Source of the DNA: Escherichia phage AV108
Direction: 5' to 3' (one strand)
Sequence record: OR352938.1
Length of the DNA stretch: 64,000 bases
Shown here: in pieces, positions 1 to 64,000 of the stretch
Layout: every line of letters starts with the position of its first letter
Numbering within the stretch: position 1 is the first letter of the stretch
Notes under the pieces: generated by a model
The model's input: the letters and a program-made list of their open reading frames with translations, nothing else
Told to the model about the DNA's origin: nothing
Databases searched by the model: none
Made by a program: the position numbers and the translations under genes

Positions 1-174
1 TTTTTGAAATTAATTCTGCTTTGATTTCGCAGAGAACATCTAAAGATTTCTCGTCACCCGCTTTTGCTGCTTCTGCTTGCATTTTTGAAATGGCTTCAAT
101 GTCAGTGCAATTATAAGCCGCTTGAACTTTAGCTATTGCGATGATTGCCGATTCGATGGTTAAGTGTTTCATGT
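1..174 (-). CDS. hypothetical protein, partial (3' end runs off the window start)
   Basis: ATG at 172-174 preceded by GGAG RBS and promoter at 205-234; frame open to position 1. Confidence 0.4.
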
Positions 175-204
175 TTGATTCTCCTTTCGTTTCGGTATGT
201 GTGC

Positions 205-234
205 ATTATAGGGGATCACCGATCCCCCTGTCAA
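205..234 (-). promoter_or_regulatory. sigma70-type early promoter (TTGACA-N18-TATAAT on minus strand)
   Basis: + strand attata at 205-210 and tgtcaa at 229-234; spacer is the palindrome GGGGGATCGGTGATCCCC with two GATC sites. Confidence 0.6.
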
Positions 235-241
235 CAATTTT

Positions 242-760
242 TTAGTTATTTTTTAATTGCTCATCTTGCAATAGGGCAATCACATGCTGGCGATGTTCTT
301 CCGATTGAGGCACACCGAAAAAGTTTGTTTTGTAGAAATACTCTAATCGGTCTTCTCGTGTGCTCTCTTCCATCATGATCGCGGGTAGTCCGAGATTTCG
401 GAAACGTCGCTTTTCTGCTGGCGTAAAATCACTGTAATACAACATAGAATCATCATTACAAGCAATGCTAAACTCATCCTTCATAAAGGAGAATATTGCG
501 TTTAAACGCTGTTTACCGTCCACGATTTCGATCTCATAGCGAGAGCCATCATCAATCTTAGCCATTGCGATAGCACCAACCGGAAAATCATTAATCAGGT
601 TTTCGATAAACATACGTTTGTTTTCGGTGTCCCATACTAAAGGACGCTGATAATCTGGGTTCATGTTGATATAGCCATCTTCTAACCATGCATCATAAAC
701 AGAGATGACAAAGTTTTTAGTATTGGTATAGTAACGGCGTTTAGGCGTTAAACGGTTCAT
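242..760 (-). CDS. DUF262/ParB-like nuclease-domain protein
   Basis: DGxQR-type motif (IVDGKQRLNAI); ORF track 242..796, likely start is the ATG at 758-760 (MNRLTPK) with AGGAGA RBS, abutting the upstream gene stop. Confidence 0.5.
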   Translation of the reverse strand: MNRLTPKRRYYTNTKNFVISVYDAWLEDGYINMNPDYQRPLVWDTENKRMFIENLINDFPVGAIAMAKIDDGSRYEIEIVDGKQRLNAIFSFMKDEFSIACNDDSMLYYSDFTPAEKRRFRNLGLPAIMMEESTREDRLEYFYKTNFFGVPQSEEHRQHVIALLQDEQLKNN

Positions 761-761
761 G

Positions 762-1094
762 TTATAGTCTCCTGAATGGATCATCACGTAAATCAATATC
801 TTTTAAGAACTCAACCCATGAATGCCGGATATTGTTCTTAATTCTCCAGATAAGCGCAGGGATTGAACGCTCTCCCATCTGGAAGTATGGATCATATGAT
901 CCGTATGCCCAATATGCTACTACAATTCCACAATCAGCGCAATAGTATTCTATTTCACTTGCTGGCGACCAAAGTCCATCAATATGATCGGTGATCTTGC
1001 TTTCGATGTTATGGCTATGACAATCAGGGCAACGGATGCAATGACCTTGTTTATCGTAATTTGACGTTAGCGAATACTTAAACAATCTCATCAT
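762..1094 (-). CDS. Cys/His-rich zinc-ribbon protein
   Basis: CxxC...CxxC pattern (CIRCPDC ... CADCG); start overlaps upstream stop (ATGA); function unknown. Confidence 0.5.
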   Translation of the reverse strand: MMRLFKYSLTSNYDKQGHCIRCPDCHSHNIESKITDHIDGLWSPASEIEYYCADCGIVVAYWAYGSYDPYFQMGERSIPALIWRIKNNIRHSWVEFLKDIDLRDDPFRRL

Positions 1095-1807
1095 AGATCC
1101 TTATTGGCTTCAAATACTGCCTTTGCGAATCCTCGCGGGGTAAGTGACCTTATAGTCTTTGTTTTCGTTCCTTTCCCGCCTAGCTTAGAATGCTGTTTAC
1201 TGTACCCTTTATTAATCTGCAACGGTTTCTTTTCTGGCATTATAAAGCCTTGTCCGGTCCATAAGCAAGTCTTTTTCGGGTACATATCACGGGCGGCGAT
1301 ATACTCAGGAAAAGTAGGATGTTTATCATCTTCCGGCAAATAACCGCCATATTCCCACGGATGGAACATGTAATCAGGCTTACGCCACATACTAGAGATA
1401 ACGCTTACAGGATTCTCTATCATGTAGGGAACTCCTAGCCATTCACCCAAATAAGCGGTTATTTTAGCTGCCCTTACATCATGAACTTGAATCAATGGTC
1501 CTTGTTCTAGTTTCTTTCGTTCAAAGTGCGCAGCGCCACTAACAGCTAAATTGGTGCACGGTGGGAATGCAAAGATAATATCCGGTTTCCCCCATTCAAG
1601 GTCCATTGCTCTTTCCAGCCAATTCAAATCAATCCATGTGTTTACATAGGTAATGTTTGGATGTTCAAATCTGGTATTATACTTTTTGTATGTACCGTGG
1701 TCGGCGTCATCCGCATTAAAGCAGACTACCTTATGACCTGCTTTAGCCCATTCTAGCCCCATTATCCCCGATCCGTCAAAGTTGCAGAATATTAATTTTT
1801 GTTTCAT
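1091..1807 (-). CDS. compact C5-cytosine methyltransferase-like protein
   Basis: motif I-like FDGSGIMG, motif IV-like FPPC, motif VI-like IENP, motif IX-like RSLTPR; only 238 aa with no obvious target-recognition domain. Confidence 0.5.
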   Translation of the reverse strand: MKQKLIFCNFDGSGIMGLEWAKAGHKVVCFNADDADHGTYKKYNTRFEHPNITYVNTWIDLNWLERAMDLEWGKPDIIFAFPPCTNLAVSGAAHFERKKLEQGPLIQVHDVRAAKITAYLGEWLGVPYMIENPVSVISSMWRKPDYMFHPWEYGGYLPEDDKHPTFPEYIAARDMYPKKTCLWTGQGFIMPEKKPLQINKGYSKQHSKLGGKGTKTKTIRSLTPRGFAKAVFEANKDL

Positions 1808-2049
1808 ATACGACCCTTTAACCCAGCACAGATTTTAGTCGGTTCTTTACCGTGCCACATTAAGTAAAGTCCGTTAATGCGACCTTGTTTTGTGTGTGAT
1901 TCTTTTCTGATCTTCTTATAGTGTCGTGCTTCCTCAACTGATTGTTTAGAATACCAATCATAAAGGAAGAGGCACAAAGGCCAACCATTAGCGGCCTTAA
2001 TGCAGTTATTAAGAAATTCCTTATTGCGTTTAATTAATTTTCTTTTCAC
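1804..2049 (-). CDS. hypothetical protein
   Basis: 81-aa ORF, start and stop coupled to neighbours by ATGA overlaps in the same operon. Confidence 0.45.
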   Translation of the reverse strand: MKRKLIKRNKEFLNNCIKAANGWPLCLFLYDWYSKQSVEEARHYKKIRKESHTKQGRINGLYLMWHGKEPTKICAGLKGRI

Positions 2050-2297
2050 GCTGCCCCCATTGGTTTGATAGTAACAGAATCTAAAAGACCTTTGTTAGCC
2101 AGTTCTCGGCAAGTTTTCAGATCCGCAACTTCCCAGCCAGCCGCAATCAGGTTATCAATCAGGCTGTTAGCAACTTCTTCGCTCATGAAAGAGCACTGTT
2201 TGCCGATGGTGTAGCGCACACGCTGTAATTTCAGTTTACGGAAGCCTTTAACGTTCAGGTCTTTAGCGATTTTCTTTGCGGTTTCGATGTTAACCAT
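2046..2297 (-). CDS. hypothetical protein
   Basis: 83-aa ORF; AGGAGAATCAAACA-ATG leader; promoter at 2338-2366. Confidence 0.5.
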   Translation of the reverse strand: MVNIETAKKIAKDLNVKGFRKLKLQRVRYTIGKQCSFMSEEVANSLIDNLIAAGWEVADLKTCRELANKGLLDSVTIKPMGAA

Positions 2298-2337
2298 TGT
2301 TTGATTCTCCTAAGTGGTATCTCGTCTTGATGGTTGT

Positions 2338-2366
2338 ATTGTAGGGGAGTTATCCTCCCCTGTCAA
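2338..2366 (-). promoter_or_regulatory. sigma70-type early promoter
   Basis: tgtcaa at 2361-2366 (TTGACA), TACAAT-like -10, 17-nt palindromic spacer GGGGAGGATAACTCCCC. Confidence 0.5.
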
Positions 2367-2380
2367 CACTTTTTATAAAA

Positions 2381-2548
2381 TTATTTGTTAATTTCTGGTG
2401 CGTTGCTAGGATAGTAACCTTCTTTAACTCCGAGGTATTTCGCAACCATCCCTACAATCTTCTGTGCTACTACAATGTCAAATTTAAGATAATCTTCGCC
2501 GTGGGTTTCAATGATATATGCTTCACATGCTGCTTTAGTCTCGAACAT
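2381..2548 (-). CDS. small protein (55 aa), copy 1 of a duplicated gene
   Basis: ATG at 2546-2548 with GGAGAATCAAA leader, TAA at 2381-2383; translates MFETKAACEAYIIETHGEDYLKFDIVVAQKIVGMVAKYLGVKEGYYPSNAPEINK; below the ORF-track size cutoff. Confidence 0.5.
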   Translation of the reverse strand: MFETKAACEAYIIETHGEDYLKFDIVVAQKIVGMVAKYLGVKEGYYPSNAPEINK

Positions 2549-2581
2549 TTTGATTCTCCTATTTAGTTTCGTTATGTGTGC

Positions 2582-2610
2582 ATTATAGGGGATCTCCCGA
2601 TCCCCGTCAA
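2582..2610 (-). promoter_or_regulatory. sigma70-type early promoter
   Basis: attata 2582-2587 and cgtcaa 2605-2610; spacer palindrome GGGGATCGGGAGATCCCC. Confidence 0.55.
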
Positions 2611-2624
2611 CAACTTTTTTAAAA

Positions 2625-2906
2625 TTATTCGTGATTAGTTTCGATGTTGTGTATTTTGCACCAGTTCAGCCAATCGCCAAGATCCTGATAGTTGATGCTT
2701 TTATCTGCTGCCATCGTTTTTGTCTTGATACCCATATGTGCGTTATGGGTAAGCATTTTTACAGTGAACTCAATTTTATCGCCTTTAGCTTTAACATCAA
2801 CCAGTTTGGTCCACTGGCTACCAGCGCCTCGAATGTTCATACCAACGATGTTTCCGATGTATGCTTCTTTGTTTTTCAGGATTTCGGTTGCTTTGATGAA
2901 TTTCAT
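2625..2906 (-). CDS. hypothetical protein
   Basis: 93-aa ORF with GGAGAATC RBS; own promoter at 2940-2968. Confidence 0.55.
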   Translation of the reverse strand: MKFIKATEILKNKEAYIGNIVGMNIRGAGSQWTKLVDVKAKGDKIEFTVKMLTHNAHMGIKTKTMAADKSINYQDLGDWLNWCKIHNIETNHE

Positions 2907-2939
2907 TTTTGATTCTCCAGTTCGTTTCGGTATGGGTGT

Positions 2940-2968
2940 ATTATGCTATGTTCTTACTTTGGTGTCAA
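2940..2968 (-). promoter_or_regulatory. sigma70-type early promoter
   Basis: tgtcaa 2963-2968, CATAAT-like -10 at 2940-2945. Confidence 0.5.
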
Positions 2969-2976
2969 CAACTTTT

Positions 2977-3246
2977 TTAGATATTTTCAGAAATAAATTT
3001 TAAAACTTGACGTAAATGTTTCTCATCTTTGATAGTCGCCGGAAGTTCTTCTTTTACTTCCTGTGCAAGATAGATATTTCCGTTCCAAGTGAAAGATCCG
3101 TCTTCGTTTACGCGATAGCTGAACATCCACTCGCAATCATTTTCGATTTCATATACACACAGAAGGGTGTAATCGTTAAAGCTATTGATTTCAAGGTCGA
3201 AGCCGTGACGTTTTGCAAAGTTGGTAGTGGTTTTAGTCAGCGCCAT
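2977..3246 (-). CDS. hypothetical protein
   Basis: 89-aa ORF, AGGAGAATCAAACA-ATG leader, promoter at 3287-3315. Confidence 0.55.
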   Translation of the reverse strand: MALTKTTTNFAKRHGFDLEINSFNDYTLLCVYEIENDCEWMFSYRVNEDGSFTWNGNIYLAQEVKEELPATIKDEKHLRQVLKFISENI

Positions 3247-3286
3247 TGTTTGATTCTCCTAAGTGGTATCTCGTTTCGATGGGTGT

Positions 3287-3315
3287 ATTATGCTATAGGC
3301 GTGATCTGGTGTCAA
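3287..3315 (-). promoter_or_regulatory. sigma70-type early promoter
   Basis: tgtcaa 3310-3315, CATAAT-like -10 3287-3292, 17-nt spacer. Confidence 0.5.
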
Positions 3316-3340
3316 CAACTTTTTTAATTTTTTGGAAATA

Positions 3341-3366
3341 AAAAAGCCGACACTAAGGTCGGCTAA
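3341..3366 (-). terminator. rho-independent terminator
   Basis: hairpin AGCCGAC-N6-GTCGGCT followed by a U-run on the minus-strand transcript, just downstream of the 3372..3680 stop. Confidence 0.6.
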
Positions 3367-3371
3367 TAAAA

Positions 3372-3680
3372 TCATTTAGACAAATAATCATTCAGTGCAA
3401 TCCGGTCGGCGTATGCTGGTGTTACGTCAATCGCAATCACTTTAACGCGTGCTTTCTTGCGACCTGGGTTTTCTCGTAACCAGTGCTCATGACCGTGAAC
3501 ATTTTTATACTTTGATGCTTCTTCAAATGTACGGATCGGACCTGGATAATCTGCGTAAAGGATCTCTAGGTCTTCGGTGATGTAAAAATATACATCATAA
3601 TTACTGTTCTCTAGTTTAAGCAGAGACTTTCTGAACATTGGGAGATTTTCGCGGGTAAATTCAAAGATATTATCTTTCAT
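3372..3680 (-). CDS. small protein, HxHxW/V-x-A-I-D-V paralog family member A
   Basis: 102 aa; GAGGA RBS; motifs HGHEHW and VIAIDV shared with five other ORFs in 4103-6778. Confidence 0.55.
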   Translation of the reverse strand: MKDNIFEFTRENLPMFRKSLLKLENSNYDVYFYITEDLEILYADYPGPIRTFEEASKYKNVHGHEHWLRENPGRKKARVKVIAIDVTPAYADRIALNDYLSK

Positions 3681-3733
3681 AGTATTATCCTCAATAGTTT
3701 GATGAAAAGGGGTGGGGCTTAACGCCCCGTATA

Positions 3734-4021
3734 TTAAAACAGTCCTTCCTGTACACCGTAGTAGAGTTCATCGCTGATAATTTCATTAATGCGACGGTGT
3801 GCATATTCCTGATTTGCGAAGTTATCAGCAAGTTCTACTTTAGTTTCGCCGTCATGAGTCCATTTAGTGATAACTTTACCATCTGCAAATTTGAAGTTGA
3901 ACTCTTTAGCTACTGCATCACGTACCAGACGTGCGAACTTGTTGTTACGGATTGCATTATCGGTTTCGTGTGCAGCGTGAGCGAATTTATTAACTTTCAG
4001 AGTGATAGTAATGTATGCCAT
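3734..4021 (-). CDS. hypothetical protein
   Basis: 95-aa ORF with GGAGAATCAAC leader; promoter at 4068-4096. Confidence 0.55.
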   Translation of the reverse strand: MAYITITLKVNKFAHAAHETDNAIRNNKFARLVRDAVAKEFNFKFADGKVITKWTHDGETKVELADNFANQEYAHRRINEIISDELYYGVQEGLF

Positions 4022-4067
4022 AAGTTGATTCTCCTAGTTAGAAAGTGTATCTCGTTTCGATGGGTGT

Positions 4068-4096
4068 ATTATGCTATACACCCGATCTTATGTCAA
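4068..4096 (-). promoter_or_regulatory. sigma70-type early promoter
   Basis: tgtcaa 4091-4096, CATAAT-like -10 4068-4073, 17-nt spacer. Confidence 0.5.
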
Positions 4097-4102
4097 CACT
4101 TT

Positions 4103-4381
4103 TTATAAAATAATTTTTTGATATTTTTCTATGATGTTTGTGTAGGTCACGTCAACCGCTAGCACCGTTGCTTCGAATCCACCGTTTAACCAATGGCTAT
4201 GATCATGATCGTGAAAGAAACCTAGACCAGTACGAAGACCTTCTTTATATTCGGAGCGTACATTTAGATCATCATCGATAAACAGATAAAACCATGAATT
4301 TTTACTAGGATTGATGATACAACCTTTCAGATTAGGGAGAATATCACGACTAAGAATAAACTTATCACCTACTTTGAGCAT
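4103..4381 (-). CDS. small protein, paralog family member B
   Basis: ORF track 4103..4471; likely start ATG 4379-4381 (MLKVGDK) with GAGGAA RBS; motifs HDHDHSHW and VLAVDV. Confidence 0.5.
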   Translation of the reverse strand: MLKVGDKFILSRDILPNLKGCIINPSKNSWFYLFIDDDLNVRSEYKEGLRTGLGFFHDHDHSHWLNGGFEATVLAVDVTYTNIIEKYQKIIL

Positions 4382-4404
4382 AATATTTTCCTCACTTATA
4401 AAGT

Positions 4405-4704
4405 TTAACTGTTGTTTTTCTCGTAATGCTGAATGCGTGCTTGATCTGCTTCCGCTGGTGATAGATTCCATGCAACCACTACAACTTCTGACGCATCGTC
4501 ATCCGTTTTTGATACCCAATGATTGTGATTCATACAGTTATTTGCTATCGAGTGAGCAAATGATTTCATCACTGGAGACGTATAATCATAGTAACGGATT
4601 TTCAGATTTTCATCAACGTACAAATAGATCGTATAAGGTTTATATTCAGTAACCAGTAACAGACAGTTACGCAATTCTGGGAAAATCTTTTTAGTTAATT
4701 TCAT
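4405..4704 (-). CDS. small protein, divergent paralog family member E
   Basis: ORF track 4405..4785; likely start ATG 4702-4704 (MKLTKK) with GAGGA RBS; motif NHNHW and VVVVAW. Confidence 0.45.
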   Translation of the reverse strand: MKLTKKIFPELRNCLLLVTEYKPYTIYLYVDENLKIRYYDYTSPVMKSFAHSIANNCMNHNHWVSKTDDDASEVVVVAWNLSPAEADQARIQHYEKNNS

Positions 4705-4705
4705 T

Positions 4706-4945
4706 TTATAATCCTCGGTCGCGGCTATAGTACACGGTACGCCATACAATTTCATGTTTCGTGTCGCTCCAGCACACGATCTCATTTACTCTTAAATCTT
4801 TGTTATCAACAAAAGATGAACATTGTGACGCTTCTTTCATCATTTTATCTGCTGTTTTCTCATCAAATACAGCACAGATTTCTTTATACACTCGATAATC
4901 TTTGAATTGACTCTGGATACCCATAATTAACACCATTCCAACCAA
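4706..4945 (-). CDS. small protein, member of a second tandem paralog pair
   Basis: SQFKDYRVYKEICAVFDEKTADKMMKEASQC resembles the neighbouring 4884..5147 product; exact start uncertain. Confidence 0.4.
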   Translation of the reverse strand: MVGMVLIMGIQSQFKDYRVYKEICAVFDEKTADKMMKEASQCSSFVDNKDLRVNEIVCWSDTKHEIVWRTVYYSRDRGL

Positions 4946-5147
4946 TTGTTTTTGAGAAAACGTTTATCCACTGTTGAGTGTAGCATGTTTCTTTCCATGA
5001 TACAATACGAGTAGAATAATGGTTTTTGTTTCCAGAAAAGGACGGGCATTTTGATGCATCTTCCATCATCTTTTCGGCGAACTCTGGTGCGTATACTCGC
5101 AGGATCTGTTGATATGCTTTGTATTCTTTAAATTTGCTCATAATCAT
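4884..5147 (-). CDS. small protein, member of a second tandem paralog pair
   Basis: SKFKEYKAYQQILRVYAPEFAEKMMEDASKC resembles the 4706..4945 product. Confidence 0.45.
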   Translation of the reverse strand: MIMSKFKEYKAYQQILRVYAPEFAEKMMEDASKCPSFSGNKNHYSTRIVSWKETCYTQQWINVFSKTIGWNGVNYGYPESIQRLSSV

Positions 5148-5406
5148 TCACTACCTTATCAGCTTCTTTTGTTGTTTTTACATCAACTGCGATAACTCGT
5201 AAAGGTTCGTCATGGTTCCACCAGTGGTCATGAATATCAGCTTGTGATTTATCACCAAAGGAATCACGAATATCATTTTTACATTTATAGCTAATGTGAC
5301 CTTCATAGTCAACATAAAGGTAATTATCGAAAATCGGCGTTTTTAAGATCATACCGAAAAATCTTTCTTTGTGTGTCTTATCCAGCGTTGCAGTAATTCG
5401 CATCAT
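5128..5406 (-). CDS. small protein, paralog family member C
   Basis: AAGAGGAA RBS; motifs HDHWW and VIAVDV. Confidence 0.5.
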   Translation of the reverse strand: MMRITATLDKTHKERFFGMILKTPIFDNYLYVDYEGHISYKCKNDIRDSFGDKSQADIHDHWWNHDEPLRVIAVDVKTTKEADKVVNDYEQI

Positions 5407-5418
5407 AATATATTCCTC

Positions 5419-5598
5419 TTAGAAAGGGATGGTCATTTCTTGAGCTTGTACATTCTCGTTAGGATTAAACTTCATCCAACCGATATTGTCTACCAGCATA
5501 TGCACATTTTTATCATATCCTACGTGGGTAGTCAATACTGTATGTGCTTTACCTTCAATGATGAGTTCCATGTACTTCTGAACTTCGATAGCTTTCAT
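5419..5598 (-). CDS. small protein (59 aa), below the ORF-track cutoff
   Basis: ATG 5596-5598 with GGAGAATCAAA leader, TAA 5419-5421; MKAIEVQKYMELIIEGKAHTVL...; promoter 5631-5659. Confidence 0.4.
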   Translation of the reverse strand: MKAIEVQKYMELIIEGKAHTVLTTHVGYDKNVHMLVDNIGWMKFNPNENVQAQEMTIPF

Positions 5599-5630
5599 TT
5601 TGATTCTCCGTTTGTTGTCTTGATGGGAGT

Positions 5631-5659
5631 ATCTTACTACTCCCTTTAATCATTGTCAA
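5631..5659 (-). promoter_or_regulatory. sigma70-type early promoter (variant spacer)
   Basis: tgtcaa 5654-5659, TAAGAT-like -10 inside palindrome GGGAGTAGTAAGATACTCCC. Confidence 0.45.
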
Positions 5660-5662
5660 CTA

Positions 5663-5830
5663 TTATTTGTTAATTTCTGGTGCGTTGCTCGGATAGTAAC
5701 CTTCTTTAACACCAAGATATTTTGCAACCATTCCGGTGATCTTCTGTGCTACTACGATATCGAATTTCAGGTAGTCTTCACCGTGGTTTGCTACAATGTA
5801 CGCTTCGCATTCTGCTTTAGTCTGGAACAT
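5663..5830 (-). CDS. small protein (55 aa), copy 2 of a duplicated gene
   Basis: MFQTKAECEAYIVANHGEDYLKFDIVVAQKITGMVAKYLGVKEGYYPSNAPEINK; about 80 percent nt identity to 2381..2548 including leader; ORF track lists 5663..5896. Confidence 0.5.
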   Translation of the reverse strand: MFQTKAECEAYIVANHGEDYLKFDIVVAQKITGMVAKYLGVKEGYYPSNAPEINK

Positions 5831-5864
5831 TTTTGATTCTCCTATATCTCGTTGGTATGTGTGC

Positions 5865-5893
5865 ATTATAGGGGATCGGTGATCCCCTGTCAA
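5865..5893 (-). promoter_or_regulatory. sigma70-type early promoter
   Basis: attata 5865-5870, tgtcaa 5888-5893, spacer palindrome GGGGATCACCGATCCCC. Confidence 0.6.
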
Positions 5894-5898
5894 CAACT

Positions 5899-6192
5899 TT
5901 ATAATGCTTTATATGCGTATTTCATAAATTTGTCTGCCACTTCATTGGCATGTTCAGATTCTACGCCTGATTCGAGAACAATAGCTAGGTCGGTTTCGTC
6001 ATTCCCGCCGTACCAATGATTTGATGTTCGATTTTTTTCAATTGGAAATTGGTCACTTTTATCTGTGCGACAAAATACATCTAAATGCTCGTCGATGTAA
6101 AAGATCCAATCTTCATAAAGAATAACGGTATTAGCAAGATTTTTATTGCCTTCAACGAAAGGTTCGGCTACAAACAAATTAGTATGTTCCAT
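5899..6192 (-). CDS. small protein, divergent paralog family member F
   Basis: ORF track 5899..6249; likely start ATG 6190-6192 (MEHTNLF) with GAGGAA RBS; motif SNHW and AIVLESG. Confidence 0.45.
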   Translation of the reverse strand: MEHTNLFVAEPFVEGNKNLANTVILYEDWIFYIDEHLDVFCRTDKSDQFPIEKNRTSNHWYGGNDETDLAIVLESGVESEHANEVADKFMKYAYKAL

Positions 6193-6208
6193 AGTATTTT
6201 CCTCAAAA

Positions 6209-6400
6209 TTATACAGCTTCGTAAACTTCCCAATGTCCAACACCAGCACGCTTAACGAAAAGGTTTTCTTTGATGTTATTCATAAACGTCTGGATGGATT
6301 TAATGCGATTTGAAGGTTTCCAGTCTTCGTTGGCATTGCGTCGATACATCATAACATTACCAGTTCGCTTATATTCAGCAACCATTTTAAGACCACACAT
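6209..6400 (-). CDS. hypothetical protein
   Basis: 63-aa ORF with GAGGA RBS at the correct spacing. Confidence 0.45.
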   Translation of the reverse strand: MCGLKMVAEYKRTGNVMMYRRNANEDWKPSNRIKSIQTFMNNIKENLFVKRAGVGHWEVYEAV

Positions 6401-6457
6401 AATATTATCCTCAATTTGTGGGAGAGTATTACCCCTCCCAATGATTGTTATGTTATA

Positions 6458-6778
6458 TCACACAAAATGGCGTGTCAATGCTTCTTTTGCGGTTCCGCTA
6501 AGACTTTCGATCTCTCCTGGCATAACATCAACCGCCAGAACTTCTACAACATCCTCGGACCCTAACCAGTGAGTATGACCTTTGTAGAACTTAATAACCA
6601 GACTACCTTCCTCGTCCCATTTAACGCTATCGCTAGCCCACCACACATCACCGTCGATAAAGTTGATGTAAAGCACACTACGCCACATTGAATTAATTAC
6701 TTTCAATACTGCGCCTTTCATCTCTTCCACGGTATGGTCTTCCATTTTGAAGACCTCACCTACCTGAACTTTTGCCAT
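6458..6778 (-). CDS. small protein, paralog family member D
   Basis: GAGAGGTG RBS; motifs HTHW and VLAVDV. Confidence 0.5.
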   Translation of the reverse strand: MAKVQVGEVFKMEDHTVEEMKGAVLKVINSMWRSVLYINFIDGDVWWASDSVKWDEEGSLVIKFYKGHTHWLGSEDVVEVLAVDVMPGEIESLSGTAKEALTRHFV

Positions 6779-6795
6779 TTAGTCACCTCTCTTTA

Positions 6796-6975
6796 TTACA
6801 TAACAATCACGCCAGCCGTTGAAAGTTGATGTTTCAACTGAGCATTTTCTGCTACCGTCAAATCAATGATTTCTTGTGACGCTGCAATCATATAGCCATT
6901 GGTGATATTGTTTTGCATCAGTTCAATGGTTTCTTCGTTGTAGCGGATTTTAGCGATGATTTCGTTGAAGTTCAT
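6796..6975 (-). CDS. small protein (59 aa), below the ORF-track cutoff
   Basis: ATG 6973-6975 with AGGAGAATCAATT leader, TAA 6796-6798; MNFNEIIAKIRYNEETIELMQ... Confidence 0.4.
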   Translation of the reverse strand: MNFNEIIAKIRYNEETIELMQNNITNGYMIAASQEIIDLTVAENAQLKHQLSTAGVIVM

Positions 6976-7009
6976 AATTGATTCTCCTAGTTCGTTTCGG
7001 TATGTGTGT

Positions 7010-7038
7010 AGTATAGGGGATCACCGATCCCCTGTCAA
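7010..7038 (-). promoter_or_regulatory. sigma70-type early promoter
   Basis: tgtcaa 7033-7038, TATACT-like -10 7010-7015, spacer palindrome GGGGATCGGTGATCCCC. Confidence 0.55.
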
Positions 7039-7050
7039 CAACTTTTTGAA

Positions 7051-7527
7051 TTATTTTTCTTGATGCTCGCGATCGTACTTTTCGAAATAAAATTCTACTG
7101 GCTGGTCGTGGATTGACAGCAAGCCAAAGCGTTTAGCCGCTCGCAATCCCATATTGCGCTGAATGTACTTCTGGAAGTTCTCGCGTATACACTTACGCCA
7201 GGATTCTAAGCCCATGCAGCTTTTATAAAGATTGCATTGCACACATGCCGGATTCATGTTATCAAGTATATCATGCTCCGGTTTATGCATTCCTACAACC
7301 TTATACTTCCACGATCCATCATCATTACGGGCAATTCGTCCATTTTCATCATAGACAACCTTTGAGCGTCGTAATACTGGTTTGATATGGTCTGCGTGCC
7401 AGCGATCCCCTAGTTCCTCGCCACAATAGGCACAACGTCCACCGTATTTCATTTTCAGGATCTGACGTTGCTCTTTCTTTGACAATTTTTTAGGTTTAGG
7501 GGCTTTCGCCCCTTCATTATCACACAT
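7051..7527 (-). CDS. HNH endonuclease-domain protein
   Basis: CxxC ... HADHIKP ... CVQCN zinc-finger HNH pattern; starts immediately after the ligase stop. Confidence 0.6.
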   Translation of the reverse strand: MCDNEGAKAPKPKKLSKKEQRQILKMKYGGRCAYCGEELGDRWHADHIKPVLRRSKVVYDENGRIARNDDGSWKYKVVGMHKPEHDILDNMNPACVQCNLYKSCMGLESWRKCIRENFQKYIQRNMGLRAAKRFGLLSIHDQPVEFYFEKYDREHQEK

Positions 7528-9016
7528 CGAATACCTCTTTTACTGTATTTGCAGCGGTCTTGTCGTAGCGAATACGTTTGATGATCGGGAGAAATAAAGA
7601 GAACTCCGGTTCATCTTCTTTACGTGATTTGCTGCGAATGTACCCGTTGCATGTCATCTCGATGACTTTTCCAATCAGGTTATGACGGTCAGCCCATAAC
7701 ATTTCTCGGTCAAGTTCATTTCGACGATCGAACGGAATTACACGTTCGATACCATCATCACCTTTTTCGGTTGTAGTGTCGGTTAATCCCGATCCGGTGT
7801 TAGTCATCATTCGTCCACACGCACTACGGACAGTAAAACCGCCTACCTTATTGGGGTCTTTACTATGCGGATATACATCAACAATTTCCGCGTCGAAGTC
7901 AATCACTTCTTTAAATTTAACCTGATCTTTACTACGGCGATCTTCAAATACACCATGTAAATTTTTAAGGATAATACCTTCTAAGCCCATGTTGACATAA
8001 CGATGATATACTTCGCGAGCTTCATCGATATTGTTAACTACAGTGTTTTCGATGATCTGAACACGAGGATCGTTAAGTTCTTCAACAATCTGTTTTAGTT
8101 CTTCAAATCGATCTTTATATTGCTTCGTTGCTTTCTCGTTTCCGTAGTACACATCACGGTCGATAACATCCCAGACAGTGTAAACAATACATTGGGCTTC
8201 TTCTTTTGGAATAGTTCCTTTCAGTGATTTGTTGAGGATACCATTTCCGGTCTGACGGTCTGCAACAACGGATTCTTTCACTGCTTCCGCTACTGGCGTT
8301 AATGGCATTTCCTCTTCTTCAAATATCCATGACAGAGTACCATCATAAACGCTCTCAACGAAGTTCTGCGCTGGTGTTTGCGAAAGGGTAGGCATATATA
8401 CCAATTCACCATCTAGAACAATTCCACGGCCTCGTAGACGCTCTAAAACCGCAAACAAATCATCAAGTCCTTGATAGGTATTACCTGAGCGGGTATAGAT
8501 TGCTAATGTTTCCCCGTCAATATCAGCCATACCACGAGCGCCATCGCTTTTAAGTTGTGCATACGCCGGATACTTGATATTAGCAATAGTCTTATCAGAA
8601 CATGACGATGCAAGGTGACACGGTTGCTGGGGGATCAGTTTCTTCCATACCTTGTTTGCAGTGGTAGCGGAACAACCACATTCCAGATCACGATTCAGGA
8701 CCATCATTGCAACTTTAGCATCATCTTCTGACAAGCAAGTCAGAGTATCGGTAACTAGCTGTAATGCTGCGTTACCAGTTACTTGACGCGTGGCAAGTTT
8801 ATTTTTAAAGACCTGTAATGCACCGGATAAAGACAATACAGACGAATAGCGAGATGGTTTATCGTATTTCTTTACGCCAAACGTAACCTGTTTGCAATAT
8901 GCCAGATAAAAGCATTCTTTCAGTGTTTCATTGCTTGCAGATTCTTTCAGGATCTTTTCTTTCAGCGATGTTTTGTCGGTCGCTGCAAGCTGGTTAATGA
9001 TATTAAGAATTGACAT
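7520..9016 (-). CDS. 30: ATP-dependent DNA ligase
   Basis: collinear with the T4 ligase sequence as recalled (KADGAR active-site region, EGIILKN, C-terminal TVKEVF); ATG at 9014-9016 with GAGGTG RBS, ORF track extends to a GTG at 9022. Confidence 0.9.
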   Translation of the reverse strand: MSILNIINQLAATDKTSLKEKILKESASNETLKECFYLAYCKQVTFGVKKYDKPSRYSSVLSLSGALQVFKNKLATRQVTGNAALQLVTDTLTCLSEDDAKVAMMVLNRDLECGCSATTANKVWKKLIPQQPCHLASSCSDKTIANIKYPAYAQLKSDGARGMADIDGETLAIYTRSGNTYQGLDDLFAVLERLRGRGIVLDGELVYMPTLSQTPAQNFVESVYDGTLSWIFEEEEMPLTPVAEAVKESVVADRQTGNGILNKSLKGTIPKEEAQCIVYTVWDVIDRDVYYGNEKATKQYKDRFEELKQIVEELNDPRVQIIENTVVNNIDEAREVYHRYVNMGLEGIILKNLHGVFEDRRSKDQVKFKEVIDFDAEIVDVYPHSKDPNKVGGFTVRSACGRMMTNTGSGLTDTTTEKGDDGIERVIPFDRRNELDREMLWADRHNLIGKVIEMTCNGYIRSKSRKEDEPEFSLFLPIIKRIRYDKTAANTVKEVFDV

Positions 9017-9482
9017 TTTCACCTCGTTTTGTTAAACGTTCACGAATATCATTGAGGATACTACAAAATTCCGATTCAGTCAATATAGTCTTTAACGGAT
9101 CAGTTCCACCTATGCTATGACGCAATTTCTTATTTCCGGTAGCGAGTAATGCTTTACAAAATTCTGGGTTATTCCGTGCCATCGTAACAAATGCCAGATG
9201 TACCAGTCTGTAATAATGCTCACTCATTCGATGAATAGGGCGACCCTGAAAATATAACATGTGATTCTCAATCTTTTCAGTTCTTCCGGTTCTTTTTGCT
9301 TTGCCACCGTGCATCAAAAAGATTTCTCTTTGTCTCTGAGGGTTCTTAAATCTTAGCCCCTGTAAAAATCCTTCTGTGCTGTTAATATCGCAACCAAATA
9401 GACGGAATGGTCTTTTATTGAAATTACTCAATTCACCCGATGGATAAGGTCCACCCGCATAGATATCAATTTCAGAAGTCAT
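9003..9482 (-). CDS. NADAR (YbiA/DUF1768-like) domain protein
   Basis: by-eye similarity to E. coli YbiA: SNFxxxPF, T.E...Q..KF, LLATG, GG.D...ILT...N.LG segments. Confidence 0.55.
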   Translation of the reverse strand: MTSEIDIYAGGPYPSGELSNFNKRPFRLFGCDINSTEGFLQGLRFKNPQRQREIFLMHGGKAKRTGRTEKIENHMLYFQGRPIHRMSEHYYRLVHLAFVTMARNNPEFCKALLATGNKKLRHSIGGTDPLKTILTESEFCSILNDIRERLTKRGENVNS

Positions 9483-9636
9483 TGAAACTAATCTCGCTAA
9501 TCAGAGAGAACGGATCATAATCGTCATTAGGAATATCGATAGTAATCGAATGAGGGTTTACCCATACACCAAACTGGTCTTCTTCGGTTAATACTTCGGT
9601 ATGGATTTCGTGGATGTTTACATTCATAGTTTTCAT
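9472..9636 (-). CDS. small protein (54 aa), below the ORF-track cutoff
   Basis: ATG 9634-9636 with AAGGAAA RBS; stop overlaps the NADAR start by 11 nt. Confidence 0.35.
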   Translation of the reverse strand: MKTMNVNIHEIHTEVLTEEDQFGVWVNPHSITIDIPNDDYDPFSLISEISFNDF

Positions 9637-9719
9637 AATAAAATTTCCTTAATAATCAATAACTTACAAAATCATATAGTCAAAATATAGGCGGGATTAT
9701 TTCCCGCCGTTTAAAATCA

Positions 9720-10043
9720 TTAACCGTAAACTACCACAATATTCTGTTTGTGTGTTACAGTCCATTTCAGGTCGATCTCTTCTTCCTTCTTAACGCCGTT
9801 AATAACGTCTGGATGAGGAACTTTATTCATCTTGCCATGTGGCAGTAGAACAGTTTTACCCAGCAATTCTTTATCTACAGTCTCGCCAATATCAATAATC
9901 TTACCTACCAGCGGAATCTCACCCATAGTGCGCTTTTGCTCAATAATGATCCCCATAGAGCTTTTTACTTCGGTCCCTGCGCTTTCTGCTTTCGCTTCGA
10001 TAATTACATAATCACCAAGTGCTTTAGGAGTTTTAACGGTCAT
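9720..10043 (-). CDS. 31: GroES-like co-chaperonin
   Basis: 107 aa, GDYVII ... VPHP pattern resembling T4 gp31; position between cd and 30 as in T4; followed by hairpin 9691-9710. Confidence 0.65.
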   Translation of the reverse strand: MTVKTPKALGDYVIIEAKAESAGTEVKSSMGIIIEQKRTMGEIPLVGKIIDIGETVDKELLGKTVLLPHGKMNKVPHPDVINGVKKEEEIDLKWTVTHKQNIVVVYG

Positions 10044-10084
10044 AATTTTATTACCTCTTCAAATCAATACAGTTTAACGATGAA

Positions 10085-10405
10085 TTATTTATAAATTTCG
10101 ACGATCTGCGCTGGAGTCAGCCCGTCCACATTAATCAGACTATCAAGCCCAAAACTACGGAAACCTTCAACTGCAATTTCATATACTGGCAAAGATGTTT
10201 CTGATTCTTTACGCGGTTTTTCAACATTCGGAACTAACCACTTTTCGTATGTTTCGAAAGGCATCAGTGCCGGATCTCGCGTGGCGATCATCTCGCGGAC
10301 AGTACCATCTTTCTTAGTAAACTGCAAAGAGTGAGTACCAACCGAAAACATTTTCTTTAGTGCTTCACGAAGTGCGATATTATCAATTTGTTCGGTCATT
10401 ATCAA
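10085..10405 (-). CDS. hypothetical protein
   Basis: 106-aa ORF between cd and 31. Confidence 0.45.
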   Translation of the reverse strand: MIMTEQIDNIALREALKKMFSVGTHSLQFTKKDGTVREMIATRDPALMPFETYEKWLVPNVEKPRKESETSLPVYEIAVEGFRSFGLDSLINVDGLTPAQIVEIYK

Positions 10406-10898
10406 TACCCTTCAAATCTGTCAATAATGCTTTTGGAATACGCGTGATCGTAATATCTGCATTATTCAGAATATCAGCCCAATCACGCCCACCATTTCGA
10501 TCATATGTGTCGCAATAGTATAGATATTTAATTCCACTGTTTGCAATTGCTTTAGCGCAATCTGGACACGGTGAAGCAGTACACCACATACTAGCGCCTT
10601 CAATCGATACACCGCTACGGGCAGCAAACAAAATAGCATTTAATTCAGCGTGGATCTCGTTTTTCTGTGACCATGCACTATGCTCTGGTCGTTTTTCTGG
10701 GATCATTTTGCCGTCATCATCCAGCCAACCGTTTTTATGTGCATGACAGCTACAATTTACTTGCCCTGCTGGAGTTCCGTTAAATCCAGTAGAAATGATT
10801 CGCCCGTCTTTTTCGATCAGTGCGCCTACCTTCCACGAAACACATTTAGAGTTCTTTGCGATCAGATAGGCGATCTGCATGTAAGTTTGTGACAACAT
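10383..10898 (-). CDS. cd: dCMP deaminase
   Basis: HAELNAI and SPCPDCAKAI zinc-binding deaminase motifs; collinear with T4 Cd as recalled. Confidence 0.85.
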   Translation of the reverse strand: MLSQTYMQIAYLIAKNSKCVSWKVGALIEKDGRIISTGFNGTPAGQVNCSCHAHKNGWLDDDGKMIPEKRPEHSAWSQKNEIHAELNAILFAARSGVSIEGASMWCTASPCPDCAKAIANSGIKYLYYCDTYDRNGGRDWADILNNADITITRIPKALLTDLKGIDNDRTN

Positions 10899-10919
10899 AA
10901 TATAATCCTCACATATTAA

Positions 10920-11123
10920 TTAACCGTATACGCGAAAGTATTCTACTGATCCGTCGCTATACTGTTTTACATTGAATGTATTCACACCATGATTATTTCT
11001 CATGATGACATATACACTGCGACGTTCATCGCTAAACGGCATAACTGGCGCTGGTTCAATATCAACACTAAAACCACGTTTAGCAAGTGCTTCGCCTAAT
11101 TGCTTGAGTTTATCGGTAAACAT
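10920..11123 (-). CDS. hypothetical protein
   Basis: 67-aa ORF between pseT and cd. Confidence 0.4.
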   Translation of the reverse strand: MFTDKLKQLGEALAKRGFSVDIEPAPVMPFSDERRSVYVIMRNNHGVNTFNVKQYSDGSVEYFRVYG

Positions 11124-12001
11124 TAAAATTCTCCGTAGTTAACCTGAAAACATTCTACACCAATTGAGCGGTACATGTCAACCACTTGATCACGGTCATC
11201 TACCGCCAAAACAACATGATAACGCGGTGCAATTTCAGAGAAGAAGATCTCTTTCTTCACTTCATGATCAGGACGACGATCATTAGTTTCACGTTGAAAG
11301 TGATCACTAGGTTCAATACCCTGTTCACGCAACCATTGCAGAGTATCTTCTTCGCAAACATCTTCGCGTCCTGAGCATGTAATGATACGATAACCATTAT
11401 CACGATACAGTTTAAGCATTTCGATCACTTGCGGACGCGGTTTATCTTCTTTGACCTTTGTCCAGTCAAACGGATGACGACCGCCCTTATCCGCTAATGT
11501 TCCATCAATATCAAAGATCACTGCCTTCGGCAGCATGGTATTCGGTTTGTATACTTCTTGACCCATATATTCCTGCATCAGATAAAATTGGTTGCGCAAA
11601 TGAGAAAGTGGGATTGCTTTCTCTCCGCGATAGAAATTACGTTTCTTTAGTGTCTCAAATGATTCATTGAACACTTGTTCAGTATACACCGCGTTAAATT
11701 CTTTTGCAAGTTCTTTGTAGAATACACGATGTTTTTCTTTCAGGTTAGTATCAGAGATAATGATACTAAATCCGCGTGATAGAGTCTCACGAGCAATCAT
11801 TCTCTGAATAGACTCTACCAGCTTTTCTTTTTCCTTAGTATACTTGTATTTCAAATGTGAGTCAACACCAAACAACATAAGACGAAGATCATCACGATTC
11901 ACATTACGATAATTACTAAACCGTTTACATGTTTCCATAGCCCATGTAGTTTTACCAGACCCAGAACAACCAACGGTTAAAATCACTTCACATTTCGGCA
12001 T
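11123..12001 (-). CDS. pseT: polynucleotide 5'-kinase/3'-phosphatase
   Basis: Walker A GCSGSGKTTWA, DxDGT phosphatase motif (VIFDIDGTLA), C-terminal GVECFQV; start taken at ATG 11999-12001 (MPKCEVIL) by alignment to T4 Pnk; ORF track 11123..12022. Confidence 0.9.
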   Translation of the reverse strand: MPKCEVILTVGCSGSGKTTWAMETCKRFSNYRNVNRDDLRLMLFGVDSHLKYKYTKEKEKLVESIQRMIARETLSRGFSIIISDTNLKEKHRVFYKELAKEFNAVYTEQVFNESFETLKKRNFYRGEKAIPLSHLRNQFYLMQEYMGQEVYKPNTMLPKAVIFDIDGTLADKGGRHPFDWTKVKEDKPRPQVIEMLKLYRDNGYRIITCSGREDVCEEDTLQWLREQGIEPSDHFQRETNDRRPDHEVKKEIFFSEIAPRYHVVLAVDDRDQVVDMYRSIGVECFQVNYGEF

Positions 12002-12333
12002 TATTTCTCCTTCGGTTTGCACCGTTCCTCATTAATTTCTTTTCGATAATAACACATGATCAACTTACTTTCAAGTGTATATCTCTTAATATCCGCAAGC
12101 CAGACTCTGAATTTTTGGGAGTCCTCCCACGACATAGAAACTCTAGGTTTACCGTCTATTGTATCCACTTTCAGGTCAATGTCAACTTTTTCTATTGGTG
12201 CTGGTAGTGGAGGATGTAATTTCGGTTCCTGTGAATAATGGTCCATTGTACACGAAGAAAGCGCAAATACAATAGGCACAGCGAAGACGTGGATTATGGC
12301 GGTCTGGAAATTCTTATGTGCTTTCTTAAACAT
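12001..12333 (-). CDS. o-spanin-like outer-membrane lipoprotein
   Basis: from ATG 12331-12333: MFKKAHK n-region, hydrophobic core, lipobox LSSC; lies next to pseT where T4 has its spanin pair; the ORF track extends upstream to 12453. Confidence 0.5.
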   Translation of the reverse strand: MFKKAHKNFQTAIIHVFAVPIVFALSSCTMDHYSQEPKLHPPLPAPIEKVDIDLKVDTIDGKPRVSMSWEDSQKFRVWLADIKRYTLESKLIMCYYRKEINEERCKPKEK

Positions 12334-12449
12334 CCAGTGTATCACGAAAATTGAAAACACCATCAGGATAATAATGCTTGCACCTATCCACAGATAATCA
12401 ACCAGATTAAAATTGCTTATCTGCTCTTGTGTAGGCAATATTTCTATGC

Positions 12450-12773
12450 TCATTTAGTAGCCTCCTTTAATTCTTCGGTAAACTCCTTAAATGAGTCATT
12501 AAGCTGTTTCTCTACCAACTTGGGTTTTTGTGCTACTACATAGCCTCGTGTAGCGTCTTTCATTGCTTTGTTTTGTTCTTCCGCAAACTTAGTTCTTATT
12601 CCATACATCTCCTTTTGTAGTGAGTCTACGACCTTCATCTTTTCATCGGTCTTTTTCTTATACTCTGTAAATTCCTGATTCAGTCGATCTACCTCCTTTT
12701 TATTTTCCCACCACATATTACCACCTACCCCTAGCAACACAGAGATGATAACAATGTATATCAGCTTTGACAT
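12450..12773 (-). CDS. i-spanin-like protein
   Basis: from ATG 12771-12773: N-terminal TM LIYIVIISVLLGVGG then charged coiled-coil-like sequence; ORF track 12450..12824. Confidence 0.5.
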   Translation of the reverse strand: MSKLIYIVIISVLLGVGGNMWWENKKEVDRLNQEFTEYKKKTDEKMKVVDSLQKEMYGIRTKFAEEQNKAMKDATRGYVVAQKPKLVEKQLNDSFKEFTEELKEATK

Positions 12774-12817
12774 ATTACCCCCAACGACAAAAGGCGGGGA
12801 ACTAGCCCCGCTTATTA

Positions 12818-13987
12818 TTACCAATCAATCTTATCAGCCGGAATAAGTTTCTTATAATTCCGTAGATAGTAAGTTTTCATTGAATCCAGAATACGGTCAT
12901 AATCAAGACCATCAAATGCAATCATCAGACACATGAAAATATATGCTTGTGCATCACCATGTTTACGTGATTCGATAGTCGCATTGGATGCATATGTCTT
13001 TCTGTCTTCTCCCGCGTGTGCGTTATAAAATTCTGTTGCTGTCGTGAAGGCATTGCGAAGAATAGACCTGAATGCTTCCTCGAATAGCTCGATTCGTTCC
13101 AGTGCTTCCGGTTCGCCTTCATATGCAGCACGCAAATCATCGGTTTCGCTTTCTACGACATAGTAGATCAGGTTATTAGGAAACATCGATGTGTTTTTAA
13201 TGTTATGCACACCAATATACCATTCACTCTTCACTTTGAACATTTGACCGTCTTTAGTGCGTGCAACAATTCCTTCGATACCTTCTGCGGTCCGAACTTC
13301 ATCAAGAATATTGCTAAAACGCGCTGAATCAACCTGTAACGCATTTACCAGATGAGAACGTAGGATTGCGTCAGCAAATAGCATTTGATGCGGTACGTAC
13401 TCTCCTGTGACGTTATGGCGTACATTCAGAAGTGTTAGCGACGGTTCAGAATATTCTACAACAATTCGGTTGCTGGGCGCTGTATATTCAAAGTTGAAAG
13501 TATAATCAGACCCAATATCAGCAATCTTAGCGCGTAGATCCGCATACTTCTCTGAATACAGAAGACCGTTTGCTCTCTCTGCCTGGCTTGAGTACAAGGC
13601 CGCTTTAGACTTCAACTGAACATAGCCGTTATCAATGTAGGTGCTTACTAGACTACCGTCCATTTTGTCCATGACCATTTCCACATCTTCCGGCTTAAAG
13701 CGAGCGCGATCATTCTCGCCTAAATTAAAAAACTTCTCCATAGGACGAGATGCAATGCGGACCGGACGACCTTTATCGTCAATTTCAAACATGATCCCGC
13801 GACACTCTAACGCATCTGGTTTATTCCACATTTCCGGTTTGCTCAAGTACAGATAACTAAAAATGCGCATACGGGTTTGCATCGCCGTAATTTCATCTTT
13901 GTAATAGAACGTATCAGATCCGTCACATAGTGCCATCAGATTTTTGAACAATGCTAAAACTTTTTTGTTGTTTTCTTTTGTTGACAT
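12818..13987 (-). CDS. rnlA: RNA ligase 1
   Basis: near-identical blocks to T4 Rnl1 as recalled: PDALECRGIMFE, PVRIASRPMEKFFNL, FNFEYTAPSNRIV. Confidence 0.9.
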   Translation of the reverse strand: MSTKENNKKVLALFKNLMALCDGSDTFYYKDEITAMQTRMRIFSYLYLSKPEMWNKPDALECRGIMFEIDDKGRPVRIASRPMEKFFNLGENDRARFKPEDVEMVMDKMDGSLVSTYIDNGYVQLKSKAALYSSQAERANGLLYSEKYADLRAKIADIGSDYTFNFEYTAPSNRIVVEYSEPSLTLLNVRHNVTGEYVPHQMLFADAILRSHLVNALQVDSARFSNILDEVRTAEGIEGIVARTKDGQMFKVKSEWYIGVHNIKNTSMFPNNLIYYVVESETDDLRAAYEGEPEALERIELFEEAFRSILRNAFTTATEFYNAHAGEDRKTYASNATIESRKHGDAQAYIFMCLMIAFDGLDYDRILDSMKTYYLRNYKKLIPADKIDW

Positions 13988-14384
13988 AATTTGTGTTCCA
14001 TTCTGGTTTAAATTTGGTGATCAAAACAGGTTCTTCGATATCGGCAGTGCTTATAATATCCTTACCCGTTGGATTCTCGATGTACAACTCAAAGCACTGT
14101 CGGTAATAGAATGTTACTGTCTTACCTTCCTCTAGCGCCTTATGAATATTCTTACTCTTGCGAGTATCCGCTGTTGGTGTTTGTCTGTTAATGCTAGTCC
14201 GGTAATAATTGATCCGCTTTCTGAGATTGACAGTCTGACCAATGTATACCAGTTCATCATCAACAACAATAGCGTAAAGAACATTTAAACGGTTCTTCTG
14301 AGGCGGCAGAATCACATCACCATCTTTACACTCTAAACATGAATATTTAACGAATCCATAGTTTTCTATTAGCTCATTAATCAT
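13923..14384 (-). CDS. denA: GIY-YIG nuclease, endonuclease II-like
   Basis: VLYAIVV-N6-VYIGQT followed by RKR; size and position after nrdB fit T4 denA; gene symbol by position. Confidence 0.5.
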   Translation of the reverse strand: MINELIENYGFVKYSCLECKDGDVILPPQKNRLNVLYAIVVDDELVYIGQTVNLRKRINYYRTSINRQTPTADTRKSKNIHKALEEGKTVTFYYRQCFELYIENPTGKDIISTADIEEPVLITKFKPEWNTNYVNKRKQQKSFSIVQKSDGTM

Positions 14385-14434
14385 TATCCTTTCCTCACGT
14401 CACAACAAAGGCGGGATTTCTCCCGCCCACCTTA

Positions 14435-14833
14435 TTAACTTTCCAGAATATCGCGAGCTTCGTTACGCTCCTTGATGATTTTCAGGACAAATTCCAGTTT
14501 TTCTTTGTTCAGCGTTCCATTTTCCATTGCTTCTTTGACGGTAAACACTCCGCCACCTTGCCCGTATACAGTGACAGTGATTTCACCTAACATCGTGGTA
14601 TGAAAACCGCCAATTTTCGGTGATTCGAAAGAAACAATTACCTCGCGAACAGTATTACCGTCGTTGATTTCTGAGAGGGTAATGTCGTTTTTGTAGGCGG
14701 TTGCTTTAACCATACGGATCAGCATAGTCTGATCTGGGGAGATGGTCATTTTGTCCATTGCATGTTGCAATGCAGCGTAACCGAAAACTTTAACGAAGTC
14801 CAGAACATCTTTGCGAGTTTGAAATTTAATCAT
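14435..14833 (-). CDS. hypothetical protein
   Basis: 132-aa ORF; hairpin 14411-14428 downstream. Confidence 0.5.
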   Translation of the reverse strand: MIKFQTRKDVLDFVKVFGYAALQHAMDKMTISPDQTMLIRMVKATAYKNDITLSEINDGNTVREVIVSFESPKIGGFHTTMLGEITVTVYGQGGGVFTVKEAMENGTLNKEKLEFVLKIIKERNEARDILES

Positions 14834-14903
14834 CTTGATACTCCTTAGTTGTTTTGGTATGGGAGTATCTTACTAAGTATCTTACTACTCCCCAACTGCT
14901 TTT

Positions 14904-15053
14904 TTATGCAACCGCAAACATCAACATTTGAACATTCTTGGCTGTCTGGCTTTCAAAGTTCTGACATTCTTTGATAATGTCCTCTACTTTCTCGCCGGAG
15001 ATCTCCGCGTAAGTTTCGATTGCCATTTTCAGTACCGCGTCAAAGTTGTTCAT
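14904..15053 (-). CDS. small protein (49 aa), below the ORF-track cutoff
   Basis: ATG 15051-15053 with GGAGAATCAA leader; promoter 15086-15114. Confidence 0.35.
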   Translation of the reverse strand: MNNFDAVLKMAIETYAEISGEKVEDIIKECQNFESQTAKNVQMLMFAVA

Positions 15054-15085
15054 TTGATTCTCCTTTGTTTCGTTTCGATGGGGGT

Positions 15086-15114
15086 ATATTAATACCCCCG
15101 TTATTCAGTGTCAA
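15086..15114 (-). promoter_or_regulatory. sigma70-type early promoter
   Basis: tgtcaa 15109-15114, TAATAT -10 inside palindrome GGGGGTATTAATATACCCCC. Confidence 0.5.
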
Positions 15115-15121
15115 CTACTTT

Positions 15122-15394
15122 TTACTTGTTGTATTCATTCCACCATTGGGTGAGCTTATCAATTATTTTTGTGTTTCTATCCAACTTATCCCACCGTTTT
15201 CGAGGGTTTATCAACCGTAATAGGTAAGGTGTACTTGTTAAGTGAACTCGGTCAATATAGTGATTGATGTACTGTTTTTCGATTCTAAGTTTCATCTTTT
15301 TACGATGAAAATATGCAATGACTTGTTCTTCTGTTTCCATATGTTCCTCCGTTTCGATGTGTATTATGCTATGGCAAGATCCGATTGTCAACAC
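15122..15394 (-). CDS. hypothetical protein
   Basis: ORF track 90 aa; the promoter at 15363-15391 lies inside the 5' end, so the real start is probably the internal METEEQ. Confidence 0.4.
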   Translation of the reverse strand: MLTIGSCHSIIHIETEEHMETEEQVIAYFHRKKMKLRIEKQYINHYIDRVHLTSTPYLLRLINPRKRWDKLDRNTKIIDKLTQWWNEYNK

Positions 15395-15438
15395 CCAATA
15401 ACAAAAAAGTCGCCACTATGGGCGACTTTGAACAAACA

Positions 15439-15915
15439 TTAATCATGACCGTGATTTGCAATGTCCGCTCGCGTCTTATCTTTGTGATTTCCTACGTCAA
15501 AGACACGATAACCATTTTCACGCAAAACTTTAATCACTTCTGGGTTATCCTCAAAGACTCCGACAACTTCATCTTTATCAAAGGATTTAATTACCTCTAA
15601 TTTGATGTGATAGTCTTTACGGGAATCGGTACGGCCTCTCATAAAGATTTTATCAAAACACACCCCGTTAGAAATTAACCAATCAATTGTTTCCATGTAA
15701 GCATGTGAACTTCGTCCGGTGAGGATGTAAATCAAATGCCCGTTGTCGGAAAGAGCATTAATAACACGAATTACATCGTAAATGGGGGAATCTCCCCCAC
15801 ATGCCTTGTTATATTCGATCCATGACTCGACTTTATCAAGATTTTCGGTTGGCATCTTTGCTAGTCGATGTGTTGGATCTGTGATCGTAAAATCTAAATC
15901 GACAAAATATATCAT
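15439..15915 (-). CDS. HAD-superfamily phosphatase-like protein
   Basis: N-terminal DxDxT motif (VDLDFTIT) and small size. Confidence 0.5.
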   Translation of the reverse strand: MIYFVDLDFTITDPTHRLAKMPTENLDKVESWIEYNKACGGDSPIYDVIRVINALSDNGHLIYILTGRSSHAYMETIDWLISNGVCFDKIFMRGRTDSRKDYHIKLEVIKSFDKDEVVGVFEDNPEVIKVLRENGYRVFDVGNHKDKTRADIANHGHD

Positions 15916-17078
15916 AGATATTTCCCGAATCGGTTGTAGTCGTCATCTGTTAAATCGGTATTAACCTGAGATACCAGATACATAATCTCTACTTCCTGCG
16001 CTGCATTCTGTACTTCGTCAGAGTTCAACCATTTACGCATCCACGGTAACGGATGACGACGAACACTAAACGGGCTTTTCAGTCCGGCAGCACGCATACG
16101 GGAATCTGCCAGGTATTCTACATAGGTTTTCAGAATTTCCGGTGACAGGTTAGGAATTGCCCCCATTGCGAATAGGTGGTCTACCCATTCTTTTTCTTGC
16201 TCGACAACATCCAGAAAGATTTTCGTTGCTTCGCCTTCAAGTTCTTCCGCAATCTGTTTCCACTCATCACCATCAACCCCCGTTTGCCATTGACGAATAA
16301 TGTATTGTGTGCCTTTTAAGTGAAGTTGTTCATCACGCGCAATAAATTTCATGATCTTCGCGTTACCTTCCAGTAAACCACGTTCGGCAAAGCTGAAAGT
16401 ACATGCAAAGGACACATAAAAACGAATTGCTTCCAGTGCATTGACGCAGTGTGCACACAGATAAATCGAAGCCATCAGATCTCGTTTTGTATCTTCAAAA
16501 AATCTTCTTGCATCATCTAATGCTGTCTGGTCGTCTCGTTCTTCCCAATAGCGGAGATCTTCTTTTGCATTCTCATACTTACGAATCCAATAAAGAACAT
16601 CATCATAATATTTCCCGATAGATTCCGCTCGCTTCATGATAGCAGGGTTATCGATGATCTGGTCGAACTCACTAGCCGGATCAATGAAACAGTTACGCAT
16701 AATGTGTGTATAGCTTCGGCTATGAATCGTTTCGCTGAATGTCCATGTTTGCAACCATGTATCGAGAGTTGGATCAGATACAATTGGACCAAATGCTGCG
16801 GACGGTGCGCGACCTTGAATAGAATCAAGTAATGTCTGATACTTCAAGTTTTCAGTAAAGAAACGCTTTTCAACGTCACCCATATTAAGATATTGAATAC
16901 GGTCGGTTGCAAGTGAAATTTCTTCGGGGCGCCAAAAAAATGACAGAGATTTTTCAATTAGTTCTTCAAATACTTGATGACGCTGAATGTCATAACGAGC
17001 GATACCTAAACCGCTACCCAGAAACATCGGTTCATTCATAATATCAACGTGTTCACGATTAAATACCGTATTTCCCAT
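15912..17078 (-). CDS. nrdB: ribonucleotide reductase small subunit
   Basis: collinear with T4 NrdB as recalled (VDIMNEPMF, ARYDIQRH, FFWRPEE); uninterrupted ORF, so no intron. Confidence 0.9.
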   Translation of the reverse strand: MGNTVFNREHVDIMNEPMFLGSGLGIARYDIQRHQVFEELIEKSLSFFWRPEEISLATDRIQYLNMGDVEKRFFTENLKYQTLLDSIQGRAPSAAFGPIVSDPTLDTWLQTWTFSETIHSRSYTHIMRNCFIDPASEFDQIIDNPAIMKRAESIGKYYDDVLYWIRKYENAKEDLRYWEERDDQTALDDARRFFEDTKRDLMASIYLCAHCVNALEAIRFYVSFACTFSFAERGLLEGNAKIMKFIARDEQLHLKGTQYIIRQWQTGVDGDEWKQIAEELEGEATKIFLDVVEQEKEWVDHLFAMGAIPNLSPEILKTYVEYLADSRMRAAGLKSPFSVRRHPLPWMRKWLNSDEVQNAAQEVEIMYLVSQVNTDLTDDDYNRFGKYL

Positions 17079-17753
17079 TCACATATTCCTCATTTTACAG
17101 TTATCAAAGTGCCATCGTAGAGCATTGCCTTTATTGGTAATTTTACCGCAATGCGGACAAGGATCTGCCACTGTTGCTTCCTTTGTCCTTTGTGCAATCA
17201 GCTTTATCATTTCCTCGCTATGTGGTATTCCTTTAGTTGGCGATGGTTTCCCAAACATAGGATTTTTACTTCCCATTCTAGCTTTTGAAATGTTTAACGC
17301 GTGCTCCTTTGTTTTTGGCTTACGCATTTTAGCTTTTGTCTCTTCTGATTTCAACACACCTTTCGAAGATTCGCTAATCTTTCTTCGCGTTTCTTCTTTC
17401 ATCGGCTTGCCCTTTCTTTGTTCAGAGATAAGTACCCTAGCTTGTTCATATACCCTAGACGAAACAATATAATCTCTTTTATTGGTCTTCGCATTTTTTG
17501 CTAAACACATCATACCAAATGCTTGTGCCATAGGTCCACCATGAATTTTTGCTAGCAGATGATGAATCACGAAATGTTCTTTTGCTGTCAAATCAATCAG
17601 GTTATCAACTTCATCACCGCCACCCATAGATCTCGGTAAAATATGATGTGTTTCCTTATATCCTTCAACGGTTCCTCTTATCTTTGCTTTTTCTATGATT
17701 GCGTCATGTAATTTTTGTAAGTTCATGAATAAATCCTCGTTTCTGTATACCAT
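17079..17753 (-). CDS. mobE: HNH homing endonuclease (MobE-like by position)
   Basis: HNH core THHILPRSMGGGDEVDNLIDLTAKEH; C-terminal basic repeats and CPHCG zinc knuckle; inserted between nrdA and nrdB exactly where T4 carries mobE. Confidence 0.6.
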   Translation of the reverse strand: MVYRNEDLFMNLQKLHDAIIEKAKIRGTVEGYKETHHILPRSMGGGDEVDNLIDLTAKEHFVIHHLLAKIHGGPMAQAFGMMCLAKNAKTNKRDYIVSSRVYEQARVLISEQRKGKPMKEETRRKISESSKGVLKSEETKAKMRKPKTKEHALNISKARMGSKNPMFGKPSPTKGIPHSEEMIKLIAQRTKEATVADPCPHCGKITNKGNALRWHFDNCKMRNM

Positions 17754-17823
17754 TATTTATCAGGTATCCAGAAGAAGGATTAATTCACCTCACCATTATC
17801 CTACAACCTCAAAACATTTATCA

Positions 17824-18027
17824 TCAGGAAGAATCGCCCATTCTACAACCGTATTCATCCTCGACGTAGTAGCAAGTCCCATCATGTCGAGCATCATATT
17901 CATCACCAACAACAAAGCTATCAGCTAGCTCAAAATCTACAGCAACACATTTTAATTTGGTCATAATAAAATCCTCACTTGTTTTTGATGGTTGTATTAT
18001 AGCGGGGATTTCTCCCCGCGTCAACAC
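17824..18027 (-). CDS. hypothetical small protein
   Basis: promoter 17996-18024 lies within the listed 5' end, so the likely start is the internal MTKLK. Confidence 0.35.
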   Translation of the reverse strand: MLTRGEIPAIIQPSKTSEDFIMTKLKCVAVDFELADSFVVGDEYDARHDGTCYYVEDEYGCRMGDSS

Positions 18028-18032
18028 TTATT

Positions 18033-20276
18033 TTACAGCTTGCAAGATGAGCACTCGCTAGCGTCTTCCGTACCATCAGCACCGTCGCGAACGTTCGCAT
18101 AATACAGGGTTTTCAGACCGTAATATTGAGCAAACAACATATCATCTAACACATCAGCAATATCGACTTTACCAGTCTTATAAGTGCTTGGATCGTATGA
18201 TGTATTGGAACTAATCGCCTGATCCACAAACTTCTGCATGATCGCTGCCAGTGTCAGATAAGGCTTGTTACCTTTCTTGATCAGTGTCCAAAGCAGGTCA
18301 ATAACATCAGCATTATTCTCTACGTTCGGAATAACCTGATTAAATTGCCCTTCTTTCGATCCTTTAACCGATACAATACCGCGAGGCGGTTCAATACCGT
18401 TTGTGCTGTTAGATACCTGAGAAGACGACTCACAAGGCATCAGAGCCGAAAGCGTACTGTTACGAATGCCATATTTTTTCAGGTCTTCGCGCAGTTCTTC
18501 CCAATCCATCTCATATACCGGATCAACCAGTTCATCTACTGTCTTTTTGTACCAGTCGATAGGCAGTTCACCGCGTCCATAACGTGTTTCGTGCATCAGT
18601 TCGCAAGCACCCTTCTCTTTAGCCAGTTGCACACTAGCCTTAATCAGAGCATATTGCAAGCGTTCAAACGTTTTATGCGTAAACTCGTTAGCGTCTTCAT
18701 ATGTGAAGAAATTATCCGCGAGATACGATGCAAAGTTAGTCACCCCAACACCCAGAGAGCGACGTTTTTTGGATGTCAGAGCTTGCTCTACAGGATAATC
18801 CTGGTAATCTAACAGGTTGTCAAGTGCACGCACCATAACCATAGCAATGCGTTCTACTTCTTCCATATTTTCGATATCAAAGTTTCCTAAAACATATGCT
18901 GCCAAAGTACATAGGCTGATCTCTGAATCATCACGACCCATCGGTTTTGTAGGCAGAGCAATTTCACAACACAGGTTGGATTGTTTAATCGGTGCTACAT
19001 TACGAATAAACGCCCCGTGATTGTTCATGTTGTCTGTGAACGTTGGGTAGATTCGACCAGTGTTAAAACGTTCAATTGCCACCGCTAAAAACAGGTCTTC
19101 GGCTTTAACACGAGTTTTACGAACACTCGGATCTTTTTCCAGTTTTTCGTAAAGCTGGCGGAAACCTTCCTCATCTCGGAAGTATAGATCCCACAACAAG
19201 CCACCTGCAACATCTGGACTAAACAGAGTAATGTAATCCCGTTTAAGGAATCGCTCTACCATCAGGTTATTAATCTGTACGCCGTAATCAAGATGACGAA
19301 TGCGGTTATCTTCCACCCCCTTATTGTTCTTTAACACAATCAGACTTTCAAACTCTAAATGCCACATTGGGTAATAGAGAGTCGCCGCCCCGCCACGAAT
19401 ACCGCCTTGTGAGCATGACTTAACGGCAGTCTGAAAATGTTTCCAGAATGGGATAACGCCAGTATGACGAACTTCACCATGCCCGATCTTAGATCCTTCC
19501 GCGCGAATCATGCCAGCGTTGATACCGATACCAGCACGCTTGCTAATATACTTGATGATTGCATTTGCTGTTTCGTTGATGCCCTGCAATGAGTCATCAC
19601 TTTCAATCACCACACACGAACTAAATTGGCGTGTTGGGGTACGCACACCTGCCATAATCGGAGTAGGCAGAGAGATTTGCTTATTCGCAACAGCATTATA
19701 AAAATCAATCACATGTTCAAGTCTATTTTCGGTCTCTTCTTGATGCAAGCACATACCGATCAGCATATACGCAAATTGCGGTGTTTCGATGATTTTCTTA
19801 GTGCTGCGATCCTGAACAAGATATTTCTCTTTTAACTGCATCGCACCAGCATAGGTCATTTTAAAATCAAGTTTATGGTCGATGAATTTCTCCAGATATT
19901 CCACTTCTTCACGGGAATACTTTTGCAGAATTTCGCGATCATATTTTCCGATTGCAATATTACGCTCAATATGGCTATAAAAATCAATAGGTTGGAATTG
20001 ACCGTATACTGATTTACGAAGCGCGAACATTGCAAGGTTACTTGCTACATATTGATAATCGGGTGTTTCTACCGTGATGTTATCTGCGGCGACCTTAATC
20101 AATACTTTCTGGATATCATTGGTAGACATACCTTCTGTCAGAAGTGGTTCAACCATATCAAACAATTCATATGGATCAACGTTATGACCTTCGGCTGCCG
20201 CTTCCAGAATTTTCATTACTTTTTCTTTTTCAAACGGAACAGTCAGACCGGAAGACTTAACAACATTTTTAATCAT
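18033..20276 (-). CDS. nrdA: ribonucleotide reductase large subunit
   Basis: 747 aa, long identical blocks to T4 NrdA as recalled (GVIPFWKHFQTAVKSCSQGGIRGGAAT, NSTLSALMPCESSSQVSNSTNG). Confidence 0.92.
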   Translation of the reverse strand: MIKNVVKSSGLTVPFEKEKVMKILEAAAEGHNVDPYELFDMVEPLLTEGMSTNDIQKVLIKVAADNITVETPDYQYVASNLAMFALRKSVYGQFQPIDFYSHIERNIAIGKYDREILQKYSREEVEYLEKFIDHKLDFKMTYAGAMQLKEKYLVQDRSTKKIIETPQFAYMLIGMCLHQEETENRLEHVIDFYNAVANKQISLPTPIMAGVRTPTRQFSSCVVIESDDSLQGINETANAIIKYISKRAGIGINAGMIRAEGSKIGHGEVRHTGVIPFWKHFQTAVKSCSQGGIRGGAATLYYPMWHLEFESLIVLKNNKGVEDNRIRHLDYGVQINNLMVERFLKRDYITLFSPDVAGGLLWDLYFRDEEGFRQLYEKLEKDPSVRKTRVKAEDLFLAVAIERFNTGRIYPTFTDNMNNHGAFIRNVAPIKQSNLCCEIALPTKPMGRDDSEISLCTLAAYVLGNFDIENMEEVERIAMVMVRALDNLLDYQDYPVEQALTSKKRRSLGVGVTNFASYLADNFFTYEDANEFTHKTFERLQYALIKASVQLAKEKGACELMHETRYGRGELPIDWYKKTVDELVDPVYEMDWEELREDLKKYGIRNSTLSALMPCESSSQVSNSTNGIEPPRGIVSVKGSKEGQFNQVIPNVENNADVIDLLWTLIKKGNKPYLTLAAIMQKFVDQAISSNTSYDPSTYKTGKVDIADVLDDMLFAQYYGLKTLYYANVRDGADGTEDASECSSCKL

Positions 20277-20344
20277 ATTACCTCACTTCATATTTTAGCA
20301 GGAACAAGTTTATCCTCCATATTGGGGGCTTTCGCCCCCTTTGT

Positions 20345-21577
20345 TTATACTGCCATTTGAGCGGTGATCGCTGGATGGCTTTGATAGTTGTGAATTTTAA
20401 AGTCTTTCGGAGTCTTTGTCAATACCTCATCTAAAGATTTAAATTCCGGCAACTCAATTGTTGGTTTATCAAACGGAACACGGCTTAACTGTTCCATAAC
20501 TTGATCAAAGTGGTTTTTGTAAATGTGAGTATCTCCACCAGAGAAAATCAGTTCTCCTACCTCAAGATCACACATTTTCGCTATGATGTGAGTTAACAGC
20601 GCATAGCTGGCAACATTAAAGGGCAAGCCCAAAAAGCTGTCTACGCTTCGCTGAAACCACATACAAGACAGTTTACCTTCATTGACGTAGAATTGCACGA
20701 AAGGATGACATACACCCAATACAGCATTATGTGTTCCTTGTACGTTCCATGAGTCAATAATGATCCGGCGATCCGTTGGATTGTTTTTAATTTGTTCAAT
20801 CACGTTTTGTAACTGGTCTTCCCAAATCTTCGGGCGATAGACATATTCTTCATCGTCTTTAGTGCTCGATGTGTCTACGTCCATACTAGCAAAGATCGTG
20901 GTATCTGGTGCTAAAATATCCCCACCCAGATAATCACTATCAAGTAGATAACCGAAATAACCATCATCTACCCATTCCTGGAATCCCCACAAGCAATATG
21001 CATCATTAACAAAATTAGATTGAGTCTTCCAGTGATCTGCTACTAAGAATTGATTATATTCAGAATCAAACTCTTCATAACGCATACCACGCCAGATAGC
21101 ACATAAACGGTCTTCTGTGTCGTTGGTTGGCGTAAAGTCTTCTACCCACGGGTGCTTAAATGTATGTGCATATTTGCTCTTAACGCGCTTAATTTTGATT
21201 TCACCGTGTGGATGAATCGGTTTGCGTCGCCATGCCATACCATACATATTGCCGACATTATAACCATTGAATCGCAAAGGATTCTTTTCTTTCATATCAA
21301 GACAGTTGCCGCGCCAAATGTCGAAGGCTTCTTCGTCAAACTTACCGCGTGTAATTTCCTGTAAGCGACGGCGGTCAAGTGATCCCTCCATAAACCATAG
21401 CAATTCGCCAATTACAGAGGCTGTAGCCATCTTTTTAGTGGTCAGTAATGGGAAACCCTTGCTTAAATCAATTCGCATCTCTGCGCCGAATTTAGAGAGC
21501 GTACCTACCCCCGTGCGGTCTTCACGAGGCCAGCCATTATCAAGAACATCACGCAACAGTTTCAAATATTCTTTCAT
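20345..21577 (-). CDS. td: thymidylate synthase with a large internal insertion
   Basis: TS motifs DRTGVGT, RRIIIDSWNV, CHPFVQFYV, GLPFNVASYALL, GGDTHIYKNH; about 115 extra residues between YGMAWR and EDQLQNV; continuous frame. Confidence 0.88.
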   Translation of the reverse strand: MKEYLKLLRDVLDNGWPREDRTGVGTLSKFGAEMRIDLSKGFPLLTTKKMATASVIGELLWFMEGSLDRRRLQEITRGKFDEEAFDIWRGNCLDMKEKNPLRFNGYNVGNMYGMAWRRKPIHPHGEIKIKRVKSKYAHTFKHPWVEDFTPTNDTEDRLCAIWRGMRYEEFDSEYNQFLVADHWKTQSNFVNDAYCLWGFQEWVDDGYFGYLLDSDYLGGDILAPDTTIFASMDVDTSSTKDDEEYVYRPKIWEDQLQNVIEQIKNNPTDRRIIIDSWNVQGTHNAVLGVCHPFVQFYVNEGKLSCMWFQRSVDSFLGLPFNVASYALLTHIIAKMCDLEVGELIFSGGDTHIYKNHFDQVMEQLSRVPFDKPTIELPEFKSLDEVLTKTPKDFKIHNYQSHPAITAQMAV

Positions 21578-21839
21578 CCCACATCCCCTTTTTCTTTGCT
21601 TTCTTACGCAGTTTTGCTACTGTCTCGCTAATGTTAATAAAAATATCGTCTGGACCGAATACAGTAACAGGTCTTGATATATCGCTATTTTCTTGTACAG
21701 GAAACCATGACGCTTTCGATTCATCATAGAGATATTGCAACCCGTAAAGATCTTCTGCTACTGCGTAGTTTTCATTGGTTGCCGACCATAATCGAATAAT
21801 ACTGATTTTCATTATTGTTCCCGTCCGCAGTGTAAACAC
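21549..21839 (-). CDS. hypothetical protein
   Basis: 96-aa ORF between frd and td, 3' end overlaps the td start. Confidence 0.4.
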   Translation of the reverse strand: MFTLRTGTIMKISIIRLWSATNENYAVAEDLYGLQYLYDESKASWFPVQENSDISRPVTVFGPDDIFINISETVAKLRKKAKKKGMWDERIFETVA

Positions 21840-21905
21840 CGACTACCAGCAAACATCAAAGATTCACCACAATGTTTGCACTCATAATCTGTCAGAATTT
21901 TCATG

Positions 21906-22487
21906 TTACGCCTTCTTACGTTCTAAAATTTGTTCGCTGATCAGGTAATCATCAAGGAAGTAATTATGTTCTTCTTTTGTTGTAAAATCAAAATATAATT
22001 CCTGAATCATTTCCTTAGAGATGCCAACATCATATTCAAACGGATCATTAATTCCTGATCGTTGAACATACGTTAACACAATACGGTCCGCAAAGTCAAC
22101 TGCTTTTTCAATCAGGGAAGGTCCGCCAATAACGCTTACCAAACCTTGCAATTTCTCTATGACTTCTAATAATTCCTTCAATCCACCATCATTAGTAATC
22201 GCGGTATACACATCTGGTTGGTCGCCGTTTTTTGCTTTCGGTGCTGGCTTACTGGTATCGGTGCTAACAACCACATTCACACGACCTTCCAGTGCTTTAG
22301 GGAGACTTTCAAAGGTATTACGTCCCATTACAACCGCCGCAAGATCAACATCTCCCATAGTGCGCATTTTAAAGTTTTCCATGTCCTTTTTGATTGGACG
22401 TCCCCACGGTAAACCGCCTTTAAAACCAAAAGCCCAATTTTCATCTGACATTTTAGTGTCACCAATCGCAAATACACATTGAATCAT
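21906..22487 (-). CDS. frd: dihydrofolate reductase
   Basis: DHFR N-terminal pattern (FGxxGGLPWG) and frd-td-nrdA order as in T4. Confidence 0.85.
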   Translation of the reverse strand: MIQCVFAIGDTKMSDENWAFGFKGGLPWGRPIKKDMENFKMRTMGDVDLAAVVMGRNTFESLPKALEGRVNVVVSTDTSKPAPKAKNGDQPDVYTAITNDGGLKELLEVIEKLQGLVSVIGGPSLIEKAVDFADRIVLTYVQRSGINDPFEYDVGISKEMIQELYFDFTTKEEHNYFLDDYLISEQILERKKA

Positions 22488-22502
22488 AATATAAATCTCC
22501 CA

Positions 22503-22832
22503 TCAAATCAGTTTGAAATAGTTTTCGTTTACATTTTCTTCTGTGATTGCTGTCTTAAATTCTTGACCGTTATCCTGTGTGATGAAATAACGGTCAGAAT
22601 AATCACGAAAACGTTTTAAGTGAGATACCCCAACATTAACACCATTTTCCCAGAAACGAAAGGTAATCATTTTTGGTTCATATCGATAGTCGCTGGTTAA
22701 CACAGTACCATCCCCGCGACGGGCTTCATAAACCGTAATACATTCACGATTAGCGGCTTTAAGGCATTCTTCAATAGTGCCGCACGAGATAATACTTACT
22801 TTTTCATCTACGATTTGTTCTACAGTCCACAT
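22503..22832 (-). CDS. hypothetical protein
   Basis: ORF track 22503..22865; the promoter 22864-22891 overlaps that start, likely start ATG 22830-22832 with GAGAGG RBS. Confidence 0.45.
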   Translation of the reverse strand: MWTVEQIVDEKVSIISCGTIEECLKAANRECITVYEARRGDGTVLTSDYRYEPKMITFRFWENGVNVGVSHLKRFRDYSDRYFITQDNGQEFKTAITEENVNENYFKLI

Positions 22833-22863
22833 AATATAATCCTCTCTTTGTTTCGATATGTGC

Positions 22864-22891
22864 ATTATACACTATTGCGTTACGCTGTCAA
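22864..22891 (-). promoter_or_regulatory. sigma70-type early promoter
   Basis: tgtcaa 22886-22891 and attata 22864-22869. Confidence 0.45.
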
Positions 22892-24058
22892 CTCTTTTTC
22901 AAAAGATTTTACGATATACATGATGGTGCTCAATTCGGACGGCGCTACTGTCTCTGTGTAGCCATCCGGCATATCTTCTTTCGAGATATAGGAAGTTTTA
23001 CCTTTCATTACTTCCTTGATTTTGTTCTCTAATTCTAAGATCTTTTGACCGTCTTGTAAAGTCAATTCATAAAAGATCTCATGATCGAACTTTGAAACAC
23101 GAGATTGGTTTCTCATGCGCTCATGTGTTTCTTTGTTTGTTATTCCAAATTTCACGCCAACAAAGGAATCATTGTTGGTTAATTTCTGTATATAAAGAGT
23201 TCCTGTCTTTAATGCCTGATAACCATGCTTAGAACACAACGGGCAGCGTGTTCCGCGATTAACAAAATTATCAATAGTTACATCCCATTCATGGTTACGT
23301 TCGCATGTCAGAAGTATTCTTGTTAATGCACCTTTCCACTTTCCTGAAATCCCAATAAATTTTAGTCTGTTGGTTTCGCATATTTTTTCAATTTGTTTTA
23401 ATCGGTCACTTTTTGTTATTGGTGCTGTTCCGCTACATTTGCGACACCGACGACCTAGTTTGAACTTATCATAACTTTGTTCGTAAATGTGATTATTAGG
23501 ACACTCAAATTTAAGTTTAGTTTTTGTTCCTCTCCATTCCCCAATTATACCCAAAAATTTATAATCTCCTTTATTTTCATTTATATAAGATAAGGAATCT
23601 TCTTTATCATGCATCTTGCCCCCGTTACATAAAGGACATCTTGTTTTTTGATGAATGAAATCTGTATATGTTGGTTGGTATGTGTGTCCGTTTGTACAGT
23701 TCATAATGAGTCTTGTTCTGCTATTTTTATACTCCCCACCAACAAAACCAACAAATACATCGTTTGTTTCTTGTTTTATTCTTTCTATCACATTGTTTGG
23801 GTTTAATCTTTGAGAATCAACCACACATTTCTTACACGAAACGTTTTTCCTGATATTTGCTAGAGTTGATGTGTATTCATGCTTGTTATTACATAATATA
23901 AGAGCTTTTGTTTTGAGACCAGACCATTCTCCAACAAACCCCATGAAAGAATAACCAACTTCCAAACATGAATTTTTTACAACATTTTCCCAATAGAAGG
24001 GAGTTTTCGTGTTTCCTTTTATTTCTATACTAATCTCATGTGCTTGACGTACTAACAT
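22880..24058 (-). CDS. four-repeat Cys/His module protein with a GIY-YIG-like C-terminal segment
   Basis: four tandem modules of about 65 aa of form F-x-G-(F/I)-x-G-(E/K)-(W/Y)-x(4)-(T/R)-x(4)-C-x(2,3)-H-x(14,15)-C-x(2)-C; C-terminal LYIQKL-N9-VGVKFGIT; start taken at ATG 24056-24058 with GGAGGA RBS; ORF track to 24103. Confidence 0.5.
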   Translation of the reverse strand: MLVRQAHEISIEIKGNTKTPFYWENVVKNSCLEVGYSFMGFVGEWSGLKTKALILCNNKHEYTSTLANIRKNVSCKKCVVDSQRLNPNNVIERIKQETNDVFVGFVGGEYKNSRTRLIMNCTNGHTYQPTYTDFIHQKTRCPLCNGGKMHDKEDSLSYINENKGDYKFLGIIGEWRGTKTKLKFECPNNHIYEQSYDKFKLGRRCRKCSGTAPITKSDRLKQIEKICETNRLKFIGISGKWKGALTRILLTCERNHEWDVTIDNFVNRGTRCPLCSKHGYQALKTGTLYIQKLTNNDSFVGVKFGITNKETHERMRNQSRVSKFDHEIFYELTLQDGQKILELENKIKEVMKGKTSYISKEDMPDGYTETVAPSELSTIMYIVKSFEKELTA

Positions 24059-24088
24059 ATTTTTATCCTCCGTTGTTTCGATGATTGT

Positions 24089-24116
24089 ATTATACATTAC
24101 CACATCAGCATGTCAA
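24089..24116 (-). promoter_or_regulatory. sigma70-type early promoter
   Basis: tgtcaa 24111-24116, attata 24089-24094. Confidence 0.45.
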
Positions 24117-24142
24117 TACATTTTCATAAAATTTTAGGCAAT

Positions 24143-24168
24143 AAAAAAAGCCTTCCCGAAGGAAGGCT
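24143..24168 (-). terminator. rho-independent terminator after gene 32
   Basis: hairpin AGCCTTCC-cgaa-GGAAGGCT followed by a U-run on the minus-strand transcript. Confidence 0.65.
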
Positions 24169-24178
24169 TTAAAATTCA

Positions 24179-25147
24179 TTACATCCCTAACAGAGCGTCA
24201 AGATCATCCAGATCAGAAGCGGAGGAAGTACCGCCACCCAGGTCCAGAGATGCCATCAGGTCATCAGCGGAAGAATCTAACGCCGTGCTAGCTGCGTTAA
24301 TACCAACTACAGTGCTAGCTGCGGTAGTACCAGCGTCGAATGCATTCATCTGTGCGTCAAAATCATCAAGCTGGCTGTTAATCGCTGCCGCAGCACTGGA
24401 AGCCGCAGCACCAGCTACCATAGAAACGCCCATAGTTTTCTTAAATTTGGTTTCCAGTTCATCGAACGGTTTAAACTGGCTAGGCGCTACAATCTCACTC
24501 AGATCAACCATGTTTTCCATCAGATATTTCTGATATGCTTCGTCTTCAATTTTCGGAAGCTGTGATTGCTGCATGAAACGAGAATCATCATAGTTCTGGT
24601 GTTTATCAACCTTCTTAGCTTTCAGGAGGAAGTTAGCACCGGAGAACACACAAGTTACATCTACCGGAACTTCGCCCATGTCGGTATTCACGTTCACCAT
24701 TGCAACGATCTTATCATAAATTTTCTGACCGAAGCGGAATTTGAATACCTTACCTTCATTTTCTGGTGCTTGAGGATCTTTCAGTACCAGAATGTTTGCG
24801 TAGTAAGACGCTTTACGCTTAATCAGTTGCCATTCGGTTTTATCGGTATTGTATAGGTCTTTTTCGTTAATATATTTGCACACAGGGCAAGAATCAAAAT
24901 CACCGTGGGTGCTGGAGCAGTTTTCCCAATACCATTTACCATTAACTTTGAAGGAATGGTTTACCAGTTTCACAATCGGCAGACCGTCTTCTGTCTTAGA
25001 CGGCAGGAAGCGAATCAGGGCTTCACCGTTACCTGCTGCATCAGTCTTAATCTTCCACTCTTTCGGATCTTCTTTGGAGAAACCGTTGCCACCTTTCAGT
25101 GCGGCCAGTTGAGCTTGTAGTTTGGAAGAATCTTGGCGTTTAAACAT
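24179..25147 (-). CDS. 32: single-stranded DNA-binding protein
   Basis: collinear with T4 gp32 as recalled ([40 protein letters not shown]); Ala/Ser/Asp-rich acidic tail; start at MFKRQ (25145-25147). Confidence 0.92.
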
Positions 25148-25207
25148 ATTCACTATTCCTTCTTTTGATTGATTTACTAGACTATTATACAGATTTAAGT
25201 TTACTTG

Positions 25208-25888
25208 TCAACTATTTGTTTCTGCTTTTAATTGAGATATTTCTTTACACTCTTTAACTACTTTAACAAATAATGCTCTTGCTTTTGCGGCGTCAATAAC
25301 AAGTAGTTTCTTGTACGCCTTCATTTTAACACTATAAGTTTGCCAAATCAAGTCTTTGGCTACCTTGTCGTGTTCGTCGATTATATTTAGAAAGCTATCT
25401 AACAACATAAACGACTCAAACGATATAATCCGATTTTGCAGTAGTTTAAAGATACCGCTAGTTTCGGTTGCGGGATTATATGTAATTAGCTCTTTAAGAG
25501 TAACCCCGCGTTTCTCTGAGAAGTATACAAGACTTTTAATGTCATCGTCAAATCGTGTTGCCGCATCAGTGATTTTACCGATGTACTCCATGTAAAACCC
25601 GTATGCGTCAACATCGGTGATTTCACCTACCCATGCATCGGTATTAGCTACCAGATTGCTTAAGAATAGGAAGTATAATTCTCTTAGATTGTACTTTTCC
25701 GCTAATTTTGCGAAATAATACTTATCTCTGCGTTTATTGAATGCGGCATCAGACAACCGCATCCTCCAATTGTATTTTACGCAATCATAACGCCCGTTCA
25801 TATGAGCTTTCATCATGCAATATAACATATACACAGATTTAGCATTAATTCGCATATCTGGATCTGGAGGAAGACGGTTTCTGATCAT
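25208..25888 (-). CDS. 59: helicase loader
   Basis: collinear with T4 gp59 as recalled (KSVYMLYCMMKAHMNGRYD, KYNWRMRLSDAAFNKRRDKYYF, IISFESFMLLDSFLNIIDEHD). Confidence 0.9.
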   Translation of the reverse strand: MIRNRLPPDPDMRINAKSVYMLYCMMKAHMNGRYDCVKYNWRMRLSDAAFNKRRDKYYFAKLAEKYNLRELYFLFLSNLVANTDAWVGEITDVDAYGFYMEYIGKITDAATRFDDDIKSLVYFSEKRGVTLKELITYNPATETSGIFKLLQNRIISFESFMLLDSFLNIIDEHDKVAKDLIWQTYSVKMKAYKKLLVIDAAKARALFVKVVKECKEISQLKAETNS

Positions 25889-25897
25889 ACATACCCC

Positions 25898-26167
25898 TTA
25901 AATATCGAGAGTGTTGGTCGGTTCGTCGATCACTCCCTTCCTGAGCGTTCTATTTACTATACATTCTTGTGTGATCTTGTCAATGATGGACACCGGAATA
26001 TATTTCTGATAGTGACCATATTCTATAGAGTTTTCCTCTACAAACTGAGTTGTCGCTTCAAGATAAGTCAATCCCTCTTCAACAACCAGTTTTTCGATTG
26101 CAAGACCGTTTGCTGTTTTATTCGCGGCTTTTACCGCATGTTCATTAAGCATTGAACACCCGATCAT
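25898..26167 (-). CDS. 33: late-transcription co-activator gp33-like protein
   Basis: LTYLEATTQFVEENSI ... YIPVSIIDKI resembles recalled T4 gp33; position between 59 and rnh; real start may lie upstream of the listed ATG. Confidence 0.5.
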   Translation of the reverse strand: MIGCSMLNEHAVKAANKTANGLAIEKLVVEEGLTYLEATTQFVEENSIEYGHYQKYIPVSIIDKITQECIVNRTLRKGVIDEPTNTLDI

Positions 26168-26420
26168 AGAGTTCTACTGCTTCATCGCGTTCTGCTTCGA
26201 AGGTTTCGCGCTGTTGCTGGTGATACAGTTTAAACAGAATGCCCCACATTTTACCATCTACGCCTAATTCTTCTTTAGCACGCTGTTTGATCTCTTTGAT
26301 CTTATCGCCGTATGCTTCTTGAATGGTTTTCTGATCGCTGGCTTCTTTAATCAGTTGTGCCAGGGTATTTCCGTGTACATTTTCATCGAATACTACTTTT
26401 TCTTTTTTCTGTTCAGTCAT
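26145..26420 (-). CDS. hypothetical protein (DsbA-like by position and size only)
   Basis: 91 aa, lysine/glutamate rich, sits where T4 has dsbA. Confidence 0.35.
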   Translation of the reverse strand: MTEQKKEKVVFDENVHGNTLAQLIKEASDQKTIQEAYGDKIKEIKQRAKEELGVDGKMWGILFKLYHQQQRETFEAERDEAVELYDRVFNA

Positions 26421-26425
26421 AATAT

Positions 26426-27025
26426 TTAACCCTCTTTCGTCATTAATTGAAAACCACGTTCAGCTTTTGAAATTTCGCTAGGACTTAAATCGTCACCAAC
26501 ATATTCTAGCATCATTTCTCGGATAATGTCAAGTGCTTTTTCATCACCTGATTTTAACTCGAACTCAAGTTCATAATGAGCAGTGTTTCCCAATCCTTCG
26601 CCTACTTTGCCATAATAGAAAGTGTCTTTGCACATTTCCACTATACCACAACCCATATCTAGAGTCAATGACTTGCGATATGTCATTACTTGCATTATTG
26701 CAGTGATATAGTCGGAGTTTACCCCTAGACTATCAATAAAATGGACGAACTCATCCCAATTTGAAAATGTCATTTCCTCGCGGTTGAATAGTCCAGATTC
26801 ATTATCACCCATTTTGACCATGATCTCTGATTTTCTACAGTCAAGTCGTGCATAAATTCCTTTTTGACGTAGCGCATGATCTTCGGTATCATAATAAAAT
26901 TCGTGTTTTAATATGTTATCTCGGTCTAAGAGATTGTACCCGTCATACATTGCCACCCACAAATCACAGATGGTTTCGACGCCAATTTGTGAGTGTGCAT
27001 AGTATTTTAATTCAAGTTCTTTCAT
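26426..27025 (-). CDS. CYTH-like (triphosphate tunnel metalloenzyme) domain protein
   Basis: N-terminal ExExK (MKELELKYY), later R-rich segment and ELEFELK acidic pair; length about 200 aa. Confidence 0.4.
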   Translation of the reverse strand: MKELELKYYAHSQIGVETICDLWVAMYDGYNLLDRDNILKHEFYYDTEDHALRQKGIYARLDCRKSEIMVKMGDNESGLFNREEMTFSNWDEFVHFIDSLGVNSDYITAIMQVMTYRKSLTLDMGCGIVEMCKDTFYYGKVGEGLGNTAHYELEFELKSGDEKALDIIREMMLEYVGDDLSPSEISKAERGFQLMTKEG

Positions 27026-27035
27026 GTGTCAACCC

Positions 27036-27983
27036 TTAGAACTCACCAATTTTCTGTAACATTTTAACTAACGCATTTGTTACAAAATAGTTATAAATTT
27101 TACCGCGTGGTGCTGGTTTAGATTTTTCCCATGCTAACAAAATTTCATATTCGATGTTATCAGGAATAAATTCAAAATCAATAAGTTCGCGGTTTTCGTC
27201 AAAGCGTCGTGCTTCTTCCTCTGTCATCAAAGACTTTGGATCTTCGGCATCGAAAATTTGCTCTAACCATTTGGTTGCAATTGGTTTAGCTCGTTCTCCT
27301 TCCAGTCGTGAGATAATGAAATCACTACGGCACTTGATAGAAGCTACACCGTCTTTTGCGTCACCCTTAACACATTTTACCATAAGGTCTTTGTAAGGGC
27401 TACCATATTTGCATTTCTTCCACGCTTTCTGTACTGGCGACCACTGTTTCACGTTTTTGTATTTGTGCAACTGTGTGTAGTCACCATCGCCGGAGTTGAT
27501 TAGCACCTGGCGACCTTCTACAGAAAACTTTTTAGTTAATACAGCGATTATATCATCCGCTTCAACTTTGTCAACCTTAATAACGTGATAAGGCATGTTC
27601 TCTTTAAACTCTTCGGTGATCTTATTGATCGCAGCAAAGATCATCTCCCAATCACGCGGATCTGCGTCTCGTTTTTCTTTACGGTTGCGTTTATAGTAAG
27701 GTGCGATATCACGTCGCCAGTAACCTTTGCTTGAATCAAAGGCAAGTACCGTAATTGGGTATTGCTCTTTGAATTTTGTCATATTATAACGCATGGTGTC
27801 AAGGATAAGATGACGGATCATACCTTCATTAATAGGATCTTCCGGTTTAAAGGTATGTGAGATAGTAGCAATCATAAGCTGCGACATATCAATCAAATGC
27901 ACACCTTCCGGCAGTTTATCTTCTGGATCATCGAAGAAATCATTAAGTGTAGCGGTCGTTTTTGTAAATGGGTTATACGTCAT
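27036..27983 (-). CDS. rnh: RNase H / flap endonuclease
   Basis: collinear with T4 RNase H as recalled (GYWRRD, YYKRNR, VEADDIIAVL, DGDYTQLHKYKNVKQWSP, PRGKIYNYF). Confidence 0.85.
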   Translation of the reverse strand: MTYNPFTKTTATLNDFFDDPEDKLPEGVHLIDMSQLMIATISHTFKPEDPINEGMIRHLILDTMRYNMTKFKEQYPITVLAFDSSKGYWRRDIAPYYKRNRKEKRDADPRDWEMIFAAINKITEEFKENMPYHVIKVDKVEADDIIAVLTKKFSVEGRQVLINSGDGDYTQLHKYKNVKQWSPVQKAWKKCKYGSPYKDLMVKCVKGDAKDGVASIKCRSDFIISRLEGERAKPIATKWLEQIFDAEDPKSLMTEEEARRFDENRELIDFEFIPDNIEYEILLAWEKSKPAPRGKIYNYFVTNALVKMLQKIGEF

Positions 27984-27985
27984 AA

Positions 27986-28171
27986 TTAAGTTCTCTCCAC
28001 TCTCACAACAACATATTCGCCAAACGAGTTAGATACTTCACGGTCATACCCGTACTTCTCCATAACTCGCAGAATTGCATTGTTTAATTCGGCGCGGAAA
28101 TAATTGTAATCCTTATCAGGGATTCTGTCAACTACCCATTTTGCACCTTCTGACAAATCAACTTTAACCAT
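27986..28171 (-). CDS. hypothetical protein
   Basis: 61-aa ORF upstream of rnh. Confidence 0.4.
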   Translation of the reverse strand: MVKVDLSEGAKWVVDRIPDKDYNYFRAELNNAILRVMEKYGYDREVSNSFGEYVVVRVERT

Positions 28172-28209
28172 AATATATCATCCTCTTTTGTTTCTATCAA
28201 GCCTTATTT

Positions 28210-28217
28210 TATAAATA
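28210..28217 (+). promoter_or_regulatory. T4-type late promoter (TATAAATA)
   Basis: exact TATAAATA 29 nt upstream of the gene 34 start, followed by AAGGAG RBS. Confidence 0.6.
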
Positions 28218-28245
28218 TGAACATACTATAAAAGGAGACCCAATA

Positions 28246-31200
28246 ATGGCAGATTTTTCTCAACATTTCAAGGCCACATTTGGCTTTGACGCTGGTAATG
28301 AAAAGGTCGTCAATGTAGCATACGCAGATAAAAACACATCAACGGATGCGGTCAACGTTGAATTTTTCAATTACCATAATGGCATTACTCAGTATGACAC
28401 AACTCGCGGTTATGATCAATACGGAACTACAATCTATCAAAACCGTCCGTATTATGCAAAAGAAGATATCACAAAGCCAGCAGGTGATTTTGACCCGACT
28501 AAATGGCAAGCACTGCGCACGGACCCACGTTGGGATTATATTGCAGCAACTTCCGGTGATACTCCTTTACAGTCTGGTGATTATATCGCAGCAGATGGTC
28601 AATTTGCAAACTTGACTTTCTCTATGCCAACTAAACCAGCAGAGGGAGACACTATAACAGTAAAAGATATCGGTGGCAAGTGTGGTGTTAACGAATTATC
28701 GTTCTTGAGTACAGGACATGAGTTTTACCATAACGGTAATGTGTACAACCGAAAATGGTATTGCACTACCCCGTATGCAATGAACTATTTCATCTTTGTT
28801 CGTAATCGTTGGCATGTTTATCAGACAGGAACAGAGCCACGCGGTGTGTACGCACAGCCAGCGATTGATGCTATTCAAATGCAGAATGGTGATCAGGTAT
28901 TTCGTCGTAGTTCGTTGGGTAATATTACCTTAGTGCTTCCTAAGTTTGCCAACAATGGCGACATGATCCAGACTACAGACCTTGACGGATTAACCGCAAC
29001 CAACCACGTTACGGTTAAAGTTCATGAGCACGCAGAAGAACAATCAATTGGCACGTCCGGTCTAAAAGAGATTATCGGTAAGCGTAGCGGTCATGGTGTA
29101 TTCATCTTTGACAAGACGGAAAACTTATGGCGTTTGTGGGATGGTGATCAGTCTGTTCGTCTTAAACCGATCATCGATGACACTCGCTTGCAACCTAATA
29201 GCTATGTTGCTGTATTTGGTGATCGTGATGTTACTCTGACGCTGCCGACCAATGTCGAGCCGGGTGATCGTATTCAAGTTTCTATGCAGTATATGAACGG
29301 AAACCAGAATTGCCGTATTATCGCCGCCACAGAGGATACAAAAATCCTTATGCAGAAAAACATGGTTCAGTTTCCTAAGCGTAGCGAGTACCCATTCAAT
29401 GGGACCGATACATGGACGGGAGTATCTGAATTGTCTTTCAACGCTGCAAATGATTATGTACCTTATCTGGAGTTCTCTTATTCAGAAGGTGATGATGGTA
29501 AGAAATACTGGTTGGTGGCACATGCTCACCCGATTGTAGAACGAGTAGATCCGACTCGTAAAGATCGTGTTGGTGTAATTGCACTGGCTACCCAAACTGA
29601 AACGAATAAAAACCATGAAGAGAATCCTAGCGACGAAGTTGCAGTAACACCAAAAATGCTGGCTAATAAAACCGCCAACGAAACTCGACGCGGTATTGCT
29701 CGCATTGCGACTCAAGCGGAAACGCATCAAGATACTGGTTCCAACTTCCTGGATGATGTTATCGTTACGCCTAAAAAGTTAAATGACTGTGTTGCTACCG
29801 AAGCCCGTCGTGGTGTGATGGAAATTGCAACCCAGCACGAAACCAATGAAGGTTTAGACGATACCCGCGCTATTACTCCTAAGAAATTAGAAGAACGTCG
29901 CGCTTCCGAAGATCTCGCTGGTATTGCTGAAATTGTTCAGGCTGGCGGCAGTGCTGCCGCTCGACGTGGCGAAGCTGGTACAGGGATCTATAACATCAAT
30001 GACCATGCTAAAATTGTTACGCCAAAAAACATCAACGAAGTCAAGGCGACCGAAACTTCCCGTGGTGTTGGCTATCTGGCAACTGACGCGGAAGTGCAAG
30101 GGGCTACAGAATCAACCCCGCAAGATGCTTTACTCATCACGACTCGCACGCTAACGAAACGTACTGCTACCGAATCGCGCACTGGTATCGCTGAAATTGC
30201 AACTCAGGAAGAAACAAACTTAGGTCAAAGTGATAACCATATCATCACGCCTAAAAAGTTGCATACTCGCCGCGCAACGGAAACTTTACACGGTTTAGCA
30301 GAAATTGCAACTCAGCCGGAATTTGACGCAGGTCGTGACGATGATCGCATTTCTACCCCATTGAAGATTAAAACCTTCTTTGAGAATGCACAGCGTTTGA
30401 AAGTAGATCCGACTCAGGGGCTTAACCTTACTGGTGATTTGTGGCAAGGTATCATGATCAGCGGTCTGGATGCAACCGAAGATACAAAAGGTGTCGCTAA
30501 AGTTGCGACTACTCAGCTTACTGACGCTGGTCAAGATGATACTACAATCATCACGCCTAAAAAGCTGCAAGGCAAAAAGGCCACCGAAGGTAAAGAAGGT
30601 ATTATCCGAGTTGGTACTCAAGCCGAAACCGTGGCTGGTATTATGGACAATGTAGCAATTTCTCCGAAGAACTTCAAATATGTTGTTCAGACAGAGGATA
30701 CATGGAAAGCAACCGAAGCGCGTCGTGGATTCTTGAAAGTTGCTACTCAGGAAAACTGTTTTGTTGGTGATAATCTGCAAGGTTCTACTCAAGAACTAGG
30801 AAACTACCAGCATGACGGAATTGCTGTTACCCCTAAAGGATTAAACTACGCACTTGCTAATTTCTTACCTAAGATGGCAACCGCTCAGAATAGTTTGAAA
30901 TTGGGTAACGTAGAGGCCTCTAAATGGGCGCGTAGAGACATTGATCAGACCATAGAGAGCAATTACACGTTTAATAAAAACGTTAACGTGAAGGGCGATT
31001 TAGAGTGCTTAAAATCAGGTTCCTTTGAAACTCTGTCTGTGACTAAGAACTCGACCGATGTTCCGAGTAATGGTCATCTGGTGTTGGGTGAGCGTGGAGT
31101 TGACGGTCACACCGGAATTACTCTGCATGGCACAACCGCATCGGAAGGCATGAAAAACTCTTGGTCTATTATCGTTGGTGGTACTGGAACAGCGCAAGTT

Positions 31201-31986
31201 GTTGATAGTGATGCTATCGCTTTCGGTAAAATCAATGATGGTGGAGTCGTTGAGCATTACGCCTTTGCTATGAAACACAATGGCGACGCGACAGCATATA
31301 GAGACTTTATTGCAGGTCGTAACCTGTATGCGAAACAAGGCGGTTTATACATTGTTGACCAGTCTAATCCGGCAATGACTCGTTCCTCAGATGGTATGCT
31401 GAATATCGGTCACGGTGGAAGTGTTAACATCAAGGCAGGTCATCAAACGTTAACTACAGAGATCGCCGGACAGAAATATCAGATCGTACACGCAGGAAAC
31501 GCCGACGAAGTTCTTAACCGTCAGTTTGTTAAGAATGCTGGCGATACAATGGTCGGTAAGCTGACTATGGATAATGCGCCTATTGTTTCTGTTAAGCATG
31601 AAGCTAGCGCGGCAACCGCTCCGGCAATCGGTAACATCGGTTTCTGGAATATGCGAGTTACTACCCAGAACATCAAAGAAACTTATCCAGAGAAGAAAAA
31701 CGGTACTCTGATGCAATGGGGTACTGACGCGGACGGGCTTACCCAGCTTTGGTCCCCTGATGGTACTCATAAACATTATATCCGTTCCGGTACTGGTGGT
31801 CAATGGACCGCATGGGGTGAAATTTACACCAAACAGAATAAGCCTACCGCTCAGGAAATCGGGGCAGTAGTTGCAGAAGGTGGTTTAATGAACTCTATGA
31901 CGGTTCGTGATTGGATCAAAGTTGGTAATGTTAAAATCATCGCCAATAATCTGACTCGTACCGTAGACTTTATCTGGGAAGACTAA
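28246..31986 (+). CDS. 34: long tail fiber proximal subunit
   Basis: 1246 aa; collinear with T4 gp34 as recalled, including the repeated ATQxETNxG ... ITPKKL modules and C-terminal RDWIKVGNVKI. Confidence 0.92.
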   Translation: MADFSQHFKATFGFDAGNEKVVNVAYADKNTSTDAVNVEFFNYHNGITQYDTTRGYDQYGTTIYQNRPYYAKEDITKPAGDFDPTKWQALRTDPRWDYIAATSGDTPLQSGDYIAADGQFANLTFSMPTKPAEGDTITVKDIGGKCGVNELSFLSTGHEFYHNGNVYNRKWYCTTPYAMNYFIFVRNRWHVYQTGTEPRGVYAQPAIDAIQMQNGDQVFRRSSLGNITLVLPKFANNGDMIQTTDLDGLTATNHVTVKVHEHAEEQSIGTSGLKEIIGKRSGHGVFIFDKTENLWRLWDGDQSVRLKPIIDDTRLQPNSYVAVFGDRDVTLTLPTNVEPGDRIQVSMQYMNGNQNCRIIAATEDTKILMQKNMVQFPKRSEYPFNGTDTWTGVSELSFNAANDYVPYLEFSYSEGDDGKKYWLVAHAHPIVERVDPTRKDRVGVIALATQTETNKNHEENPSDEVAVTPKMLANKTANETRRGIARIATQAETHQDTGSNFLDDVIVTPKKLNDCVATEARRGVMEIATQHETNEGLDDTRAITPKKLEERRASEDLAGIAEIVQAGGSAAARRGEAGTGIYNINDHAKIVTPKNINEVKATETSRGVGYLATDAEVQGATESTPQDALLITTRTLTKRTATESRTGIAEIATQEETNLGQSDNHIITPKKLHTRRATETLHGLAEIATQPEFDAGRDDDRISTPLKIKTFFENAQRLKVDPTQGLNLTGDLWQGIMISGLDATEDTKGVAKVATTQLTDAGQDDTTIITPKKLQGKKATEGKEGIIRVGTQAETVAGIMDNVAISPKNFKYVVQTEDTWKATEARRGFLKVATQENCFVGDNLQGSTQELGNYQHDGIAVTPKGLNYALANFLPKMATAQNSLKLGNVEASKWARRDIDQTIESNYTFNKNVNVKGDLECLKSGSFETLSVTKNSTDVPSNGHLVLGERGVDGHTGITLHGTTASEGMKNSWSIIVGGTGTAQVVDSDAIAFGKINDGGVVEHYAFAMKHNGDATAYRDFIAGRNLYAKQGGLYIVDQSNPAMTRSSDGMLNIGHGGSVNIKAGHQTLTTEIAGQKYQIVHAGNADEVLNRQFVKNAGDTMVGKLTMDNAPIVSVKHEASAATAPAIGNIGFWNMRVTTQNIKETYPEKKNGTLMQWGTDADGLTQLWSPDGTHKHYIRSGTGGQWTAWGEIYTKQNKPTAQEIGAVVAEGGLMNSMTVRDWIKVGNVKIIANNLTRTVDFIWED

Positions 31987-31991
31987 TTAAA

Positions 31992-32007
31992 GGGGGCGAA
32001 AGCCCCC
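31992..32007 (+). other. intercistronic GNRA-tetraloop hairpin GGGGGCGAAAGCCCCC
   Basis: perfect 6-bp stem with GAAA loop between genes 34 and 35; the same 16-mer recurs in mRNA sense at 20324-20339 and in part at 7499-7512. Confidence 0.5.
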
Positions 32008-32019
32008 TATGGGGTTATT

Positions 32020-33159
32020 ATGACACAAGATATAGAATTACGCAATACTGGAATTAGGTTTGCGCATTTCGACGAAGACTCTGCGACATTTACCAGCATT
32101 TCAGAAAATAACTCTGTGATGTATAAGCTGGAAGTGCGCGGATCTAATGCGGATTCTACCAAACCAGCAAGGATTAGATTTAATGGAGTGGAGATCGTTG
32201 GCACTGGCTATGAAAATGGCCTAAATTTTAAAGTTCTTACTCCAACTGGACAACTACACGAAGAAAAGGTATTCTATGGTCGCGGTGCTGTTTTGGCAAT
32301 GCGTGATTATCTTTCTTTGCTGAAAGGTGACTATATCATTGCGATGGCAACGCATGGAGAATTGTTTGCAGATCCGATCAGTGATGGTGTATTCTCTAAG
32401 CTGGGATCTGTATCATTCCCGAATCACATTTTGCTACAGCAAATGCCTCGTGTATCATATGCAGCAATTTATTCTACTAAAATGGGTAAAATTGTGTGCG
32501 AAGGGATGCAAGCAACTCACGGGGAAGGACAAGATTCATCTATACAAATTGAGAAAGTCTATGATACTATAGATGATCTTGCTATAACAGGAACACCACA
32601 ACGATTTTTAGATTATCCGGTTGAGTATGTTAGCGAAGATGCCGAACATTTCGAGCTAATACAATGGCCTCATGATGAGACCAGCGCCCCACTTGAGGAT
32701 TTTAACATAAAGGCAGGTGACAAACTATCAATATCCTTTGAATTGTTCCGTGATAGTGCCGCAGCCGCAGCCAACGTAACAGCGCGTTTCTATCACAACT
32801 ACTTCACCGATGGACAATATCAAACTGGTGTTCGATACAATGCCAGCAAAAAAGACCAATGGGAAAAGTTTGAAGCCGTCTATACCGTACCGGAAGGAGT
32901 TGATAGTGTAGTAACTGGTTGTATCAGATATCCAACCAACTCCAATGAAGGTATTGTTAAAATTAGAAACATACTAATAACGCCGATCAGTGGAGTCGTC
33001 AAAACTACTGGTCCTACTTCATTTGGTGTTAATGGTGTTAGAACAACTCATATTCAGGATAACGGTGATTTTACTAACCCTGTAATGAGTCTTCTTAAAC
33101 TACCCAGAGATAATAAACACATCACATCCAACAACTTTAAAGAGTTCGATGTTGATTAA
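32020..33159 (+). CDS. 35: long tail fiber hinge protein
   Basis: 379 aa, by size and position between 34 and 36. Confidence 0.7.
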   Translation: MTQDIELRNTGIRFAHFDEDSATFTSISENNSVMYKLEVRGSNADSTKPARIRFNGVEIVGTGYENGLNFKVLTPTGQLHEEKVFYGRGAVLAMRDYLSLLKGDYIIAMATHGELFADPISDGVFSKLGSVSFPNHILLQQMPRVSYAAIYSTKMGKIVCEGMQATHGEGQDSSIQIEKVYDTIDDLAITGTPQRFLDYPVEYVSEDAEHFELIQWPHDETSAPLEDFNIKAGDKLSISFELFRDSAAAAANVTARFYHNYFTDGQYQTGVRYNASKKDQWEKFEAVYTVPEGVDSVVTGCIRYPTNSNEGIVKIRNILITPISGVVKTTGPTSFGVNGVRTTHIQDNGDFTNPVMSLLKLPRDNKHITSNNFKEFDVD

Positions 33160-33169
33160 CATTTTTAAC

Positions 33170-33200
33170 AAGCCGATCCATGTGGTCGGCTTTATTTTTA
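33170..33200 (+). terminator. rho-independent terminator after gene 35
   Basis: hairpin AGCCGA-N9-TCGGCT followed by TTTATTTTT. Confidence 0.55.
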
Positions 33201-33320
33201 TACAGTTGGTTAAATTGTAACCAAAACGAAGAAAGATCTTTAGAATAATAGAAAATTTGTTTCGGTTAAAAAGTAGTCAGTGCCTACGGCACGTCGCGAA
33301 GCGATATTTTGTTAACATTC

Positions 33321-33328
33321 TATAAATA
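33321..33328 (+). promoter_or_regulatory. T4-type late promoter (TATAAATA)
   Basis: exact TATAAATA 33 nt upstream of the gene 36 start. Confidence 0.6.
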
Positions 33329-33361
33329 CTCGGAACTATAACTAATTTTTGAGGTTACTTT

Positions 33362-34852
33362 ATGGCAGATTTGAAATATGGATCTACTGTAGGTGGATCT
33401 CCCATTTGGACGCAAGGAAACTTGACGATCCAGCCAGCGGGGGATCAGCTTTTCTACAAAGGTCATAAAATCTATACCGCTTTTGATAGACCTTCGGCTA
33501 CCGATTTTGATGCTGTTAGTGCATCCGAAGGTGGCACATTTCAAAAGCAAGTTCATTTCGAGGAAGGTTTAAGCGTAGGTAGCGCATCGGCTGGAGAAAC
33601 CAAAAAGAATGGTATCTTTAAAGGTCAGAGCGACGCTGCTAATTTTGACGGCGTAAGCTGGGGTTTGCATTCATGGAAGTCAATCGGCTTTGTTAATGCC
33701 CGTGATGGCGTTATTATGGCGTATATTGACACCACAACGGGCGAATTTAAGTCTAAAGGGACTATCGAAGGGACAACCATTAAAGACACAGGTCAACGTG
33801 TCTATAGCCCTGTTAATAAACCAACGAATAATGATTTGGATTTAGTTTCCCGTCGCGGTGATACTCTCTCAGGAACGTATAATTTAAACACTGTCACTGT
33901 TAAACTATCGGTTGATTCGAAATTAATTGCAAGGGAACGTGATTTAATTAATTTTGATGCGACTAAGATCTATTATGGTAACGTTCTTGATACGTTGGTC
34001 TTCCGAAGTAAAGATGAGCCTACCATTTTTGTTAATGGCAGAGAAGGTCGTTTTTATCACACCAACAATAAACCAACTAAAGACGATGTTGGACTAGGCA
34101 ATGTCACCAATGATGCACAGGTTAAACGTGCTGGTGATATTATGGAAGGTAACTTGCAAGCGCCTAGAATGTTGGCGACAAACGATCCCGCTGGTCCTAA
34201 TGAATTGGTTCGTTTGAGCTACTTTGAGAAAAAATCAATGGTGGCAAATCCAACCATCATTGGAAATGTTGATTGGAACACTCTTATTAATCGCGGTATC
34301 TATCGTGTGGAAAATGCTGGGTCTGGTACTAATAAACCGTCTGATAGCTATTATAACGGCGTTTTGATGGTATATCGCCCAGAAGATGCGGTCGGTACTC
34401 GTCGAATTGTTCAGGTGTATTATCCTGAATCTATTGACCATCCTATGTGCTGGCGTTCGTGTTCTAATGAATCCTGGACTGCATGGAACTATGTAGATCA
34501 CCGTAAATTAGCCGATATTCGCTATGTTAACGTAACTGGCGATACCATGACAGGACCGTTAACTGTTCCGGCTGCAAATGGCGTTAGAACAGCTAAAACT
34601 AACTATAACGGGGATAACTGTTATGCGGCGTTAAGCGGTGCTGATGGTACTGCTATGATTCACCGCATTAGTGATATTAAAGGGACCGAAAAGCTGGGGA
34701 TCACCCACGACTCAAAGGTCGTGTTTTTCCGTTCTAGAAACAATACTCAAACCGTGGACCGCTATCAGCTTTATCATGAAGGTAATAAACCTACTCCGGC
34801 TGATGTTGGAGCGGTTCCACTTAATGCGGTGATTGATTTTGGTACTTTCTAA
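33362..34852 (+). CDS. 36: long tail fiber distal subunit (small), enlarged
   Basis: N-terminus MADLKYGSTVGGSPIWTQGN matches T4 gp36 as recalled; 496 aa against 221 aa in T4. Confidence 0.8.
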   Translation: MADLKYGSTVGGSPIWTQGNLTIQPAGDQLFYKGHKIYTAFDRPSATDFDAVSASEGGTFQKQVHFEEGLSVGSASAGETKKNGIFKGQSDAANFDGVSWGLHSWKSIGFVNARDGVIMAYIDTTTGEFKSKGTIEGTTIKDTGQRVYSPVNKPTNNDLDLVSRRGDTLSGTYNLNTVTVKLSVDSKLIARERDLINFDATKIYYGNVLDTLVFRSKDEPTIFVNGREGRFYHTNNKPTKDDVGLGNVTNDAQVKRAGDIMEGNLQAPRMLATNDPAGPNELVRLSYFEKKSMVANPTIIGNVDWNTLINRGIYRVENAGSGTNKPSDSYYNGVLMVYRPEDAVGTRRIVQVYYPESIDHPMCWRSCSNESWTAWNYVDHRKLADIRYVNVTGDTMTGPLTVPAANGVRTAKTNYNGDNCYAALSGADGTAMIHRISDIKGTEKLGITHDSKVVFFRSRNNTQTVDRYQLYHEGNKPTPADVGAVPLNAVIDFGTF

Positions 34853-34862
34853 TTTTAGCGGG

Positions 34863-34882
34863 GATTATCTCCCCGCTTTTCT
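34863..34882 (+). other. stem-loop between genes 36 and 37
   Basis: AGCGGGGA-ttat-CTCCCCGCT then U-run; gene 37 has no TATAAATA of its own. Confidence 0.45.
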
Positions 34883-34922
34883 AAATAATATTATTCTAAT
34901 AACCGTTTAAGGATTTTATAAA

Positions 34923-37844
34923 ATGGCAGATTTAAGCAGAATCCAATTTAAACGCACTAGCACTAAAGGTCGTAAACCGGATGCTAGTACGATGAATCCG
35001 GGGGAATTGGCAATCAACCTTGCGGATCAATATCTTCTTACTAAAAATGATTCCGGTGATATTATCAATTTAAGTTGTCCTCCGGTGTATGACCGCGATG
35101 TTACAATGGCGGGTAAGGTTAAAGGTAATAATTATATCTTAAGTAAAACCGCTAACTATCTGGAAGATCAGACAGCGAGAGATCTTAACTACTTTGGCGC
35201 TTTCCGTACCAATGGTCTTGATGGTCTTCTCGAACTCACGCTAAACGTTCCTCACTCTTACGGCGTCCAACATGGTCGAGGATTTACTTTCCAATATGGG
35301 CACACTGGATCGCGTGTAGAAACTTATGGATACAATAAAGAAGGTCAAAAAGCATTTAGCTATAAAATGTATCACGAAGGTGATAAACCTACTCCCTCAG
35401 AATTGAACGTTTATAGCAAACAAGAAATTGACAGAATGTTTATTAAAAACGTTAAAATGTCTGTTCCTTCCGGTGACGCAACTCGTGGTTACTTTAAGAT
35501 CGCGACCGCAATGATTCCTCAGAATAATGGTCGAATGGCATTTTTACGGATTTACGGCGGAAACGGATATAATGTTAACTCCTACGATCAGGTGGAGTTC
35601 CTTGAAATTGTGATTCGTGGTGGTAATAATAACCCTAAAGGTGTTAGTATTGCTGCATATCGTCGTAATTCTTTGAACGTCCATGAAGTATTTGCAATTA
35701 ATACTTCCGGTGATAACTATGACATTTATGTTAACTATGGTCGTTACACCGATAACGTTATTGTAGAGTTTGGAAAAACTGTTGATGTTGCATTGACTGT
35801 TCACGATGTTCCTGAATTTTCGGCGACTAAACCCGCAACCGGAACTAAATTTGATGCTCGTGTTATTACGATGTTCAACACCGAAAACAAAGCCGGAACG
35901 TTGATGTTTGATAATAACGGTCAAGGAACATATGATATTATCAGCTTGAATAACTCGACTGATATCAATAAAAAATATCTTCGTAAGTTTCGTAGCAAAT
36001 CCACAGAAACAATATGGCATGAGGTTGTCGAGGGTAGCGTATATCGTTTAGCTACTGGCGTTACTGATCAGTCAGACCAACTAAAAATTGATTTTAATGG
36101 GGTTACTGTAAATCGTCTTTTCGTTAAGGGAAATAATGCTATCAGAATGGAGCGTAGAGACGGACAAAGTAATTACCTAGAATTTTATGATTATCGTTCC
36201 GGTGCTAACCGCCGTCAAGGTTATCTAGGGTATGGTGACGGTACTACTAACACCGTACAGTTAGTAAATGAATTAACGGAAGGTAATAACTCATTAAGAC
36301 TGGATGATACTGGTCAGGTTACGTTGTCTGTAGGCAAAACAAAAATTGTATATACCAACGGACAATATTATTCCGCTAACTCTGATGCATATCGTATGAT
36401 CTATGGCAATTACGGTGCATTCTGGCGCAATGACGGGACTAAAGTTTATCTTCTTTCCACCGAAGAAAATGACCATTTTGGTGGATGGAACGGCAACCGA
36501 CCATTCATTTACGATTTGACGACTGGTAAAGTTACTTTAGGTGGTGACGGTAACGAAGGTGCATTAGTTCTTGAAAGAGATAGCCGTGCTGCTAGATTTG
36601 CTGGCGACATTTACGTTGGCAAAGGGATGTTAACATTTGATGCCGGACGATTAAATTCTCGTGATTACTTCCGGTTTAACCATTGGGGCGATAGCAATAA
36701 CGCTCGTGATAACATCTTACAGCTTGACGATAGCAAAGGCGCACACTTCACCACTGAACGTACTTTAGCAACTGGTGCAATTAAAACTAAATTCTTCGGT
36801 GATTTGGAATCTGCTGGTCAAATTAAATGGGGTAAAGGGACCGCCACATCTACGTTTACTCTACGTGTATGGGGTAACGATAGTCGTAAACAAATATTTG
36901 AATGCGGCGATGAAAGCGGGTGGCATTGGTATACCCAACGAGCGGGGGGTCCTGGTACAAATGATATTATATTCAATGTTAACGGGAAATTTCAATCTCA
37001 GGGTTTTGAGACTTCCGGTAATATTAAGATAACTGGTCCAGACCTTGAGTTTCGTCGCACTGGTAATAAGCATATCTGGTTTAGAGATCCAAACGGCTTA
37101 GAGTTAGGCGTGATGTACTGCGATGATGCTGGTGCTATTCGCTTCCGTGGTCAGAAACAAGCCCAGTCGTGGAAATTTGCAGATAAAATGATCCAGTTGG
37201 AATCTGGTACTGTATCCGGTGGCGGTAATGGCCTGATTCGTGGTGAAGTTGCTGGCGGTAGTTGGGCTAGCTGGCGTGACCGTGCTGCTGGCCTTATGGT
37301 TGGGTGTCCTCAATCAACCAATTCCGCTCATAACATCTGGAAAGCTACTCATTGGGGTAAATATCACATCGCAGCAATGGGTGTACACGTTCCTAGCGGT
37401 ACTATCGGTAATGCTATAGCTCGCCTAAACGTTCATGACGCCAACTTTGACTTTAGCGCCTCCGGTGACATGTCGGCAGGGCGTAACGGTTCGTTTAACG
37501 ATGTGTACATTCGTTCTGATGCTCGCCTGAAAATCAATAAGGAAGAGTATAAAGAGAATGCCACCGATAAAGTTAATCGCTTGACGGTATACACCTATGA
37601 CAAGGTTAAATCTTTAACCGACCGTACTGTCATTGCTCATGAAGTTGGTATTATTGCTCAGGATCTTGAAAAAGAATTGCCGGAAGCCGTAACAACTTCT
37701 AAGATCGGAGATCCAGATAATCCAGAAGAGATCTTAACAATTTCTAACTCTGCTGTCAACGCTCTTTTAATTAAGGCGTTTCAGGAAATGAGCGAAGAAT
37801 TGAAAGCCGTTAAAGCTGAACTAGCGGAACTTAAAAAGAATTAA
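34923..37844 (+). CDS. 37: long tail fiber distal subunit (large), with a C-terminal chaperone-like domain
   Basis: N-terminus MADLSRIQFKRTSTKGRKP matches T4 gp37 as recalled; C-terminal 130 aa carry an SDARLK motif and coiled-coil tail like peptidase S74 intramolecular chaperones. Confidence 0.85.
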   Translation: MADLSRIQFKRTSTKGRKPDASTMNPGELAINLADQYLLTKNDSGDIINLSCPPVYDRDVTMAGKVKGNNYILSKTANYLEDQTARDLNYFGAFRTNGLDGLLELTLNVPHSYGVQHGRGFTFQYGHTGSRVETYGYNKEGQKAFSYKMYHEGDKPTPSELNVYSKQEIDRMFIKNVKMSVPSGDATRGYFKIATAMIPQNNGRMAFLRIYGGNGYNVNSYDQVEFLEIVIRGGNNNPKGVSIAAYRRNSLNVHEVFAINTSGDNYDIYVNYGRYTDNVIVEFGKTVDVALTVHDVPEFSATKPATGTKFDARVITMFNTENKAGTLMFDNNGQGTYDIISLNNSTDINKKYLRKFRSKSTETIWHEVVEGSVYRLATGVTDQSDQLKIDFNGVTVNRLFVKGNNAIRMERRDGQSNYLEFYDYRSGANRRQGYLGYGDGTTNTVQLVNELTEGNNSLRLDDTGQVTLSVGKTKIVYTNGQYYSANSDAYRMIYGNYGAFWRNDGTKVYLLSTEENDHFGGWNGNRPFIYDLTTGKVTLGGDGNEGALVLERDSRAARFAGDIYVGKGMLTFDAGRLNSRDYFRFNHWGDSNNARDNILQLDDSKGAHFTTERTLATGAIKTKFFGDLESAGQIKWGKGTATSTFTLRVWGNDSRKQIFECGDESGWHWYTQRAGGPGTNDIIFNVNGKFQSQGFETSGNIKITGPDLEFRRTGNKHIWFRDPNGLELGVMYCDDAGAIRFRGQKQAQSWKFADKMIQLESGTVSGGGNGLIRGEVAGGSWASWRDRAAGLMVGCPQSTNSAHNIWKATHWGKYHIAAMGVHVPSGTIGNAIARLNVHDANFDFSASGDMSAGRNGSFNDVYIRSDARLKINKEEYKENATDKVNRLTVYTYDKVKSLTDRTVIAHEVGIIAQDLEKELPEAVTTSKIGDPDNPEEILTISNSAVNALLIKAFQEMSEELKAVKAELAELKKN

Positions 37845-37885
37845 GGAAAATCCCAGGGAAGGGAAACTACTAAGGAGAAACGGCT

Positions 37886-38125
37886 ATGGTCTATAATATC
37901 GTCATTGGTGCTTTGTCTAGTTTCGGAATGAAACTATTATCAAAGTTAATTAGTGAAAAGATGCTCACTAAAATTTTCTTCTATTGCGCTCGTCGTCTTG
38001 CGGCCTATACCAATACGCCAATTGATGATCGTTTCGTGGAAGAACTTTATAAGGAGTTTAATAAAGATCAGTCAGAAGATAGTAACGAGCAAGATAAACC
38101 TAGTGATAGTCAAGTACCTAAATAA
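37886..38125 (+). CDS. hypothetical small protein at the gene 38 position
   Basis: 79 aa, AAGGAG RBS, hydrophobic N-terminus; no resemblance to T4 gp38 seen. Confidence 0.4.
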   Translation: MVYNIVIGALSSFGMKLLSKLISEKMLTKIFFYCARRLAAYTNTPIDDRFVEELYKEFNKDQSEDSNEQDKPSDSQVPK

Positions 38126-38158
38126 GAGTACACTGTCATAGTTATCTTAGGGCATTAT

Positions 38159-38815
38159 ATGCAAGTTTCTGAAAAAGGGAAAGACTTTGCTATCTCAAAT
38201 GTCCTGCGCGCTATTTTCACAACTAAAAGCACGGAGTTGCTCGTACTTCGTGTTTTTGCTGCCGTCGTGTTGTCCATATTGGCATTTGTCGTTTATAGTA
38301 AAAACGAGTTATTTGCGCTTTATAAAGAGACTCGTTATGAGACTTATGCTCACATTCTCCAGGTAGAGAAAGACCGCAATTTTGATAATGCAGCACAGGA
38401 GCAGTTACAGATAGTTCATGTGTCGGCTGATGCCGATTTTTCTGCTGTTTTTAGTTTTCGTCCGAAAAACCTAAACTATTTTGTTGATTTGGTGGCATAT
38501 GAAGGAAAGCTACCGCATACAATCGATGAAAAAAATTTAGGCGGATTCCCTATCAATAAAACGAGTGAAGAATATCGTAGGCATCTTTTAGGTAAATCAT
38601 ATTTTACCGATAAAGATTTCCAGTATATTCCATCAAGAGAAAAGAAATTAGAGAATATCGATATAGGTTTCATGTATTCTTGTCCTATATTCAATCTCGA
38701 TAATGTCTATTCTGGTAGTATCGCCATTTCATGGAAGAATAAACCGGATATTGACATTGAGAATTTAGATACTCTTTGCAATCAATCTGCCAGAATCCTC
38801 GGAAGGATTAGATAA
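38159..38815 (+). CDS. t: holin
   Basis: 218 aa, collinear with T4 holin T as recalled (EQLQIVHVSADADFSAVFSFRPKNLNYFVDLVAYEGKLP, MYSCPIFNLDNVY, ARILGR). Confidence 0.88.
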   Translation: MQVSEKGKDFAISNVLRAIFTTKSTELLVLRVFAAVVLSILAFVVYSKNELFALYKETRYETYAHILQVEKDRNFDNAAQEQLQIVHVSADADFSAVFSFRPKNLNYFVDLVAYEGKLPHTIDEKNLGGFPINKTSEEYRRHLLGKSYFTDKDFQYIPSREKKLENIDIGFMYSCPIFNLDNVYSGSIAISWKNKPDIDIENLDTLCNQSARILGRIR

Positions 38816-38821
38816 CTTAAA

Positions 38822-38852
38822 GGGGAAGCCTTTCGGCCTCCCCTTCTTTTTA
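38822..38852 (+). terminator. terminator between convergent genes
   Basis: GGGGAAGCC-tttc-GGCCTCCCC hairpin with flanking T/A runs between t (+) and the minus-strand ORF ending at 38850. Confidence 0.55.
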
Positions 38853-39098
38853 TTGGCGCATAGACGCGCCTGAATCGCATTTTGACGCTGTATGATGAAA
38901 ACAGGTAGCGTACCAGTCATCGGCTTGTTTGTCTTCGTCAGAAAACGCGTAATTGCGTTGTATGCCGTTTTCTACTTTGACCAGTGCAATAGCTGTTTCT
39001 GGAAGATCAATCAATCGGACAAAATCGCCATCTTCCCATTCTACACGAGCAATATCATAACCCATCTCAAAATAAACAATCGCTTGCTCTAATCTCAT
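38850..39098 (-). CDS. hypothetical protein
   Basis: 82-aa ORF, last gene of the minus-strand early block. Confidence 0.4.
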   Translation of the reverse strand: MRLEQAIVYFEMGYDIARVEWEDGDFVRLIDLPETAIALVKVENGIQRNYAFSDEDKQADDWYATCFHHTASKCDSGASMRQ

Positions 39099-39445
39099 TC
39101 TGGAAACTTCCCGTAAACATTCTCTGCCAACTTACGTGCATCGCTAATAATATCTTTCATGTGATGGTCGTATTGCTTTGCCATAATAAGAATACAATCA
39201 ATGAAGAATGAATAACGTCTAGAATTTACTAAAAAGTTTTTACCTAGTGAATCAAACGGATCTGGATCATCAAGTTCGATAGATTCTCTAACTTTAGACA
39301 ATTCTTTCATTACAAGGTTTACATCGTTTATAATATCTTTTGATTTATATGCGCCTTTCTTTAACAATATGGCGGTCAATTCTGACGCAGTTTCTTGAAA
39401 TTCTTTCTGATAAGCTGAGTTTACATCATCATCGATATTAAACAT
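39095..39445 (-). CDS. hypothetical protein, tandem paralog 1
   Basis: starts MFNIDDD and ends ENVYGKFPE, like the neighbouring 39455..39787 product. Confidence 0.5.
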   Translation of the reverse strand: MFNIDDDVNSAYQKEFQETASELTAILLKKGAYKSKDIINDVNLVMKELSKVRESIELDDPDPFDSLGKNFLVNSRRYSFFIDCILIMAKQYDHHMKDIISDARKLAENVYGKFPE

Positions 39446-39454
39446 AATCGCCTC

Positions 39455-39787
39455 TCAAATATTGCCGTAAATGTTTTCAGTCATGGTTCTTGCTTCTTCC
39501 AGCATTTTGGTCATGCTCATGGTGTAGTTGTTATCTCGTACAGACTTAATAACGACAAGCAAGGAATCTAGGAAAACTTTATATACTCTCCATTTTACGC
39601 TATTGTTGAATAGTTTTATATCTTCTACTTTATCGATCAGATAACCTAAAACAGATAGCGCCTCGTTCACTTCTTCCGTTACTTTACTGCCACTAAACCA
39701 GATGGGGTAAAGCTGGATTGACAGCGACCGTGCTGCCTCTTTCAGTTCGGTCGCCTTCCATGATTCATATTGATCAAAGTTAAACAT
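39455..39787 (-). CDS. hypothetical protein, tandem paralog 2
   Basis: starts MFNFDQ and ends ENIYGNI; similar length to paralog 1. Confidence 0.5.
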   Translation of the reverse strand: MFNFDQYESWKATELKEAARSLSIQLYPIWFSGSKVTEEVNEALSVLGYLIDKVEDIKLFNNSVKWRVYKVFLDSLLVVIKSVRDNNYTMSMTKMLEEARTMTENIYGNI

Positions 39788-39799
39788 TATAGAATACCA

Positions 39800-40132
39800 T
39801 TACAGATGAAAACCTGTTACGATCACCGCATCGATCATACCGCTAGGAATAAACGGTTCGCCCTCTTTTATTTCAACTTTGAATTGATGCCATTTCGCTA
39901 ATACTTCTTCCGGTACACCCAGCGATTTGGCGTCTGCTTTAGTTTCATCCATAATCCAACTAGGCTGCATGAGAGCATAGTTTACATAGTCCATTTCTGG
40001 GGTCATGTCATCAATGTTAATATATTTGCAGTTGACGCGTTTCAGAATTTCAAATTCTTTATTGTCAACCTGTACCATGTATAATTCAGTAGTTTCTGGA
40101 ATCAGTTCCCACACAATCAGTACATTTTTCAT
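39800..40132 (-). CDS. hypothetical protein
   Basis: 110-aa ORF. Confidence 0.45.
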   Translation of the reverse strand: MKNVLIVWELIPETTELYMVQVDNKEFEILKRVNCKYINIDDMTPEMDYVNYALMQPSWIMDETKADAKSLGVPEEVLAKWHQFKVEIKEGEPFIPSGMIDAVIVTGFHL

Positions 40133-40140
40133 AGTTCACC

Positions 40141-40509
40141 TCACTTAACAAAGATTTTCTTTAATGCTTTCAGGATCGTTGCTTCCGGCGCTTCTTCCGG
40201 TGGAGGAAGCAATTCTACCACTTCCTCTTCCAACTCGATATAGTCTACCAGATATTCTACATAGAATGCAAGTGCTTCCATGAAATTAGATGCTACATCC
40301 GATTCACCACAAGCGCCTACATGCATTGTATAAACATCACTGCGATCAAGTTTGTGGATGCTTCCCAGATAGTTTCGGTTATACCAAACTTCCCACACTT
40401 TCAGCTTTCCGGTTTTAGTCGCTGTTTTATAATCGGTTTCGTAATGATGCAATTGACGTTGCAGATCATTGATAATAACACATTTTTCGTAATTGTTTTG
40501 AATTTCCAT
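40141..40509 (-). CDS. hypothetical protein
   Basis: 122-aa ORF with acidic Pro/Glu-rich C-terminus. Confidence 0.45.
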   Translation of the reverse strand: MEIQNNYEKCVIINDLQRQLHHYETDYKTATKTGKLKVWEVWYNRNYLGSIHKLDRSDVYTMHVGACGESDVASNFMEALAFYVEYLVDYIELEEEVVELLPPPEEAPEATILKALKKIFVK

Positions 40510-40519
40510 GATGTAATCC

Positions 40520-40711
40520 TCACTTATCGTTAAGAAGTTCTAAAACCTTCTGTCGTACTTTATCAATATTAGTTGATTCAAAAACTGTACGGTATCCCCA
40601 GCTTTGACCGTATGAGCGCGAGCAATCCCCATATCCCCATTGTTCAACCTGATAATATTCAAGGAATGGATGTTGTCGAACTATGATACCATCGCGATTA
40701 AAAATTACCAT
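40520..40711 (-). CDS. hypothetical protein
   Basis: 63-aa ORF. Confidence 0.35.
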   Translation of the reverse strand: MVIFNRDGIIVRQHPFLEYYQVEQWGYGDCSRSYGQSWGYRTVFESTNIDKVRQKVLELLNDK

Positions 40712-40734
40712 GATATAATCCTCACGTCAACAAC

Positions 40735-41016
40735 TTATTTTCTGTTGTACTTCTGCCACTTTCTGTAATACTGCTTGTAAAATTGTTTAATGTTTGGTGG
40801 TTCGTCACTATACATGTTATCAACCATCATGTCAATAAGACCTTCCGGTGTTTGATAGTTACCCGCTCGAATGAGTTCCTTAATCAAAAGATCTTGTGCC
40901 GCTTTATACTTGACAATAACAACTGTCTTTTCTGCCTTTCCAATTCCGATCCGGTCGTTAGCTCTCATAGCATCCCACCAATCTTTTTTAAACTTCATGT
41001 TGTTAAATTTCATCAT
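40735..41016 (-). CDS. hypothetical protein
   Basis: 93-aa ORF abutting the stop of the upstream gene. Confidence 0.45.
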   Translation of the reverse strand: MMKFNNMKFKKDWWDAMRANDRIGIGKAEKTVVIVKYKAAQDLLIKELIRAGNYQTPEGLIDMMVDNMYSDEPPNIKQFYKQYYRKWQKYNRK

Positions 41017-41816
41017 TAACCCTTCTTATATTCGCAAACATATTGAGTACCATAATCATAGCTAATGCGACCTTTCTCGATGACTTCAAAGCGGATTTCA
41101 TCGTTTTCCCCTACCCACATTTTGTACTCGTTGAAGTATCCTGCTACATCCGGTTTGCTCATACCAACAACCATATTTTTATATTGTTTGCTGCGTGTCA
41201 GATTTGATTTAAACACTTCGCGCTCATCAACATATACGAAAGAAGACAATTCACCTTCGGTCATGGTCATTTTCAGCTTGCCGCCCTTATTGCCATAAGT
41301 AGAGTTGCCATACAATGGATCTTTGCGGCTGTCTGTTTCAATACCATCAATGATTTTCCATGTAAATTTTGCAATGCACTGATAAGTGATAGATCCAGAG
41401 ATTTTCTCTTCTTTCTTCTGTTCTTCCACCACTTTTTCTTCCTGTTTCGGTTGTTCTTCTTCAACCTTCGCAGAAGTCTCTGAATCGCTTTCTGACGCGG
41501 TTTCTTCTTTAGGTAATACATTCATCAAGTTTTGGATTTGAGCGTTGTATACAGCCTCCAGTGGCTGAATCTGCCCGATATTGATCATTGTGTCACGAAC
41601 AGTTTTATTCCAGTTTCGTTGCTCTTGTTTCAGAGACGGATCAATCTTAACAGCCTTAACATACACCTCATGAAGTTTAGAGTCCAGTGCGGAGATAGAC
41701 TCATTAGCACAAATAAACTTCTCTGATTTGGTAGTAGCTTTAGCGCAATCAAAGGACGCAGCGTTAGCACCGAAAGCAGTAGCAGAAAGAACGATAGCAG
41801 CGATAATGTTTTTCAT
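41016..41816 (-). CDS. secreted DUF1311 (LprI-like N-terminal domain) protein
   Basis: signal peptide MKNIIAAIVLSATAFGANA; FDCAKATTKSEKFICANESISALDSKLHEVY and EQRNWNKTVRD fit the DUF1311 signature; acidic linker; promoter 41850-41878. Confidence 0.55.
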   Translation of the reverse strand: MKNIIAAIVLSATAFGANAASFDCAKATTKSEKFICANESISALDSKLHEVYVKAVKIDPSLKQEQRNWNKTVRDTMINIGQIQPLEAVYNAQIQNLMNVLPKEETASESDSETSAKVEEEQPKQEEKVVEEQKKEEKISGSITYQCIAKFTWKIIDGIETDSRKDPLYGNSTYGNKGGKLKMTMTEGELSSFVYVDEREVFKSNLTRSKQYKNMVVGMSKPDVAGYFNEYKMWVGENDEIRFEVIEKGRISYDYGTQYVCEYKKG

Positions 41817-41849
41817 AATATATTCCTCAATGTTTTTCTTGATGGGAGT

Positions 41850-41878
41850 ATCTTACTACTCCCTTAATCCGGTGTCAA
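41850..41878 (-). promoter_or_regulatory. sigma70-type early promoter (variant spacer)
   Basis: tgtcaa 41873-41878; -10 inside palindrome GGGAGTAGTAAGATACTCCC. Confidence 0.45.
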
Positions 41879-41885
41879 CTACTTT

Positions 41886-42098
41886 TTAATTTTTACCCGC
41901 TCGTGCATTAATACGCATTTTCTGCATAGCCATGATCTGGTTTACTGCTTCTTCTTTACGTTCTTGCGTGATAACGTGACCAGATTCAGCAAACTCTCCC
42001 GCAACTTCTTCTACGATCTCGCGAACTTGAGAACGTCCAAAGATGCGGTTTCCTTCGTAGCTCATAAATTCAGTCACTACTTGCTCAATAGATTTCAT
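41886..42098 (-). CDS. hypothetical protein
   Basis: ORF track 41886..42143; likely start ATG 42096-42098 (MKSIEQ) with AAGGAGAATCAC leader; promoter 42127-42155. Confidence 0.45.
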   Translation of the reverse strand: MKSIEQVVTEFMSYEGNRIFGRSQVREIVEEVAGEFAESGHVITQERKEEAVNQIMAMQKMRINARAGKN

Positions 42099-42126
42099 GT
42101 GATTCTCCTTTAGTTTGGTATGGGAG

Positions 42127-42155
42127 TATAATACTACTCCCATTTCTTTACGTCA
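42127..42155 (-). promoter_or_regulatory. sigma70-type early promoter
   Basis: cgtcaa 42150-42155, TATTAT -10 inside palindrome GGGAGTAGTATTATACTCCC. Confidence 0.45.
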
Positions 42156-42159
42156 ACAA

Positions 42160-42390
42160 CTATTTTAAATTATTTTCGACCTTCATCCATTCCGCGTATT
42201 CTTGCGCGGCTACTTTCGGATTTAGTCCGTCTTCGTACATTGCTTCAAGTAATTCTTCGTCGGTGGGCTTATATCCTAGATAAGCCTCCACCTGATTTTT
42301 CCAAATTTTATACCAGTTCATATTATCACCAATCAAGAGCGCGTGTCTCTGCGTCTTCCCATGCTTGATCCATAACAGCCTTGAAAACAT
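42160..42390 (-). CDS. hypothetical protein
   Basis: 76-aa ORF; real start may be the internal MNWYK at 42321. Confidence 0.35.
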   Translation of the reverse strand: MFSRLLWIKHGKTQRHALLIGDNMNWYKIWKNQVEAYLGYKPTDEELLEAMYEDGLNPKVAAQEYAEWMKVENNLK

Positions 42391-42598
42391 ATTCTAGAGT
42401 ATCATCTTTAGAGAATCCGAAGACCTTAGACGGGATATCTTCAATTGCTACTCCCGCAACTTCTGCATTACGCGCTTGGCAATAATGCAACTCTAAGTTA
42501 TCGAGATAGCGACCGCCTAATTTATCCATATCATCCCAGCATTTCCAGTAACCTACTTGATCTGCAATTGCTAACACTTTGCTGTTTTTGTTGCTCAT
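42326..42598 (-). CDS. hypothetical protein
   Basis: ORF track 42326..42661; likely start ATG 42596-42598 (MSNKNSK) with AAGGAGAATCAAAG leader; promoter 42630-42658. Confidence 0.45.
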   Translation of the reverse strand: MSNKNSKVLAIADQVGYWKCWDDMDKLGGRYLDNLELHYCQARNAEVAGVAIEDIPSKVFGFSKDDTLEYVFKAVMDQAWEDAETRALDW

Positions 42599-42672
42599 CT
42601 TTGATTCTCCTTTTGTTTGGTATGGGTGTATTATGCAATGCTGGATTTGTGAAGTCAACAACTTTTTAAAAT

Positions 42673-42698
42673 AAAAAAGCCGACCACAAGGATCGGCT
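42673..42698 (-). terminator. rho-independent terminator
   Basis: AGCCGATCC-N5-GGTCGGCT hairpin then U-run on the minus transcript, downstream of the 42709..43101 stop. Confidence 0.55.
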
Positions 42699-42708
42699 TA
42701 ATAATCAG

Positions 42709-43101
42709 TTACTTACTAAATTTCTTTTTGGCTTCGTCTACTGCATGAGATGCCAGTACCGCAGCCGCATGTGCACTTTTATCTGTGTTACATAGAACAC
42801 CCAGATAAACATCACGCCAAAGTTTAATCATCTCGTAGATCATATCAATATCATTTTCTTGTTTGTTGGTGATGCTATTCGTCGTTATCTGGTAAGGTAA
42901 CGGCTTAATCTGTACTGGTTCCGCCATCGGGCTAAACGGTTTCTGATCAGTCATCGGATTAATTGGTGGCGATGTTTTCCATACGTCATTATTCCACGGT
43001 TTAATCGTTGTATCGTAAAGTTTATAAGGATTTTTGTCCGGGTCAACCATCCATGCATGATGAGTACCCAAACCATTTGAAGTGATGCGTCGTTCAGTCA
43101 T
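42709..43101 (-). CDS. hypothetical protein
   Basis: 130-aa ORF. Confidence 0.5.
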   Translation of the reverse strand: MTERRITSNGLGTHHAWMVDPDKNPYKLYDTTIKPWNNDVWKTSPPINPMTDQKPFSPMAEPVQIKPLPYQITTNSITNKQENDIDMIYEMIKLWRDVYLGVLCNTDKSAHAAAVLASHAVDEAKKKFSK

Positions 43102-43104
43102 AAT

Positions 43105-43308
43105 TTATTTCCTCTCTGAAAATTCTTTCATCAAGCTGTCGATCTTTGCTCTGTGTTCTGGTGTGTTTGTTATCTCTGCTAACTTATTCAGAGATTCAAT
43201 AGTGATCCGGTTGGCTTCTTCCATAGTCTCAACGACCATTGGCACAATCTTTTTATTGTTGTACACAAATGCAATATAACCGCCTTCTGGATATTCTTTC
43301 ATAATCAA
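43105..43308 (-). CDS. hypothetical protein
   Basis: 67-aa ORF directly downstream of gene 52. Confidence 0.4.
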   Translation of the reverse strand: MIMKEYPEGGYIAFVYNNKKIVPMVVETMEEANRITIESLNKLAEITNTPEHRAKIDSLMKEFSERK

Positions 43309-44666
43309 CCCTTCTTAAGTTCTTTAAGATCTTTCTTATATTCCTTCATTGCTGTCGTCTTTGTCCAATACTCATATTCACTATGATGTTTATCGGCATC
43401 TTTGACCAGTCGATCATACTCTTCTTGAGTAACGCTATACAATGGCATAGAAACTAGCTTATCGGCGTATGGACGCAGTTTTTCGTGTCCATTGATGGAT
43501 TGCATTACCTCGGCCTTTTTCTTGCCCTGTAGCTCGATTTCGCCCTTAATTACGCGGTCGATAAATTCAGCTTTAGCCATTGCATAATTGTATGCTTCCA
43601 GCGTTTCCGCTTGCATCAATTCAATGCGTTTATCTACATAGCCTAATCGGATTTCGACGAATCGACGGATCAGATCGCTCGCTTTCTCGAATACTTCTAC
43701 TAAACCACGTTCGTTAACTACTACGATATTCTGGGCTACTAACTGCGTTAGTTTAAAATCCTTCATGATTTGCTCATGTCGAGCGGATTCATCTTCGCTT
43801 TTGAAATAATCGCGTTTCAGTGTTACTTCAAATCTGAATCCGTCCTTAGAGCAACGGTCATTATACGATACAATCAGATCTTTTTCTTCCAGTGCATCAA
43901 GTACCGCTACATATTCTTCACGGTCGAACTTATAAGGAACTTCTGATATTGTCAGCTTAGTCTTGCCGTTTAGTTCATATGTACCCTCAAGAATCACACC
44001 ATCGCGATCATCTCGCGGGATAACTTTACCCGTGAATTTCGGGAATTGAACACTAGGTTCTTTATCCAGTTTTCCGGCAAGTGCTAGCTCTGTGCATTCA
44101 ATGAGGCTTTCCAGTGAATGCGGTAAAATGTCAGTTTTATACCCTGTAGCAATACCACTAATACCATTAGCCAATACCATTGGCACAACTGGCAAGTAGA
44201 ACGCTGGCGGGATGTGTTCCAGATCTTCGTGCTTGGGTGCGCAATTCATATCTTTATAGATTTTAAAGAAGTTTTCATGCACGCGAGCAAAGATATAACG
44301 TGCCGCACCTGCTTTCTGGACTAAACGCGATCCGAAGTTACCTTGACCGTCAAGCAGTGGAGTATTATTGCTCCATGTATTCGCCATAAGTGATCCGGCT
44401 TCTACGGCATTAGTTTCCCCGTGGTGATACCCCAACTCAGCGACACCAGATCCAATATCTGCCATCTTACGGAATTTCTTACGGTCGCCTTTACTCTTTT
44501 GCAAAGCACATTCCATAACAAAGCGTTGCACTGGTTTAAGACCATCAACTAATTGAGGAATCCCGCGTTCCTCAGCAGAATAGATCGCATATTCCTTAGC
44601 TTCATTATGTACAATGCTTTCAAAGCTGCGGTAAGTAACTGATTTATTCATCTTCACCTCATACAC
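43305..44666 (-). CDS. 52: topoisomerase II medium subunit (GyrA-like)
   Basis: collinear with T4 gp52 as recalled (DGLKPVQRFV, LLDGQGNFGSR, AARYIFAR, PAFYLPVVP). Confidence 0.9.
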   Translation of the reverse strand: MYEVKMNKSVTYRSFESIVHNEAKEYAIYSAEERGIPQLVDGLKPVQRFVMECALQKSKGDRKKFRKMADIGSGVAELGYHHGETNAVEAGSLMANTWSNNTPLLDGQGNFGSRLVQKAGAARYIFARVHENFFKIYKDMNCAPKHEDLEHIPPAFYLPVVPMVLANGISGIATGYKTDILPHSLESLIECTELALAGKLDKEPSVQFPKFTGKVIPRDDRDGVILEGTYELNGKTKLTISEVPYKFDREEYVAVLDALEEKDLIVSYNDRCSKDGFRFEVTLKRDYFKSEDESARHEQIMKDFKLTQLVAQNIVVVNERGLVEVFEKASDLIRRFVEIRLGYVDKRIELMQAETLEAYNYAMAKAEFIDRVIKGEIELQGKKKAEVMQSINGHEKLRPYADKLVSMPLYSVTQEEYDRLVKDADKHHSEYEYWTKTTAMKEYKKDLKELKKG

Positions 44667-45021
44667 GCTTACAAATCACATTCTTTACTTTATCAGATTT
44701 ATCAGCCCAATCCAATAGCCATTTTAACGGAAGGATTGAAACAATAAACGGGGCAGCAATCAAAGCAAACATGATACACCGGATAATCAGGAAAGTGCAA
44801 GTAACAAAGCTAGCGATACTGATCCCGACAAAACAAAATACCATAGAAAACAGAGTAATGATATAGAAAGGCCAGAATACCCACTCCCGCATCTTAACGC
44901 CTTTGTATTCTCTGAATTGCTTAAAATCTACAAACAACTCTCGGATAGACGCGTACAGGACCGAAAAATCATCTTTCATTGCTCTGAATGAGCAATCTTC
45001 TATTTTAGAATGACCTAGCAT
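44659..45021 (-). CDS. membrane protein
   Basis: two or three hydrophobic helices; exact start uncertain. Confidence 0.4.
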   Translation of the reverse strand: MLGHSKIEDCSFRAMKDDFSVLYASIRELFVDFKQFREYKGVKMREWVFWPFYIITLFSMVFCFVGISIASFVTCTFLIIRCIMFALIAAPFIVSILPLKWLLDWADKSDKVKNVICKRV

Positions 45022-45023
45022 TA

Positions 45024-45317
45024 TTAACCGCCTTTCATCATTGATACTGGAATTGTTTTCTGATTTGTGTATAATTGGCCTACTTCAATTTTTTCTTGAA
45101 TCACCACGACGTTACAATATCCACTATCTTTAAGTTTTCTGATAATGACTCGCTTTTGTTCGTCGGTGATAGGATTGACTGTTCTCACCAATTCACCGCA
45201 AATAATAGCACCATCTTTACAATTACCAGTAACTTTCATGCTACGACCGTGAACAACAACCACATCACCGTAAATCACATTTTCGTCGTCGTATTTGGTA
45301 ATAACCGTGACCGTCAT
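45024..45317 (-). CDS. hypothetical protein
   Basis: 97-aa ORF; hairpin GGCCGC-gcaaa-GCGGCC just upstream at 45330-45350. Confidence 0.45.
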   Translation of the reverse strand: MTVTVITKYDDENVIYGDVVVVHGRSMKVTGNCKDGAIICGELVRTVNPITDEQKRVIIRKLKDSGYCNVVVIQEKIEVGQLYTNQKTIPVSMMKGG

Positions 45318-45362
45318 AATGTATTCCCTCTAAGAAAGGCCGCGCAAAGCGGCCTATGTTTA

Positions 45363-45695
45363 TTATTGTTCTACAGTATAACCGTTGTTTTCAAGCCATG
45401 CAATAACAATCTTTTCGCCAATTTCATCGAGCATTTCATCAGAGCCATATTCTTTGATGAAAATCGATGGATCGTTATTGCTTACTACGTGCTGGATCAC
45501 AACATGTTCAGGAATTGCGTCTAGCAGTTCGCTATGATCATACTCATTAACGATATCTTCAACACTAACATTATTAACCAAATCAACATCATCCATAGTC
45601 ACAGTAACGCGACCGGACGGACGCAATGAATATTGGCTACTTTCAACTTCAACATGTGCACTTTCGCAAGTAACTTTCATATCAACCATAATCAA
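45363..45695 (-). CDS. strongly acidic small protein (DNA-mimic candidate)
   Basis: 110 aa with about 23 Asp/Glu against about 5 Lys/Arg. Confidence 0.45.
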   Translation of the reverse strand: MIMVDMKVTCESAHVEVESSQYSLRPSGRVTVTMDDVDLVNNVSVEDIVNEYDHSELLDAIPEHVVIQHVVSNNDPSIFIKEYGSDEMLDEIGEKIVIAWLENNGYTVEQ

Positions 45696-45703
45696 TTCCT
45701 CTG

Positions 45704-46705
45704 TTAGTAATGGCTAAAACCTTCGGTCACATCTTCAACCACATAGTAACGATGACAGCGCATTTTGGCATTTGCATAATCTTTCGGGATACTTACAACG
45801 TGACGCGGATCAACTTTGCATTTAATGATTCGGCCTCGTCCACCGCCATAGTGAGGAATATAGTGTTTCGCTGCAACGTGGAGGCCATTAGAGCAAGTGC
45901 GATCATCATCTGGGTCCACGTCTTTACGCTTCATTTTAACCGTGCGCCCTGGGCTATTATCAAACGTATGCGTAAAGAAATCTTTATAATCAACATCAAC
46001 ACGTTTCCATGCATAGAAACAACCATCTTCCCCGATCTCAATGTCGTTGTGCTCTAAGAAGTCAAACAGACGATCTACGGCCTTACGGCTAGGGTTTTTC
46101 TTGCACTTCTCAAAGAAGTTCAGATAGTGCGTATATGGCTTATTCTCTTTAATCGACTCCACAACTCGACGAGTCAGATTATTATCAAGAACAATATTAT
46201 GATAATACACAATACCATTTTCGATACGGAAAGCGCCGTGATAATATACTTCAACCGCTTTCTTAATGTCAATCAGCGTAATTGCTTTAATAAAATCATT
46301 CTGCTTAACTGCTTCCAGTGCTTCATTAAAGTTAACATGCGACGGATCAGCAGTATAAACAATGTCACCACATGTAATAGTAATAAACTTAGTTGAGGCT
46401 ATTGCTACGATTTTTGAGGAAGTAGTCACGGGCTTTTTTGCGCGTTCACCGCCTTTTCCTTTACTGGTTTTACGGCGTGCTTTACGTTTTTCTAGTGCCT
46501 TGCGGCCTTCCGCTACTGCGTCTTTCTGGATCAATAATACACGGGAGGCAGTGCGACGAGATACACCAAATGCTGCCGCAAGTGCTTCGCGGGTAGTAAA
46601 CTTACCTTCGCCCCACTGTTTAGCCAGTTTGATTTGTTTCGCAGAATCCAGGCATTGAACGTTACGGTCAGAGACGGTGATTTTTGCTTTAGTCATAGTA
46701 TTCAT
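45704..46705 (-). CDS. rIIB: rIIB membrane-associated protein
   Basis: C-terminal blocks match T4 rIIB as recalled (SRKAVDRLFDFL, NDIEIGEDGCFYAWK, FDNSPGRTVKM, VVSIPKDYANAKMR, YVVEDVTE). Confidence 0.88.
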   Translation of the reverse strand: MNTMTKAKITVSDRNVQCLDSAKQIKLAKQWGEGKFTTREALAAAFGVSRRTASRVLLIQKDAVAEGRKALEKRKARRKTSKGKGGERAKKPVTTSSKIVAIASTKFITITCGDIVYTADPSHVNFNEALEAVKQNDFIKAITLIDIKKAVEVYYHGAFRIENGIVYYHNIVLDNNLTRRVVESIKENKPYTHYLNFFEKCKKNPSRKAVDRLFDFLEHNDIEIGEDGCFYAWKRVDVDYKDFFTHTFDNSPGRTVKMKRKDVDPDDDRTCSNGLHVAAKHYIPHYGGGRGRIIKCKVDPRHVVSIPKDYANAKMRCHRYYVVEDVTEGFSHY

Positions 46706-46758
46706 TCCTCTATTAGTTGGGCGACTATCGCCGCCCGATTCACATCATTATACCAGAA

Positions 46759-46890
46759 TTATTTTGCTTCGACAACCTTTCGGATTGTGCGGTCTGATAC
46801 ATTATAGATTCGTGCCAGTTCGCCTTTAGTCAAGCCGCGAGCGTATTGTTTACGGATGGTTTCTTTCTGGATAGCGGTCAGTTTAGTCAT
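46759..46890 (-). CDS. small helix-turn-helix protein (43 aa) between rIIA and rIIB
   Basis: ATG 46888-46890 with AAGAGGTG RBS; MTKLTAIQKETIRKQYARGLTKGELARIYNVSDRTIRKVVEAK; below the ORF-track cutoff. Confidence 0.45.
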   Translation of the reverse strand: MTKLTAIQKETIRKQYARGLTKGELARIYNVSDRTIRKVVEAK

Positions 46891-46901
46891 AATATCACCT
46901 C

Positions 46902-49010
46902 TTAAAATTTAACATTCTTAACCAGTTTCATAAAGTCTTGTGCGCGTTTGTCGTTATGCAGAATACGATACCAGTTATCTACAATATCATACAGTAACGG
47001 GCTATTATCTTTAAACTTCGCACAAACTGCTTTAATTCGTTCGTTTGCTGCCGTGAATTTTTCATCACAGATCTTTTTAGTTTCTTCGTCCATAATCCAA
47101 CGAGTATGAAGGAGTAACTTGGAAACCTCTTTATTATAATGACGACCGTACAGTCTGTCAATAAATTCTGGAACACAGCGTTCTAGTTCATCGTCATGAA
47201 ACAACATAGTGATCACACCCAGATATTCGCCATACCCCAGATGATTGGTCTTAACCTTCTTAGCCAGACCAGCCAGCTTACCGCGAACAAATTCTAGCGC
47301 ACATTCCAATTGTTCGTCAACGAGATATTTTTGTGTCTCGTTACGAGTAATAATATACTTTGTTACCCCGAAGTAGTCAAGCGCCGTGTGTAATGTATTT
47401 TCACTATAGATCGATTTACGACTACGGCTTTCGAATGCATCACCTACGCGGAACATGTGCAAGCCTGATAACTCGCGAATCTCTGCCGCTTTCATGTGAT
47501 GGCTGGTTTTATGCCAACTGTCACCAATCTTTTCCATAATATACACGTTAGGCAGCTTAGGAGTCGCTTCACGTTGTGTACGCTCGGTCTTCTCCGGTTT
47601 AACTGCTTTAGCACGCAGATCATCGGCCTCTGATACTTTAATAACGGTCATTTCAGAATCATCATAATACTGTTTGATGTACTCGAAAGTCTCCATATGT
47701 TTTTCGTTGTTCTGACGGAACACCAGTACCTTTTTATTGATGCCGTATTCCTGGACCATGCCGTTAAGAGTCAGTGCACGCAGTTTCGGTTTATCGGTAT
47801 CATCAATAAGACACGTAATATCTTCTTTATGCATCCATACAAAATGCGTAATATTGTATTGACTGCTAACGAAAGCAGGTCGCAATTTGCTGATTGTGTG
47901 TCGATGATGATACAGAGTATACACCTGACCTTCTACGTCATTAGGCGAATCTTTACCCGCATTCACAAACTTATTATAGATTGCTACCGGATCATCCCAC
48001 TGTCCGATCTTACCCATCTTGCTAATAATATTGCGTTGCGTCGATGAATACTCGCTCATAAATTGCGCAAGTTTACGCTCTGTTTTAATGTTGGCGATCT
48101 TCTCTTTAACCTTTTCCAACATCATTTCATTGATTTCTGCAATGCGTTTTTCGATGTTCGCTTTAGTCTCAATTGACAAGTGAACTTCTTCACGCGATGG
48201 CATCAGGTCCAGATCACCCAACTCAAAATTAATGTAAATGGTCTGGTGCTGGCGGTTTACAGCTTCTAACCATGTTCCGCGAACATATTCATACGGGATC
48301 GGATACTGGATCTTACCCATGATTGCATATACGACATAGGAATCGTTGTCACGCCCATTACACACATAATAATTATCAAAGCTAGGGAAATAATTAATTT
48401 CGATTGCATTGATATTTGGTTTGTGTTCCCCAAAGTGACGCAGTACAAATTGCGCTTCTCTATGCCATGTCTGAATATCTTTTTCTTTCACTGGAATAGT
48501 GATTTTCAGACCATTGTCTTCATAGGTCGGTTCGTCAAAAATCTGCACCATTTTCGGCATAGAGTTTTGCACAAATGCCGTAAAGCCATAAGCGCGACCA
48601 TTGTAATAGTTTACGATTGTAAAGGTGTCGGTATAGCTATAAGCAGACTTCGCACCCAAACCAAAAGACCCGATATAGTCATTAGTCTGGTCTTTTGTTG
48701 ATTCAAAGTAAACCGTAAACAGTTGTTCTAATTCTTTCTTAGACGGAATACCAGTACCATAATCACGCACAGAAAAATACGGTTCGATTGCAGTCGGTAA
48801 ATGAATATCAAACGGACGATCTAAGGTTCCGGCTTCTTTGTGAGTGTCGGTAGCATTGCACGAATACTCACGGACGCAAGCACGTTCACAATATTGATAA
48901 GTGTTCTTAGAAAGCACCATAAAAGCCTTGCTACTTGCTTTCAGTGAAAAATCAACCGCACCGCTCAAGTCACTGCCAAATACTTCTTCATTATCAATAT
49001 GCATTTTCAT
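46902..49010 (-). CDS. rIIA: rIIA protein
   Basis: collinear with T4 rIIA as recalled (EPYFSVRDYGTGIPS, FTVYFESTKDQTNDYIGSFGLG, YGFTAF); 702 aa. Confidence 0.88.
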   Translation of the reverse strand: MKMHIDNEEVFGSDLSGAVDFSLKASSKAFMVLSKNTYQYCERACVREYSCNATDTHKEAGTLDRPFDIHLPTAIEPYFSVRDYGTGIPSKKELEQLFTVYFESTKDQTNDYIGSFGLGAKSAYSYTDTFTIVNYYNGRAYGFTAFVQNSMPKMVQIFDEPTYEDNGLKITIPVKEKDIQTWHREAQFVLRHFGEHKPNINAIEINYFPSFDNYYVCNGRDNDSYVVYAIMGKIQYPIPYEYVRGTWLEAVNRQHQTIYINFELGDLDLMPSREEVHLSIETKANIEKRIAEINEMMLEKVKEKIANIKTERKLAQFMSEYSSTQRNIISKMGKIGQWDDPVAIYNKFVNAGKDSPNDVEGQVYTLYHHRHTISKLRPAFVSSQYNITHFVWMHKEDITCLIDDTDKPKLRALTLNGMVQEYGINKKVLVFRQNNEKHMETFEYIKQYYDDSEMTVIKVSEADDLRAKAVKPEKTERTQREATPKLPNVYIMEKIGDSWHKTSHHMKAAEIRELSGLHMFRVGDAFESRSRKSIYSENTLHTALDYFGVTKYIITRNETQKYLVDEQLECALEFVRGKLAGLAKKVKTNHLGYGEYLGVITMLFHDDELERCVPEFIDRLYGRHYNKEVSKLLLHTRWIMDEETKKICDEKFTAANERIKAVCAKFKDNSPLLYDIVDNWYRILHNDKRAQDFMKLVKNVKF

Positions 49011-49024
49011 AATATAATCCTCAC

Positions 49025-49282
49025 TTAATTAAAATCTTCTTTGTCCATCTCTGCGTAGATTGCATCCCACGCCCATAAATCAATAAACGCATTATATGTC
49101 ACGGTGCAATCGTTGTCAATCACTTCTTTCGCATATTTCTTGATGTTTTCGTAGGAAACTTGCGGATCAATTTTGTGTTTACGAAGGTGTGTATATTCAT
49201 ACCTCAAACATTTCATAAACAGGTCCATCGATTTCTTTTCTCGATGAGACTTGGCGATCAGAAAATCAAAACTTCGACTCAT
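49025..49282 (-). CDS. hypothetical protein
   Basis: 85-aa ORF with AAGGAG RBS. Confidence 0.5.
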   Translation of the reverse strand: MSRSFDFLIAKSHREKKSMDLFMKCLRYEYTHLRKHKIDPQVSYENIKKYAKEVIDNDCTVTYNAFIDLWAWDAIYAEMDKEDFN

Positions 49283-49292
49283 TTTCTACTCC

Positions 49293-49487
49293 TTATACAT
49301 TTTCAATCACCCATTGCAGATGGGCTTCTGCGTCAACCAGTTCAGCTCGGCTTTTCTCTAAGCACTTGCTGTATTCTTTACGTTCCCAATCAGCAATTTC
49401 GTTTTTCAGGACTTCTTCATAGTAAGCAATTACGCCTTTCAGGTCTGAAACTTTACGGCTTGCCAGTTCGATGTAATGGTTACGCAT
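49293..49487 (-). CDS. hypothetical protein
   Basis: 64-aa ORF with AGGAGAATCAAA leader; promoter 49704-49732. Confidence 0.45.
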   Translation of the reverse strand: MRNHYIELASRKVSDLKGVIAYYEEVLKNEIADWERKEYSKCLEKSRAELVDAEAHLQWVIENV

Positions 49488-49703
49488 TTTGATTCTCCTT
49501 TGTTACTAGATAACGAATTTGGTCTTGCATTGCGATCAGTTCCCAGCGTGCTACTTTCATCATAGAAACTGACTCTTTGAACATAATATTAGCTTTTTCC
49601 TTTTCCCCTGTCAAGTAGATTTCTGCAATTTTTCACAAAATTTTTGAGTTTCTTCATTCTTAAACGGTTTCATATAAGTCAACCTTTTGTTTTCGATGGG
49701 GAT

Positions 49704-49732
49704 ATTATGATATATCCCCGATCCAGTGTCAA
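49704..49732 (-). promoter_or_regulatory. sigma70-type early promoter
   Basis: tgtcaa 49727-49732, CATAAT -10, palindromic spacer GGGGATAT...ATATCCCC. Confidence 0.5.
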
Positions 49733-49740
49733 CGGATTTT

Positions 49741-50040
49741 TTAATCTTTTTTCAGTGCATCCATTACTCGCTCTGCGATCAGTTCTCTTAAGCACTGATA
49801 ACCATGATATTTGATGGCAATGTCACGCAGATCATTAACCAGTTCCCGTACTTCATGGTCTTTCAGATCGTCTCTGTATTTCGATTTAATCGTATCTTTA
49901 GGTGGATTGCGGATAACCTGAAAACCTTGTTCTGCAATCACTGCGGCTTCGCGCTGGCGTTCATGTTGTACTGTATTTTTGATCAGGTCTGCTTCCATGA
50001 ACTTTGTCATACTCATCATCATGTTATTCTTTTTGCTCAT
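49741..50040 (-). CDS. hypothetical protein
   Basis: ORF track 49741..50121 overlaps the gene 39 stop; likely start ATG 50038-50040 (MSKKNN) with GAGGA RBS. Confidence 0.45.
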   Translation of the reverse strand: MSKKNNMMMSMTKFMEADLIKNTVQHERQREAAVIAEQGFQVIRNPPKDTIKSKYRDDLKDHEVRELVNDLRDIAIKYHGYQCLRELIAERVMDALKKD

Positions 50041-50105
50041 TATTAAATCCTCATAAAAGAAAAGGGAGACTCCCATTATAGAGAATCTCCCTTGTATGTC
50101 AAGTG

Positions 50106-51929
50106 TTATGATTGCATCCAAATTTTGCGTTGATCTGCATCTTCACTATAGAGCAAATCGAATAGCTCTTTATAGTTTTCCGGTAACGTGATGATCTCCA
50201 TTACAGGATCGTTGATCACGCGATGATAATCGGATTCTGTGAGCGATGCCAACCCTTTGATATATCGAATGTTATAACCTTTGATATTATCTCGGTCGTT
50301 CTCGAAATCTTCTAGGTCATAATACCATCGAACATCATCACCTTTCTTTGGTTCCGCAATGATAATAGGTGTTTTGATAAACCTGATTCGTCCATCTTCG
50401 AACAATTCAGGCCAACGTGCAAAGAAAGAGATCAGACTAGGTTTAATAGACCCGATCCCGTCAGTATCAGCGTCTGTCATAATCGCAATATTTTTGTATT
50501 GCATAACTTCCAATGCATCAACACCAAATTGCAAGCCAGTGATCGCCATGATGTTAAAAATTTCGGCGTTCTTAACGATCTTTGCCTCCGGTTGTTCCCA
50601 CGTTGTAAGAGTTTTGCCTCGCAACGGGAAACCGCCATGTAAATCTTGATCACGTACAGAGATCAGATAGTTGATTGCGGAATCACCTTCTGTCAAAAAC
50701 AGGGTAGTTTCTGCGTCAGTTCCAATAAGGTTAGCTTTAACGTGTTTTGCTACCTTAGCCCGTTTCGCTGCCTTCGCTGCCTTAGTCGCTGCCGCTTTAT
50801 CTGCTGCCTCTTTGCGTGCCAGGACTACAGCAATAATAGGCATAATAATGTTTTCTTTCTTCGCAATGACTTTAGCCAGCTTTTTAAAATCAAGATCAAT
50901 ATGACGCTTGATATCACCAGTTGGATTAGTCAAGCGTTCTTTTGTCTGTGAATCAAAACGGAGGTTAGGCAATTCACGAACAATCAAAATACAGGTCAAT
51001 CCAGACTTAACCGCAGCTTTAGTAACATCAACCTTATATTCTTTCTTGATTCGTTTTACAATCTCTTCACAAAGATCATCTGTCACGTAGTCTACGTGTG
51101 TTCCCCCGTTTTTGGTAAACAGACCATTAGCAAAGGATACTGATTTAAAACCTTCTCCCTCGACCGCCGGAACTAGAGCAAGTGAAAAGTTTTTATCTTC
51201 AATGACAAACGGATCATCATTGTATAGTTTAGCATAATCCTTGAACTTACTAACAATACGTTTACCATTAAACTTAAACGTGATCTTAGGAAAGATTACG
51301 CTCAATGATTGCAGACGATCATGAACAATATCTAAAACAGAGTTGTCCATCATATAACCTTCGAAGTGGTCGAAGTCTGGGCAAAATGTAACCTTTGTTC
51401 CCTTCAATTTTGATGGTTTTGACGACCATGTGATATTTTCAGCGCCGTTTGTGCACTGTACGGTCATTTCTGTTTCGCCGTCACATGTTACACCAGTAAA
51501 CCAATCGCTAAAGAAATTTGACAACGACGACCCCACACCGTTCATCCCTTGCGTTAATCGATTGGTATCATCAAAGTTAGACCCTGCTTTTGTTCGTGTC
51601 CATGCGGCTACAGGTTGCGGAATCTGCGTACCCTCTGGGGTAGTAACCATATGTTGAGGAATACCGCGACCATTGTCTGTTACCGTAACAATATTGTTTT
51701 GGATATCGACGCTAATCACATTGGCAAATTCAAAGTTAGTGCGGATCGCCTCGTCTACAGAGTTGTCGATGATCTCATCAATGATTTTAACCAGTCCAGG
51801 AACATATGAAATTTTTGTCCACTTACCGAACAGGAAACGTTGATGTTCTTCGTAAGTTGTTGATCCTATGTACATTCCTGCACGCTTAAGGACATGTTCA
51901 CGATCAGATAAAATGCGAAACTCACTCAT
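50106..51929 (-). CDS. 39: topoisomerase II large subunit (GyrB-like ATPase), fused 39+60 form
   Basis: N-terminus MSEFRILSDREHVLKRAGMYIGS matches T4 gp39 as recalled; 607 aa single frame covers what T4 splits into genes 39 and 60. Confidence 0.9.
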   Translation of the reverse strand: MSEFRILSDREHVLKRAGMYIGSTTYEEHQRFLFGKWTKISYVPGLVKIIDEIIDNSVDEAIRTNFEFANVISVDIQNNIVTVTDNGRGIPQHMVTTPEGTQIPQPVAAWTRTKAGSNFDDTNRLTQGMNGVGSSLSNFFSDWFTGVTCDGETEMTVQCTNGAENITWSSKPSKLKGTKVTFCPDFDHFEGYMMDNSVLDIVHDRLQSLSVIFPKITFKFNGKRIVSKFKDYAKLYNDDPFVIEDKNFSLALVPAVEGEGFKSVSFANGLFTKNGGTHVDYVTDDLCEEIVKRIKKEYKVDVTKAAVKSGLTCILIVRELPNLRFDSQTKERLTNPTGDIKRHIDLDFKKLAKVIAKKENIIMPIIAVVLARKEAADKAAATKAAKAAKRAKVAKHVKANLIGTDAETTLFLTEGDSAINYLISVRDQDLHGGFPLRGKTLTTWEQPEAKIVKNAEIFNIMAITGLQFGVDALEVMQYKNIAIMTDADTDGIGSIKPSLISFFARWPELFEDGRIRFIKTPIIIAEPKKGDDVRWYYDLEDFENDRDNIKGYNIRYIKGLASLTESDYHRVINDPVMEIITLPENYKELFDLLYSEDADQRKIWMQS

Positions 51930-52028
51930 TATTAAACCTCTTCATAACATAACCATAACTTACTGCAACCGCCACAAAGACGGCTGCAACAATCATATTA
52001 AAAATTGAGTGATTGTCAAGTATATGAC

Positions 52029-52202
52029 TCATGACACGCGCACATTTTTATCATAGTACCCGCCATTAATCCCGCGCGGGGCAGTTAATCCCTGTTTGCA
52101 TTCTTTACCACATTCAGGGCATTCTGCCTTTTCACGTTCGGAAATTTTGCGGATTTTCTGAAATTGACCGTGTTCTTCACAAGAATAATCATATAATGGC
52201 AT
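52029..52202 (-). CDS. FmdB-type zinc-ribbon protein
   Basis: MPLYDYSCEEHGQF ... CPECG; likely start ATG 52200-52202 with AAGGGGA RBS; ORF track 52029..52283. Confidence 0.5.
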   Translation of the reverse strand: MPLYDYSCEEHGQFQKIRKISEREKAECPECGKECKQGLTAPRGINGGYYDKNVRVS

Positions 52203-52203
52203 A

Positions 52204-52872
52204 TTATCCCCTTTGTTTCTTAACTGAATTTGGATCTGGATTTTCGGGCAAGTCTTCCAGACCCATAGCATAACGTTGTGCATAGATTAGCATAAGAATA
52301 TCGCGAGCGCAATCATGAATTGCATCATGCGCGATAAACCCGTCTAGCGTACCCATTGGTAACGGGCATTCACACATACCACGATGCATCAATGTACGCT
52401 CAATGGCGGTGCGAACGTCTCGGATGTTCCAGAATCGCACAGGTTCAAGATTGAACGTCTCACGGGTATTGTGTGCACGGCGGATCATATCAACTAGTAA
52501 CGGAATATCAAACGCATTACCGCGTGACCACATTACTGATTTAACCGGATCTACCCCTACGGCTTCACAGAATGCGTTAAAACGCGCTAAACCTTCTTTA
52601 GTTGATACTTCCGTACCATTTGTGATTAATTGCTTTCTCATGCCTTCTGAGGCGGTATTCTTCCACCATTCAACCACACCATGATCAAAGATCCTTACAC
52701 CTTTCTGGGAAGGAATATCAAATTTTACCAGAAAGGAATTGTCAACCAGTTCTTTAAATGTAGGTGGATTGTGCGGATCTTCTTTAAATCCGATTGCCGC
52801 CATATTGATCACCGCCCCATCAGGCGGATAACCTAAACTTTCAAAGTCAATCATTAAATCCACTGGAAGCAT
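52204..52872 (-). CDS. dexA: exonuclease A (DEDD 3'-5' exonuclease)
   Basis: collinear with T4 DexA as recalled (IDFESLG, VEWWKN, FDIPLLVDMIRR, GTLDGFIAHDAIHDCARDILMLIYAQRYAMGLED). Confidence 0.88.
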   Translation of the reverse strand: MLPVDLMIDFESLGYPPDGAVINMAAIGFKEDPHNPPTFKELVDNSFLVKFDIPSQKGVRIFDHGVVEWWKNTASEGMRKQLITNGTEVSTKEGLARFNAFCEAVGVDPVKSVMWSRGNAFDIPLLVDMIRRAHNTRETFNLEPVRFWNIRDVRTAIERTLMHRGMCECPLPMGTLDGFIAHDAIHDCARDILMLIYAQRYAMGLEDLPENPDPNSVKKQRG

Positions 52873-52873
52873 T

Positions 52874-53125
52874 TTAAATATCCTCCGCGATGTGTCGGAA
52901 CAACTCCAGGTCGTTTTTATCTAACACTAGATTGCATTTGGTTGACCGATAATTGCAAACATTAATCAGTAAACTTTCCATCGCCTGTACCGACTGTACT
53001 TTATGTCGAAAAGACATTACATGTTGTGCATAATCAGCGTGAATTTTATCACGATGGAATGTTACGATGGCATCTAAACATAACAGTTTATCAAGTTCAT
53101 CAATAATCATCATATCAGGAACCAC
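52874..53125 (-). CDS. hypothetical protein
   Basis: 83-aa ORF abutting dexA. Confidence 0.4.
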   Translation of the reverse strand: MVPDMMIIDELDKLLCLDAIVTFHRDKIHADYAQHVMSFRHKVQSVQAMESLLINVCNYRSTKCNLVLDKNDLELFRHIAEDI

Positions 53126-53282
53126 GCTTAGTGAAGTGATCTATCATGGAATTAATACAATCGGCCTCGCTGATTCCAGATATACCCCATCCGTAGTTAC
53201 CCCACCTGAAATGCATGTATACACATTCGCCATGATACGATACTTTCACTTCGTCAAATTCTGGGATACTTCGCATAATCAT
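53115..53282 (-). CDS. hypothetical small protein
   Basis: ATG 53280-53282 with GAGGAA RBS; the ORF-track entry 53115..53297 uses an upstream TTG. Confidence 0.4.
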   Translation of the reverse strand: MIMRSIPEFDEVKVSYHGECVYMHFRWGNYGWGISGISEADCINSMIDHFTKRGS

Positions 53283-53293
53283 AATAATATTCC

Positions 53294-53375
53294 TCAAATA
53301 TAGTCTACACGATACCGTGCACGGGTAACACCCACATATAATAACTGCATTGCCAATTCAAAGTCAACATTATCT
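53294..53375 (-). other. dda: dda C-terminal segment (helicase motif VI) in the -1 frame
   Basis: frame starting at the G of the dda stop reads DNVDFELAMQLLYVGVTRARYRVDYI then stop. Confidence 0.6.
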
Positions 53376-54675
53376 AAGGGGTATACAGGAACACGCGGTC
53401 TACGCTGATTCCTTGTGACTTATGAATAGTGCAAGCTGGTAATGCTTTTACATTCAAGAACATACGCTTCATCGTCCAGAAAGAATCCCAATCCGGTTTA
53501 AAATTCGGATTCTCTTTCTTCATTTCGCGATATTGTCCGGCGACCGTATTCAGATAGATAGAGAAAATGTTCTTCTGACGTTGTTCTGTCAGAATGTTGA
53601 TTTCTACTAAATCTGGTTTATCTGTAGTGATTCCGACTGCATCTAAACCGACTTTCTGATTTAGGATTTCTTTGTCTTCGTCATCATCGACGCTTTCCAC
53701 TTTCAGAGTATAGCCTAAAACTGGTTGCGGATCTACCCCCGTGCAACGTAATGTAAATTCGCGCGGTATAACCTCTTTAACTCGGATCATCTCACCATTG
53801 TTAAAAATAACATTGGGGATCTTCTTCCCGCGTTCATCTCGCAGATATTCGATCAATGGTTCCTGAGTAACCAGAATTTCATCTACAATCACTGGTTCAT
53901 CGGTGTTATAAACGCGCTTACGTACAATTTCATTGAGTTTTTCGACGCTCTTGTTAGTGTAGGCCAGAATACGGTTTTCTAGAAGGTCTTCCGGCGTTTT
54001 AACGGTTTCGAAATAATGCTTCATAAACTCCGGCAGAGTTGAGCTATGGAATACACCCTCGTTACCGCACTGCTTTTCGAATACCCATTTACCATTACGG
54101 ACAGCGGTCGCCACATCAATTATTGGCGCATTAGATCGTTTAATCTCTGTAAGTTCTACATTCTGAAACCTTTCATCGGTGAAGAAAGGAGAGATCGACG
54201 TTGCGCCGCTCGGATCAACTGGTCGTAACTGGTACAGATCACCCACGGCAATAATAACAATTCGACCGTTGATACTCTTCATGAGAATATCAAATAGTTT
54301 CTTATCGACCATACTCGCTTCATCAACAATGATGATCTGAACATCATCTAGCTTAGGAGTATCTTTTTGCTCAAATACTTGAGTATCTTCATAGTTGGTC
54401 GGGTTTAGTCGCAGTAGTGCATGTAAAGTAAATGCTTGACGACCTACCGCTTTACTCAAAACTTTTTTAGCCTGGTGGGTAGGCGTTGCCAAAACCACAC
54501 CAGTTACACCACGGCGGACCATTTCCTGAACAATGAATTTCATCATTGCGGTTTTACCAGTACCCGCCGCACCACGGACAGTTGTATGCTTCTTTTGTTC
54601 AATGCGTTTCATTAGAACATCAAAAGCATGTTTTTGCCCGTCTGTTAACATATCGAAAGTTAATACTCTGCTCAT
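53374..54675 (-). CDS. dda: Dda SF1B DNA helicase, main frame ending before motif VI
   Basis: collinear with T4 Dda as recalled (GAAGTGKT, ATPTHQAKK, IIVDEASM, ELTEIKRSNAPIIDVATAVRNGKW, TIHKSQG); main frame stops after VDRVFLYTP. Confidence 0.85.
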   Translation of the reverse strand: MSRVLTFDMLTDGQKHAFDVLMKRIEQKKHTTVRGAAGTGKTAMMKFIVQEMVRRGVTGVVLATPTHQAKKVLSKAVGRQAFTLHALLRLNPTNYEDTQVFEQKDTPKLDDVQIIIVDEASMVDKKLFDILMKSINGRIVIIAVGDLYQLRPVDPSGATSISPFFTDERFQNVELTEIKRSNAPIIDVATAVRNGKWVFEKQCGNEGVFHSSTLPEFMKHYFETVKTPEDLLENRILAYTNKSVEKLNEIVRKRVYNTDEPVIVDEILVTQEPLIEYLRDERGKKIPNVIFNNGEMIRVKEVIPREFTLRCTGVDPQPVLGYTLKVESVDDDEDKEILNQKVGLDAVGITTDKPDLVEINILTEQRQKNIFSIYLNTVAGQYREMKKENPNFKPDWDSFWTMKRMFLNVKALPACTIHKSQGISVDRVFLYTP

Positions 54676-54989
54676 TATCCTAAAATCCTCACCTTGCGAA
54701 CACAGATAGTATTGAGTTCTCGCCGTACCCGTTCTTTTTCATATTCAGGAATTTTATATTCGATACCATCCCGAACAATTTCAGAAGACCGGATTATGCC
54801 AAATTTTCGTTTAGGTACAACCTTGTATTTCGGTTCACCCGCCAATAGACTCTCACAATAATCTATCTGATCACACATTGACGCTAACGCAGCATCATGT
54901 GTTTCGCAAGTTAGGACGCGACCTTTCGCGTCCACTGAGTATTGAAAGAATCCGTCTTTATCACGATAACATACAGCAAATACATGCAT
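54675..54989 (-). CDS. hypothetical protein
   Basis: 104-aa ORF coupled to dda. Confidence 0.45.
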   Translation of the reverse strand: MHVFAVCYRDKDGFFQYSVDAKGRVLTCETHDAALASMCDQIDYCESLLAGEPKYKVVPKRKFGIIRSSEIVRDGIEYKIPEYEKERVRRELNTICVRKVRILG

Positions 54990-55744
54990 TATAAACCTAC
55001 CTTCGCTTTCATCAATTCAATCCACGACGCATCAATCGGAAGCCCGTATTTCACGCGTTCTTTTTGTGCTGGCGTTAAGTTCTCATACTTAGAAAGAGAT
55101 TCAATCAAAACGCTGGTATATTTTAGCACGATTTCGGTATTGTTTGCAATAGCCTTAAGTTTTTCTTCTTTCTTGTTGATTTCGCTAAGGGCTTGCTTGA
55201 GATCTGCAATTTTCTGATAACGTTCTTCCATACGGAAGAGAGTATTTTTAATCGCTCGCTCGGCTGCCTCTGCTTTCTCCGGTTCGTTGTGTTTTTTATG
55301 GCGCTCGATTGCTAATTTCTTTTCTTCGATTGCCATTTCCTGATTTTTGATGCGATTCTCGTTAAGTTCGATCCACTCGATGTACTTCGCACGTAGGGCA
55401 ATTTCATCATCAGAAAGTTTACCTTTAGTTCCCAGTTCCTGGATCTCTTTAAGAGATTCGATAGTGTGATTGCCACGGAAAGAATTATATTTCAGTTTAA
55501 CCGGAATTACATTGCCATCAACATATCCCAGATTGCAATCAATGCGCTCTAAGGAGAGTCCGTCATCACCTTCACCAAACGCTTCACCTGAATATGCGCA
55601 ATGAGTCTGACGGTAAATGTTACGCACAGTGACTAAGCTCATAGAGAAGTCTTTGTTGCGACGTGAAGCGCCAGCCATGATAGAGTTCAGACGGAAAACA
55701 ACCAGCGCCAATTCTTCGTTAGATTTAAAAGCAAACAGTTTCAT
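54989..55744 (-). CDS. hypothetical protein with Cys-containing N-terminal domain and coiled-coil C-terminus
   Basis: 251 aa; HCAYSGE ... ERIDCNLGY ... KYNSFRGN loosely HNH-like but lacks the catalytic His; size and position after dda would also fit T4 srd, unverified. Confidence 0.45.
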   Translation of the reverse strand: MKLFAFKSNEELALVVFRLNSIMAGASRRNKDFSMSLVTVRNIYRQTHCAYSGEAFGEGDDGLSLERIDCNLGYVDGNVIPVKLKYNSFRGNHTIESLKEIQELGTKGKLSDDEIALRAKYIEWIELNENRIKNQEMAIEEKKLAIERHKKHNEPEKAEAAERAIKNTLFRMEERYQKIADLKQALSEINKKEEKLKAIANNTEIVLKYTSVLIESLSKYENLTPAQKERVKYGLPIDASWIELMKAKVGL

Positions 55745-55773
55745 AATTGATTCTCCTTAGTTGGTATGTGTGT

Positions 55774-55802
55774 ATTATTGTCTATCTGGTTTGTGCTGTC
55801 AA
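55774..55802 (-). promoter_or_regulatory. sigma70-type early promoter
   Basis: tgtcaa 55797-55802, AT-rich -10. Confidence 0.4.
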
Positions 55803-55805
55803 CAC

Positions 55806-56309
55806 TTAAATTAAAGAAAATTTGTAAATCTCTATCAGATCGCCGTTACACGCGTAAACTTCCTCGATCTCATCAAGGATCATGGTCGTCCCTGTCTTGT
55901 ATATGCACTCGCGCTCATCTGCCAACATAGCATACAAAGACAGTCGAGTAGTCGGATTGTCATACTCTTTAGACACCACTCGGTCAATAGCATGTTCGTA
56001 ATAATTCATGCAAGGCTTGGTAGGTTTTATTGCAATAATCTTTCCTGTTGCATAAACATCGGTTGCAAAGTCCTCTGCTGTTGATTGCAGTGGCGTAAAG
56101 CTCATAGGACGCTCTACAACGAAAGAATCACCTACAATTAAGGTATCCAGCTTACGACCTTCTCTTTTGCTCACACCGCGATACAAGGCTTCATGATGCA
56201 CTAACCGTTCAGTCTTTTCGATCAATCCATTAAGGATCGACATATCGATATTTTCTTTAGAGTTCATCACTTCATCAATGATGTTAAGTTCTTCTGGTGT
56301 AAATTGCAT
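55806..56309 (-). CDS. ADP-ribosyltransferase-like protein (ModA/ModB-like R-S-ExE pattern)
   Basis: YRG ... STAED ... DERE spacing fits arginine-specific ADP-ribosyltransferases; position between dda and 56 as for T4 modA/modB. Confidence 0.4.
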   Translation of the reverse strand: MQFTPEELNIIDEVMNSKENIDMSILNGLIEKTERLVHHEALYRGVSKREGRKLDTLIVGDSFVVERPMSFTPLQSTAEDFATDVYATGKIIAIKPTKPCMNYYEHAIDRVVSKEYDNPTTRLSLYAMLADERECIYKTGTTMILDEIEEVYACNGDLIEIYKFSLI

Positions 56310-56316
56310 AATAAAA

Positions 56317-56342
56317 AAGCCTCCAATCTTTCGACAGGAGGC
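56317..56342 (-). promoter_or_regulatory. 5' leader hairpin enclosing the RBS of the ADP-ribosyltransferase-like gene
   Basis: GCCUCC-N12-GGAGGC in mRNA sense; the GGAGG RBS is the 3' arm, followed by UUUUUUAUU-AUG. Confidence 0.4.
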
Positions 56343-56371
56343 ATAATAAAACCATTATAGAGTAGTGTCAA
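56343..56371 (-). promoter_or_regulatory. sigma70-type early promoter
   Basis: tgtcaa 56366-56371, TATTAT -10 at 56343-56348. Confidence 0.45.
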
Positions 56372-56378
56372 CTAATTT

Positions 56379-56897
56379 TTAGTAGCCGCGTTCTTGACGG
56401 GCGAAGTTTTCAGCATTTTTCAGATAGTACAGCTTGAAGATATCCTTAGCGGTTAAACCTAAGCCCAGCATTTTAATCAGCACAAAATGCCAGATATCGA
56501 TCAATTCCATCACAATTTCGGTTTTATCGTCATCTGACAGATCAGCAAATTTACGCGCTCGTGCTTCGCCGTGGTTCTTCTTCCACACTTTAGTAATTGC
56601 GCTTGCATCTTTGCCATTTGACATGCCACCCAGGGCAACATAAAGTTCTCGTGTCTCGTCGTCGATTGCGTCATCCCACAACTTCATCCAGTCAAGGATC
56701 TCCCCGCAAGTTTCCAGCTTATCAGGATGCATTACCCACTCAAATTTATCAGCTAGTGCGACCTGTAATCCTTTTTGCATATCTAACATTACTTGCAGCG
56801 GATCTTTACCGCTAGTGATTGCCTCGGAATACGCAATACCAGCTTTAGACATAGTTTCATCATTAACAAGACCAGCACAAGAATTAAATTCACTCAT
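56379..56897 (-). CDS. 56: dCTP pyrophosphatase-like all-alpha NTP pyrophosphohydrolase
   Basis: MazG-like ELIDIWHFVL helix, about 172 aa from ATG 56895-56897 with GAGAGG RBS; position next to 61 as T4 gene 56; ORF track to 56960. Confidence 0.6.
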   Translation of the reverse strand: MSEFNSCAGLVNDETMSKAGIAYSEAITSGKDPLQVMLDMQKGLQVALADKFEWVMHPDKLETCGEILDWMKLWDDAIDDETRELYVALGGMSNGKDASAITKVWKKNHGEARARKFADLSDDDKTEIVMELIDIWHFVLIKMLGLGLTAKDIFKLYYLKNAENFARQERGY

Positions 56898-56907
56898 AAT
56901 AAACCTC

Positions 56908-57471
56908 TCAAATAACATTAAACACTGCAAATTCACCGTGATACTTATACGCATAGTCATTATATACTATTGCGGCGTCTATTTCTAGGTCAAATTGTCC
57001 TATATAGACTTTATTTCCTTCATTGTCCCTTATCTGGGCGACCCATTTACCCGAACGACTATTATAATGCACTCCTTTAAAATTGCTAGTTTTAGTTTGG
57101 TTGTTTCTTCTCATATTTTGGGTATTCTGTTTTTGTGTCGCCTCTCTTAAGTTTGGAGGATCGTTGTTCTCTGGATTCCCGTCAATATGGTCAATGACAG
57201 GTGGGCAATACCCATGCTCTAAGAAGAATACTATTCTATGCACAAGCTCAAAATATTGTTTTCCTTCAAAAGAAAATGAGACTTTTAGGTGTCCGGCTGT
57301 GACTTTAGATACCTTTACTATATCACCAACCTTATAAAACTGGCCTTCTTTCGTCGTTCGGCTTGCTTTGCTGTTTGTTTTATGAATCAATATACCCCTT
57401 TCGTGTCTATATCTTCGACGTATTTCATCCTTTAATTCATCGCTCCATTCTTTGGCTTTCCTTACCCTCAC
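56908..57471 (-). CDS. HNH endonuclease with AP2 DNA-binding domain
   Basis: HNH core VHRIVFFLEHGYCPPVIDHIDGNPENN ... NLREATQKQN; AP2-like FKGVHYNSRSGKWVAQI ... YIGQFD ... AAIVYNDYA. Confidence 0.65.
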   Translation of the reverse strand: MRVRKAKEWSDELKDEIRRRYRHERGILIHKTNSKASRTTKEGQFYKVGDIVKVSKVTAGHLKVSFSFEGKQYFELVHRIVFFLEHGYCPPVIDHIDGNPENNDPPNLREATQKQNTQNMRRNNQTKTSNFKGVHYNSRSGKWVAQIRDNEGNKVYIGQFDLEIDAAIVYNDYAYKYHGEFAVFNVI

Positions 57472-57488
57472 AATACAACCCTCATTAA

Positions 57489-58517
57489 TTAAAATTTACA
57501 ATATTTCATAAACCGCATTTTAGCCATCAGACCTTGTACGGTGTTCTCTTTGATATATTCCATGATCTGGTCGCGTGTAGCGCCCTCGTCCTGAATCATG
57601 GCGTTAACGTCTTTAGAATGCCACGGGCAACGATCCCACAATACAATCTTTTCCCCTGCATTGATAAACTTTTCCAGTCGGTGCATTGTATCGGCAGACC
57701 GTGGTTCCGCATCAAGTACAAACACTCGCTGGTCTGGGAAAGGGATTTCATCTAATCCCAAAGTACCGCCAGTAATTGCACACCCGTTATCAATAAACAA
57801 TGAATCGATCGGACCTTCTAAGAAATACACTGGTTTACTCGGATCGGCGCGTTCAAGACCATAGACCTTACTCGCTAACTCGTGAGTTTTAATCGTCATA
57901 TATTTGGTCTTTCCGTAATCCTTTCTCAATGCTCGCCCCTGAATGGATTCTATCTTGTTCTCGCGGTTAAAGATAGGAATCACTAAACGCGGTTCAGGTT
58001 GTGGATTCTTGAAAGTATCCGCCTTAATGTGATTTGCTACCTTTTGCCATTCTCTCGTGAAATACAGAAGATCCCATTTATCGTGAGGAATACAGCGATC
58101 ACTGACATACTTTATTATAGGATGATTAGCCGGAAGAGTATCTAATCTCTCGCAGAAAGGCAATGTTTGCACTTTCTTAATCTCCGGCTTTTCTACCTTT
58201 TTCAGTGGCTTGAACGTGGTGTTCTTGTGGTCGCCTTGTTCCTTCCGTCGTTCCATAAGCCATTCCCTGAATAGGTCCGGCTTATACTGTTTGAGAAATT
58301 CACCTAACGGCTGATTGTAGTTACAGTTGAAACAGCCGCAACGCAAACTATCCTTATAGGTATAGATACGGAATCGCGCCATTGTGCTATTCTTTTTGGA
58401 ATCTCCGCAGATCGGACAACTTGCTACTAACGTAAATGAGTTAGTATGTAACCGCTTGAAATTTCGTTCGCCGTATATGGCTTTTTCCGCTATTTCATAA
58501 TCTGCGTAGTAAATCAT
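57489..58517 (-). CDS. 61: DNA primase
   Basis: 342 aa as T4 gp61; zinc ribbon CPICGDS ... CGCFNCNY and TOPRIM-like region. Confidence 0.85.
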   Translation of the reverse strand: MIYYADYEIAEKAIYGERNFKRLHTNSFTLVASCPICGDSKKNSTMARFRIYTYKDSLRCGCFNCNYNQPLGEFLKQYKPDLFREWLMERRKEQGDHKNTTFKPLKKVEKPEIKKVQTLPFCERLDTLPANHPIIKYVSDRCIPHDKWDLLYFTREWQKVANHIKADTFKNPQPEPRLVIPIFNRENKIESIQGRALRKDYGKTKYMTIKTHELASKVYGLERADPSKPVYFLEGPIDSLFIDNGCAITGGTLGLDEIPFPDQRVFVLDAEPRSADTMHRLEKFINAGEKIVLWDRCPWHSKDVNAMIQDEGATRDQIMEYIKENTVQGLMAKMRFMKYCKF

Positions 58518-58526
58518 AATAACCTC

Positions 58527-58730
58527 TTATAGCTCAAATTTCATGAAAGTTCCTACACTTTCATTTTCATTCTCTCCGTTTTCATCTAAGCCAAATTTGT
58601 AGACACTACCATCTGGCGATGTGTAAGAGAATACACGAAAACGGCCTACCGGATCAAGTTCCATGAACTCATATTCTTTTCCGGCTTCAAAAAGTGCATA
58701 TGTGCTTTTAAGACATTTCATCGTAATCAT
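58527..58730 (-). CDS. hypothetical protein
   Basis: 67-aa ORF. Confidence 0.4.
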   Translation of the reverse strand: MITMKCLKSTYALFEAGKEYEFMELDPVGRFRVFSYTSPDGSVYKFGLDENGENENESVGTFMKFEL

Positions 58731-59050
58731 TTAAGTGCCACCGACAACAGAATGAGAACTACACCAACATACATTGTGATCTCGGATAACTTTTCTGTTT
58801 TTGTTTTGTGTCCAGATAATCCGAAAACAACAACACCGATAATAGCGGACAGCAAGCCAACGATAAACATGATGATACTAAGCACCGTCTTTCTCCTTTT
58901 TGCGTTTTTCTTTACCCGCTACACTAGGTCCACGATTGGTAATAGATCCGTTCGTTTCACCTGCTGCGATTTTCTCAGGATTGCCGCCAGCATCGCCAGC
59001 GGTCATATCTTCTTTGAGTTTATTTTCTTCAACAAACTGTTTAAATCCAA

Positions 59051-59428
59051 TCATAGAATAATCTCTTTCAGTAAGTCAACAATCTGGTCTTTCGTCAGTT
59101 TATCCTGATTCTCTACAATCTTGATAACACAAGCATTAACATCTTTTCGAGTCACGCGGGAGATCGTTTTAATACGATGAAACGGTTCGTAGAAATATAC
59201 TGCTTCATTATAGAGAGCGGATACTTTACGACGCATTTGATCTTTATCTGACAAGAAAACAAGTGCTGTTTTATGACCTTCTACACCCGCCACGTTATAT
59301 AGTTCAGCAACACCCCAGCGACCTTCCGGTTCAATCATTCCGGCGTGTTTACCGTCGATAAAAATAAGAATATCTCCGTTGAATGCGGTTTTGAATGCTA
59401 CATCTTCCGGCGTAATCATATTTTTCAT
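59051..59428 (-). CDS. hypothetical protein
   Basis: 125-aa ORF between 41 and 61. Confidence 0.45.
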   Translation of the reverse strand: MKNMITPEDVAFKTAFNGDILIFIDGKHAGMIEPEGRWGVAELYNVAGVEGHKTALVFLSDKDQMRRKVSALYNEAVYFYEPFHRIKTISRVTRKDVNACVIKIVENQDKLTKDQIVDLLKEIIL

Positions 59429-59458
59429 AATATAGTCTCCTTAGAGTTTCATTATAGA

Positions 59459-60094
59459 TCAAGCGAATGTAGAAAGCAAATGTTTTGTTTCTTTCAGTTG
59501 TCGTTCAAGATCTTTGCGTTTCTCTTTAAGTTGCATTTTAGCATTATTTCGCTGTTTTTCAACATCTTTATCAATGCTCTTATTCCAGTTATCAATATCA
59601 GAATAAGTTGGCATACCCAATTCTAGACCTAATGCGGTTGGATACAGGGTAACAGTCCATAAACCGCTAATCTTCTTAAATAGGTCTGGGTGTAGTGTAC
59701 TATCTACATCTTCCGGTGTCAACTCTTTTTCTTCTTTCAGTGGTGGGATCTCGTCATATGGTTCCAGTGCATTTACTTTAATATCAGATACCTCATCAAA
59801 GAATCCGCGTACATCCGCAGGAAATACACAAGCAATTTCCCAACCGTGATCACGCAGAGAAGTAATATTTTTCACTCCCCCACCATGTGTGATGATTGAT
59901 GTGACATTGCCATCAAGGTCCACCGAATTTACGAGAAATGGCTTATCGTCTGTCAGATCATTATAAAACTGTGCTTCGGCTGTAGTCATCTCCAGAAACA
60001 GATCTCGGATCGGACGACCATCAGGTGCGTTACCTTCCTTGAGAGTATAAAAGCGACTTACGATCCATTTTGGCGGTAAAGCATTAGCGATCAT
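59459..60094 (-). CDS. hypothetical protein
   Basis: 211-aa ORF with an ITHGGGV motif and a Lys/Glu-rich C-terminal tail. Confidence 0.45.
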   Translation of the reverse strand: MIANALPPKWIVSRFYTLKEGNAPDGRPIRDLFLEMTTAEAQFYNDLTDDKPFLVNSVDLDGNVTSIITHGGGVKNITSLRDHGWEIACVFPADVRGFFDEVSDIKVNALEPYDEIPPLKEEKELTPEDVDSTLHPDLFKKISGLWTVTLYPTALGLELGMPTYSDIDNWNKSIDKDVEKQRNNAKMQLKEKRKDLERQLKETKHLLSTFA

Positions 60095-60144
60095 GTTATA
60101 TCTCCTATCAAATCATTCACCAGCGCCCCGCAGGGCGCATTTTA

Positions 60145-61557
60145 TTAGAAAGTCATGTTATTTGCTAGCTCGTCGAGTTTTTCTCGTTTCTCGGCTTGCT
60201 GTGCGCTTTGTGGTTTAACTTGTGCATTCTCCTGATCTGCGATCTGGTTTGGTACTTCATACCAACGCTGATTGCCTTTCTTCACACCAACGTTAAACCG
60301 TGAATAATAGTTCTTGTCACCGTAACGAGACTTGATCTGCTTCATGAGTTGGACGCCCATTTTAGCCAGGTCTTCGGTTTCGATAACACCCAACATAAAG
60401 TCGGCAGTAGCCGGAAGACCTGCTGATTCAGCGGTATCACTCATGTTAAGGTCGGAAGCATCCCAACCCGCGCGGGTAGTCTGTGCCGCAGTCCAACCAA
60501 CAACATCCCACTTAACAAAAAATCCTCGCAGTTCTTCCGCAATCGCCTTAACTAGTGTGTAACTATTTTCAGAGTATACACGCAAGCGAGACGATGCGCA
60601 AATCCCCAGATAGTCAACAATCACAACATCAGGTTTAAACTGTTTCTTGAGTCGCAATTCATTCATTAACGCCTCAAAGTGATTGGAGTTCGCGCCACCA
60701 GTCGGATACTGCTTGATCATCAATTTTCCAACCGGACGATCTCCGATCTTCTTATTCTTAACACGCTTCATGCGTGCGGAATATTCCGCAAAAGAAACAT
60801 TACCATTATCCAATTCATCTAATGTAATGTCAAGCAAGTTTGCGTCGATACGTTTTGCTACTACATGCTCCGCCATCTCCATTGAGATATACAATACATC
60901 ATAACCACATTCCATATAATCCGCAGCAAGAGAACACAAGCCAAGCGATTTACCAACGTTTACACCAGCAAGCAACACATTTAGCGTTTTTCTTTCCGCC
61001 CCTCCTTTCGTGATTTTATTCAACATCGGCAGCTTAAACGGGATCTTATTCGCCTTAGTCTGATATAGCAAGAATCGTTTTTCAAAGTCATTAAACCAGT
61101 CATGACCTACATCAGAATCAAACGTAATGGATAGTGCTTCCTGCATGATCTCAGGAATAGCACCCTCACTCGGCAATTTCTTATTCTGTTTCTCTTTTGG
61201 TAGTTGTGCGTTCGCCTGAATCTCTAGCGCCCGTGACATTGCATTATACATAGCGCGGTCACGAATAAATTTTTCGGTTTCCTTCATTAACCAATCAAGG
61301 TCTTCCGGTGTATTCTCCAGCGAATCGAGAAGAGTTTTCGCCCCTTCATATGTTGTCTGATTTCCTCTCTCCTTGTCTAAAGCAATCTGTAATGCAGTTG
61401 GCGTAGGAATATTGGAATATTCGTCTACGTGCTTTTTAATCAGCTTATAAATCAGTTTTTCTTCGTCTTCGGTGAAGTAGTCCGCTTTAAGGTGAGGCCA
61501 TACATTCGTAAAGAATGCGCCATTGTAAATCAACTGTGAAAAGATAGTTTTAATCAT
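60145..61557 (-). CDS. 41: replicative DNA helicase (DnaB-like)
   Basis: long identical blocks to T4 gp41 as recalled (VPFKL, LNKITKGGAE, LNVLLAGVNVGKSLGLCSLAADY, VLYISMEMAE, ESAGLPATADFML, SRYGDKN). Confidence 0.92.
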   Translation of the reverse strand: MIKTIFSQLIYNGAFFTNVWPHLKADYFTEDEEKLIYKLIKKHVDEYSNIPTPTALQIALDKERGNQTTYEGAKTLLDSLENTPEDLDWLMKETEKFIRDRAMYNAMSRALEIQANAQLPKEKQNKKLPSEGAIPEIMQEALSITFDSDVGHDWFNDFEKRFLLYQTKANKIPFKLPMLNKITKGGAERKTLNVLLAGVNVGKSLGLCSLAADYMECGYDVLYISMEMAEHVVAKRIDANLLDITLDELDNGNVSFAEYSARMKRVKNKKIGDRPVGKLMIKQYPTGGANSNHFEALMNELRLKKQFKPDVVIVDYLGICASSRLRVYSENSYTLVKAIAEELRGFFVKWDVVGWTAAQTTRAGWDASDLNMSDTAESAGLPATADFMLGVIETEDLAKMGVQLMKQIKSRYGDKNYYSRFNVGVKKGNQRWYEVPNQIADQENAQVKPQSAQQAEKREKLDELANNMTF

Positions 61558-61871
61558 ACATAGCCCCCAACTACACGCATAACAAAGGTCTTGAGTTTAT
61601 ACCAGAAAGTTTCTTTTTTCAACTTTTCTTCTGCTTCTTTGATCTGCGCGGTTAACGCCTTAATGACGTGTGGATATACCACATCACGATCTGACGGCGT
61701 GGAGTAGTCGACCACAATACCTTTAGTGTCTGGATCGTATTCAACATTATGAATATAGACAATATGATGCTCTCCCTCTTCATCAACAATTATCAATTCC
61801 TGAATAACTGTCTTCATTGCTTCTTGAATCAAGCTGTGTGCTTCTTCTAAACTTGTTGGTTTCTTATCCAT
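61554..61871 (-). CDS. hypothetical protein at the gene 40 position
   Basis: 105-aa ORF between uvsX and 41; assignment by position only. Confidence 0.4.
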   Translation of the reverse strand: MDKKPTSLEEAHSLIQEAMKTVIQELIIVDEEGEHHIVYIHNVEYDPDTKGIVVDYSTPSDRDVVYPHVIKALTAQIKEAEEKLKKETFWYKLKTFVMRVVGGYV

Positions 61872-61926
61872 AATATAATCCTCTCTAGATATGAAAAAGG
61901 GGCACGTAGCCCCTTTACTACCATTG

Positions 61927-62997
61927 TTATGCTAACATATCTTCGATTTCTTTGTCAACTGCTTCGTCGCTGATCACTTGCCCCAGCTTATAATGATCGT
62001 TGATTGCTTCGTTAAACTTATCGTTTGTCAGAAGTGGTTTCCAGAACTCAATGCTATTGGTTTCTTTAGCACGGAACTTGCGTTCTTCGGTTTCCATCTC
62101 TCCGGTCTCGGTATTCAGGATTGAACGAGAATACCAGCCGTTTGACGGTTTCACTACCCAGCCTAACTCTACAGCCAACTCCAGCAAACCGGAATAAGGA
62201 TCGATGCCACCGCTAAATGTTACGCTAATCGGGAACTTAGATTTTTCTTTAACGGTTCGTGATTTTTCCGCATTCAGGATAAAATCATAACCAGTAATTT
62301 CGGTTCCTTCTTTCTGCTGACGACGACCAATAATGAAAACTTCATTGGCTGAATACATCGCGCCAGTACCGCCGGACATAACGGTCTTACTAAACATTTC
62401 TTGCGTTTCGTAAGTGTGGTTAATAGCGATGCACGGGATATCATTCATAGTCAGATACGGCGTAACCATACGGAACAAGCCTTTAAGTGCTTTCGCTCGC
62501 GTCATATCCTGTGCGGATTTCTCATTAATCGCGTCTTCAACTTCTTTTTTACTTGCTAAGTTACCGATTGAGTCAATAAAGATGATCACTTTATCTTCAC
62601 GGGTAATTTGCTCAAGCTGGTTCATGATTTCAAATTTAAGTTCTTCGATGTTCTTGATTGGAACATGCACCACGCGATCAGGATCTACACCCATAGATTC
62701 CAGATATGCGGAAGTAATGCCAAACTCAGAATCAAAGAACAAGCACGCCGCATCAGGATTCTGTTTCATGTATGAACTAACACAAGTTAATCCCATGTTT
62801 GATTTAAAGTGCTTAGATGGACCAGCAAAGAAAATCAGACCAGATTGAAAGCCTTTTTTAAGATCACCTGAAAACGCAATATTCAGCATCGGGATCTTAG
62901 TGCGAGTATTTGTTTTTTCGTTAAAGAAGCTGGATTTAGACAGTACCGCAGTAGTTTTCAGGGTAGAGTTCTTTTTCAGTTTTTCCAGTACAGACAT
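61927..62997 (-). CDS. uvsX: UvsX recombinase (RecA-like)
   Basis: collinear with T4 UvsX as recalled (RTKIPMLNIAFSG, GPSKHFKSN, CIAINHTYETQEMFSKTVM, KSRTVKEKSKF). Confidence 0.9.
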   Translation of the reverse strand: MSVLEKLKKNSTLKTTAVLSKSSFFNEKTNTRTKIPMLNIAFSGDLKKGFQSGLIFFAGPSKHFKSNMGLTCVSSYMKQNPDAACLFFDSEFGITSAYLESMGVDPDRVVHVPIKNIEELKFEIMNQLEQITREDKVIIFIDSIGNLASKKEVEDAINEKSAQDMTRAKALKGLFRMVTPYLTMNDIPCIAINHTYETQEMFSKTVMSGGTGAMYSANEVFIIGRRQQKEGTEITGYDFILNAEKSRTVKEKSKFPISVTFSGGIDPYSGLLELAVELGWVVKPSNGWYSRSILNTETGEMETEERKFRAKETNSIEFWKPLLTNDKFNEAINDHYKLGQVISDEAVDKEIEDMLA

Positions 62998-63008
62998 TAT
63001 TAATACCT

Positions 63009-63236
63009 CTATTCAGTTAATCCGTAATACTTTAATTGCTTCATTGTTATTCGATCTTTGTAGTGCTCTTGAATTAACTTTTTCATCGCATCAACATCGA
63101 TCGTCACAAATACTTCGTTGCTGTGATTTCCGTGAACTTTCTTGAAATGCTCTATGCCTTCCTCACGTTCACGTTTAATCTTTTCAATGTCTCTCATAGT
63201 ATATTTCTCACGTTGGCGGGTATCGTCACCCAACAC
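63009..63236 (-). CDS. hypothetical protein
   Basis: 75-aa ORF, the only gene between 43 and uvsX; hairpin GGCGGGT-N13-ACCCGCC at 63215-63241. Confidence 0.4.
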   Translation of the reverse strand: MLGDDTRQREKYTMRDIEKIKREREEGIEHFKKVHGNHSNEVFVTIDVDAMKKLIQEHYKDRITMKQLKYYGLTE

Positions 63237-63258
63237 CCGCCATTATACACACTTTATC

Positions 63259-64000
63259 TTAAATGTCAAACAGGTCAGTCAGAGAAGCAACTTTTTCATA
63301 TTGCAGCTTTGCAGCCGTGGTAATGTTCTCCAGTGGTTTGACGAAAGTCTTATTAAACAACAAAGGCCAGTCTAACCACTTTAACACCTCTGATTCAATT
63401 TCTGGTGGAATACGAGTACCAGACAACCAACCAAAACAGATTTCTCCAAACGGATTTCGATCTTTAAGCGGTACAATCATAACCTTCTCGCCTTCACGAA
63501 TCGGATCTAGTCCGAATTTTCGAGCATTACGATTATAACACAATACACTCTTAACCGCATACGGACAACCCTTAATCGGATACCCGTTTGAATCGCTGTA
63601 TTTCTGTAGGTTGTTTGCAGATGATACCGCAGCAACCTCAAGATAGTCAAGTTTTCTAAACTCTTGCTCAAAAATACCGTAGTATTCCTGCAATGACTCT
63701 TCCCCTTCCTGCAACATACGGCGAATACATTCTTTCAGTGATTTCTGACATGCTTTAGGGGTAGAGCTACGTTGCGTTTCCAATCCCATGATTTTTAGCT
63801 TAGGTTCAGCAAAGCGCGTTCCTTCCATATCCCAAACATTAAGAGCATAGCGTTTTTTACCCGTCCAGAATCCACCGATACCCGCAGATTTCAACGGAGG
63901 ACCAGCAATTGCCTCACGGTCCATAAACATCAAGTGCTCGTAGTTGTTCATGTACTCGCATAACTCGCGATATCCCTTGTCGATAATAGGTTCCATTCGA
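63259..64000 (-). CDS. 43: DNA polymerase, C-terminal part (5' end outside the window)
   Basis: matches the recalled T4 gp43 C-terminus (GIGGFWTGKKRYALNVWDMEGTR, AEPKLKIMGLETQ, NPFGE) ending in a clamp-binding-type tail KVASLTDLFDI. Confidence 0.85.
   Translation of the reverse strand, partial: RMEPIIDKGYRELCEYMNNYEHLMFMDREAIAGPPLKSAGIGGFWTGKKRYALNVWDMEGTRFAEPKLKIMGLETQRSSTPKACQKSLKECIRRMLQEGEESLQEYYGIFEQEFRKLDYLEVAAVSSANNLQKYSDSNGYPIKGCPYAVKSVLCYNRNARKFGLDPIREGEKVMIVPLKDRNPFGEICFGWLSGTRIPPEIESEVLKWLDWPLLFNKTFVKPLENITTAAKLQYEKVASLTDLFDI

Follow-up and report, generated by a model that had tools for sequence, protein, structure and literature searches.

Repeated early-promoter cassettes of Escherichia phage AV108 are very probably PeSLs of the RB49/phi1 group

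Introduction

What are the promoter cassettes that recur between positions 205 and 7038 of a 64,000-nucleotide stretch of Escherichia phage AV108 (OR352938.1; hereafter the window), and what is the role of the palindrome that many of them contain? The source phage is a Krischvirus, an RB49/phi1/GEC-3S-like T4-type coliphage with 93-98% identity to ~60 records, and its alignment places phi1 ORF186-212 and RB49 ORF189-212 at window positions 1-7200. This segment is the hyperplastic region of phi1 ORF186-212. The same genomic region, studied by reporter and mini-circle experiments, is where PeSLs (promoter-early stem-loops), composite regulatory units of RB49/phi1-group T4-like phages, were described (Arbiol et al. 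2010, Genome Biol Evol 2:140, PMC2839356; Comeau et al. 2014, PMC4122927).

Results

A profile built from eight cassette copies and searched over the 64 kb (threshold E<0.05) recovered 21 copies, all on the minus strand, in agreement with an initial annotation that had counted at least twenty minus-strand promoters. An unbiased repeat search recovered the same cassette families, and the repetition is far beyond chance, with 20 matches to TTGACA-N17-TATAAT (at most one mismatch, all minus strand) in the window versus 0.81 expected. Across the window and 11 relatives, the early-gene strand holds 143 of 143 copies. Ten of the eleven additional sites listed in the initial annotation belong to the family, but 56343 is a generic promoter-like match only; two copies, at 15391 and a weak intragenic one at 59722, are additions. 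Copies are named below by the first T of the -35 hexamer, and all features described lie on the minus strand.

The cassettes, each placed between two small early genes, are ~90 bp long and directly oriented. In each, an A-rich tract that includes the stop codon of the previous gene is followed by TTGACA; a spacer of 17-18 nt separates this hexamer from a TATAAT-like -10, and an A/C-rich leader then runs to a Shine-Dalgarno (SD) sequence and ATG. The leader had been called near-invariant, which describes the 13 of 21 copies ending in (N)GGAGAATCA; the remainder have GAGGA(W)-type sites. Copies share exact homology blocks that are short (13-32 nt), including a 32-nt leader block common to 2366 and 3315. 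Likeness extends to non-functional positions (leader GCACACATACCGAAACGAA and upstream AAAAAGTTG), with profile E-values down to 1e-23.

The cassette anatomy agrees point by point with the published description of PeSLs, and the region is the one covered by the PeSL paper; on these grounds the cassettes are very probably PeSLs and, having already been published as such, are not new. The cassettes and the published PeSLs occur in the same phage genus and genomic region. In both, an A-rich tract with the upstream stop codon is combined with consensus sigma-70 hexamers, the GGGG..CCCC-type stem-loop varies in position, and the 3′ end carries SD and ATG; both also cluster ahead of ORFans in hyperplastic regions, where their copies bound indels. 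Nothing essential differs.

Assignment as early promoters is well founded, given consensus sigma-70 hexamers, restriction to the early-gene strand and annotation as promoters in GEC-3S. A PeSL206/205 clone from phi1 or RB49 (source phage not stated), corresponding to window 5893, proved a strong promoter, yielding ~13,000 Miller units as a lacZ fusion (PMC2839356), and the RB49 early promoter consensus is consistent with 5′ end mapping (PMC1524935). The promoter role, shown for orthologues in this literature, is one that we infer here from sequence: the A-rich tract and near-consensus -35/-10 would attract host sigma-70 RNA polymerase in its unmodified form as soon as infection begins. Efficient translation would then follow from the unstructured A/C-rich leader and SD GGAGAAUCAAA. 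This SD agrees with the RegB/S1 cleavage consensus at 10 of 11 positions, and such a RegB-like site may allow early-mRNA shut-off.

Perfect GC-rich hairpins (arms of at least 7 bp) occur in 12 of 21 copies versus 1.1% of background positions (binomial P ~1e-18). These 7-9 bp hairpins fill the spacer in six copies and enclose the -10 in six, with folding z-scores of -1.6 to -5.9 versus ~0 for three hairpin-less copies. The inverted repeat initially placed in the spacer is indeed found there as GGGGATC-N3/4-GATCCCC in four copies, and two further copies have GGGGAG..CTCCCC or GCGGGGA..TCCCCGC at this position; GGGAGTA..TACTCCC, in contrast, surrounds the -10 hexamer, and the same holds for GGGTGTAT/ATACACCC, GGGGGTAT/ATACCCCC and GGGGATAT/ATATCCCC.

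Cassette 234 (167..253), upstream of the phi1 ORF186 homologue and with leader end AGGAGAATCAAACATG, has GGGGATC-ggt-GATCCCC between -35 and -10 in an 18-nt spacer (z -2.2). Cassette 2366 (2292..2386; phi1 PeSL191/190) carries the GATC-free spacer hairpin AGGGGAG-gataa-CTCCCCT (z -4.5), and 2610 (2548..2630; phi1 PeSL193/191) combines a TTGACG -35 with GGGGATC-ggga-GATCCCC. The hairpin is AGGGGATC-acc-GATCCCCT in 5893 (5828..5911), the orthologue of phi1/RB49 PeSL206/205, and AGGGGATC-ggt-GATCCCCT in 7038 (6969..7057), which is phi1 PeSL210/209 fused to 212/210. Cassette 18024 (17983..18036) has the spacer hairpin GCGGGGA-gaaa-TCCCCGC (z -5.9) and a different SD, GTGAGGATTTTATTATG. Stems around the -10 are GGGTGTAT-agcata-ATACACCC in 4096 (4018..4115; z -3.1), GGGAGTA-gtaaga-TACTCCC in 5659 (5597..5664; -10 TAAGAT; z -3.0) and again in 41878 (41836..41891), GGGGGTAT-taat-ATACCCCC in 15114 (15052..15124), the 9-bp ATGGGAGTA-gtatta-TACTCCCAT in 42156 (42100..42174; z -4.3), and GGGGATAT-atcata-ATATCCCC in 49732 (49691..49751). 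A spacer-hairpin cassette also precedes each member of a duplicated gene pair (repeat family D3, 172 nt, 84% identity), the homologues of phi1 ORF191 (55 aa; 2380..2551) and ORF205 (5662..5833).

A hairpin scan of all copies found no perfect internal hairpin in 9 of 21, four of which have a canonical terminator immediately upstream. The latter are 3315 (3241..3364), where the terminator at 3345-3364 (AGCCGACC..GGTCGGCT, then a T-run) lies just upstream of the -35; 15391 (15351..15429; terminator 15406-15429); 24116 (24067..24170; consensus hexamers, 16-nt spacer, 9-bp terminator 24147-24170); and 42658 (42593..42699; -35 TTGACT, terminator ~42677-42699). Degenerate copy 14895 (14834..14906) has lost its TTGACA -35 and retains GGGAGTA/TACTCCC arms around a loop enlarged by a tandem duplication (gtaagatact x2). 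The others are 2968 (2900..2988; -10 CATAAT, SD TGGAGAATCAAA, z +0.2), 22891 (22849..22910; consensus hexamers, 16-nt spacer, no strong hairpin), 55802 (55740..55807; SD AGGAGAATCAAT, z -1.3) and the doubtful 59722 (59683..59730; E 4e-4), which lies inside the coding region of the phi1 ORF021 homologue with no SD or ATG downstream. Overall, a stem-loop of any sort is missing from four or five cassettes.

Whether it occupies the spacer, surrounds the -10 or immediately precedes the -35, the GC-rich stem-loop would fold in incoming transcripts of the upstream gene and attenuate or terminate them, so that each small gene would be transcriptionally insulated. One RB49 spacer-type hairpin, the PeSL211/210 stem-loop, showed terminator-like activity in a lacZ assay, with a reduction comparable to that of rrnB T1 (PMC2839356). 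RNA 3′ of most internal hairpins reads UAUAAU or AUCAAG and not a U-run, and a generic terminator scan called a single site, the separate terminator upstream of 3315 at 3345-3364. Termination at the internal stems is thus non-canonical, with the reporter assay of one hairpin as its support; given that most stems lack a U-tract, the exact barrier mechanism is something we infer. The stem-loop might instead mainly protect the 3′ end of the upstream mRNA as a processing barrier, or modulate its own promoter via spacer GC content or conformation. We consider this unlikely, although it would account for the missing U-tracts, and the sole functional assay, being a reduction in lacZ, cannot tell termination apart from RNA processing (PMC2839356). 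True terminators directly upstream of stem-less copies likewise suggest that internal stems are perhaps not equivalent to terminators. Against such a role stand the resemblance to rrnB T1 in that assay and the placement of the stem just after the upstream stop codon, which suits a terminator or attenuator.

The variation among stems bears on the proposal that the dyad is an operator for a dimeric regulator or, more broadly, a binding site for a dimeric, sequence-specific phage or host protein that represses early promoters or directs site-specific exchange between cassettes. Many stems do share a GGGG...CCCC core, which the PeSL authors speculate to be a recombination protein target (PMC2839356), and the dyad overlaps the polymerase-binding region like classic operators. 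Yet the window and 11 relatives contain 17 distinct stems with compensatory pairs; at 4096, for example, the orthologue in phi1, GEC-3S and FL38 is GGGGATAT/ATATCCCC, a difference of two compensatory base pairs. Dyads occupy two registers relative to the -35 (+5..+23 and +13..+36), their loops range from 3 to 6 nt, and ~40% of copies have none. At orthologous sites stem types are swapped with flanking genes unchanged, and ggt/acc loops are flipped. The mismatches in all three imperfect stems are G.T or T.G on the sense strand only, a pattern that suits RNA folding better than recognition of double-stranded DNA, albeit weakly with n=3. What is conserved is stem structure, not sequence. Neither RB49 nor phi1 yielded an integrase or repressor (PMC2839356). 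A protein-binding site is quite improbable, and the operator proposal is not upheld.

Another suggestion was a methylation-sensitive element; in this reading, spacer GATC would render these promoters, or recombination there, sensitive to Dam (or other GATC) methylation. In 8 of 21 copies GATC does sit at a fixed distance from the -35 (+8 to +10), versus 11% of random 24-mers that contain a GATC, and in the TAGCATAAT sub-family it forms a near-invariant island (~2 bits per position) between variable flanks. This island persists even outside any dyad. GATC lies at +9 in 3315, at +10 in 15391 and, outside the dyad, at +9 in 49732. However, because descent and conversion link the copies to one another, their constant spacing cannot count as independent evidence. 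GATC is absent from 13 of 21 copies, and GATC-free stems take its place at ELT4 and FL38 orthologous sites and in window copies 2366 and 18024; the exchange also runs the other way, the FL38 site orthologous to 2366 having a GATC-type hairpin. Window-wide, GATC is at expectation (363 observed, 350 expected), and a term search found no mention of GATC or Dam in the PeSL papers. Methylation sensitivity is thus very improbable and is not supported as a general property of the cassettes.

Gene content was compared between the window and 11 relatives to relate cassette edges to gene gain and loss. In nine indel variants each of the two junctions falls within a cassette, versus approximately five variants at cassette-free gene junctions of the same region; measured against gene junctions, this is a moderate enrichment only. 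Five are insertions (ORF210; ORF210 and ORF211; ORF192; a different JSE insert at the ORF192 site; ORF195/196) and four are losses: an ORF191 deletion, the phiS ORF206-209 deletion with its left end at 5893, a MIZ4 ORF186-191 deletion deduced from gene order and an alignment start at window 186 (its far junction lies outside the window), and an ORF186 loss deduced solely from alignments starting at window 170-186. The window is in the empty state at four PeSL-bounded sites, without ORF192, ORF195/196, ORF210 or ORF211. Cassette 2610 is where RB49 and FL38 have ORF192 and JSE a different ORF; 3315 is the ORF195/196 insertion site of RB49, Brandy, MIZ4 and UPWr_E1; and 7038 represents the excised state of a site where relatives have ORF210, or ORF210 and ORF211, inserted.

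Over the whole window, all three pure indels relative to phi1 are at cassettes. The phi1 genome has ~280 bp more at 15114, bordered by copies of that cassette, and a 490-bp insertion exactly at the upstream edge of 41878. The 3′ end of 24116 forms one edge of a gene replacement relative to phi1, and the remaining differences from this phage are homing-endonuclease gene swaps and tail-fibre divergence. Mosaic (chimeric) cassettes display indel junctions directly, and duplicated copies border inserted segments. Mini-circles are known for ORF192 and ORF210, with chimeric PeSLs sequenced, and a mini-circle crossover was mapped to the 2366/3315 pair, between -10 and ATG (PMC2839356). Independent convergence of strong promoters on the sigma-70 consensus, with no role in plasticity and with indels at cassettes only because viable indels must be intergenic, is hardly credible and largely refuted: selection on hexamers and SD is strong and some indels do sit at cassette-free junctions, but the copies are alike through non-functional positions, junctions fall within them, inserts are bordered by their duplicates, and the mini-circles carry chimeric PeSLs.

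Discussion

Comparative data here and mini-circle sequencing in the literature show the recombination pattern. The suggested hotspot that shuffles small-gene cassettes is supported and corresponds to the published function of PeSLs. With many direct copies and exact shared blocks, crossover between copies is possible, and the phage's own homologous recombination system would carry it out. The small genes between copies would thereby be deleted, duplicated, inserted (via mini-circles) or converted, with their expression signals left unbroken.

Several known systems invite comparison. The PeSL authors drew an analogy to integron gene cassettes (PMC2839356), which are likewise small units, frequently of one gene, that have imperfect palindromes at their borders and can circularise and re-insert at like sites. 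Integrons, however, depend on IntI, a tyrosine recombinase that acts on attC in folded single-stranded form, and their cassettes are usually promoterless; PeSLs have no known integrase and one promoter per cassette, and their exchange resembles short-homology recombination. Morons of lambdoid phages (Hendrix et al. 2000) are single extra genes between resident genes, with their own promoter and terminator, but their regulatory signals do not recur as conserved repeats, nor are they believed to mediate mobility, whereas PeSLs are a repeated family in which homology itself is the vehicle. Early promoters with stem-loops also flank hypervariable small genes as PeSL-like elements at T-even internal-protein (IP) loci and in PST/T4 and nt-1/KVP40; with T4-type early promoters (GTTTAC -35) and weaker AT-rich stems, these are analogues and not homologues.

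By term search, the 2010 paper does not mention stem-type swapping, ggt/acc loop flips, the GATC island or the RegB-like SD, and the present comparison further adds confirmation of PeSLs across 11 more genomes. Overall, the direct PeSL copies double as recombination points through which small genes come and go.

Results

Identity of the region and cassette census

Megablast of window 1-7200 matched 63 phage records, 37 of which reached at least 80% query coverage at 93-98% identity, and all long matches were to Krischvirus genomes (RB49, phi1, GEC-3S, JSE and many recent isolates). Both phi1 ORF186-ORF212 and RB49 ORF189-ORF212 are colinear with this segment, a run of ~25 small minus-strand genes of unassigned function flanked by alt and DNA ligase. 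In GEC-3S, promoter, -35 and -10 signals are already annotated at the homologous positions.

The initial annotation had proposed a repeated minus-strand promoter cassette at 205-7038 and at eleven further sites, and this family proved to be real and well located. Eight obvious copies, taken from -22 to +75 relative to the -35, served to build an nhmmer profile (cut-off E<0.05), which recovered 21 copies in the window, every one on the minus strand; each is named here by the position of the first T of its -35. Independently of the profile, TTGACA-N17-TATAAT with at most one mismatch occurred 20 times against 0.81 expected, with 20/20 matches on the minus strand, and an unbiased direct-repeat search recovered the same cassette families. 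A recognisable -35 is kept in 20 of the 21 profile copies, and eight of the nine copies in 1-7200 have promoter scores of 11-12 of 12 (copy 5659 scores 10). Across the window and its eleven relatives, all 143 copies lie on the early strand and represent 83 distinct cores; the plus-strand tail-fibre block of the window has none. Ten of the eleven further sites belong to the family. The remaining one, 56343, was rejected as a generic promoter match with a terminator-like hairpin downstream, while copy 15391 and a weak copy at 59722, rated doubtful because it is intragenic, had been missed. A scan of IMG/VR for more copies with the 14-mer AAAAGTTGTTGACA returned >120 unrelated contigs, all chance matches.

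Consensus-like promoters also occur outside the family on the minus strand, at 56320-56371 and 50060-50102. Each is directly followed by a terminator-like hairpin and T-run (GCCTCC..GGAGGC TTTTTT and GGGAGA..TCTCCC TTTTC, respectively), and a transcript starting at either would reach a terminator almost immediately.

The cassettes are promoter-early stem-loops

Feature for feature, the window cassettes match the promoter-early stem-loop (PeSL) of phi1 and RB49. Arbiol et al. 2010 (PMC2839356) defined the PeSL as an AT-rich tract that contains the stop codon of the upstream gene, sigma-70 hexamers, a stem-loop, a Shine-Dalgarno (SD) sequence and ATG. The stem-loops are often polyG...polyC and fall into five positional subclasses, with sites between the hexamers, across a hexamer, upstream of the -35 or downstream of the -10. 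The genomes of phi1 and RB49 carry 52 and 51 PeSLs, most of which precede ORFans in hyperplastic regions (PMC2839356). In the window, direct reading of copies 234, 2366, 2610, 5893 and 7038 places a TAA 6-20 nt upstream of TTGACA, followed by AAAAAGTTG. The sigma-70 promoters are near consensus (TTGACA, 17+/-1 nt, TATAAT-like), and the 3′ end comprises an SD and the start codon of the downstream gene, with the doubtful 59722 as sole exception. Nine copies fall within the 7-kb ORF186-212 block, whose genes are hypothetical, and the others precede small hypothetical ORFs interspersed with core genes. Neither the element nor its location or role is new, as all were described in 2010 for phages sharing 93-96% identity with AV108.

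Reading these sites as early promoters was correct and likewise already published. The experiments of that study drew on the very region covered by this window. Copy 5893 is the counterpart of PeSL206/205, whose wild-type clone yielded ~13,000 Miller units of lacZ (PMC2839356). The stem-loop of PeSL211/210, a spacer-type GGGGAT-cacgt-ATCCCC hairpin, lowered downstream lacZ about as strongly as rrnB T1 (PMC2839356). Sequenced mini-circles, some with ORF192 and others with ORF210, each had a chimeric PeSL (PeSL literature). Furthermore, Nolan et al. 2006 (PMC1524935) cite 5′ end mapping in RB49 by Desplats et al. 2002, by which such sites have in effect already been confirmed as transcription start regions in a close relative. 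Promoter, terminator/attenuator and mini-circle activities have been demonstrated experimentally in orthologous elements only, and are predicted for the AV108 copies by orthology.

Hairpins occupy several registers

Perfect GC-rich hairpins with arms of 7-9 bp are present in 12 of the 21 copies, versus 1.1% of window positions over a comparable interval (binomial P ~1e-18). These counts were used in place of the minimum free energy of 48-nt windows, a poor discriminator for which 13% of windows reach <=-10 kcal/mol. Dinucleotide-shuffle z-scores were -1.6 to -5.9 for the 12 hairpin copies and ~0 for three hairpin-less copies. Six hairpins occupy the spacer register, spanning +5 to +23 relative to the -35 (234, 2366, 2610, 5893, 7038, 18024), and six enclose the -10, at offsets +13 to +36 (4096, 5659, 15114, 41878, 42156, 49732). 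The GGGAGTA...TACTCCC dyad, initially placed inside the spacer, belongs to this second register. Copies 3315, 15391, 24116 and 42658 have no perfect internal hairpin and carry a canonical terminator (stem and T-run) directly upstream of the -35; 2968, 22891, 55802 and 59722 have neither hairpin nor upstream terminator. Copy 14895 (14834-14906) is decayed, with its -35 lost and its loop duplicated. At the level of the family, a stable stem-loop, often polyG...polyC, thus lies at one of several positions.

The duplication at 14834-14906 is a tandem one within the loop of a GGGAGTA/TACTCCC hairpin, in which gtaagatact occurs twice. Similar remnants, a hairpin plus SD with no -35, precede ORF192 in FL38 and RB49.

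Lacking a T-run, the internal hairpins were passed over by a generic terminator scan, and canonical intrinsic termination is therefore not claimed for them. Rfam at gathering threshold gave 0 matches to curated RNA families over the whole window, and the cassette is not an RNA gene.

A cassette leader with a RegB-like SD

The leader had been described as near-invariant. Its motif, (N)GGAGAATCA, is present in 13 of the 21 copies, and in the others a ribosome-binding site of the GAGGA(W) type takes its place. The leader sequence is A/C-rich and lacks structure. In this region, promoter-distal genes have a conserved ribosome-binding site of another kind, TGAGGAWAATAYTATG, which makes the GGAGAATCAAA leader a property of the cassette and not of phage genes generally. 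The SD GGAGAAUCAAA matches the T4 RegB/S1 cleavage consensus GGAGRAYARAA at 10 of 11 positions, and the RegB of RB49 is divergent but active. This SD may thus serve in early-mRNA shut-off, as judged from its resemblance to the consensus. Examples lie at window 174-185, 2300-2311 and 5832-5843.

Gene-content differences are often bounded by cassettes

Alignment of window 1-8200 with eleven relatives, with matches chained, supported the proposal that the cassettes are recombination hotspots, a reading that is also published. Cassettes contain both junctions of nine indel variants, two of these being inferred only, as against ~5 variants located elsewhere. At ~7047-7067, ORF210 is inserted in GEC-3S, ELT4 and MIZ4, as well as in phi1 (whole-window comparison) and FL38 (gene table), and the same site holds ORF210 plus ORF211 in FL37 and RB49. 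ORF192 is inserted at 2624-2629 in RB49 and FL38, where JSE has a different 367-bp insert. An ORF195/196 insertion of ~407 bp at 3268-3363 (RB49, Brandy, MIZ4, UPWr_E1) is flanked by duplicated terminator-plus-cassette copies. Deletion of ORF191 in Brandy and UPWr_E1 fused cassettes 2366 and 2610, with the chimeric cassette visible, and a 1090-bp deletion of ORF206-209 in phiS fused 5893 and 7038. The two inferred variants are the absence of ORF186-191 from MIZ4, deduced from gene order with the far junction beyond the window and outside the chaining, and the absence of ORF186 from several phages, deduced from alignment starts at 170-186 alone. Since the window lacks ORF192, ORF195/196, ORF210 and ORF211, it represents the 'empty' state at four PeSL-bounded sites.

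The variants at cassette-free gene junctions lie at 1806/2033 (two forms), 4139-4922, 6206-6398 and 6776-6778; indels thus favour cassettes without being confined to them. Five of six simple insertions fell at cassettes, which make up ~36% of gene junctions (binomial P ~0.03, our own calculation). Between the window and phi1, all three pure indels lie at cassettes (7047, 15049-15124, 41895), and replacements involve tail-fibre segments or homing-endonuclease-type genes (HNH+NUMOD3; CapR/treble-clef protein; HNH_3+AP2). Exact blocks common to cassette pairs span 13-32 nt. The longest, 32 nt in the leader, is shared by 2366 and 3315, the pair to which the PeSL paper mapped the crossover of a four-ORF mini-circle, in the zone between the -10 and ATG. 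An integron attC/cassette system has an IntI tyrosine recombinase and attI beside its array. No integrase was found among ten proteins scanned with Pfam (seven from 1-7600 and three from the replacement sites at ~17.1-17.8, 22.9-24.1 and 56.9-57.5 kb), and none is reported for RB49 and phi1 in the PeSL literature.

The homing-endonuclease-type genes (17079-17753, 22880-24103 and 56908-57471, minus strand) sit where replaced or extra segments distinguish the window and phi1. These differences are not cassette-bounded, one end at 24056 excepted. The CapR-homology/treble-clef protein has 407 aa and four repeats.

The block entirely missing from MIZ4 (ORF186-191) includes the genes at window 242-1807. 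Within it, ORF 242-796 (minus strand) carries the N-terminal GmrSD/DUF262 domain alone (E 7e-20) and adjoins a zinc-ribbon ORF (762-1094) and ORF 1091-1807 (minus strand), which is labelled a C5 DNA methyltransferase in relatives and has no Pfam match at 0.01. Six small minus-strand ORFs within 3372-6778 of the hyperplastic region (3372-3680, ~4103-4381, ~4405-4705, 5128-5406, 5899-6189 and 6458-6778) are apparent paralogues at 14-30% identity, with an invariant H-W pair and a V(I/L)A(V/I)DV-like motif in common. They have no Pfam match and look like a tandemly expanded ORFan family.

Discussion

The dyad had been suggested to serve as an operator for a dimeric regulator, as a methylation-sensitive element or as a recombination hotspot. 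Beyond the indels that support the last of these, the stems themselves vary. Among the 143 copies there are 17 distinct stems. Upstream of ORF198, GGGTGTAT/ATACACCC is replaced at the orthologous position by GGGGATAT/ATATCCCC, a compensatory change of both arms. Upstream of ORF209, seven genomes carry four hairpin modules (GATC-type with a ggt, acc or ggga loop, and GGGGAG-gttaaa-CTCCCC), with one substitution in the adjacent 60 nt of coding sequence in the same genomes. Loops of the GGGGATC..GATCCCC hairpins (234, 5893, 7038) alternate between ggt and acc at orthologous sites between strains, and both orientations are present in the window. As ggt and acc are exact reverse complements of each other, the variants point to flipping of one palindromic hairpin or to conversion from paralogous copies. 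Turnover of stem-loop modules by conversion or flipping far outpaces change in the flanking sequence. The three imperfect stems all have G.T or T.G on the sense strand, which would pair in RNA and not in the antisense; this is suggestive of RNA-level selection, though not significant at n=3. Overall, compensatory stems, module swapping, loop flips and mismatches argue for selection on the sense-strand fold with frequent segmental exchange, and against a sequence-specific operator, a reading that is not supported.

A methylation-sensitive element is likewise unsupported and of low probability, since GATC is absent from 13 of the 21 cassettes and dispensable at orthologous sites. In the window as a whole GATC is at expectation (363 observed versus 350). 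The one exception is the sub-family with -10 TAGCATAAT, whose 15 distinct spacers show almost no variation in the GATC at offset +9 although its flanks vary freely, and this GATC usually lies outside any dyad; as the copies are related, no P value is given.

This GATC island, at offset +9/+10 from the -35, is seen at 3315, 4096, 15391 and 49732 and in homologues in relatives, mostly outside dyads, and the published PeSL model does not explain its near-invariance. In a term search, the 2010 PeSL paper proved silent on GATC, Dam, RegB, inversion and conversion. It is a long shot that cassette exchange is directed, as opposed to passive short-homology recombination, with the fixed-offset GATC and GGGG..CCCC stems marking a nick or binding site. 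Such a site might be acted on by a methyl-directed (Dam/MutH-type) agent or by a phage protein initiating crossover or hairpin-templated switching. If true, directed exchange would also account for the ggt/acc flips and for stem modules being exchanged so rapidly at orthologous sites. In the whole window, GGCC is strongly under-represented and has the lowest ratio of all 4-bp palindromes (0.46; 33 observed versus 72 expected from trinucleotides).

For this window, the value of the results is confirmatory, in that eleven genomes sequenced since 2010 support the published PeSL model. Besides this eleven-genome replication, the analysis adds to the model the turnover of stem modules, the GATC island and the resemblance of the SD to a RegB site. 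PeSLs are among the few concrete mechanisms proposed for the gain, loss and shuffling of small accessory genes in large lytic phages. As proposed, such shuffling would leave expression undisturbed, and in that sense PeSLs are the "linker sequences" of Botstein's theory of modular evolution.

Follow-up and report, generated by a model that had tools for sequence, protein, structure and literature searches.

The five minus-strand genes (A-E) at positions 2297-242 of the window, the 64,000-nucleotide stretch of Escherichia phage AV108 (OR352938.1), make up an ordinary cassette of early accessory genes in an RB49-like (Krischvirus) coliphage. Probably they constitute one PeSL-bounded early Krischvirus cassette in which gene C encodes an active cytosine-C5 methyltransferase (MTase) and gene E a stand-alone DUF262 protein, the genes having become neighbours through shuffling. 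The Krischvirus identity of the window follows from its 98-99% match to genomes of the RB49/Phi1/GEC-3S group; the RefSeq annotation of GEC-3S holds the identical five CDS, with flanking promoters at equivalent positions.

Layout and promoters of the cassette

2338..2366, minus strand: upstream PeSL element, sigma-70 early promoter; annotated as promoter in GEC-3S.
2297-242, minus strand: cassette, genes A-E; five tightly packed genes in the open reading frame listing.
2046..2297, minus strand: gene A, 83 aa; phrog_14908.
1804..2049, minus strand: gene B, 81 aa, with a GTG start that overlaps the gene A stop; phrog_7065.
1091..1807, minus strand: gene C, 238 aa; compact DNA cytosine-C5 methyltransferase of the phage Dcm type, by family and motifs.
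762..1094, minus strand: gene D, 110 aa zinc-ribbon protein; phrog_2993.
242..760, minus strand: gene E, 172 aa from an ATG with AGGAG upstream; minimal ParB-DUF262 (GmrSD_N) domain.
205..234, minus strand: downstream PeSL element, TTGACA-18-TATAAT; annotated as promoter in GEC-3S.

The upstream promoter (2366-2338) reads TTGACA-17-TACAAT, with 11 of 12 consensus matches; its spacer forms a GGGG...CCCC stem-loop, and an AT-rich stretch lies 5' of it. The downstream promoter (234-205; 12 of 12 matches) directly follows the stop of gene E and wraps a GGGGGATC...GATCCCC stem-loop; this element ends the cassette and opens the next transcription unit. Scanning the block for promoters and terminators returned one weak promoter-like site (1779-1750, 10 of 12 matches) and no convincing terminator. 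An earlier note on this DNA had described a five-gene early unit led by a single promoter, and the near-consensus sigma-70 promoter with five tightly packed minus-strand genes behind it agrees with that description. The ATGA overlaps also described there are literal at two of the four junctions (B/C and C/D), A and B overlapping in GTGA and D and E being separated by a 1-nt gap (TAAcATG); all four junctions are tight.

Four elements of the PeSL type were found in the window (5893-5865, 2610-2582, 2366-2338 and 234-205). As in PeSL cassettes, a sigma-70 consensus promoter is joined to a GGGG...CCCC stem-loop, and the combination is repeated on either side of accessory genes. PeSL elements are the known shuffling units of RB49, and their cassettes are known to assemble unrelated ORFans (PMC2839356). 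The likeness to the PeSL cassettes of RB49 and phi1 (Arbiol et al. 2010, PMC2839356) extends to the strong promoter, the stem-loop, the AT-rich upstream region and the bordering of non-essential ORFans of the hyperplastic region; the RB49/phi1 cassettes, however, hold a single ORFan per PeSL pair, whereas five genes lie between one pair here. According to the sequence and the published PeSL work, host sigma-70 RNA polymerase would start at the element at 2366-2338 straight after infection and transcribe the five genes, and the stem-loop of the element at 234-205 would attenuate or terminate the transcript.

Gene C and the compact phage methyltransferases

Gene C falls within the compact cytosine-C5 DNA methyltransferases of phages, a widespread family of which another type has already been tested. 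It matches phrog_757 with E 3.2e-90 over residues 1-237, and its homologues comprise 7,315 proteins of about 225-250 aa. The earlier note had taken it for a truncated Dcm; at the level of annotation this has to be corrected, the protein being a normal, full-length member of one of the commonest phage MTase families (phrog_757, >7,300 proteins). Its motifs are as follows.

1766..1780, minus strand: motif I, F10-D-G-S-G14, SAM-binding glycine loop; F10, G12, S13 and G14 invariant.
1553..1564, minus strand: motif IV, P82-P-C84-T, catalytic Pro-Cys; P82-P83-C84-T85 invariant (FPPC, residues 81-84).
1409..1417, minus strand: motif VI, E131-N-P133, ENV-type; invariant (IENP, residues 130-133).
1130..1150, minus strand: motif IX-like, R220-S-L-T-P-R-G226; R220, S221, L222, R225 and G226 invariant.

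The motifs quoted in the earlier note for C, D and E were all recovered in their places. Conservation in C refers to an alignment of 42 homologues with 57-65% identity, in all of which the SAM-binding loop and the catalytic Cys84 are invariant; given this, and the invariance of DGKQRL over eight homologues of E (see below), these are not chance matches. Motif I aligns with its counterparts in M.HaeIII and DNMT3B. The type II C5-MTases of PF00145 carry a QxRxR motif VIII and a separate GNAVPP motif X, whereas both canonical forms are absent from gene C: its strand 180-185 is preceded by K178-K179, and the motif IX-like segment is followed at once by the final helix (the model has helices at 214-220 and 225-235). 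The motif-VIII strand and motif IX are separated by only about 35 residues, and M.HhaI and M.HaeIII are about 90-100 residues longer than gene C. The remark that there is no room for a target-recognition domain was thus nearly right, but this is not a defect; it is a DNMT3-like minimal design common to the whole family. Compared with DNMT3A/DNMT3B and bacterial C5-MTases, gene C has a family-specific conserved insert (EYGGYLP..D.HP.FP, residues 152-167).

The match to PF00145 reached 14.6 bits (cutoff 22) and covered residues 10-93 only. A sequence search of gene C against the PDB gave nothing meaningful, and the family profile found M.HaeIII and DNMT3B there at E about 1, over motifs I-IV only; as these PDB searches were weak, the fold had to be established by structural comparison. 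The AlphaFold2 model (pLDDT 92, pTM 0.90) has the three-dimensional C5-MTase fold in that comparison. Together with the phrog_757 match this upholds the C5-MTase assignment, although PF00145 stays below its cutoff. The gene has a dN/dS of 0.09.

The tested type is the Dcm of K42/KarlJaspers-type phages (Warwickvirus, Drexlerviridae), a member of the same compact family and the proven trigger of retron Ec86/Eco1 (bioRxiv 10.1101/2023.08.16.553469; Cell Rep 2024;43:114857). K42 Dcm raises 5mC on Ec86 msDNA as measured by LC-MS, and its quadruple mutant does not (bioRxiv 10.1101/2023.08.16.553469; Cell Rep 2024;43:114857). Expressed from a plasmid, alone, it methylates msDNA; phages escaping retron Ec86 lose the dcm gene; C82 is mutated in the inactive control; and CCWGG specificity was taken over from E. 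coli Dcm by analogy, not mapped (bioRxiv 10.1101/2023.08.16.553469). Gp41 of Warwickvirus tonijn (236 aa), the orthologue used here as comparison sequence in place of KarlJaspers Bas06, is 55% identical to gene C over its full length (E 1e-93). Its C82, E128, K175 and K176 coincide with the residues named for K42 Dcm, which align to C84, E131, K178 and K179 of gene C; the first three of the latter are invariant among the 42 homologues and K179 is conserved in at least 90%. K42 Dcm and gene C thus share phrog_757, a similar length (236 and 238 aa), matching catalytic and substrate-binding residues and a predicted DNMT3-like fold. They differ in origin, a T1-type siphovirus against a T4-type myovirus, and region 191-213 of gene C is unlike the K42/tonijn type in sequence. 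Both 5mC formation and retron triggering are known for K42 Dcm, and from this type of homologue we infer by analogy that the Krischvirus enzyme is active in SAM-dependent formation of 5mC.

In such a reaction Cys84 (PPC) would attack C6 of a flipped-out cytosine, Glu131 (ENP) would protonate N3 and the methyl group of SAM would pass to C5, the conserved region 141-219 presumably giving DNA recognition in place of a normal target-recognition domain. The enzyme may methylate a short motif in replicating phage DNA, possibly CCWGG-like; where the host does not itself supply the methylation, this could weaken type II and similar restriction. In return the phage would probably be exposed to defences that sense methylation, retron Eco1/Ec86 being an example. 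Gene C thereby predicts sensitivity of Krischvirus to such defences, which bears on host range in phage therapy.

RB49 DNA, which HpaII and NheI cut, has been described as lacking modification, and no modified nucleoside was detectable by HPLC/MS in Krischvirus TB34; any methylation of virion DNA must therefore be sparse. CCWGG is under-represented in the window (observed/expected 0.39), which is not expected of a phage that fully protects this site. RB49-like phages, usually treated as unmodified, yet carry an apparently intact C5-MTase under purifying selection. It is very improbable that the 238-aa protein is something other than a plain DNA methyltransferase, acting on nucleotides or RNA, transferring another group (e.g. 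carboxymethyl) or feeding a hypermodification as in Krischvirus SAP, for which 5hmC-glucosyl bases have been reported. The homologue type with 55% identity produces 5mC on DNA, 5mC-sensitive enzymes cut RB49 DNA, and Pfam and PHROG searches found neither a TET nor a glycosyltransferase in the cassette. TB34 is 99.96% identical to SAP, yet has canonical cytosine; as it carries the same conserved gene, C cannot explain the difference between the two phages. Gene C as the source of the 5hmC-glycosyl DNA of SAP was ruled out on this ground.

Gene E and the DUF262 domain

632..649, minus strand: motif I, Q38-R-P-L-V-W43 (QRxxxW); Q38, R39, V42 and W43 invariant.
506..520, minus strand: motif II, D81-G-K-Q-R85 (DGxQR), predicted nucleotide-phosphate binding centre; invariant.
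323..337, minus strand: motif III, F142-Y-K-T-N146 (FxxxN); F142 and N146 invariant, followed by an invariant GVPQSEEH.

Gene E carries all three motifs defined for the DUF262 domain (QRxxxW, DGxQR and FxxxN; PMC12065111). It matches PF03235 with E 5.9e-20 and 72.7 bits (cutoff 33.2; profile positions 7-78 of 199), its DGKQR lines up with DGQQR in DUF262 proteins of solved structure, and eight homologues all keep DGKQRL. Foldseek retrieved ParB-CTPgammaS, Noc, PadC and BrxU with probability 1.00 and TM 0.42-0.51; the AlphaFold2 model behind this has a pLDDT of 85.7, with three of five models poor, and was built on a shallow alignment, as the search of a word-indexed database gave seven homologous proteins. 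The earlier assignment as a DUF262/ParB-like protein with a DGKQR motif is confirmed by the profile score, the ParB-like fold and the invariance of the motif, and the match is not spurious.

The protein shares its N-terminal ParB-DUF262 NTPase-like domain and the three motifs with GmrSD, BrxU, SspE and NsnA. GmrSD-type enzymes have additional DNA-binding and nuclease domains, whereas gene E has neither, is phage-encoded and is expressed early: Pfam gives GmrSD_N only, with no ParBDB or middle DNA-binding domain, and the protein ends 26 residues past motif III with no DUF1524/HNH nuclease domain. Its homologues are equally short (161-176 aa). Without ParBDB domain and nuclease it cannot be a GmrSD-type enzyme. 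The best defence-model match is NsnA of Menshen (PADLOC, E 6e-20, model positions 48-187 of 385). In Menshen, however, NsnA has a ParBDB domain and is followed by genes for the NsnB ABC ATPase and the NsnC effector; gene E is without all three, the next gene downstream being a small open reading frame behind the new promoter. With its three nucleotide-binding motifs, it is most probably an NTP-binding protein that works by contacting protein or DNA.

Rather unlikely, in our estimate, is that gene E is an anti-defence decoy which binds NTP, pairs with sensor DUF262 domains of the host and poisons them; its targets would be GmrSD/BrxU, SspE, Menshen NsnA, PD-T4-2 and Dazbog, and it would cover the liability of the phage's own 5mC. 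Such a role is consistent with a protein reduced to the sensor and dimerising domain with motifs intact and no effector, with NsnA as its best defence-model match, and with early expression and strong purifying selection on the gene (dN/dS 0.05); moreover, a GmrS1 consisting of ParB_n only reportedly functions together with a GmrSD2 partner, which means that domain-only proteins can pair with full enzymes. Against it stand the low identity to solved host DUF262 proteins (12% to BrxU) and the occurrence of E homologues in several large phages that have no compact Dcm close by; literature searches on the function of stand-alone phage DUF262 proteins found nothing specific. As a class, the stand-alone ParB-DUF262 proteins of about 300 phage genomes are reasonable candidates for decoy-type anti-defence factors.

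Distribution of the five genes and their neighbours

Adjacency of C, D and E is kept across the whole genus Krischvirus, and the arrangement is present in about 56 Krischvirus records. The numbers of phage records differ by gene (1,520 for C, 302 for E, 274 for D and 171 for B). In nine contexts outside Krischvirus, a small sample and not a full co-occurrence statistic, no other cassette gene was found near any one of them. In five DUF262 and two MTase contexts, tblastn with all five proteins as queries detected nothing but the seed gene; near the C homologues of tonijn and of a 152-kb metagenomic phage, no further cassette gene was present. A DUF262 context from Klebsiella phage K45PH128C2 was left out, its annotation being inconsistent with the strand of the match. 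Within the contexts examined, and judged by sequence, gene E adjoins a compact methyltransferase only in Krischvirus.

These observations bear on the suggestion of the earlier note that Dcm, DUF262 and zinc ribbon are functionally coupled. In such an integrated module C, D and E would work together; the DUF262/zinc-ribbon pair might supply targeting for an MTase poor in target recognition, or the whole might be a modification, anti-restriction or exclusion unit. In its favour, the genes lie side by side, tightly packed, and are transcribed together, their arrangement is conserved in the genus, all tested genes are under purifying selection, and DUF262 domains are sensors of DNA modification in GmrSD, SspE and related systems (PMC12065111). 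However, the MTase family works without such partners, as plasmid-borne K42 Dcm does; the phyletic distributions of the four genes are very different; tonijn, the metagenomic phage and the five DUF262 contexts have no second cassette gene; and PeSL cassettes bring unrelated ORFans together (PMC2839356). With separate distributions and no shared contexts outside Krischvirus, functional Dcm-DUF262 coupling is unsupported, and we consider the integrated module unlikely. A genus-specific functional link of C, D and E may exist. One form of it, to which we likewise assign a low probability, is a Krischvirus-specific unit that methylates and shields: Dcm would mark the DNA with 5mC, and E, possibly with D, would serve as a nucleotide-gated decoy against host defences that a phage bearing 5mC or expressing Dcm would otherwise provoke. 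These could be DUF262-based or methylation-sensing (GmrSD/BrxU, Menshen, PD-T4-2 and, perhaps, the retron Eco1 found in E. coli B); if true, anti-defence proteins would include a new class that descends from a defence sensor domain. In the shuffled cassette that we favour, modular PeSL exchange would have brought the neighbours together, and they would not be parts of one machine.

A, B and D are each a small accessory gene, independent of the rest. An NCBIfam search gave no model matching A, B, C or E. Gene A has a weak match (E 2.4e-5) to the C-terminal portion of RT_UG35, a PADLOC model, and a dN/dS of 0.14 (vs SFHK24). Gene B has homologues in T5-like phages and in other T4-like ones, where the gene contexts are unrelated. 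In gene D the zinc ribbon is a sequence motif with a match to the TFIIB-type Zn ribbon (E 5.7e-4) that is below the Pfam cutoff.

930-1031, minus strand: zinc ribbon of gene D, C22xxC25...C52xxC55.

Gene D has homologues in Nonagvirus 9g and in phages carrying the label Felixounavirus; of these contexts 9g was the one examined, and MTase and DUF262 are both absent from the neighbourhood there. The annotated start of gene D in SFHK24 differs by one codon.

Layout and transcription signals of the cassette

Window positions 1-3000 are 98-99.4% identical to about 57 genomes of Krischvirus, among them FL15, GEC-3S, Phi1, and RB49; this genus is the RB49-like 'pseudo-T-even' group within Straboviridae. 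In the RefSeq record of GEC-3S the same five minus-strand CDS are annotated, with one promoter upstream of the first and another directly behind the last; the middle CDS is called 'DNA methyltransferase' and the remaining four 'hypothetical protein'.

Genes and promoter-like sites of the cassette region
2297-2046, minus strand: gene A, 83 aa
2049-1804, minus strand: gene B, 81 aa, GTG start
1807-1091, minus strand: gene C, compact methyltransferase, 238 aa
1094-762, minus strand: gene D, zinc-ribbon protein, 110 aa
760-242, minus strand: gene E, DUF262 protein, 172 aa, from an ATG preceded by AGGAG
5893-5865, minus strand: composite element
2610-2582, minus strand: composite element
2366-2338, minus strand: composite element and upstream promoter, TTGACA-17-TACAAT, 11/12 consensus positions
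234-205, minus strand: composite element and next strong promoter, 12/12 consensus positions
1779-1750, minus strand: weak promoter-like site, TTGACG-18-TAGAAT, 10/12 consensus positions, within the first codons of C

For E, a mechanical ORF list reaches a TTG at 796; homologues begin at the ATG. Gene junctions, read from the sequence, are GTGA (A/B), ATGA (B/C and C/D), and TAAcATG (D/E), so that of the ATGA overlaps claimed in the earlier note the tight packing stands, but a literal ATGA occurs at two junctions only. The promoter it had placed ahead of the five genes was found exactly at 2366-2338. Within the cassette, 1779-1750 is the sole promoter-like site, probably a chance match, and no convincing terminator was found there. 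Promoter-like matches across the region total no more than in shuffled sequences; the argument therefore draws on how good the sites are and where they lie, not on how many there are.

Both promoters of the cassette carry a GGGG...CCCC inverted repeat in the spacer and an AT-rich stretch upstream. The pattern recurs in all four composite elements (AT-rich stretch; TTGAC(A/G); GGGG...CCCC stem-loop as 17-18 nt spacer; TA(T/C)AAT), which are the PeSL ('promoter-early stem-loop') elements known from RB49 and phi1: strong sigma-70-like promoters with stem-loops terminating upstream transcription, which border dispensable ORFans of hyperplastic regions and bring about modular shuffling [as described in PMC2839356]. 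The promoter architecture is thus already known, and the proposed five-gene early cassette is borne out as a unit between two PeSLs; it would be transcribed early by host sigma-70 RNA polymerase from the PeSL promoter. In MIZ2, MIZ3, MIZ6, ELT3, ELT4, and SAP, the equivalent of window 1-3000 aligns as two pieces over a span of 3,079-3,535 bp, not 3,000; the implied insertions of ~80-535 bp fit small ORFans being gained or lost through PeSLs.

The compact methyltransferase and phage DNA

Sequence profiles alone are ambiguous for C: Pfam DNA_methylase, whose cutoff is 22, reaches 14.6 bits and spans residues 10-93 only, NCBIfam gives no match, PADLOC models of type II MTases match at E 3e-4, and in PHROGs C is a full-length member of phrog_757 'DNA methyltransferase' (E 3e-90). 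Homologues comprise 7,315 database proteins at E <= 1e-3, nearly all of 225-250 aa, 1,976 cluster representatives in an exhaustive HMM search, and 1,520 phage records. Besides Krischvirus, the carriers that were read or listed include T1-type siphoviruses (Warwickvirus tonijn), Kagunavirus, Campylobacter phages, 137-142-kb Escherichia myoviruses (FV3, FFH2), and many Klebsiella phages of ~50 kb.

Residues of C invariant in an alignment of 42 members (57-65% identity)
Motif I: F10, G12, S13, G14
Motif IV: P82-P83-C84-T85
Motif VI: E131-N132-P133
Lysine: K178
Motif IX-like: R220-S221-L222, R225, G226

The SAM-binding motif and the catalytic Cys, whose conservation had been put forward as a check, are accordingly invariant among the 42 homologues. 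Fold comparison listed M.MpeI, DNMT1, M.HaeIII, DNMT5, and Dnmt2 among the proteins found. In the model, the strand at 180-185 is separated from the motif IX helix by only ~35 residues, and alignment and model agree with the earlier reading that a conventional target-recognition domain is absent; a family-specific insert (150-179) is highly conserved. As modelled, this design is similar to that of DNMT3.

The compact phage Dcm family is already known and partly CHARACTERISED. In a study of retron Ec86, a 711-bp gene encoding a C5-methyltransferase, described as 'Dcm-like', had been lost from all escapers of K42, a KarlJaspers/Bas06-like Drexlerviridae phage. DNMT3A gave the best superposition with the AlphaFold model of this enzyme, and C82, E128, K175, and K176 were taken to be its catalytic and substrate residues. 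Expression of K42 Dcm, active alone from a plasmid, raised 5-methylcytosine in Ec86 msDNA (LC-MS), the quadruple mutant did not, and altering CCTGG of the msDNA stem abolished defence [according to 10.1101/2023.08.16.553469; work cited as Cell Rep 2024;43:114857]. The CCWGG specificity was not mapped but assumed by analogy to E. coli Dcm, and empty-vector msDNA was low in 5mC in dcm+ MG1655, the strain of these experiments (10.1101/2023.08.16.553469); hence the compact family may in fact have another target motif or prefer another substrate than host Dcm.

C was compared with the K42 Dcm type through the protein of tonijn, whose 711-bp 'DNA methyltransferase' gene has exactly C, E, K, and K at residues 82, 128, 175, and 176. 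The tonijn protein is 55% identical to C along its whole length (E 1e-93), and C84, E131, K178, and K179 align to the named residues. Within Krischvirus, C is under purifying selection (dN/dS 0.09 vs SFHK24; 17.5 synonymous and 6.5 non-synonymous differences). Given this identity, the aligned catalytic residues and the selection, C, in which fold and motifs are directly seen, is regarded as a presumably active DNA C5-methyltransferase of the compact phage Dcm family. It adds one more member to a recognized family with experimental support, and RefSeq already annotates it as DNA methyltransferase. C would methylate cytosine C5 at a short motif in phage (and host) DNA, via SAM, Cys84, and Glu131; this could give partial protection from restriction in hosts without matching methylation, and could expose the phage to systems that sense methylation, retron Eco1 being one.

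RB49 is regarded as a phage of unmodified DNA; HpaII and NheI cut it, so CCGG is unmethylated. In Krischvirus TB34 no modified nucleoside was detectable by HPLC/MS (PMC13390438), a result compatible only with sparse methylation or none. The window holds 26 CCWGG sites vs ~67 expected (ratio 0.39); observed/expected is 0.10 for CCCGG, 0.29 for CGATCG, and 0.45 for GGCC, and GATC, at 1.03, is not avoided. Seven 6-bp palindromes with 20-55 occurrences expected under a Markov model are absent from the 64 kb: GAATTC (EcoRI), AAGCTT (HindIII), GGATCC (BamHI), AGTACT (ScaI), ACCGGT (AgeI), AGCGCT (AfeI), and TCCGGA (BspEI). From this depletion the phage leans heavily on site avoidance; whatever C protects, selection against CCWGG is not relaxed.

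DNA of Krischvirus SAP (OZ034687.1; 97.8% identity to window 1-3000) is reported to contain 5-hmdC and glucosyl/gentiobiosyl-methyl-dC, whereas TB34, 99.96% identical, has canonical cytosine; pathway genes for the SAP modifications were not found [PMC13390438, 2026]. The compact Dcm is ruled out as the cause of this difference, since the gene is conserved and the genomes are 99.96% identical; a mixed lysate is possible.

A stand-alone DUF262 domain

E matches Pfam GmrSD_N (DUF262) at E 5.9e-20 (72.7 bits vs a cutoff of 33.2); among defence models the best is Menshen NsnA (E 6e-20), then PD-T4-2_A. A profile of E and its homologues matches solved DUF262 proteins, including BrxU (7p9k). ParB-DUF262 is defined by three motifs, QRxxxW, DGxQR, and FxxxN (PMC12065111), all invariant here.

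Motifs of E
QRxxxW: Q38-R39...W43, invariant
DGxQR: D81-G-K-Q-R85, invariant
FxxxN: F142...N146, invariant, followed by invariant GVPQSEEH

The best AlphaFold model has pLDDT 85.7; three of five models are poor because the alignment has 8 sequences only. Foldseek matched it to ParB-CTP, Noc, PadC, and BrxU at probability 1.0 (TM 0.42-0.51). Profile, motif, and fold matches together show that the DGKQR match is not spurious.

E ends 26 residues past motif III; the ParBDB middle domain and a DUF1524/HNH nuclease are both absent, and homologues are similarly short (161-176 aa). A GmrSD-type enzyme was rejected for want of both domains, and Menshen NsnA for the early end and the missing ParBDB domain. 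Under strong purifying selection (dN/dS 0.05), E is a bare sensor/NTP-binding domain, a DUF262 family member with an uncommon domain-only architecture common to ~300 phage records (302 with homologues). A literature search for stand-alone phage DUF262 proteins found no paper addressing them. E would bind a nucleotide at its DGKQR centre and act through protein or DNA contacts. The most attractive specific idea, though a speculative one, is a decoy role against host sensors built on DUF262; its plausibility comes from a GmrS1 partner made up of ParB_n only, which is known to function with a GmrSD2 enzyme.

In Klebsiella phage vB_Kpn_K45PH128C2 (OY978796.1), the DUF262 match at 6001-6495 lies antisense to the covering 'virion structural/tail fiber' pseudo-CDS; the annotation of this record looks misplaced or mis-oriented.

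Cassette genes in other genomes

The earlier note had suggested a joint function of the Dcm-like and DUF262 proteins. Numbers of homologue records differ widely (C, 1,520; E, 302; D, 274; B, 171). By tblastn and neighbour tables, no homologue of A, B, C, or D lies within 3.5-6 kb of DUF262 in five contexts (Cronobacter phage Cronuts; Salmonella phage S.Typ Adana; Klebsiella phage K45PH128C2; Erwinia phage Hena1; a 28-kb metagenomic contig), and none of A, B, D, or E occurs in the methyltransferase contexts of tonijn and a 152-kb metagenomic phage. With the other cassette genes missing in nine contexts and K42 Dcm working alone, the functional coupling was not upheld. A genus-specific interaction among the cassette genes is conceivable; the most economical reading, based on nine contexts and not a full statistic, is of independent accessory genes under one promoter, since the genes have separate contexts, K42 Dcm is active alone, and PeSLs assemble unrelated ORFans. 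Nothing in the cassette is categorically new.

D carries the zinc ribbon recognized earlier (C22xxC25...C52xxC55; weak TFIIB-type match, E 5.7e-4; phrog_2993), with relatives in, among others, Nonagvirus 9g and phages labelled Felixounavirus; the 9g homologue lies among hypothetical genes, with the DNA primase gene upstream of it and the dUTPase gene downstream. Relatives of B (phrog_7065) occur in T5-like phages, in one of them within the tRNA region, and in other T4-like phages. A (phrog_14908) weakly matches positions 721-785 of the PADLOC RT_UG35 (DRT) model (E 2.4e-5); a domain in common with the C-terminal portion of the UG35 defence reverse transcriptase is possible.

Follow-up and report, generated by a model that had tools for sequence, protein, structure and literature searches.

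Two diverged copies of a 55-residue gene in the hyperplastic region of a Krischvirus: a probable old paralogous pair of PeSL cassettes, both under purifying selection

Why would a T4-type coliphage keep two copies of the same very small gene? The 64-kb window (the whole stretch of DNA analysed here) is Krischvirus DNA (RB49/phi1/JSE-like, T4-type coliphage), judging by its 93–98.5% DNA identity to genomes of that genus. Its hyperplastic region, flanked by alt and DNA ligase, contains two genes, copies A and B, each 168 nt long with the stop codon and each encoding 55 amino acids. A first-pass annotation had proposed these ORFs; both are present on the minus strand, and their translations are the strings it gave.

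2381..2548, minus strand: copy A, 55-aa ORF, orthologue of RB49p191 (ORF191), phrog_8009
5663..5830, minus strand: copy B, 55-aa ORF, orthologue of RB49p205 (ORF205), phrog_8009
2625..5598, minus strand: interval between the copies, with 11 small ORFan genes (ORF list and annotation tables)

The two coding sequences align without gaps at 141/168 positions (83.9%), and the proteins at 49 of 55 residues (89%, also ungapped), in agreement with the near-identical proteins and roughly 80% nucleotide identity reported in the first pass. Five of the six protein differences (residues 3, 7, 13, 14 and 15) cluster at helix 1, within it or immediately ahead of it. A repeat search recovered the pair independently as the longest direct repeat of the window (family D7; 172 nt, 2380-2551 and 5662-5833, 84% identity, spacing 3282), and tblastn found these two copies only in the 64 kb. 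Both match the phrog_8009 HMM over positions 1-55 of 55 (copy A, E = 6.8e-38; copy B, E = 1.2e-38); this PHROGs family is without functional annotation and thus gives no clue to mechanism. RB49p191 and RB49p205 occupy the corresponding places in RB49, where both are annotated “hypothetical protein”, and the copy A protein is 98-100% identical across Krischvirus records. The copy B frame in the ORF listing runs up to a TTG at 5896. Because this TTG is located a little ahead of the -35 hexamer, and a GGAG stands 8 nt before the ATG at 5830, the ATG is the real start.

Both copies are under purifying selection. Between A and B, 20 of 33.3 synonymous sites differ as against 7 of 131.7 non-synonymous sites (Nei-Gojobori), giving a dN/dS of 0.046 (bootstrap 95% interval 0.009-0.13; Fisher p = 1e-11). 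Differences at codon positions 1, 2 and 3 number 3, 4 and 20, and synonymous change is close to saturated (pS 0.60). The same bias is seen among phages within each orthologue group, at 5 synonymous to 1 non-synonymous polymorphism for A and 6 to 1 for B (11 to 2 in total), and it is this that places both copies, and not only one, under constraint. The first-pass proposal that both are under selection thus holds against the synonymous and non-synonymous counts that it had called for, and both copies are retained in most relatives: 58 Krischvirus records contain 109 places with a gene of this type, and hence 51 have two copies and 7 have one. The split between A and B is older than the radiation of the sampled Krischviruses.

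Each copy follows a PeSL (promoter-early stem-loop), the mobile promoter/terminator element known from cassettes of RB49 and phi1 (Arbiol et al. 2010, PMC2839356; Comeau et al. 2014, PMC4122927), and a further PeSL closes each cassette on its 3ʹ side.

2549..2622, minus strand: PeSL before copy A, with AT-rich tract; member of repeat families D2-D4
2610..2605 and 2605..2588, minus strand: -35 TTGACG and stem GGGGATC/GATCCCC with loop GGGA of the copy A PeSL (pattern scan)
2587..2582 and 2559..2556, minus strand: -10 TATAAT and SD GGAG of the copy A PeSL (pattern scan)
5831..5905, minus strand: PeSL before copy B, orthologue of RB49 PeSL206/205
5893..5888 and 5887..5871, minus strand: -35 TTGACA and stem GGGGATC/GATCCCC with loop ACC of the copy B PeSL
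5870..5865 and 5842..5839, minus strand: -10 TATAAT and SD GGAG of the copy B PeSL
2298..2380, minus strand: PeSL downstream of copy A, promoter of an RB49p190-like gene at 2046..2297
5599..5662, minus strand: PeSL downstream of copy B, promoter of the gene at 5419..5598, and 3ʹ boundary of cassette B

As read from these motifs, A and B are each served by a separate near-consensus sigma70 early promoter with a stem-loop in its spacer, followed by a strong SD and an ATG. With 17-nt spacers, the predicted promoters score 11/12 for copy A (TTGACG-17-TATAAT) and 12/12 for copy B (TTGACA-17-TATAAT) in a sigma70 scan. RNA folding gives a 7-bp hairpin before A and an 8-bp hairpin (z = -2.5) before B, and the whole intergenic RNAs have minimum free energies of -14.1 and -15.9 kcal/mol. 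AT-rich tracts, TTTTAAAAAAGTTG and ATTATAAAGTTG, precede the -35 hexamers, and AGGAGAATCAAA(A)ATG follows downstream. These are the features by which Arbiol et al. 2010 recognized PeSLs: hexamers 16-18 nt apart, a G/C-rich stem-loop, an AT tract, and an SD with an ORFan start, with the motif concentrated in hyperplastic regions before ORFans and indels whose crossovers fall inside PeSLs. The A and B stem-loops belong to the subclass located between -35 and -10. The intergenic regions 3ʹ of the two stop codons are PeSLs of different subtypes: that at 2298..2380 has the stem GGGGAG..CTCCCC (z = -3.7) and forms the 3ʹ limit of cassette A, and that at 5599..5662 has a stem overlapping its -10 box (sigma70 scan 5659..5631, 10/12; hairpin z = -4.5). 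A strict promoter, SD and ATG pattern has 26 matches in the window, all on the minus strand and 10 of them in the first 7.1 kb, and the PeSL motif recurs as repeat families D1-D6.

The similarity between the two copies extends upstream of the ATG, at ~85% across 80 nt, and the repeat unit, ~245 nt long, starts at the AT-rich/-35 region and ends with the stop codon. The first-pass annotation was right that identity continues into leader and promoter, but the pair does not stand out in this respect. PeSLs of the same subtype also lie, at 170-234 and 6973-7038, in front of unrelated genes, and have identities of 0.88 and 0.86 to that of A and 0.85 and 0.84 to that of B, as compared to 0.85 between A and B; overall, the PeSLs of unrelated genes are as similar, at 0.84-0.89. 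We therefore rejected the argument from promoter identity that promoter and gene were duplicated together.

Comparison of nine related loci shows that the direct-repeat arrangement is recombinogenic. The Cognac and FL04 loci have none of the 11 interval genes, each having lost the whole interval by a crossover at a different point within the PeSL region: between the leader and nt 7 of the coding sequence in Cognac, and inside the PeSL stem-loop in FL04. The remaining copy in Cognac is an A-type coding sequence with a B-like patch, ATCTGGGTGTT. JK32 lacks copy A and has at the empty site a hybrid PeSL, to which the element upstream of A contributes the 5ʹ half and that at 2298..2380 the 3ʹ half. 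On this comparison, copy A behaves as a presence/absence cassette. PeSL segments have also visibly been exchanged between loci in Whisky_A and JSE_A.

How did the pair arise, and what keeps the proteins alike? We consider it very probable that A and B are paralogs of long standing, each forming a single-gene “PeSL + ORFan” cassette in the Krischvirus hyperplastic region, and that selection keeps both. The first-pass term “duplicated” is apt insofar as there are two paralogous copies; the data do not separate duplication in situ from a second capture of a diverged allele, and the second copy could have originated either way, in the latter case via a PeSL mini-circle. A possible, though clearly less probable, reading is that the two are xenologues, one being a diverged allele that came from another T4-type phage and entered at a second PeSL, through homologous recombination or integration of a mini-circle. 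The repeat covers one PeSL plus ORF cassette exactly and the neighbouring genes are not duplicated; copy A comes and goes between phages, with the hybrid PeSL at the empty site; PeSL mini-circles containing ORF191 have been shown experimentally (PMC2839356); the pS between A and B is far above the divergence among Krischvirus orthologues; and the family spreads by horizontal transfer, with members in unrelated siphophages and a Salmonella chromosome. However, A and B share residues HGEDYLKFDIVVAQKI and GMVAKYLGVKEGYYPSNAPEINK, which are seen in no outgroup and make the two mutually closest relatives, and homologue searches found no donor lineage outside Krischvirus with only one type.

An alternative explanation for the similarity of the proteins is concerted evolution, by gene conversion between the repeats, in place of purifying selection on each copy. 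All 19 fixed differences between A and B are confined to nt 7-108, with nt 109-165 free of them (P ~3e-4, an optimistic value since the boundary at nt 108 was picked after seeing the data), both groups share polymorphism at sites 117 and 141, and the patch in Cognac and the PeSL exchanges in Whisky_A and JSE_A point the same way. Conversion would erase synonymous differences too, however, and 12 fixed synonymous differences persist alongside 7 non-synonymous ones in the 5ʹ two-thirds, stable in 7 A-type and 8 B-type sequences; moreover, dN/dS between A and B is still very low over codons 17-55. We regard conversion as the main cause as quite unlikely. That the ORFs occur by chance inside a non-coding repeat, or that one copy is a decaying pseudogene, might be suspected from their shortness (55 aa) and lack of a known domain. 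This reading, which we consider extremely improbable, is already contradicted by the codon-position bias, by the complete absence of frameshifts and stops in 15 sequences, by protein homologues in unrelated phages at which synonymous sites are saturated, by a confident fold prediction, and by a strong SD at the correct spacing before both.

The old paralogous pair that we favour belongs to a small family confined to enterobacterial phages. An exhaustive representative search returned 5 homologous proteins, word-indexed searches returned 4 and 18, and IMG/VR yielded 4 loci. In Swiduovirus and Sashavirus siphophages, a sigma70-like promoter has the homologue as its first gene, and the neighbours of the one on a Salmonella chromosome are unannotated small genes that give no clue to function. 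Measured against the siphovirus and Salmonella homologues, at which synonymous sites are saturated, pN/pS is 0.2-0.4, which further supports purifying selection. An AlphaFold2 model built from a 17-sequence alignment (pLDDT 95.3, pTM 0.75) predicts a small alpha/beta domain with the order beta-alpha-alpha-beta-alpha-beta; an earlier model from 6 near-identical sequences (pLDDT 61.5) was discarded. The protein has no match in Pfam, NCBIfam, PADLOC or, with the family profile, PDB sequences, and structure searches with the model found no fold relatives. A weak match to phrog_485 (E = 0.01) leads to a family without functional annotation.

The pair is an already known kind of element, the PeSL cassette, and not a new class of system. 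The published RB49 and phi1 cassettes are from the same genus and the same hyperplastic region, with identical anatomy (AT-rich tract, sigma70 -35/-10, spacer stem-loop, SD, ATG) and similar indels with hybrid PeSLs. RB49 PeSL206/205, which corresponds to the PeSL of copy B, is a strong promoter (~13,000 Miller units, a figure for the RB49 element only), RB49 PeSL stem-loops terminate transcription, and ORF191-194, the first of which corresponds to copy A, excise as a mini-circle (Arbiol et al., PMC2839356). In contrast to those cassettes, the flanking homology here takes in a 165-nt coding sequence besides the PeSL, and the ~3.3-kb, 11-gene deletions in Cognac and FL04 are larger than the published mini-circles of this locus (0.7 to 1.5 kb). 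Text searches of PMC2839356 and PMC4122927 returned neither “paralog” nor “duplicat” in the gene-duplication sense, and that of PMC2839356 no mention of ORF191/ORF205. Multi-copy families of small early ORFans in T4-type hyperplastic regions, such as the alt, alt.-1 and alt.-2 paralogs (Nolan et al. 2006, PMC1524935), are likewise clustered, non-essential, paralogous accessory early genes, but those are paralogs of a gene of known function (Alt ADP-ribosyltransferase), whereas the A/B family has no characterized member.

What might these proteins do? We propose that host RNA polymerase would transcribe both genes immediately after infection, and that each product would be a 6-kDa soluble alpha/beta mini-domain, as modelled, that may bind a host or phage macromolecule. 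Its role could be in host take-over or counter-defence, and the two paralogs may differ in specificity or dosage. We also raise a more speculative scheme, which we hold to be doubtful: the ~245-nt direct repeats (PeSL plus coding sequence) would make the 11-gene block that they bracket an excisable, transferable “super-cassette”, and A and B would represent a hitherto unseen small alpha/beta fold in two versions that differ in specificity, set by residues on helix 1, and that act against a host factor (e.g., alternative alleles of a target in defence or take-over).

The locus neatly illustrates, in natural phages, a prediction of the PeSL model: recombination at repeated regulatory cassettes removes accessory genes in blocks and presumably also moves them. 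Sequenced phages show two independent deletions of this kind, with crossover points that differ. It also flags a family of small early proteins that is confidently foldable, horizontally mobile and without a known relative. Since two diverged copies are kept in most Krischviruses despite a deletion-prone layout, this family is a reasonable candidate for host take-over and counter-defence screens.

Two near-identical 55-aa genes, proposed in the first-pass annotation, are present at both sites. They match without gaps at 141 of 168 nt (83.9%) and at 49 of 55 amino acids.

2381..2548, minus strand: copy A, 168 nt including the stop codon, 55 aa, translation MFETKAACEAYIIETHGEDYLKFDIVVAQKIVGMVAKYLGVKEGYYPSNAPEINK
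5663..5830, minus strand: copy B, 168 nt including the stop codon, 55 aa, translation MFQTKAECEAYIVANHGEDYLKFDIVVAQKITGMVAKYLGVKEGYYPSNAPEINK

A repeat finder used without prior knowledge also returned the pair (family D7: 84% identity over 172 nt, with a spacing of 3282), and no other direct repeat in the 64-kb window is as long. tblastn found no third copy of the protein there. The ATG of copy B at 5830 has GGAG 8 nt upstream. A 77-aa form of B in the ORF list is an artefact, because its TTG start lies directly 5ʹ of the −35 hexamer.

The region is 93–98.5% identical to Krischvirus genomes (e.g. FL37, kaaroe, KFS-EC, RB49, phi1 and JSE). The RB49 counterparts of A and B are RB49p191 and RB49p205, both annotated “hypothetical protein” and located in a hyperplastic region that separates alt from the DNA ligase gene. 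The neighbouring gene, ORFan192, was assigned to HPR3 by Arbiol et al. (PMC2839356). In RB49, ORF192 (477 nt; locus L001, 4449–4925) lies between a p193-like gene and copy A. It is missing here (window 2549–2624) and, according to Arbiol et al. (PMC2839356), likewise in phi1; JSE has another gene in its place.

The proposal that the protein is under selection despite nucleotide drift is strongly supported. By the Nei-Gojobori method, there are 20 synonymous differences over 33.3 sites (pS 0.60, dS about 1.2) and 7 non-synonymous differences over 131.7 sites (pN 0.053), giving a dN/dS of 0.046 (bootstrap 95% interval 0.009–0.13; Fisher p = 1e-11). Codon positions 1, 2 and 3 carry 3, 4 and 20 differences, respectively; substitutions without synonymous bias, set beforehand as the refuting outcome, were not seen. 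In a comparison across related phages (7 A-type and 8 B-type sequences), 19 sites are fixed differences, 12 synonymous and 7 in amino-acid-changing codons. Polymorphism within groups is 5 synonymous to 1 non-synonymous for A and 6 to 1 for B, so each copy is constrained on its own. All 19 fixed differences fall within nt 7–108, with none in the last 57 coding nt, and coding sites 117 and 141 are polymorphic in both groups alike. Occasional gene conversion or crossing-over may affect the 3ʹ third of the coding sequence, but this is a lead rather than a result because the boundary was chosen after the data were seen.

The promoters of the two copies are as follows.

Copy A: TTGACG, 17 nt, TATAAT; 11 of 12 positions match σ70
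Copy B: TTGACA, 17 nt, TATAAT; 12 of 12 positions match σ70

In both, a GGGGATC-loop-GATCCCC hairpin makes up the −35/−10 spacer, with AGGAGAATCAAA(A)ATG after it. This is the anatomy of the promoter-early stem-loop (PeSL) described in RB49 and phi1 by Arbiol et al. 2010, a σ70-consensus promoter with a transcription-terminating G/C stem-loop, located 5ʹ of ORFans (PMC2839356). Recombination between PeSLs leads to cassette shuffling and mini-circles (PMC2839356). In RB49, PeSL206/205, the promoter of the copy B orthologue, gave about 13,000 Miller units, and one of the mini-circles sequenced carried ORFs 191–194, including the copy A orthologue (PMC2839356). Both are orthologues of elements described here.

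Was the promoter duplicated with the gene? Identity was reported to extend into the leader and promoter, and it does (0.85 over 80 nt 5ʹ of the ATG), but it is not specific to the pair. The PeSLs at 170–234 and 6973–7038, which precede unrelated genes, are 0.88 and 0.86 identical to that of A, and 0.85 and 0.84 identical to that of B. Since PeSLs of unrelated genes are equally alike, the upstream identity is no evidence for co-duplication; it reflects a generic PeSL subfamily, of which the window has four members. A/B homology runs from the AT-rich/−35 region to the stop codon, and the PeSLs 3ʹ of A and 3ʹ of B are of differing subtypes. In related phages, PeSL segments reassort independently of the coding sequence. 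Upstream of copy A (85 nt, copy A at 6001), the Whisky PeSL (L011) has a stem of A type and a leader of B type; in the JSE PeSL (L013) the stem is B-type and the leader A-type. These mosaics show that sub-PeSL segments are exchanged between the loci with the coding sequences unchanged.

A tblastn survey of 50,697 phage records, in which some phages are deposited repeatedly, found the protein in 70, of which 58 are Krischvirus. It occurs at 109 places in these 58; hence 51 have two copies and 7 have one. Cognac and FL04 have a single A-type coding sequence flanked by the upstream neighbour of B and the downstream neighbour of A, and all 11 genes of the interval between the copies are missing from the locus. 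In Cognac, the PeSL is B-type through the leader and the sequence is A-type by nt 7 of the coding sequence. In FL04, the crossover is inside the stem-loop: the −35 and the 5ʹ arm are B-type, the loop and the 3ʹ arm A-type. With unlike crossover points, these are two independent deletions between the direct repeats. In JK32, copy A alone is missing, and at the junction the PeSL that precedes A contributes its 5ʹ half and the PeSL that follows A its 3ʹ half. This hybrid is what excision of the cassette should leave behind, or else it is the empty target site. MIZ4 and one IMG/VR contig have more deletions that include A.

The protein family is phrog_8009, a PHROGs entry without assigned function, and the protein has no match in Pfam, NCBIfam, PADLOC or PDB sequences. 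The family is small, with 5 member proteins in a set of 1.8 billion cluster representatives and 18 clusters in a 5.8-billion-protein set. Homologues are found at 70–72% identity in swi2 (Swiduovirus) and several further siphophages with genomes of about 45 kb, and at about 40% in Sashavirus. The swi2 and Sasha homologues are each the first gene 3ʹ of a σ70-like promoter, with no stem-loop at either promoter. Salmonella enterica chromosomal contigs (L014–L016) encode a 53-aa homologue (P0005; 6001–6162; 55–59% identity) among small unannotated genes, presumably in a prophage or prophage remnant. Against the siphophage and Salmonella homologues pN/pS is 0.2–0.4, with synonymous sites saturated. 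Five of the six A/B residue differences (3, 7, 13, 14 and 15) are in or just before helix 1.

Other features of the window include the following.

3372–3680, 4103–4390, 4405–4704, 5128–5406, 5899–6192 and 6458–6778, minus strand: six ORFan paralogs of about 92–106 aa, inside or beside the interval
4706–4924 and 4884–5141, minus strand: tandem, partly overlapping small genes, both matching phrog_8471, about 40% identical to each other
7051–7527, minus strand: 158-aa ORF overlapping the 3ʹ end of a 500-aa ORF (7520–9022)
29692–30532: 43-nt direct repeat (family D8) present five times, spacings 108–372 nt, all multiples of 3

The six ORFans are divergent (15–30% identity), with an invariant H-W motif and then a V..(A)VDV stretch; phrog_9345 matches two strongly and one weakly, and the others are in separate PHROGs. 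The phrog_8471 genes are a second paralog pair of the A/B region. The 158-aa ORF is directly 3ʹ of a gene called DNA ligase in related phages, and its MIZ4 and JK32 counterpart is annotated as an HNH endonuclease. The D8 repeat looks like a peptide motif that recurs within a large gene for a structural protein, possibly a tail fibre.

What is the significance of two copies? We propose with high confidence that A and B are independently transcribed immediate-early cassettes for a real, selected protein, and that their direct-repeat layout causes deletion of the block between them. With low confidence, we infer that the product may be a small protein that binds a macromolecule of the host or of the phage, the paralogs giving differing specificities or else added dosage. 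The second copy could stem from in situ duplication or from capture of a diverged allele via a PeSL circle; A and B are mutual closest relatives among all sequences found, a mild argument for an origin inside the Krischvirus lineage.

The observation is real and the first reading correct, but it is ordinary. Elements of this kind are already published, the RB49 orthologues were used in those very experiments, and dozens of GenBank records include annotated A and B genes. A limited text search of the T4-type phage literature found no mention of the 191/205 paralogy or of the Cognac and FL04 deletions, but these are incremental additions.
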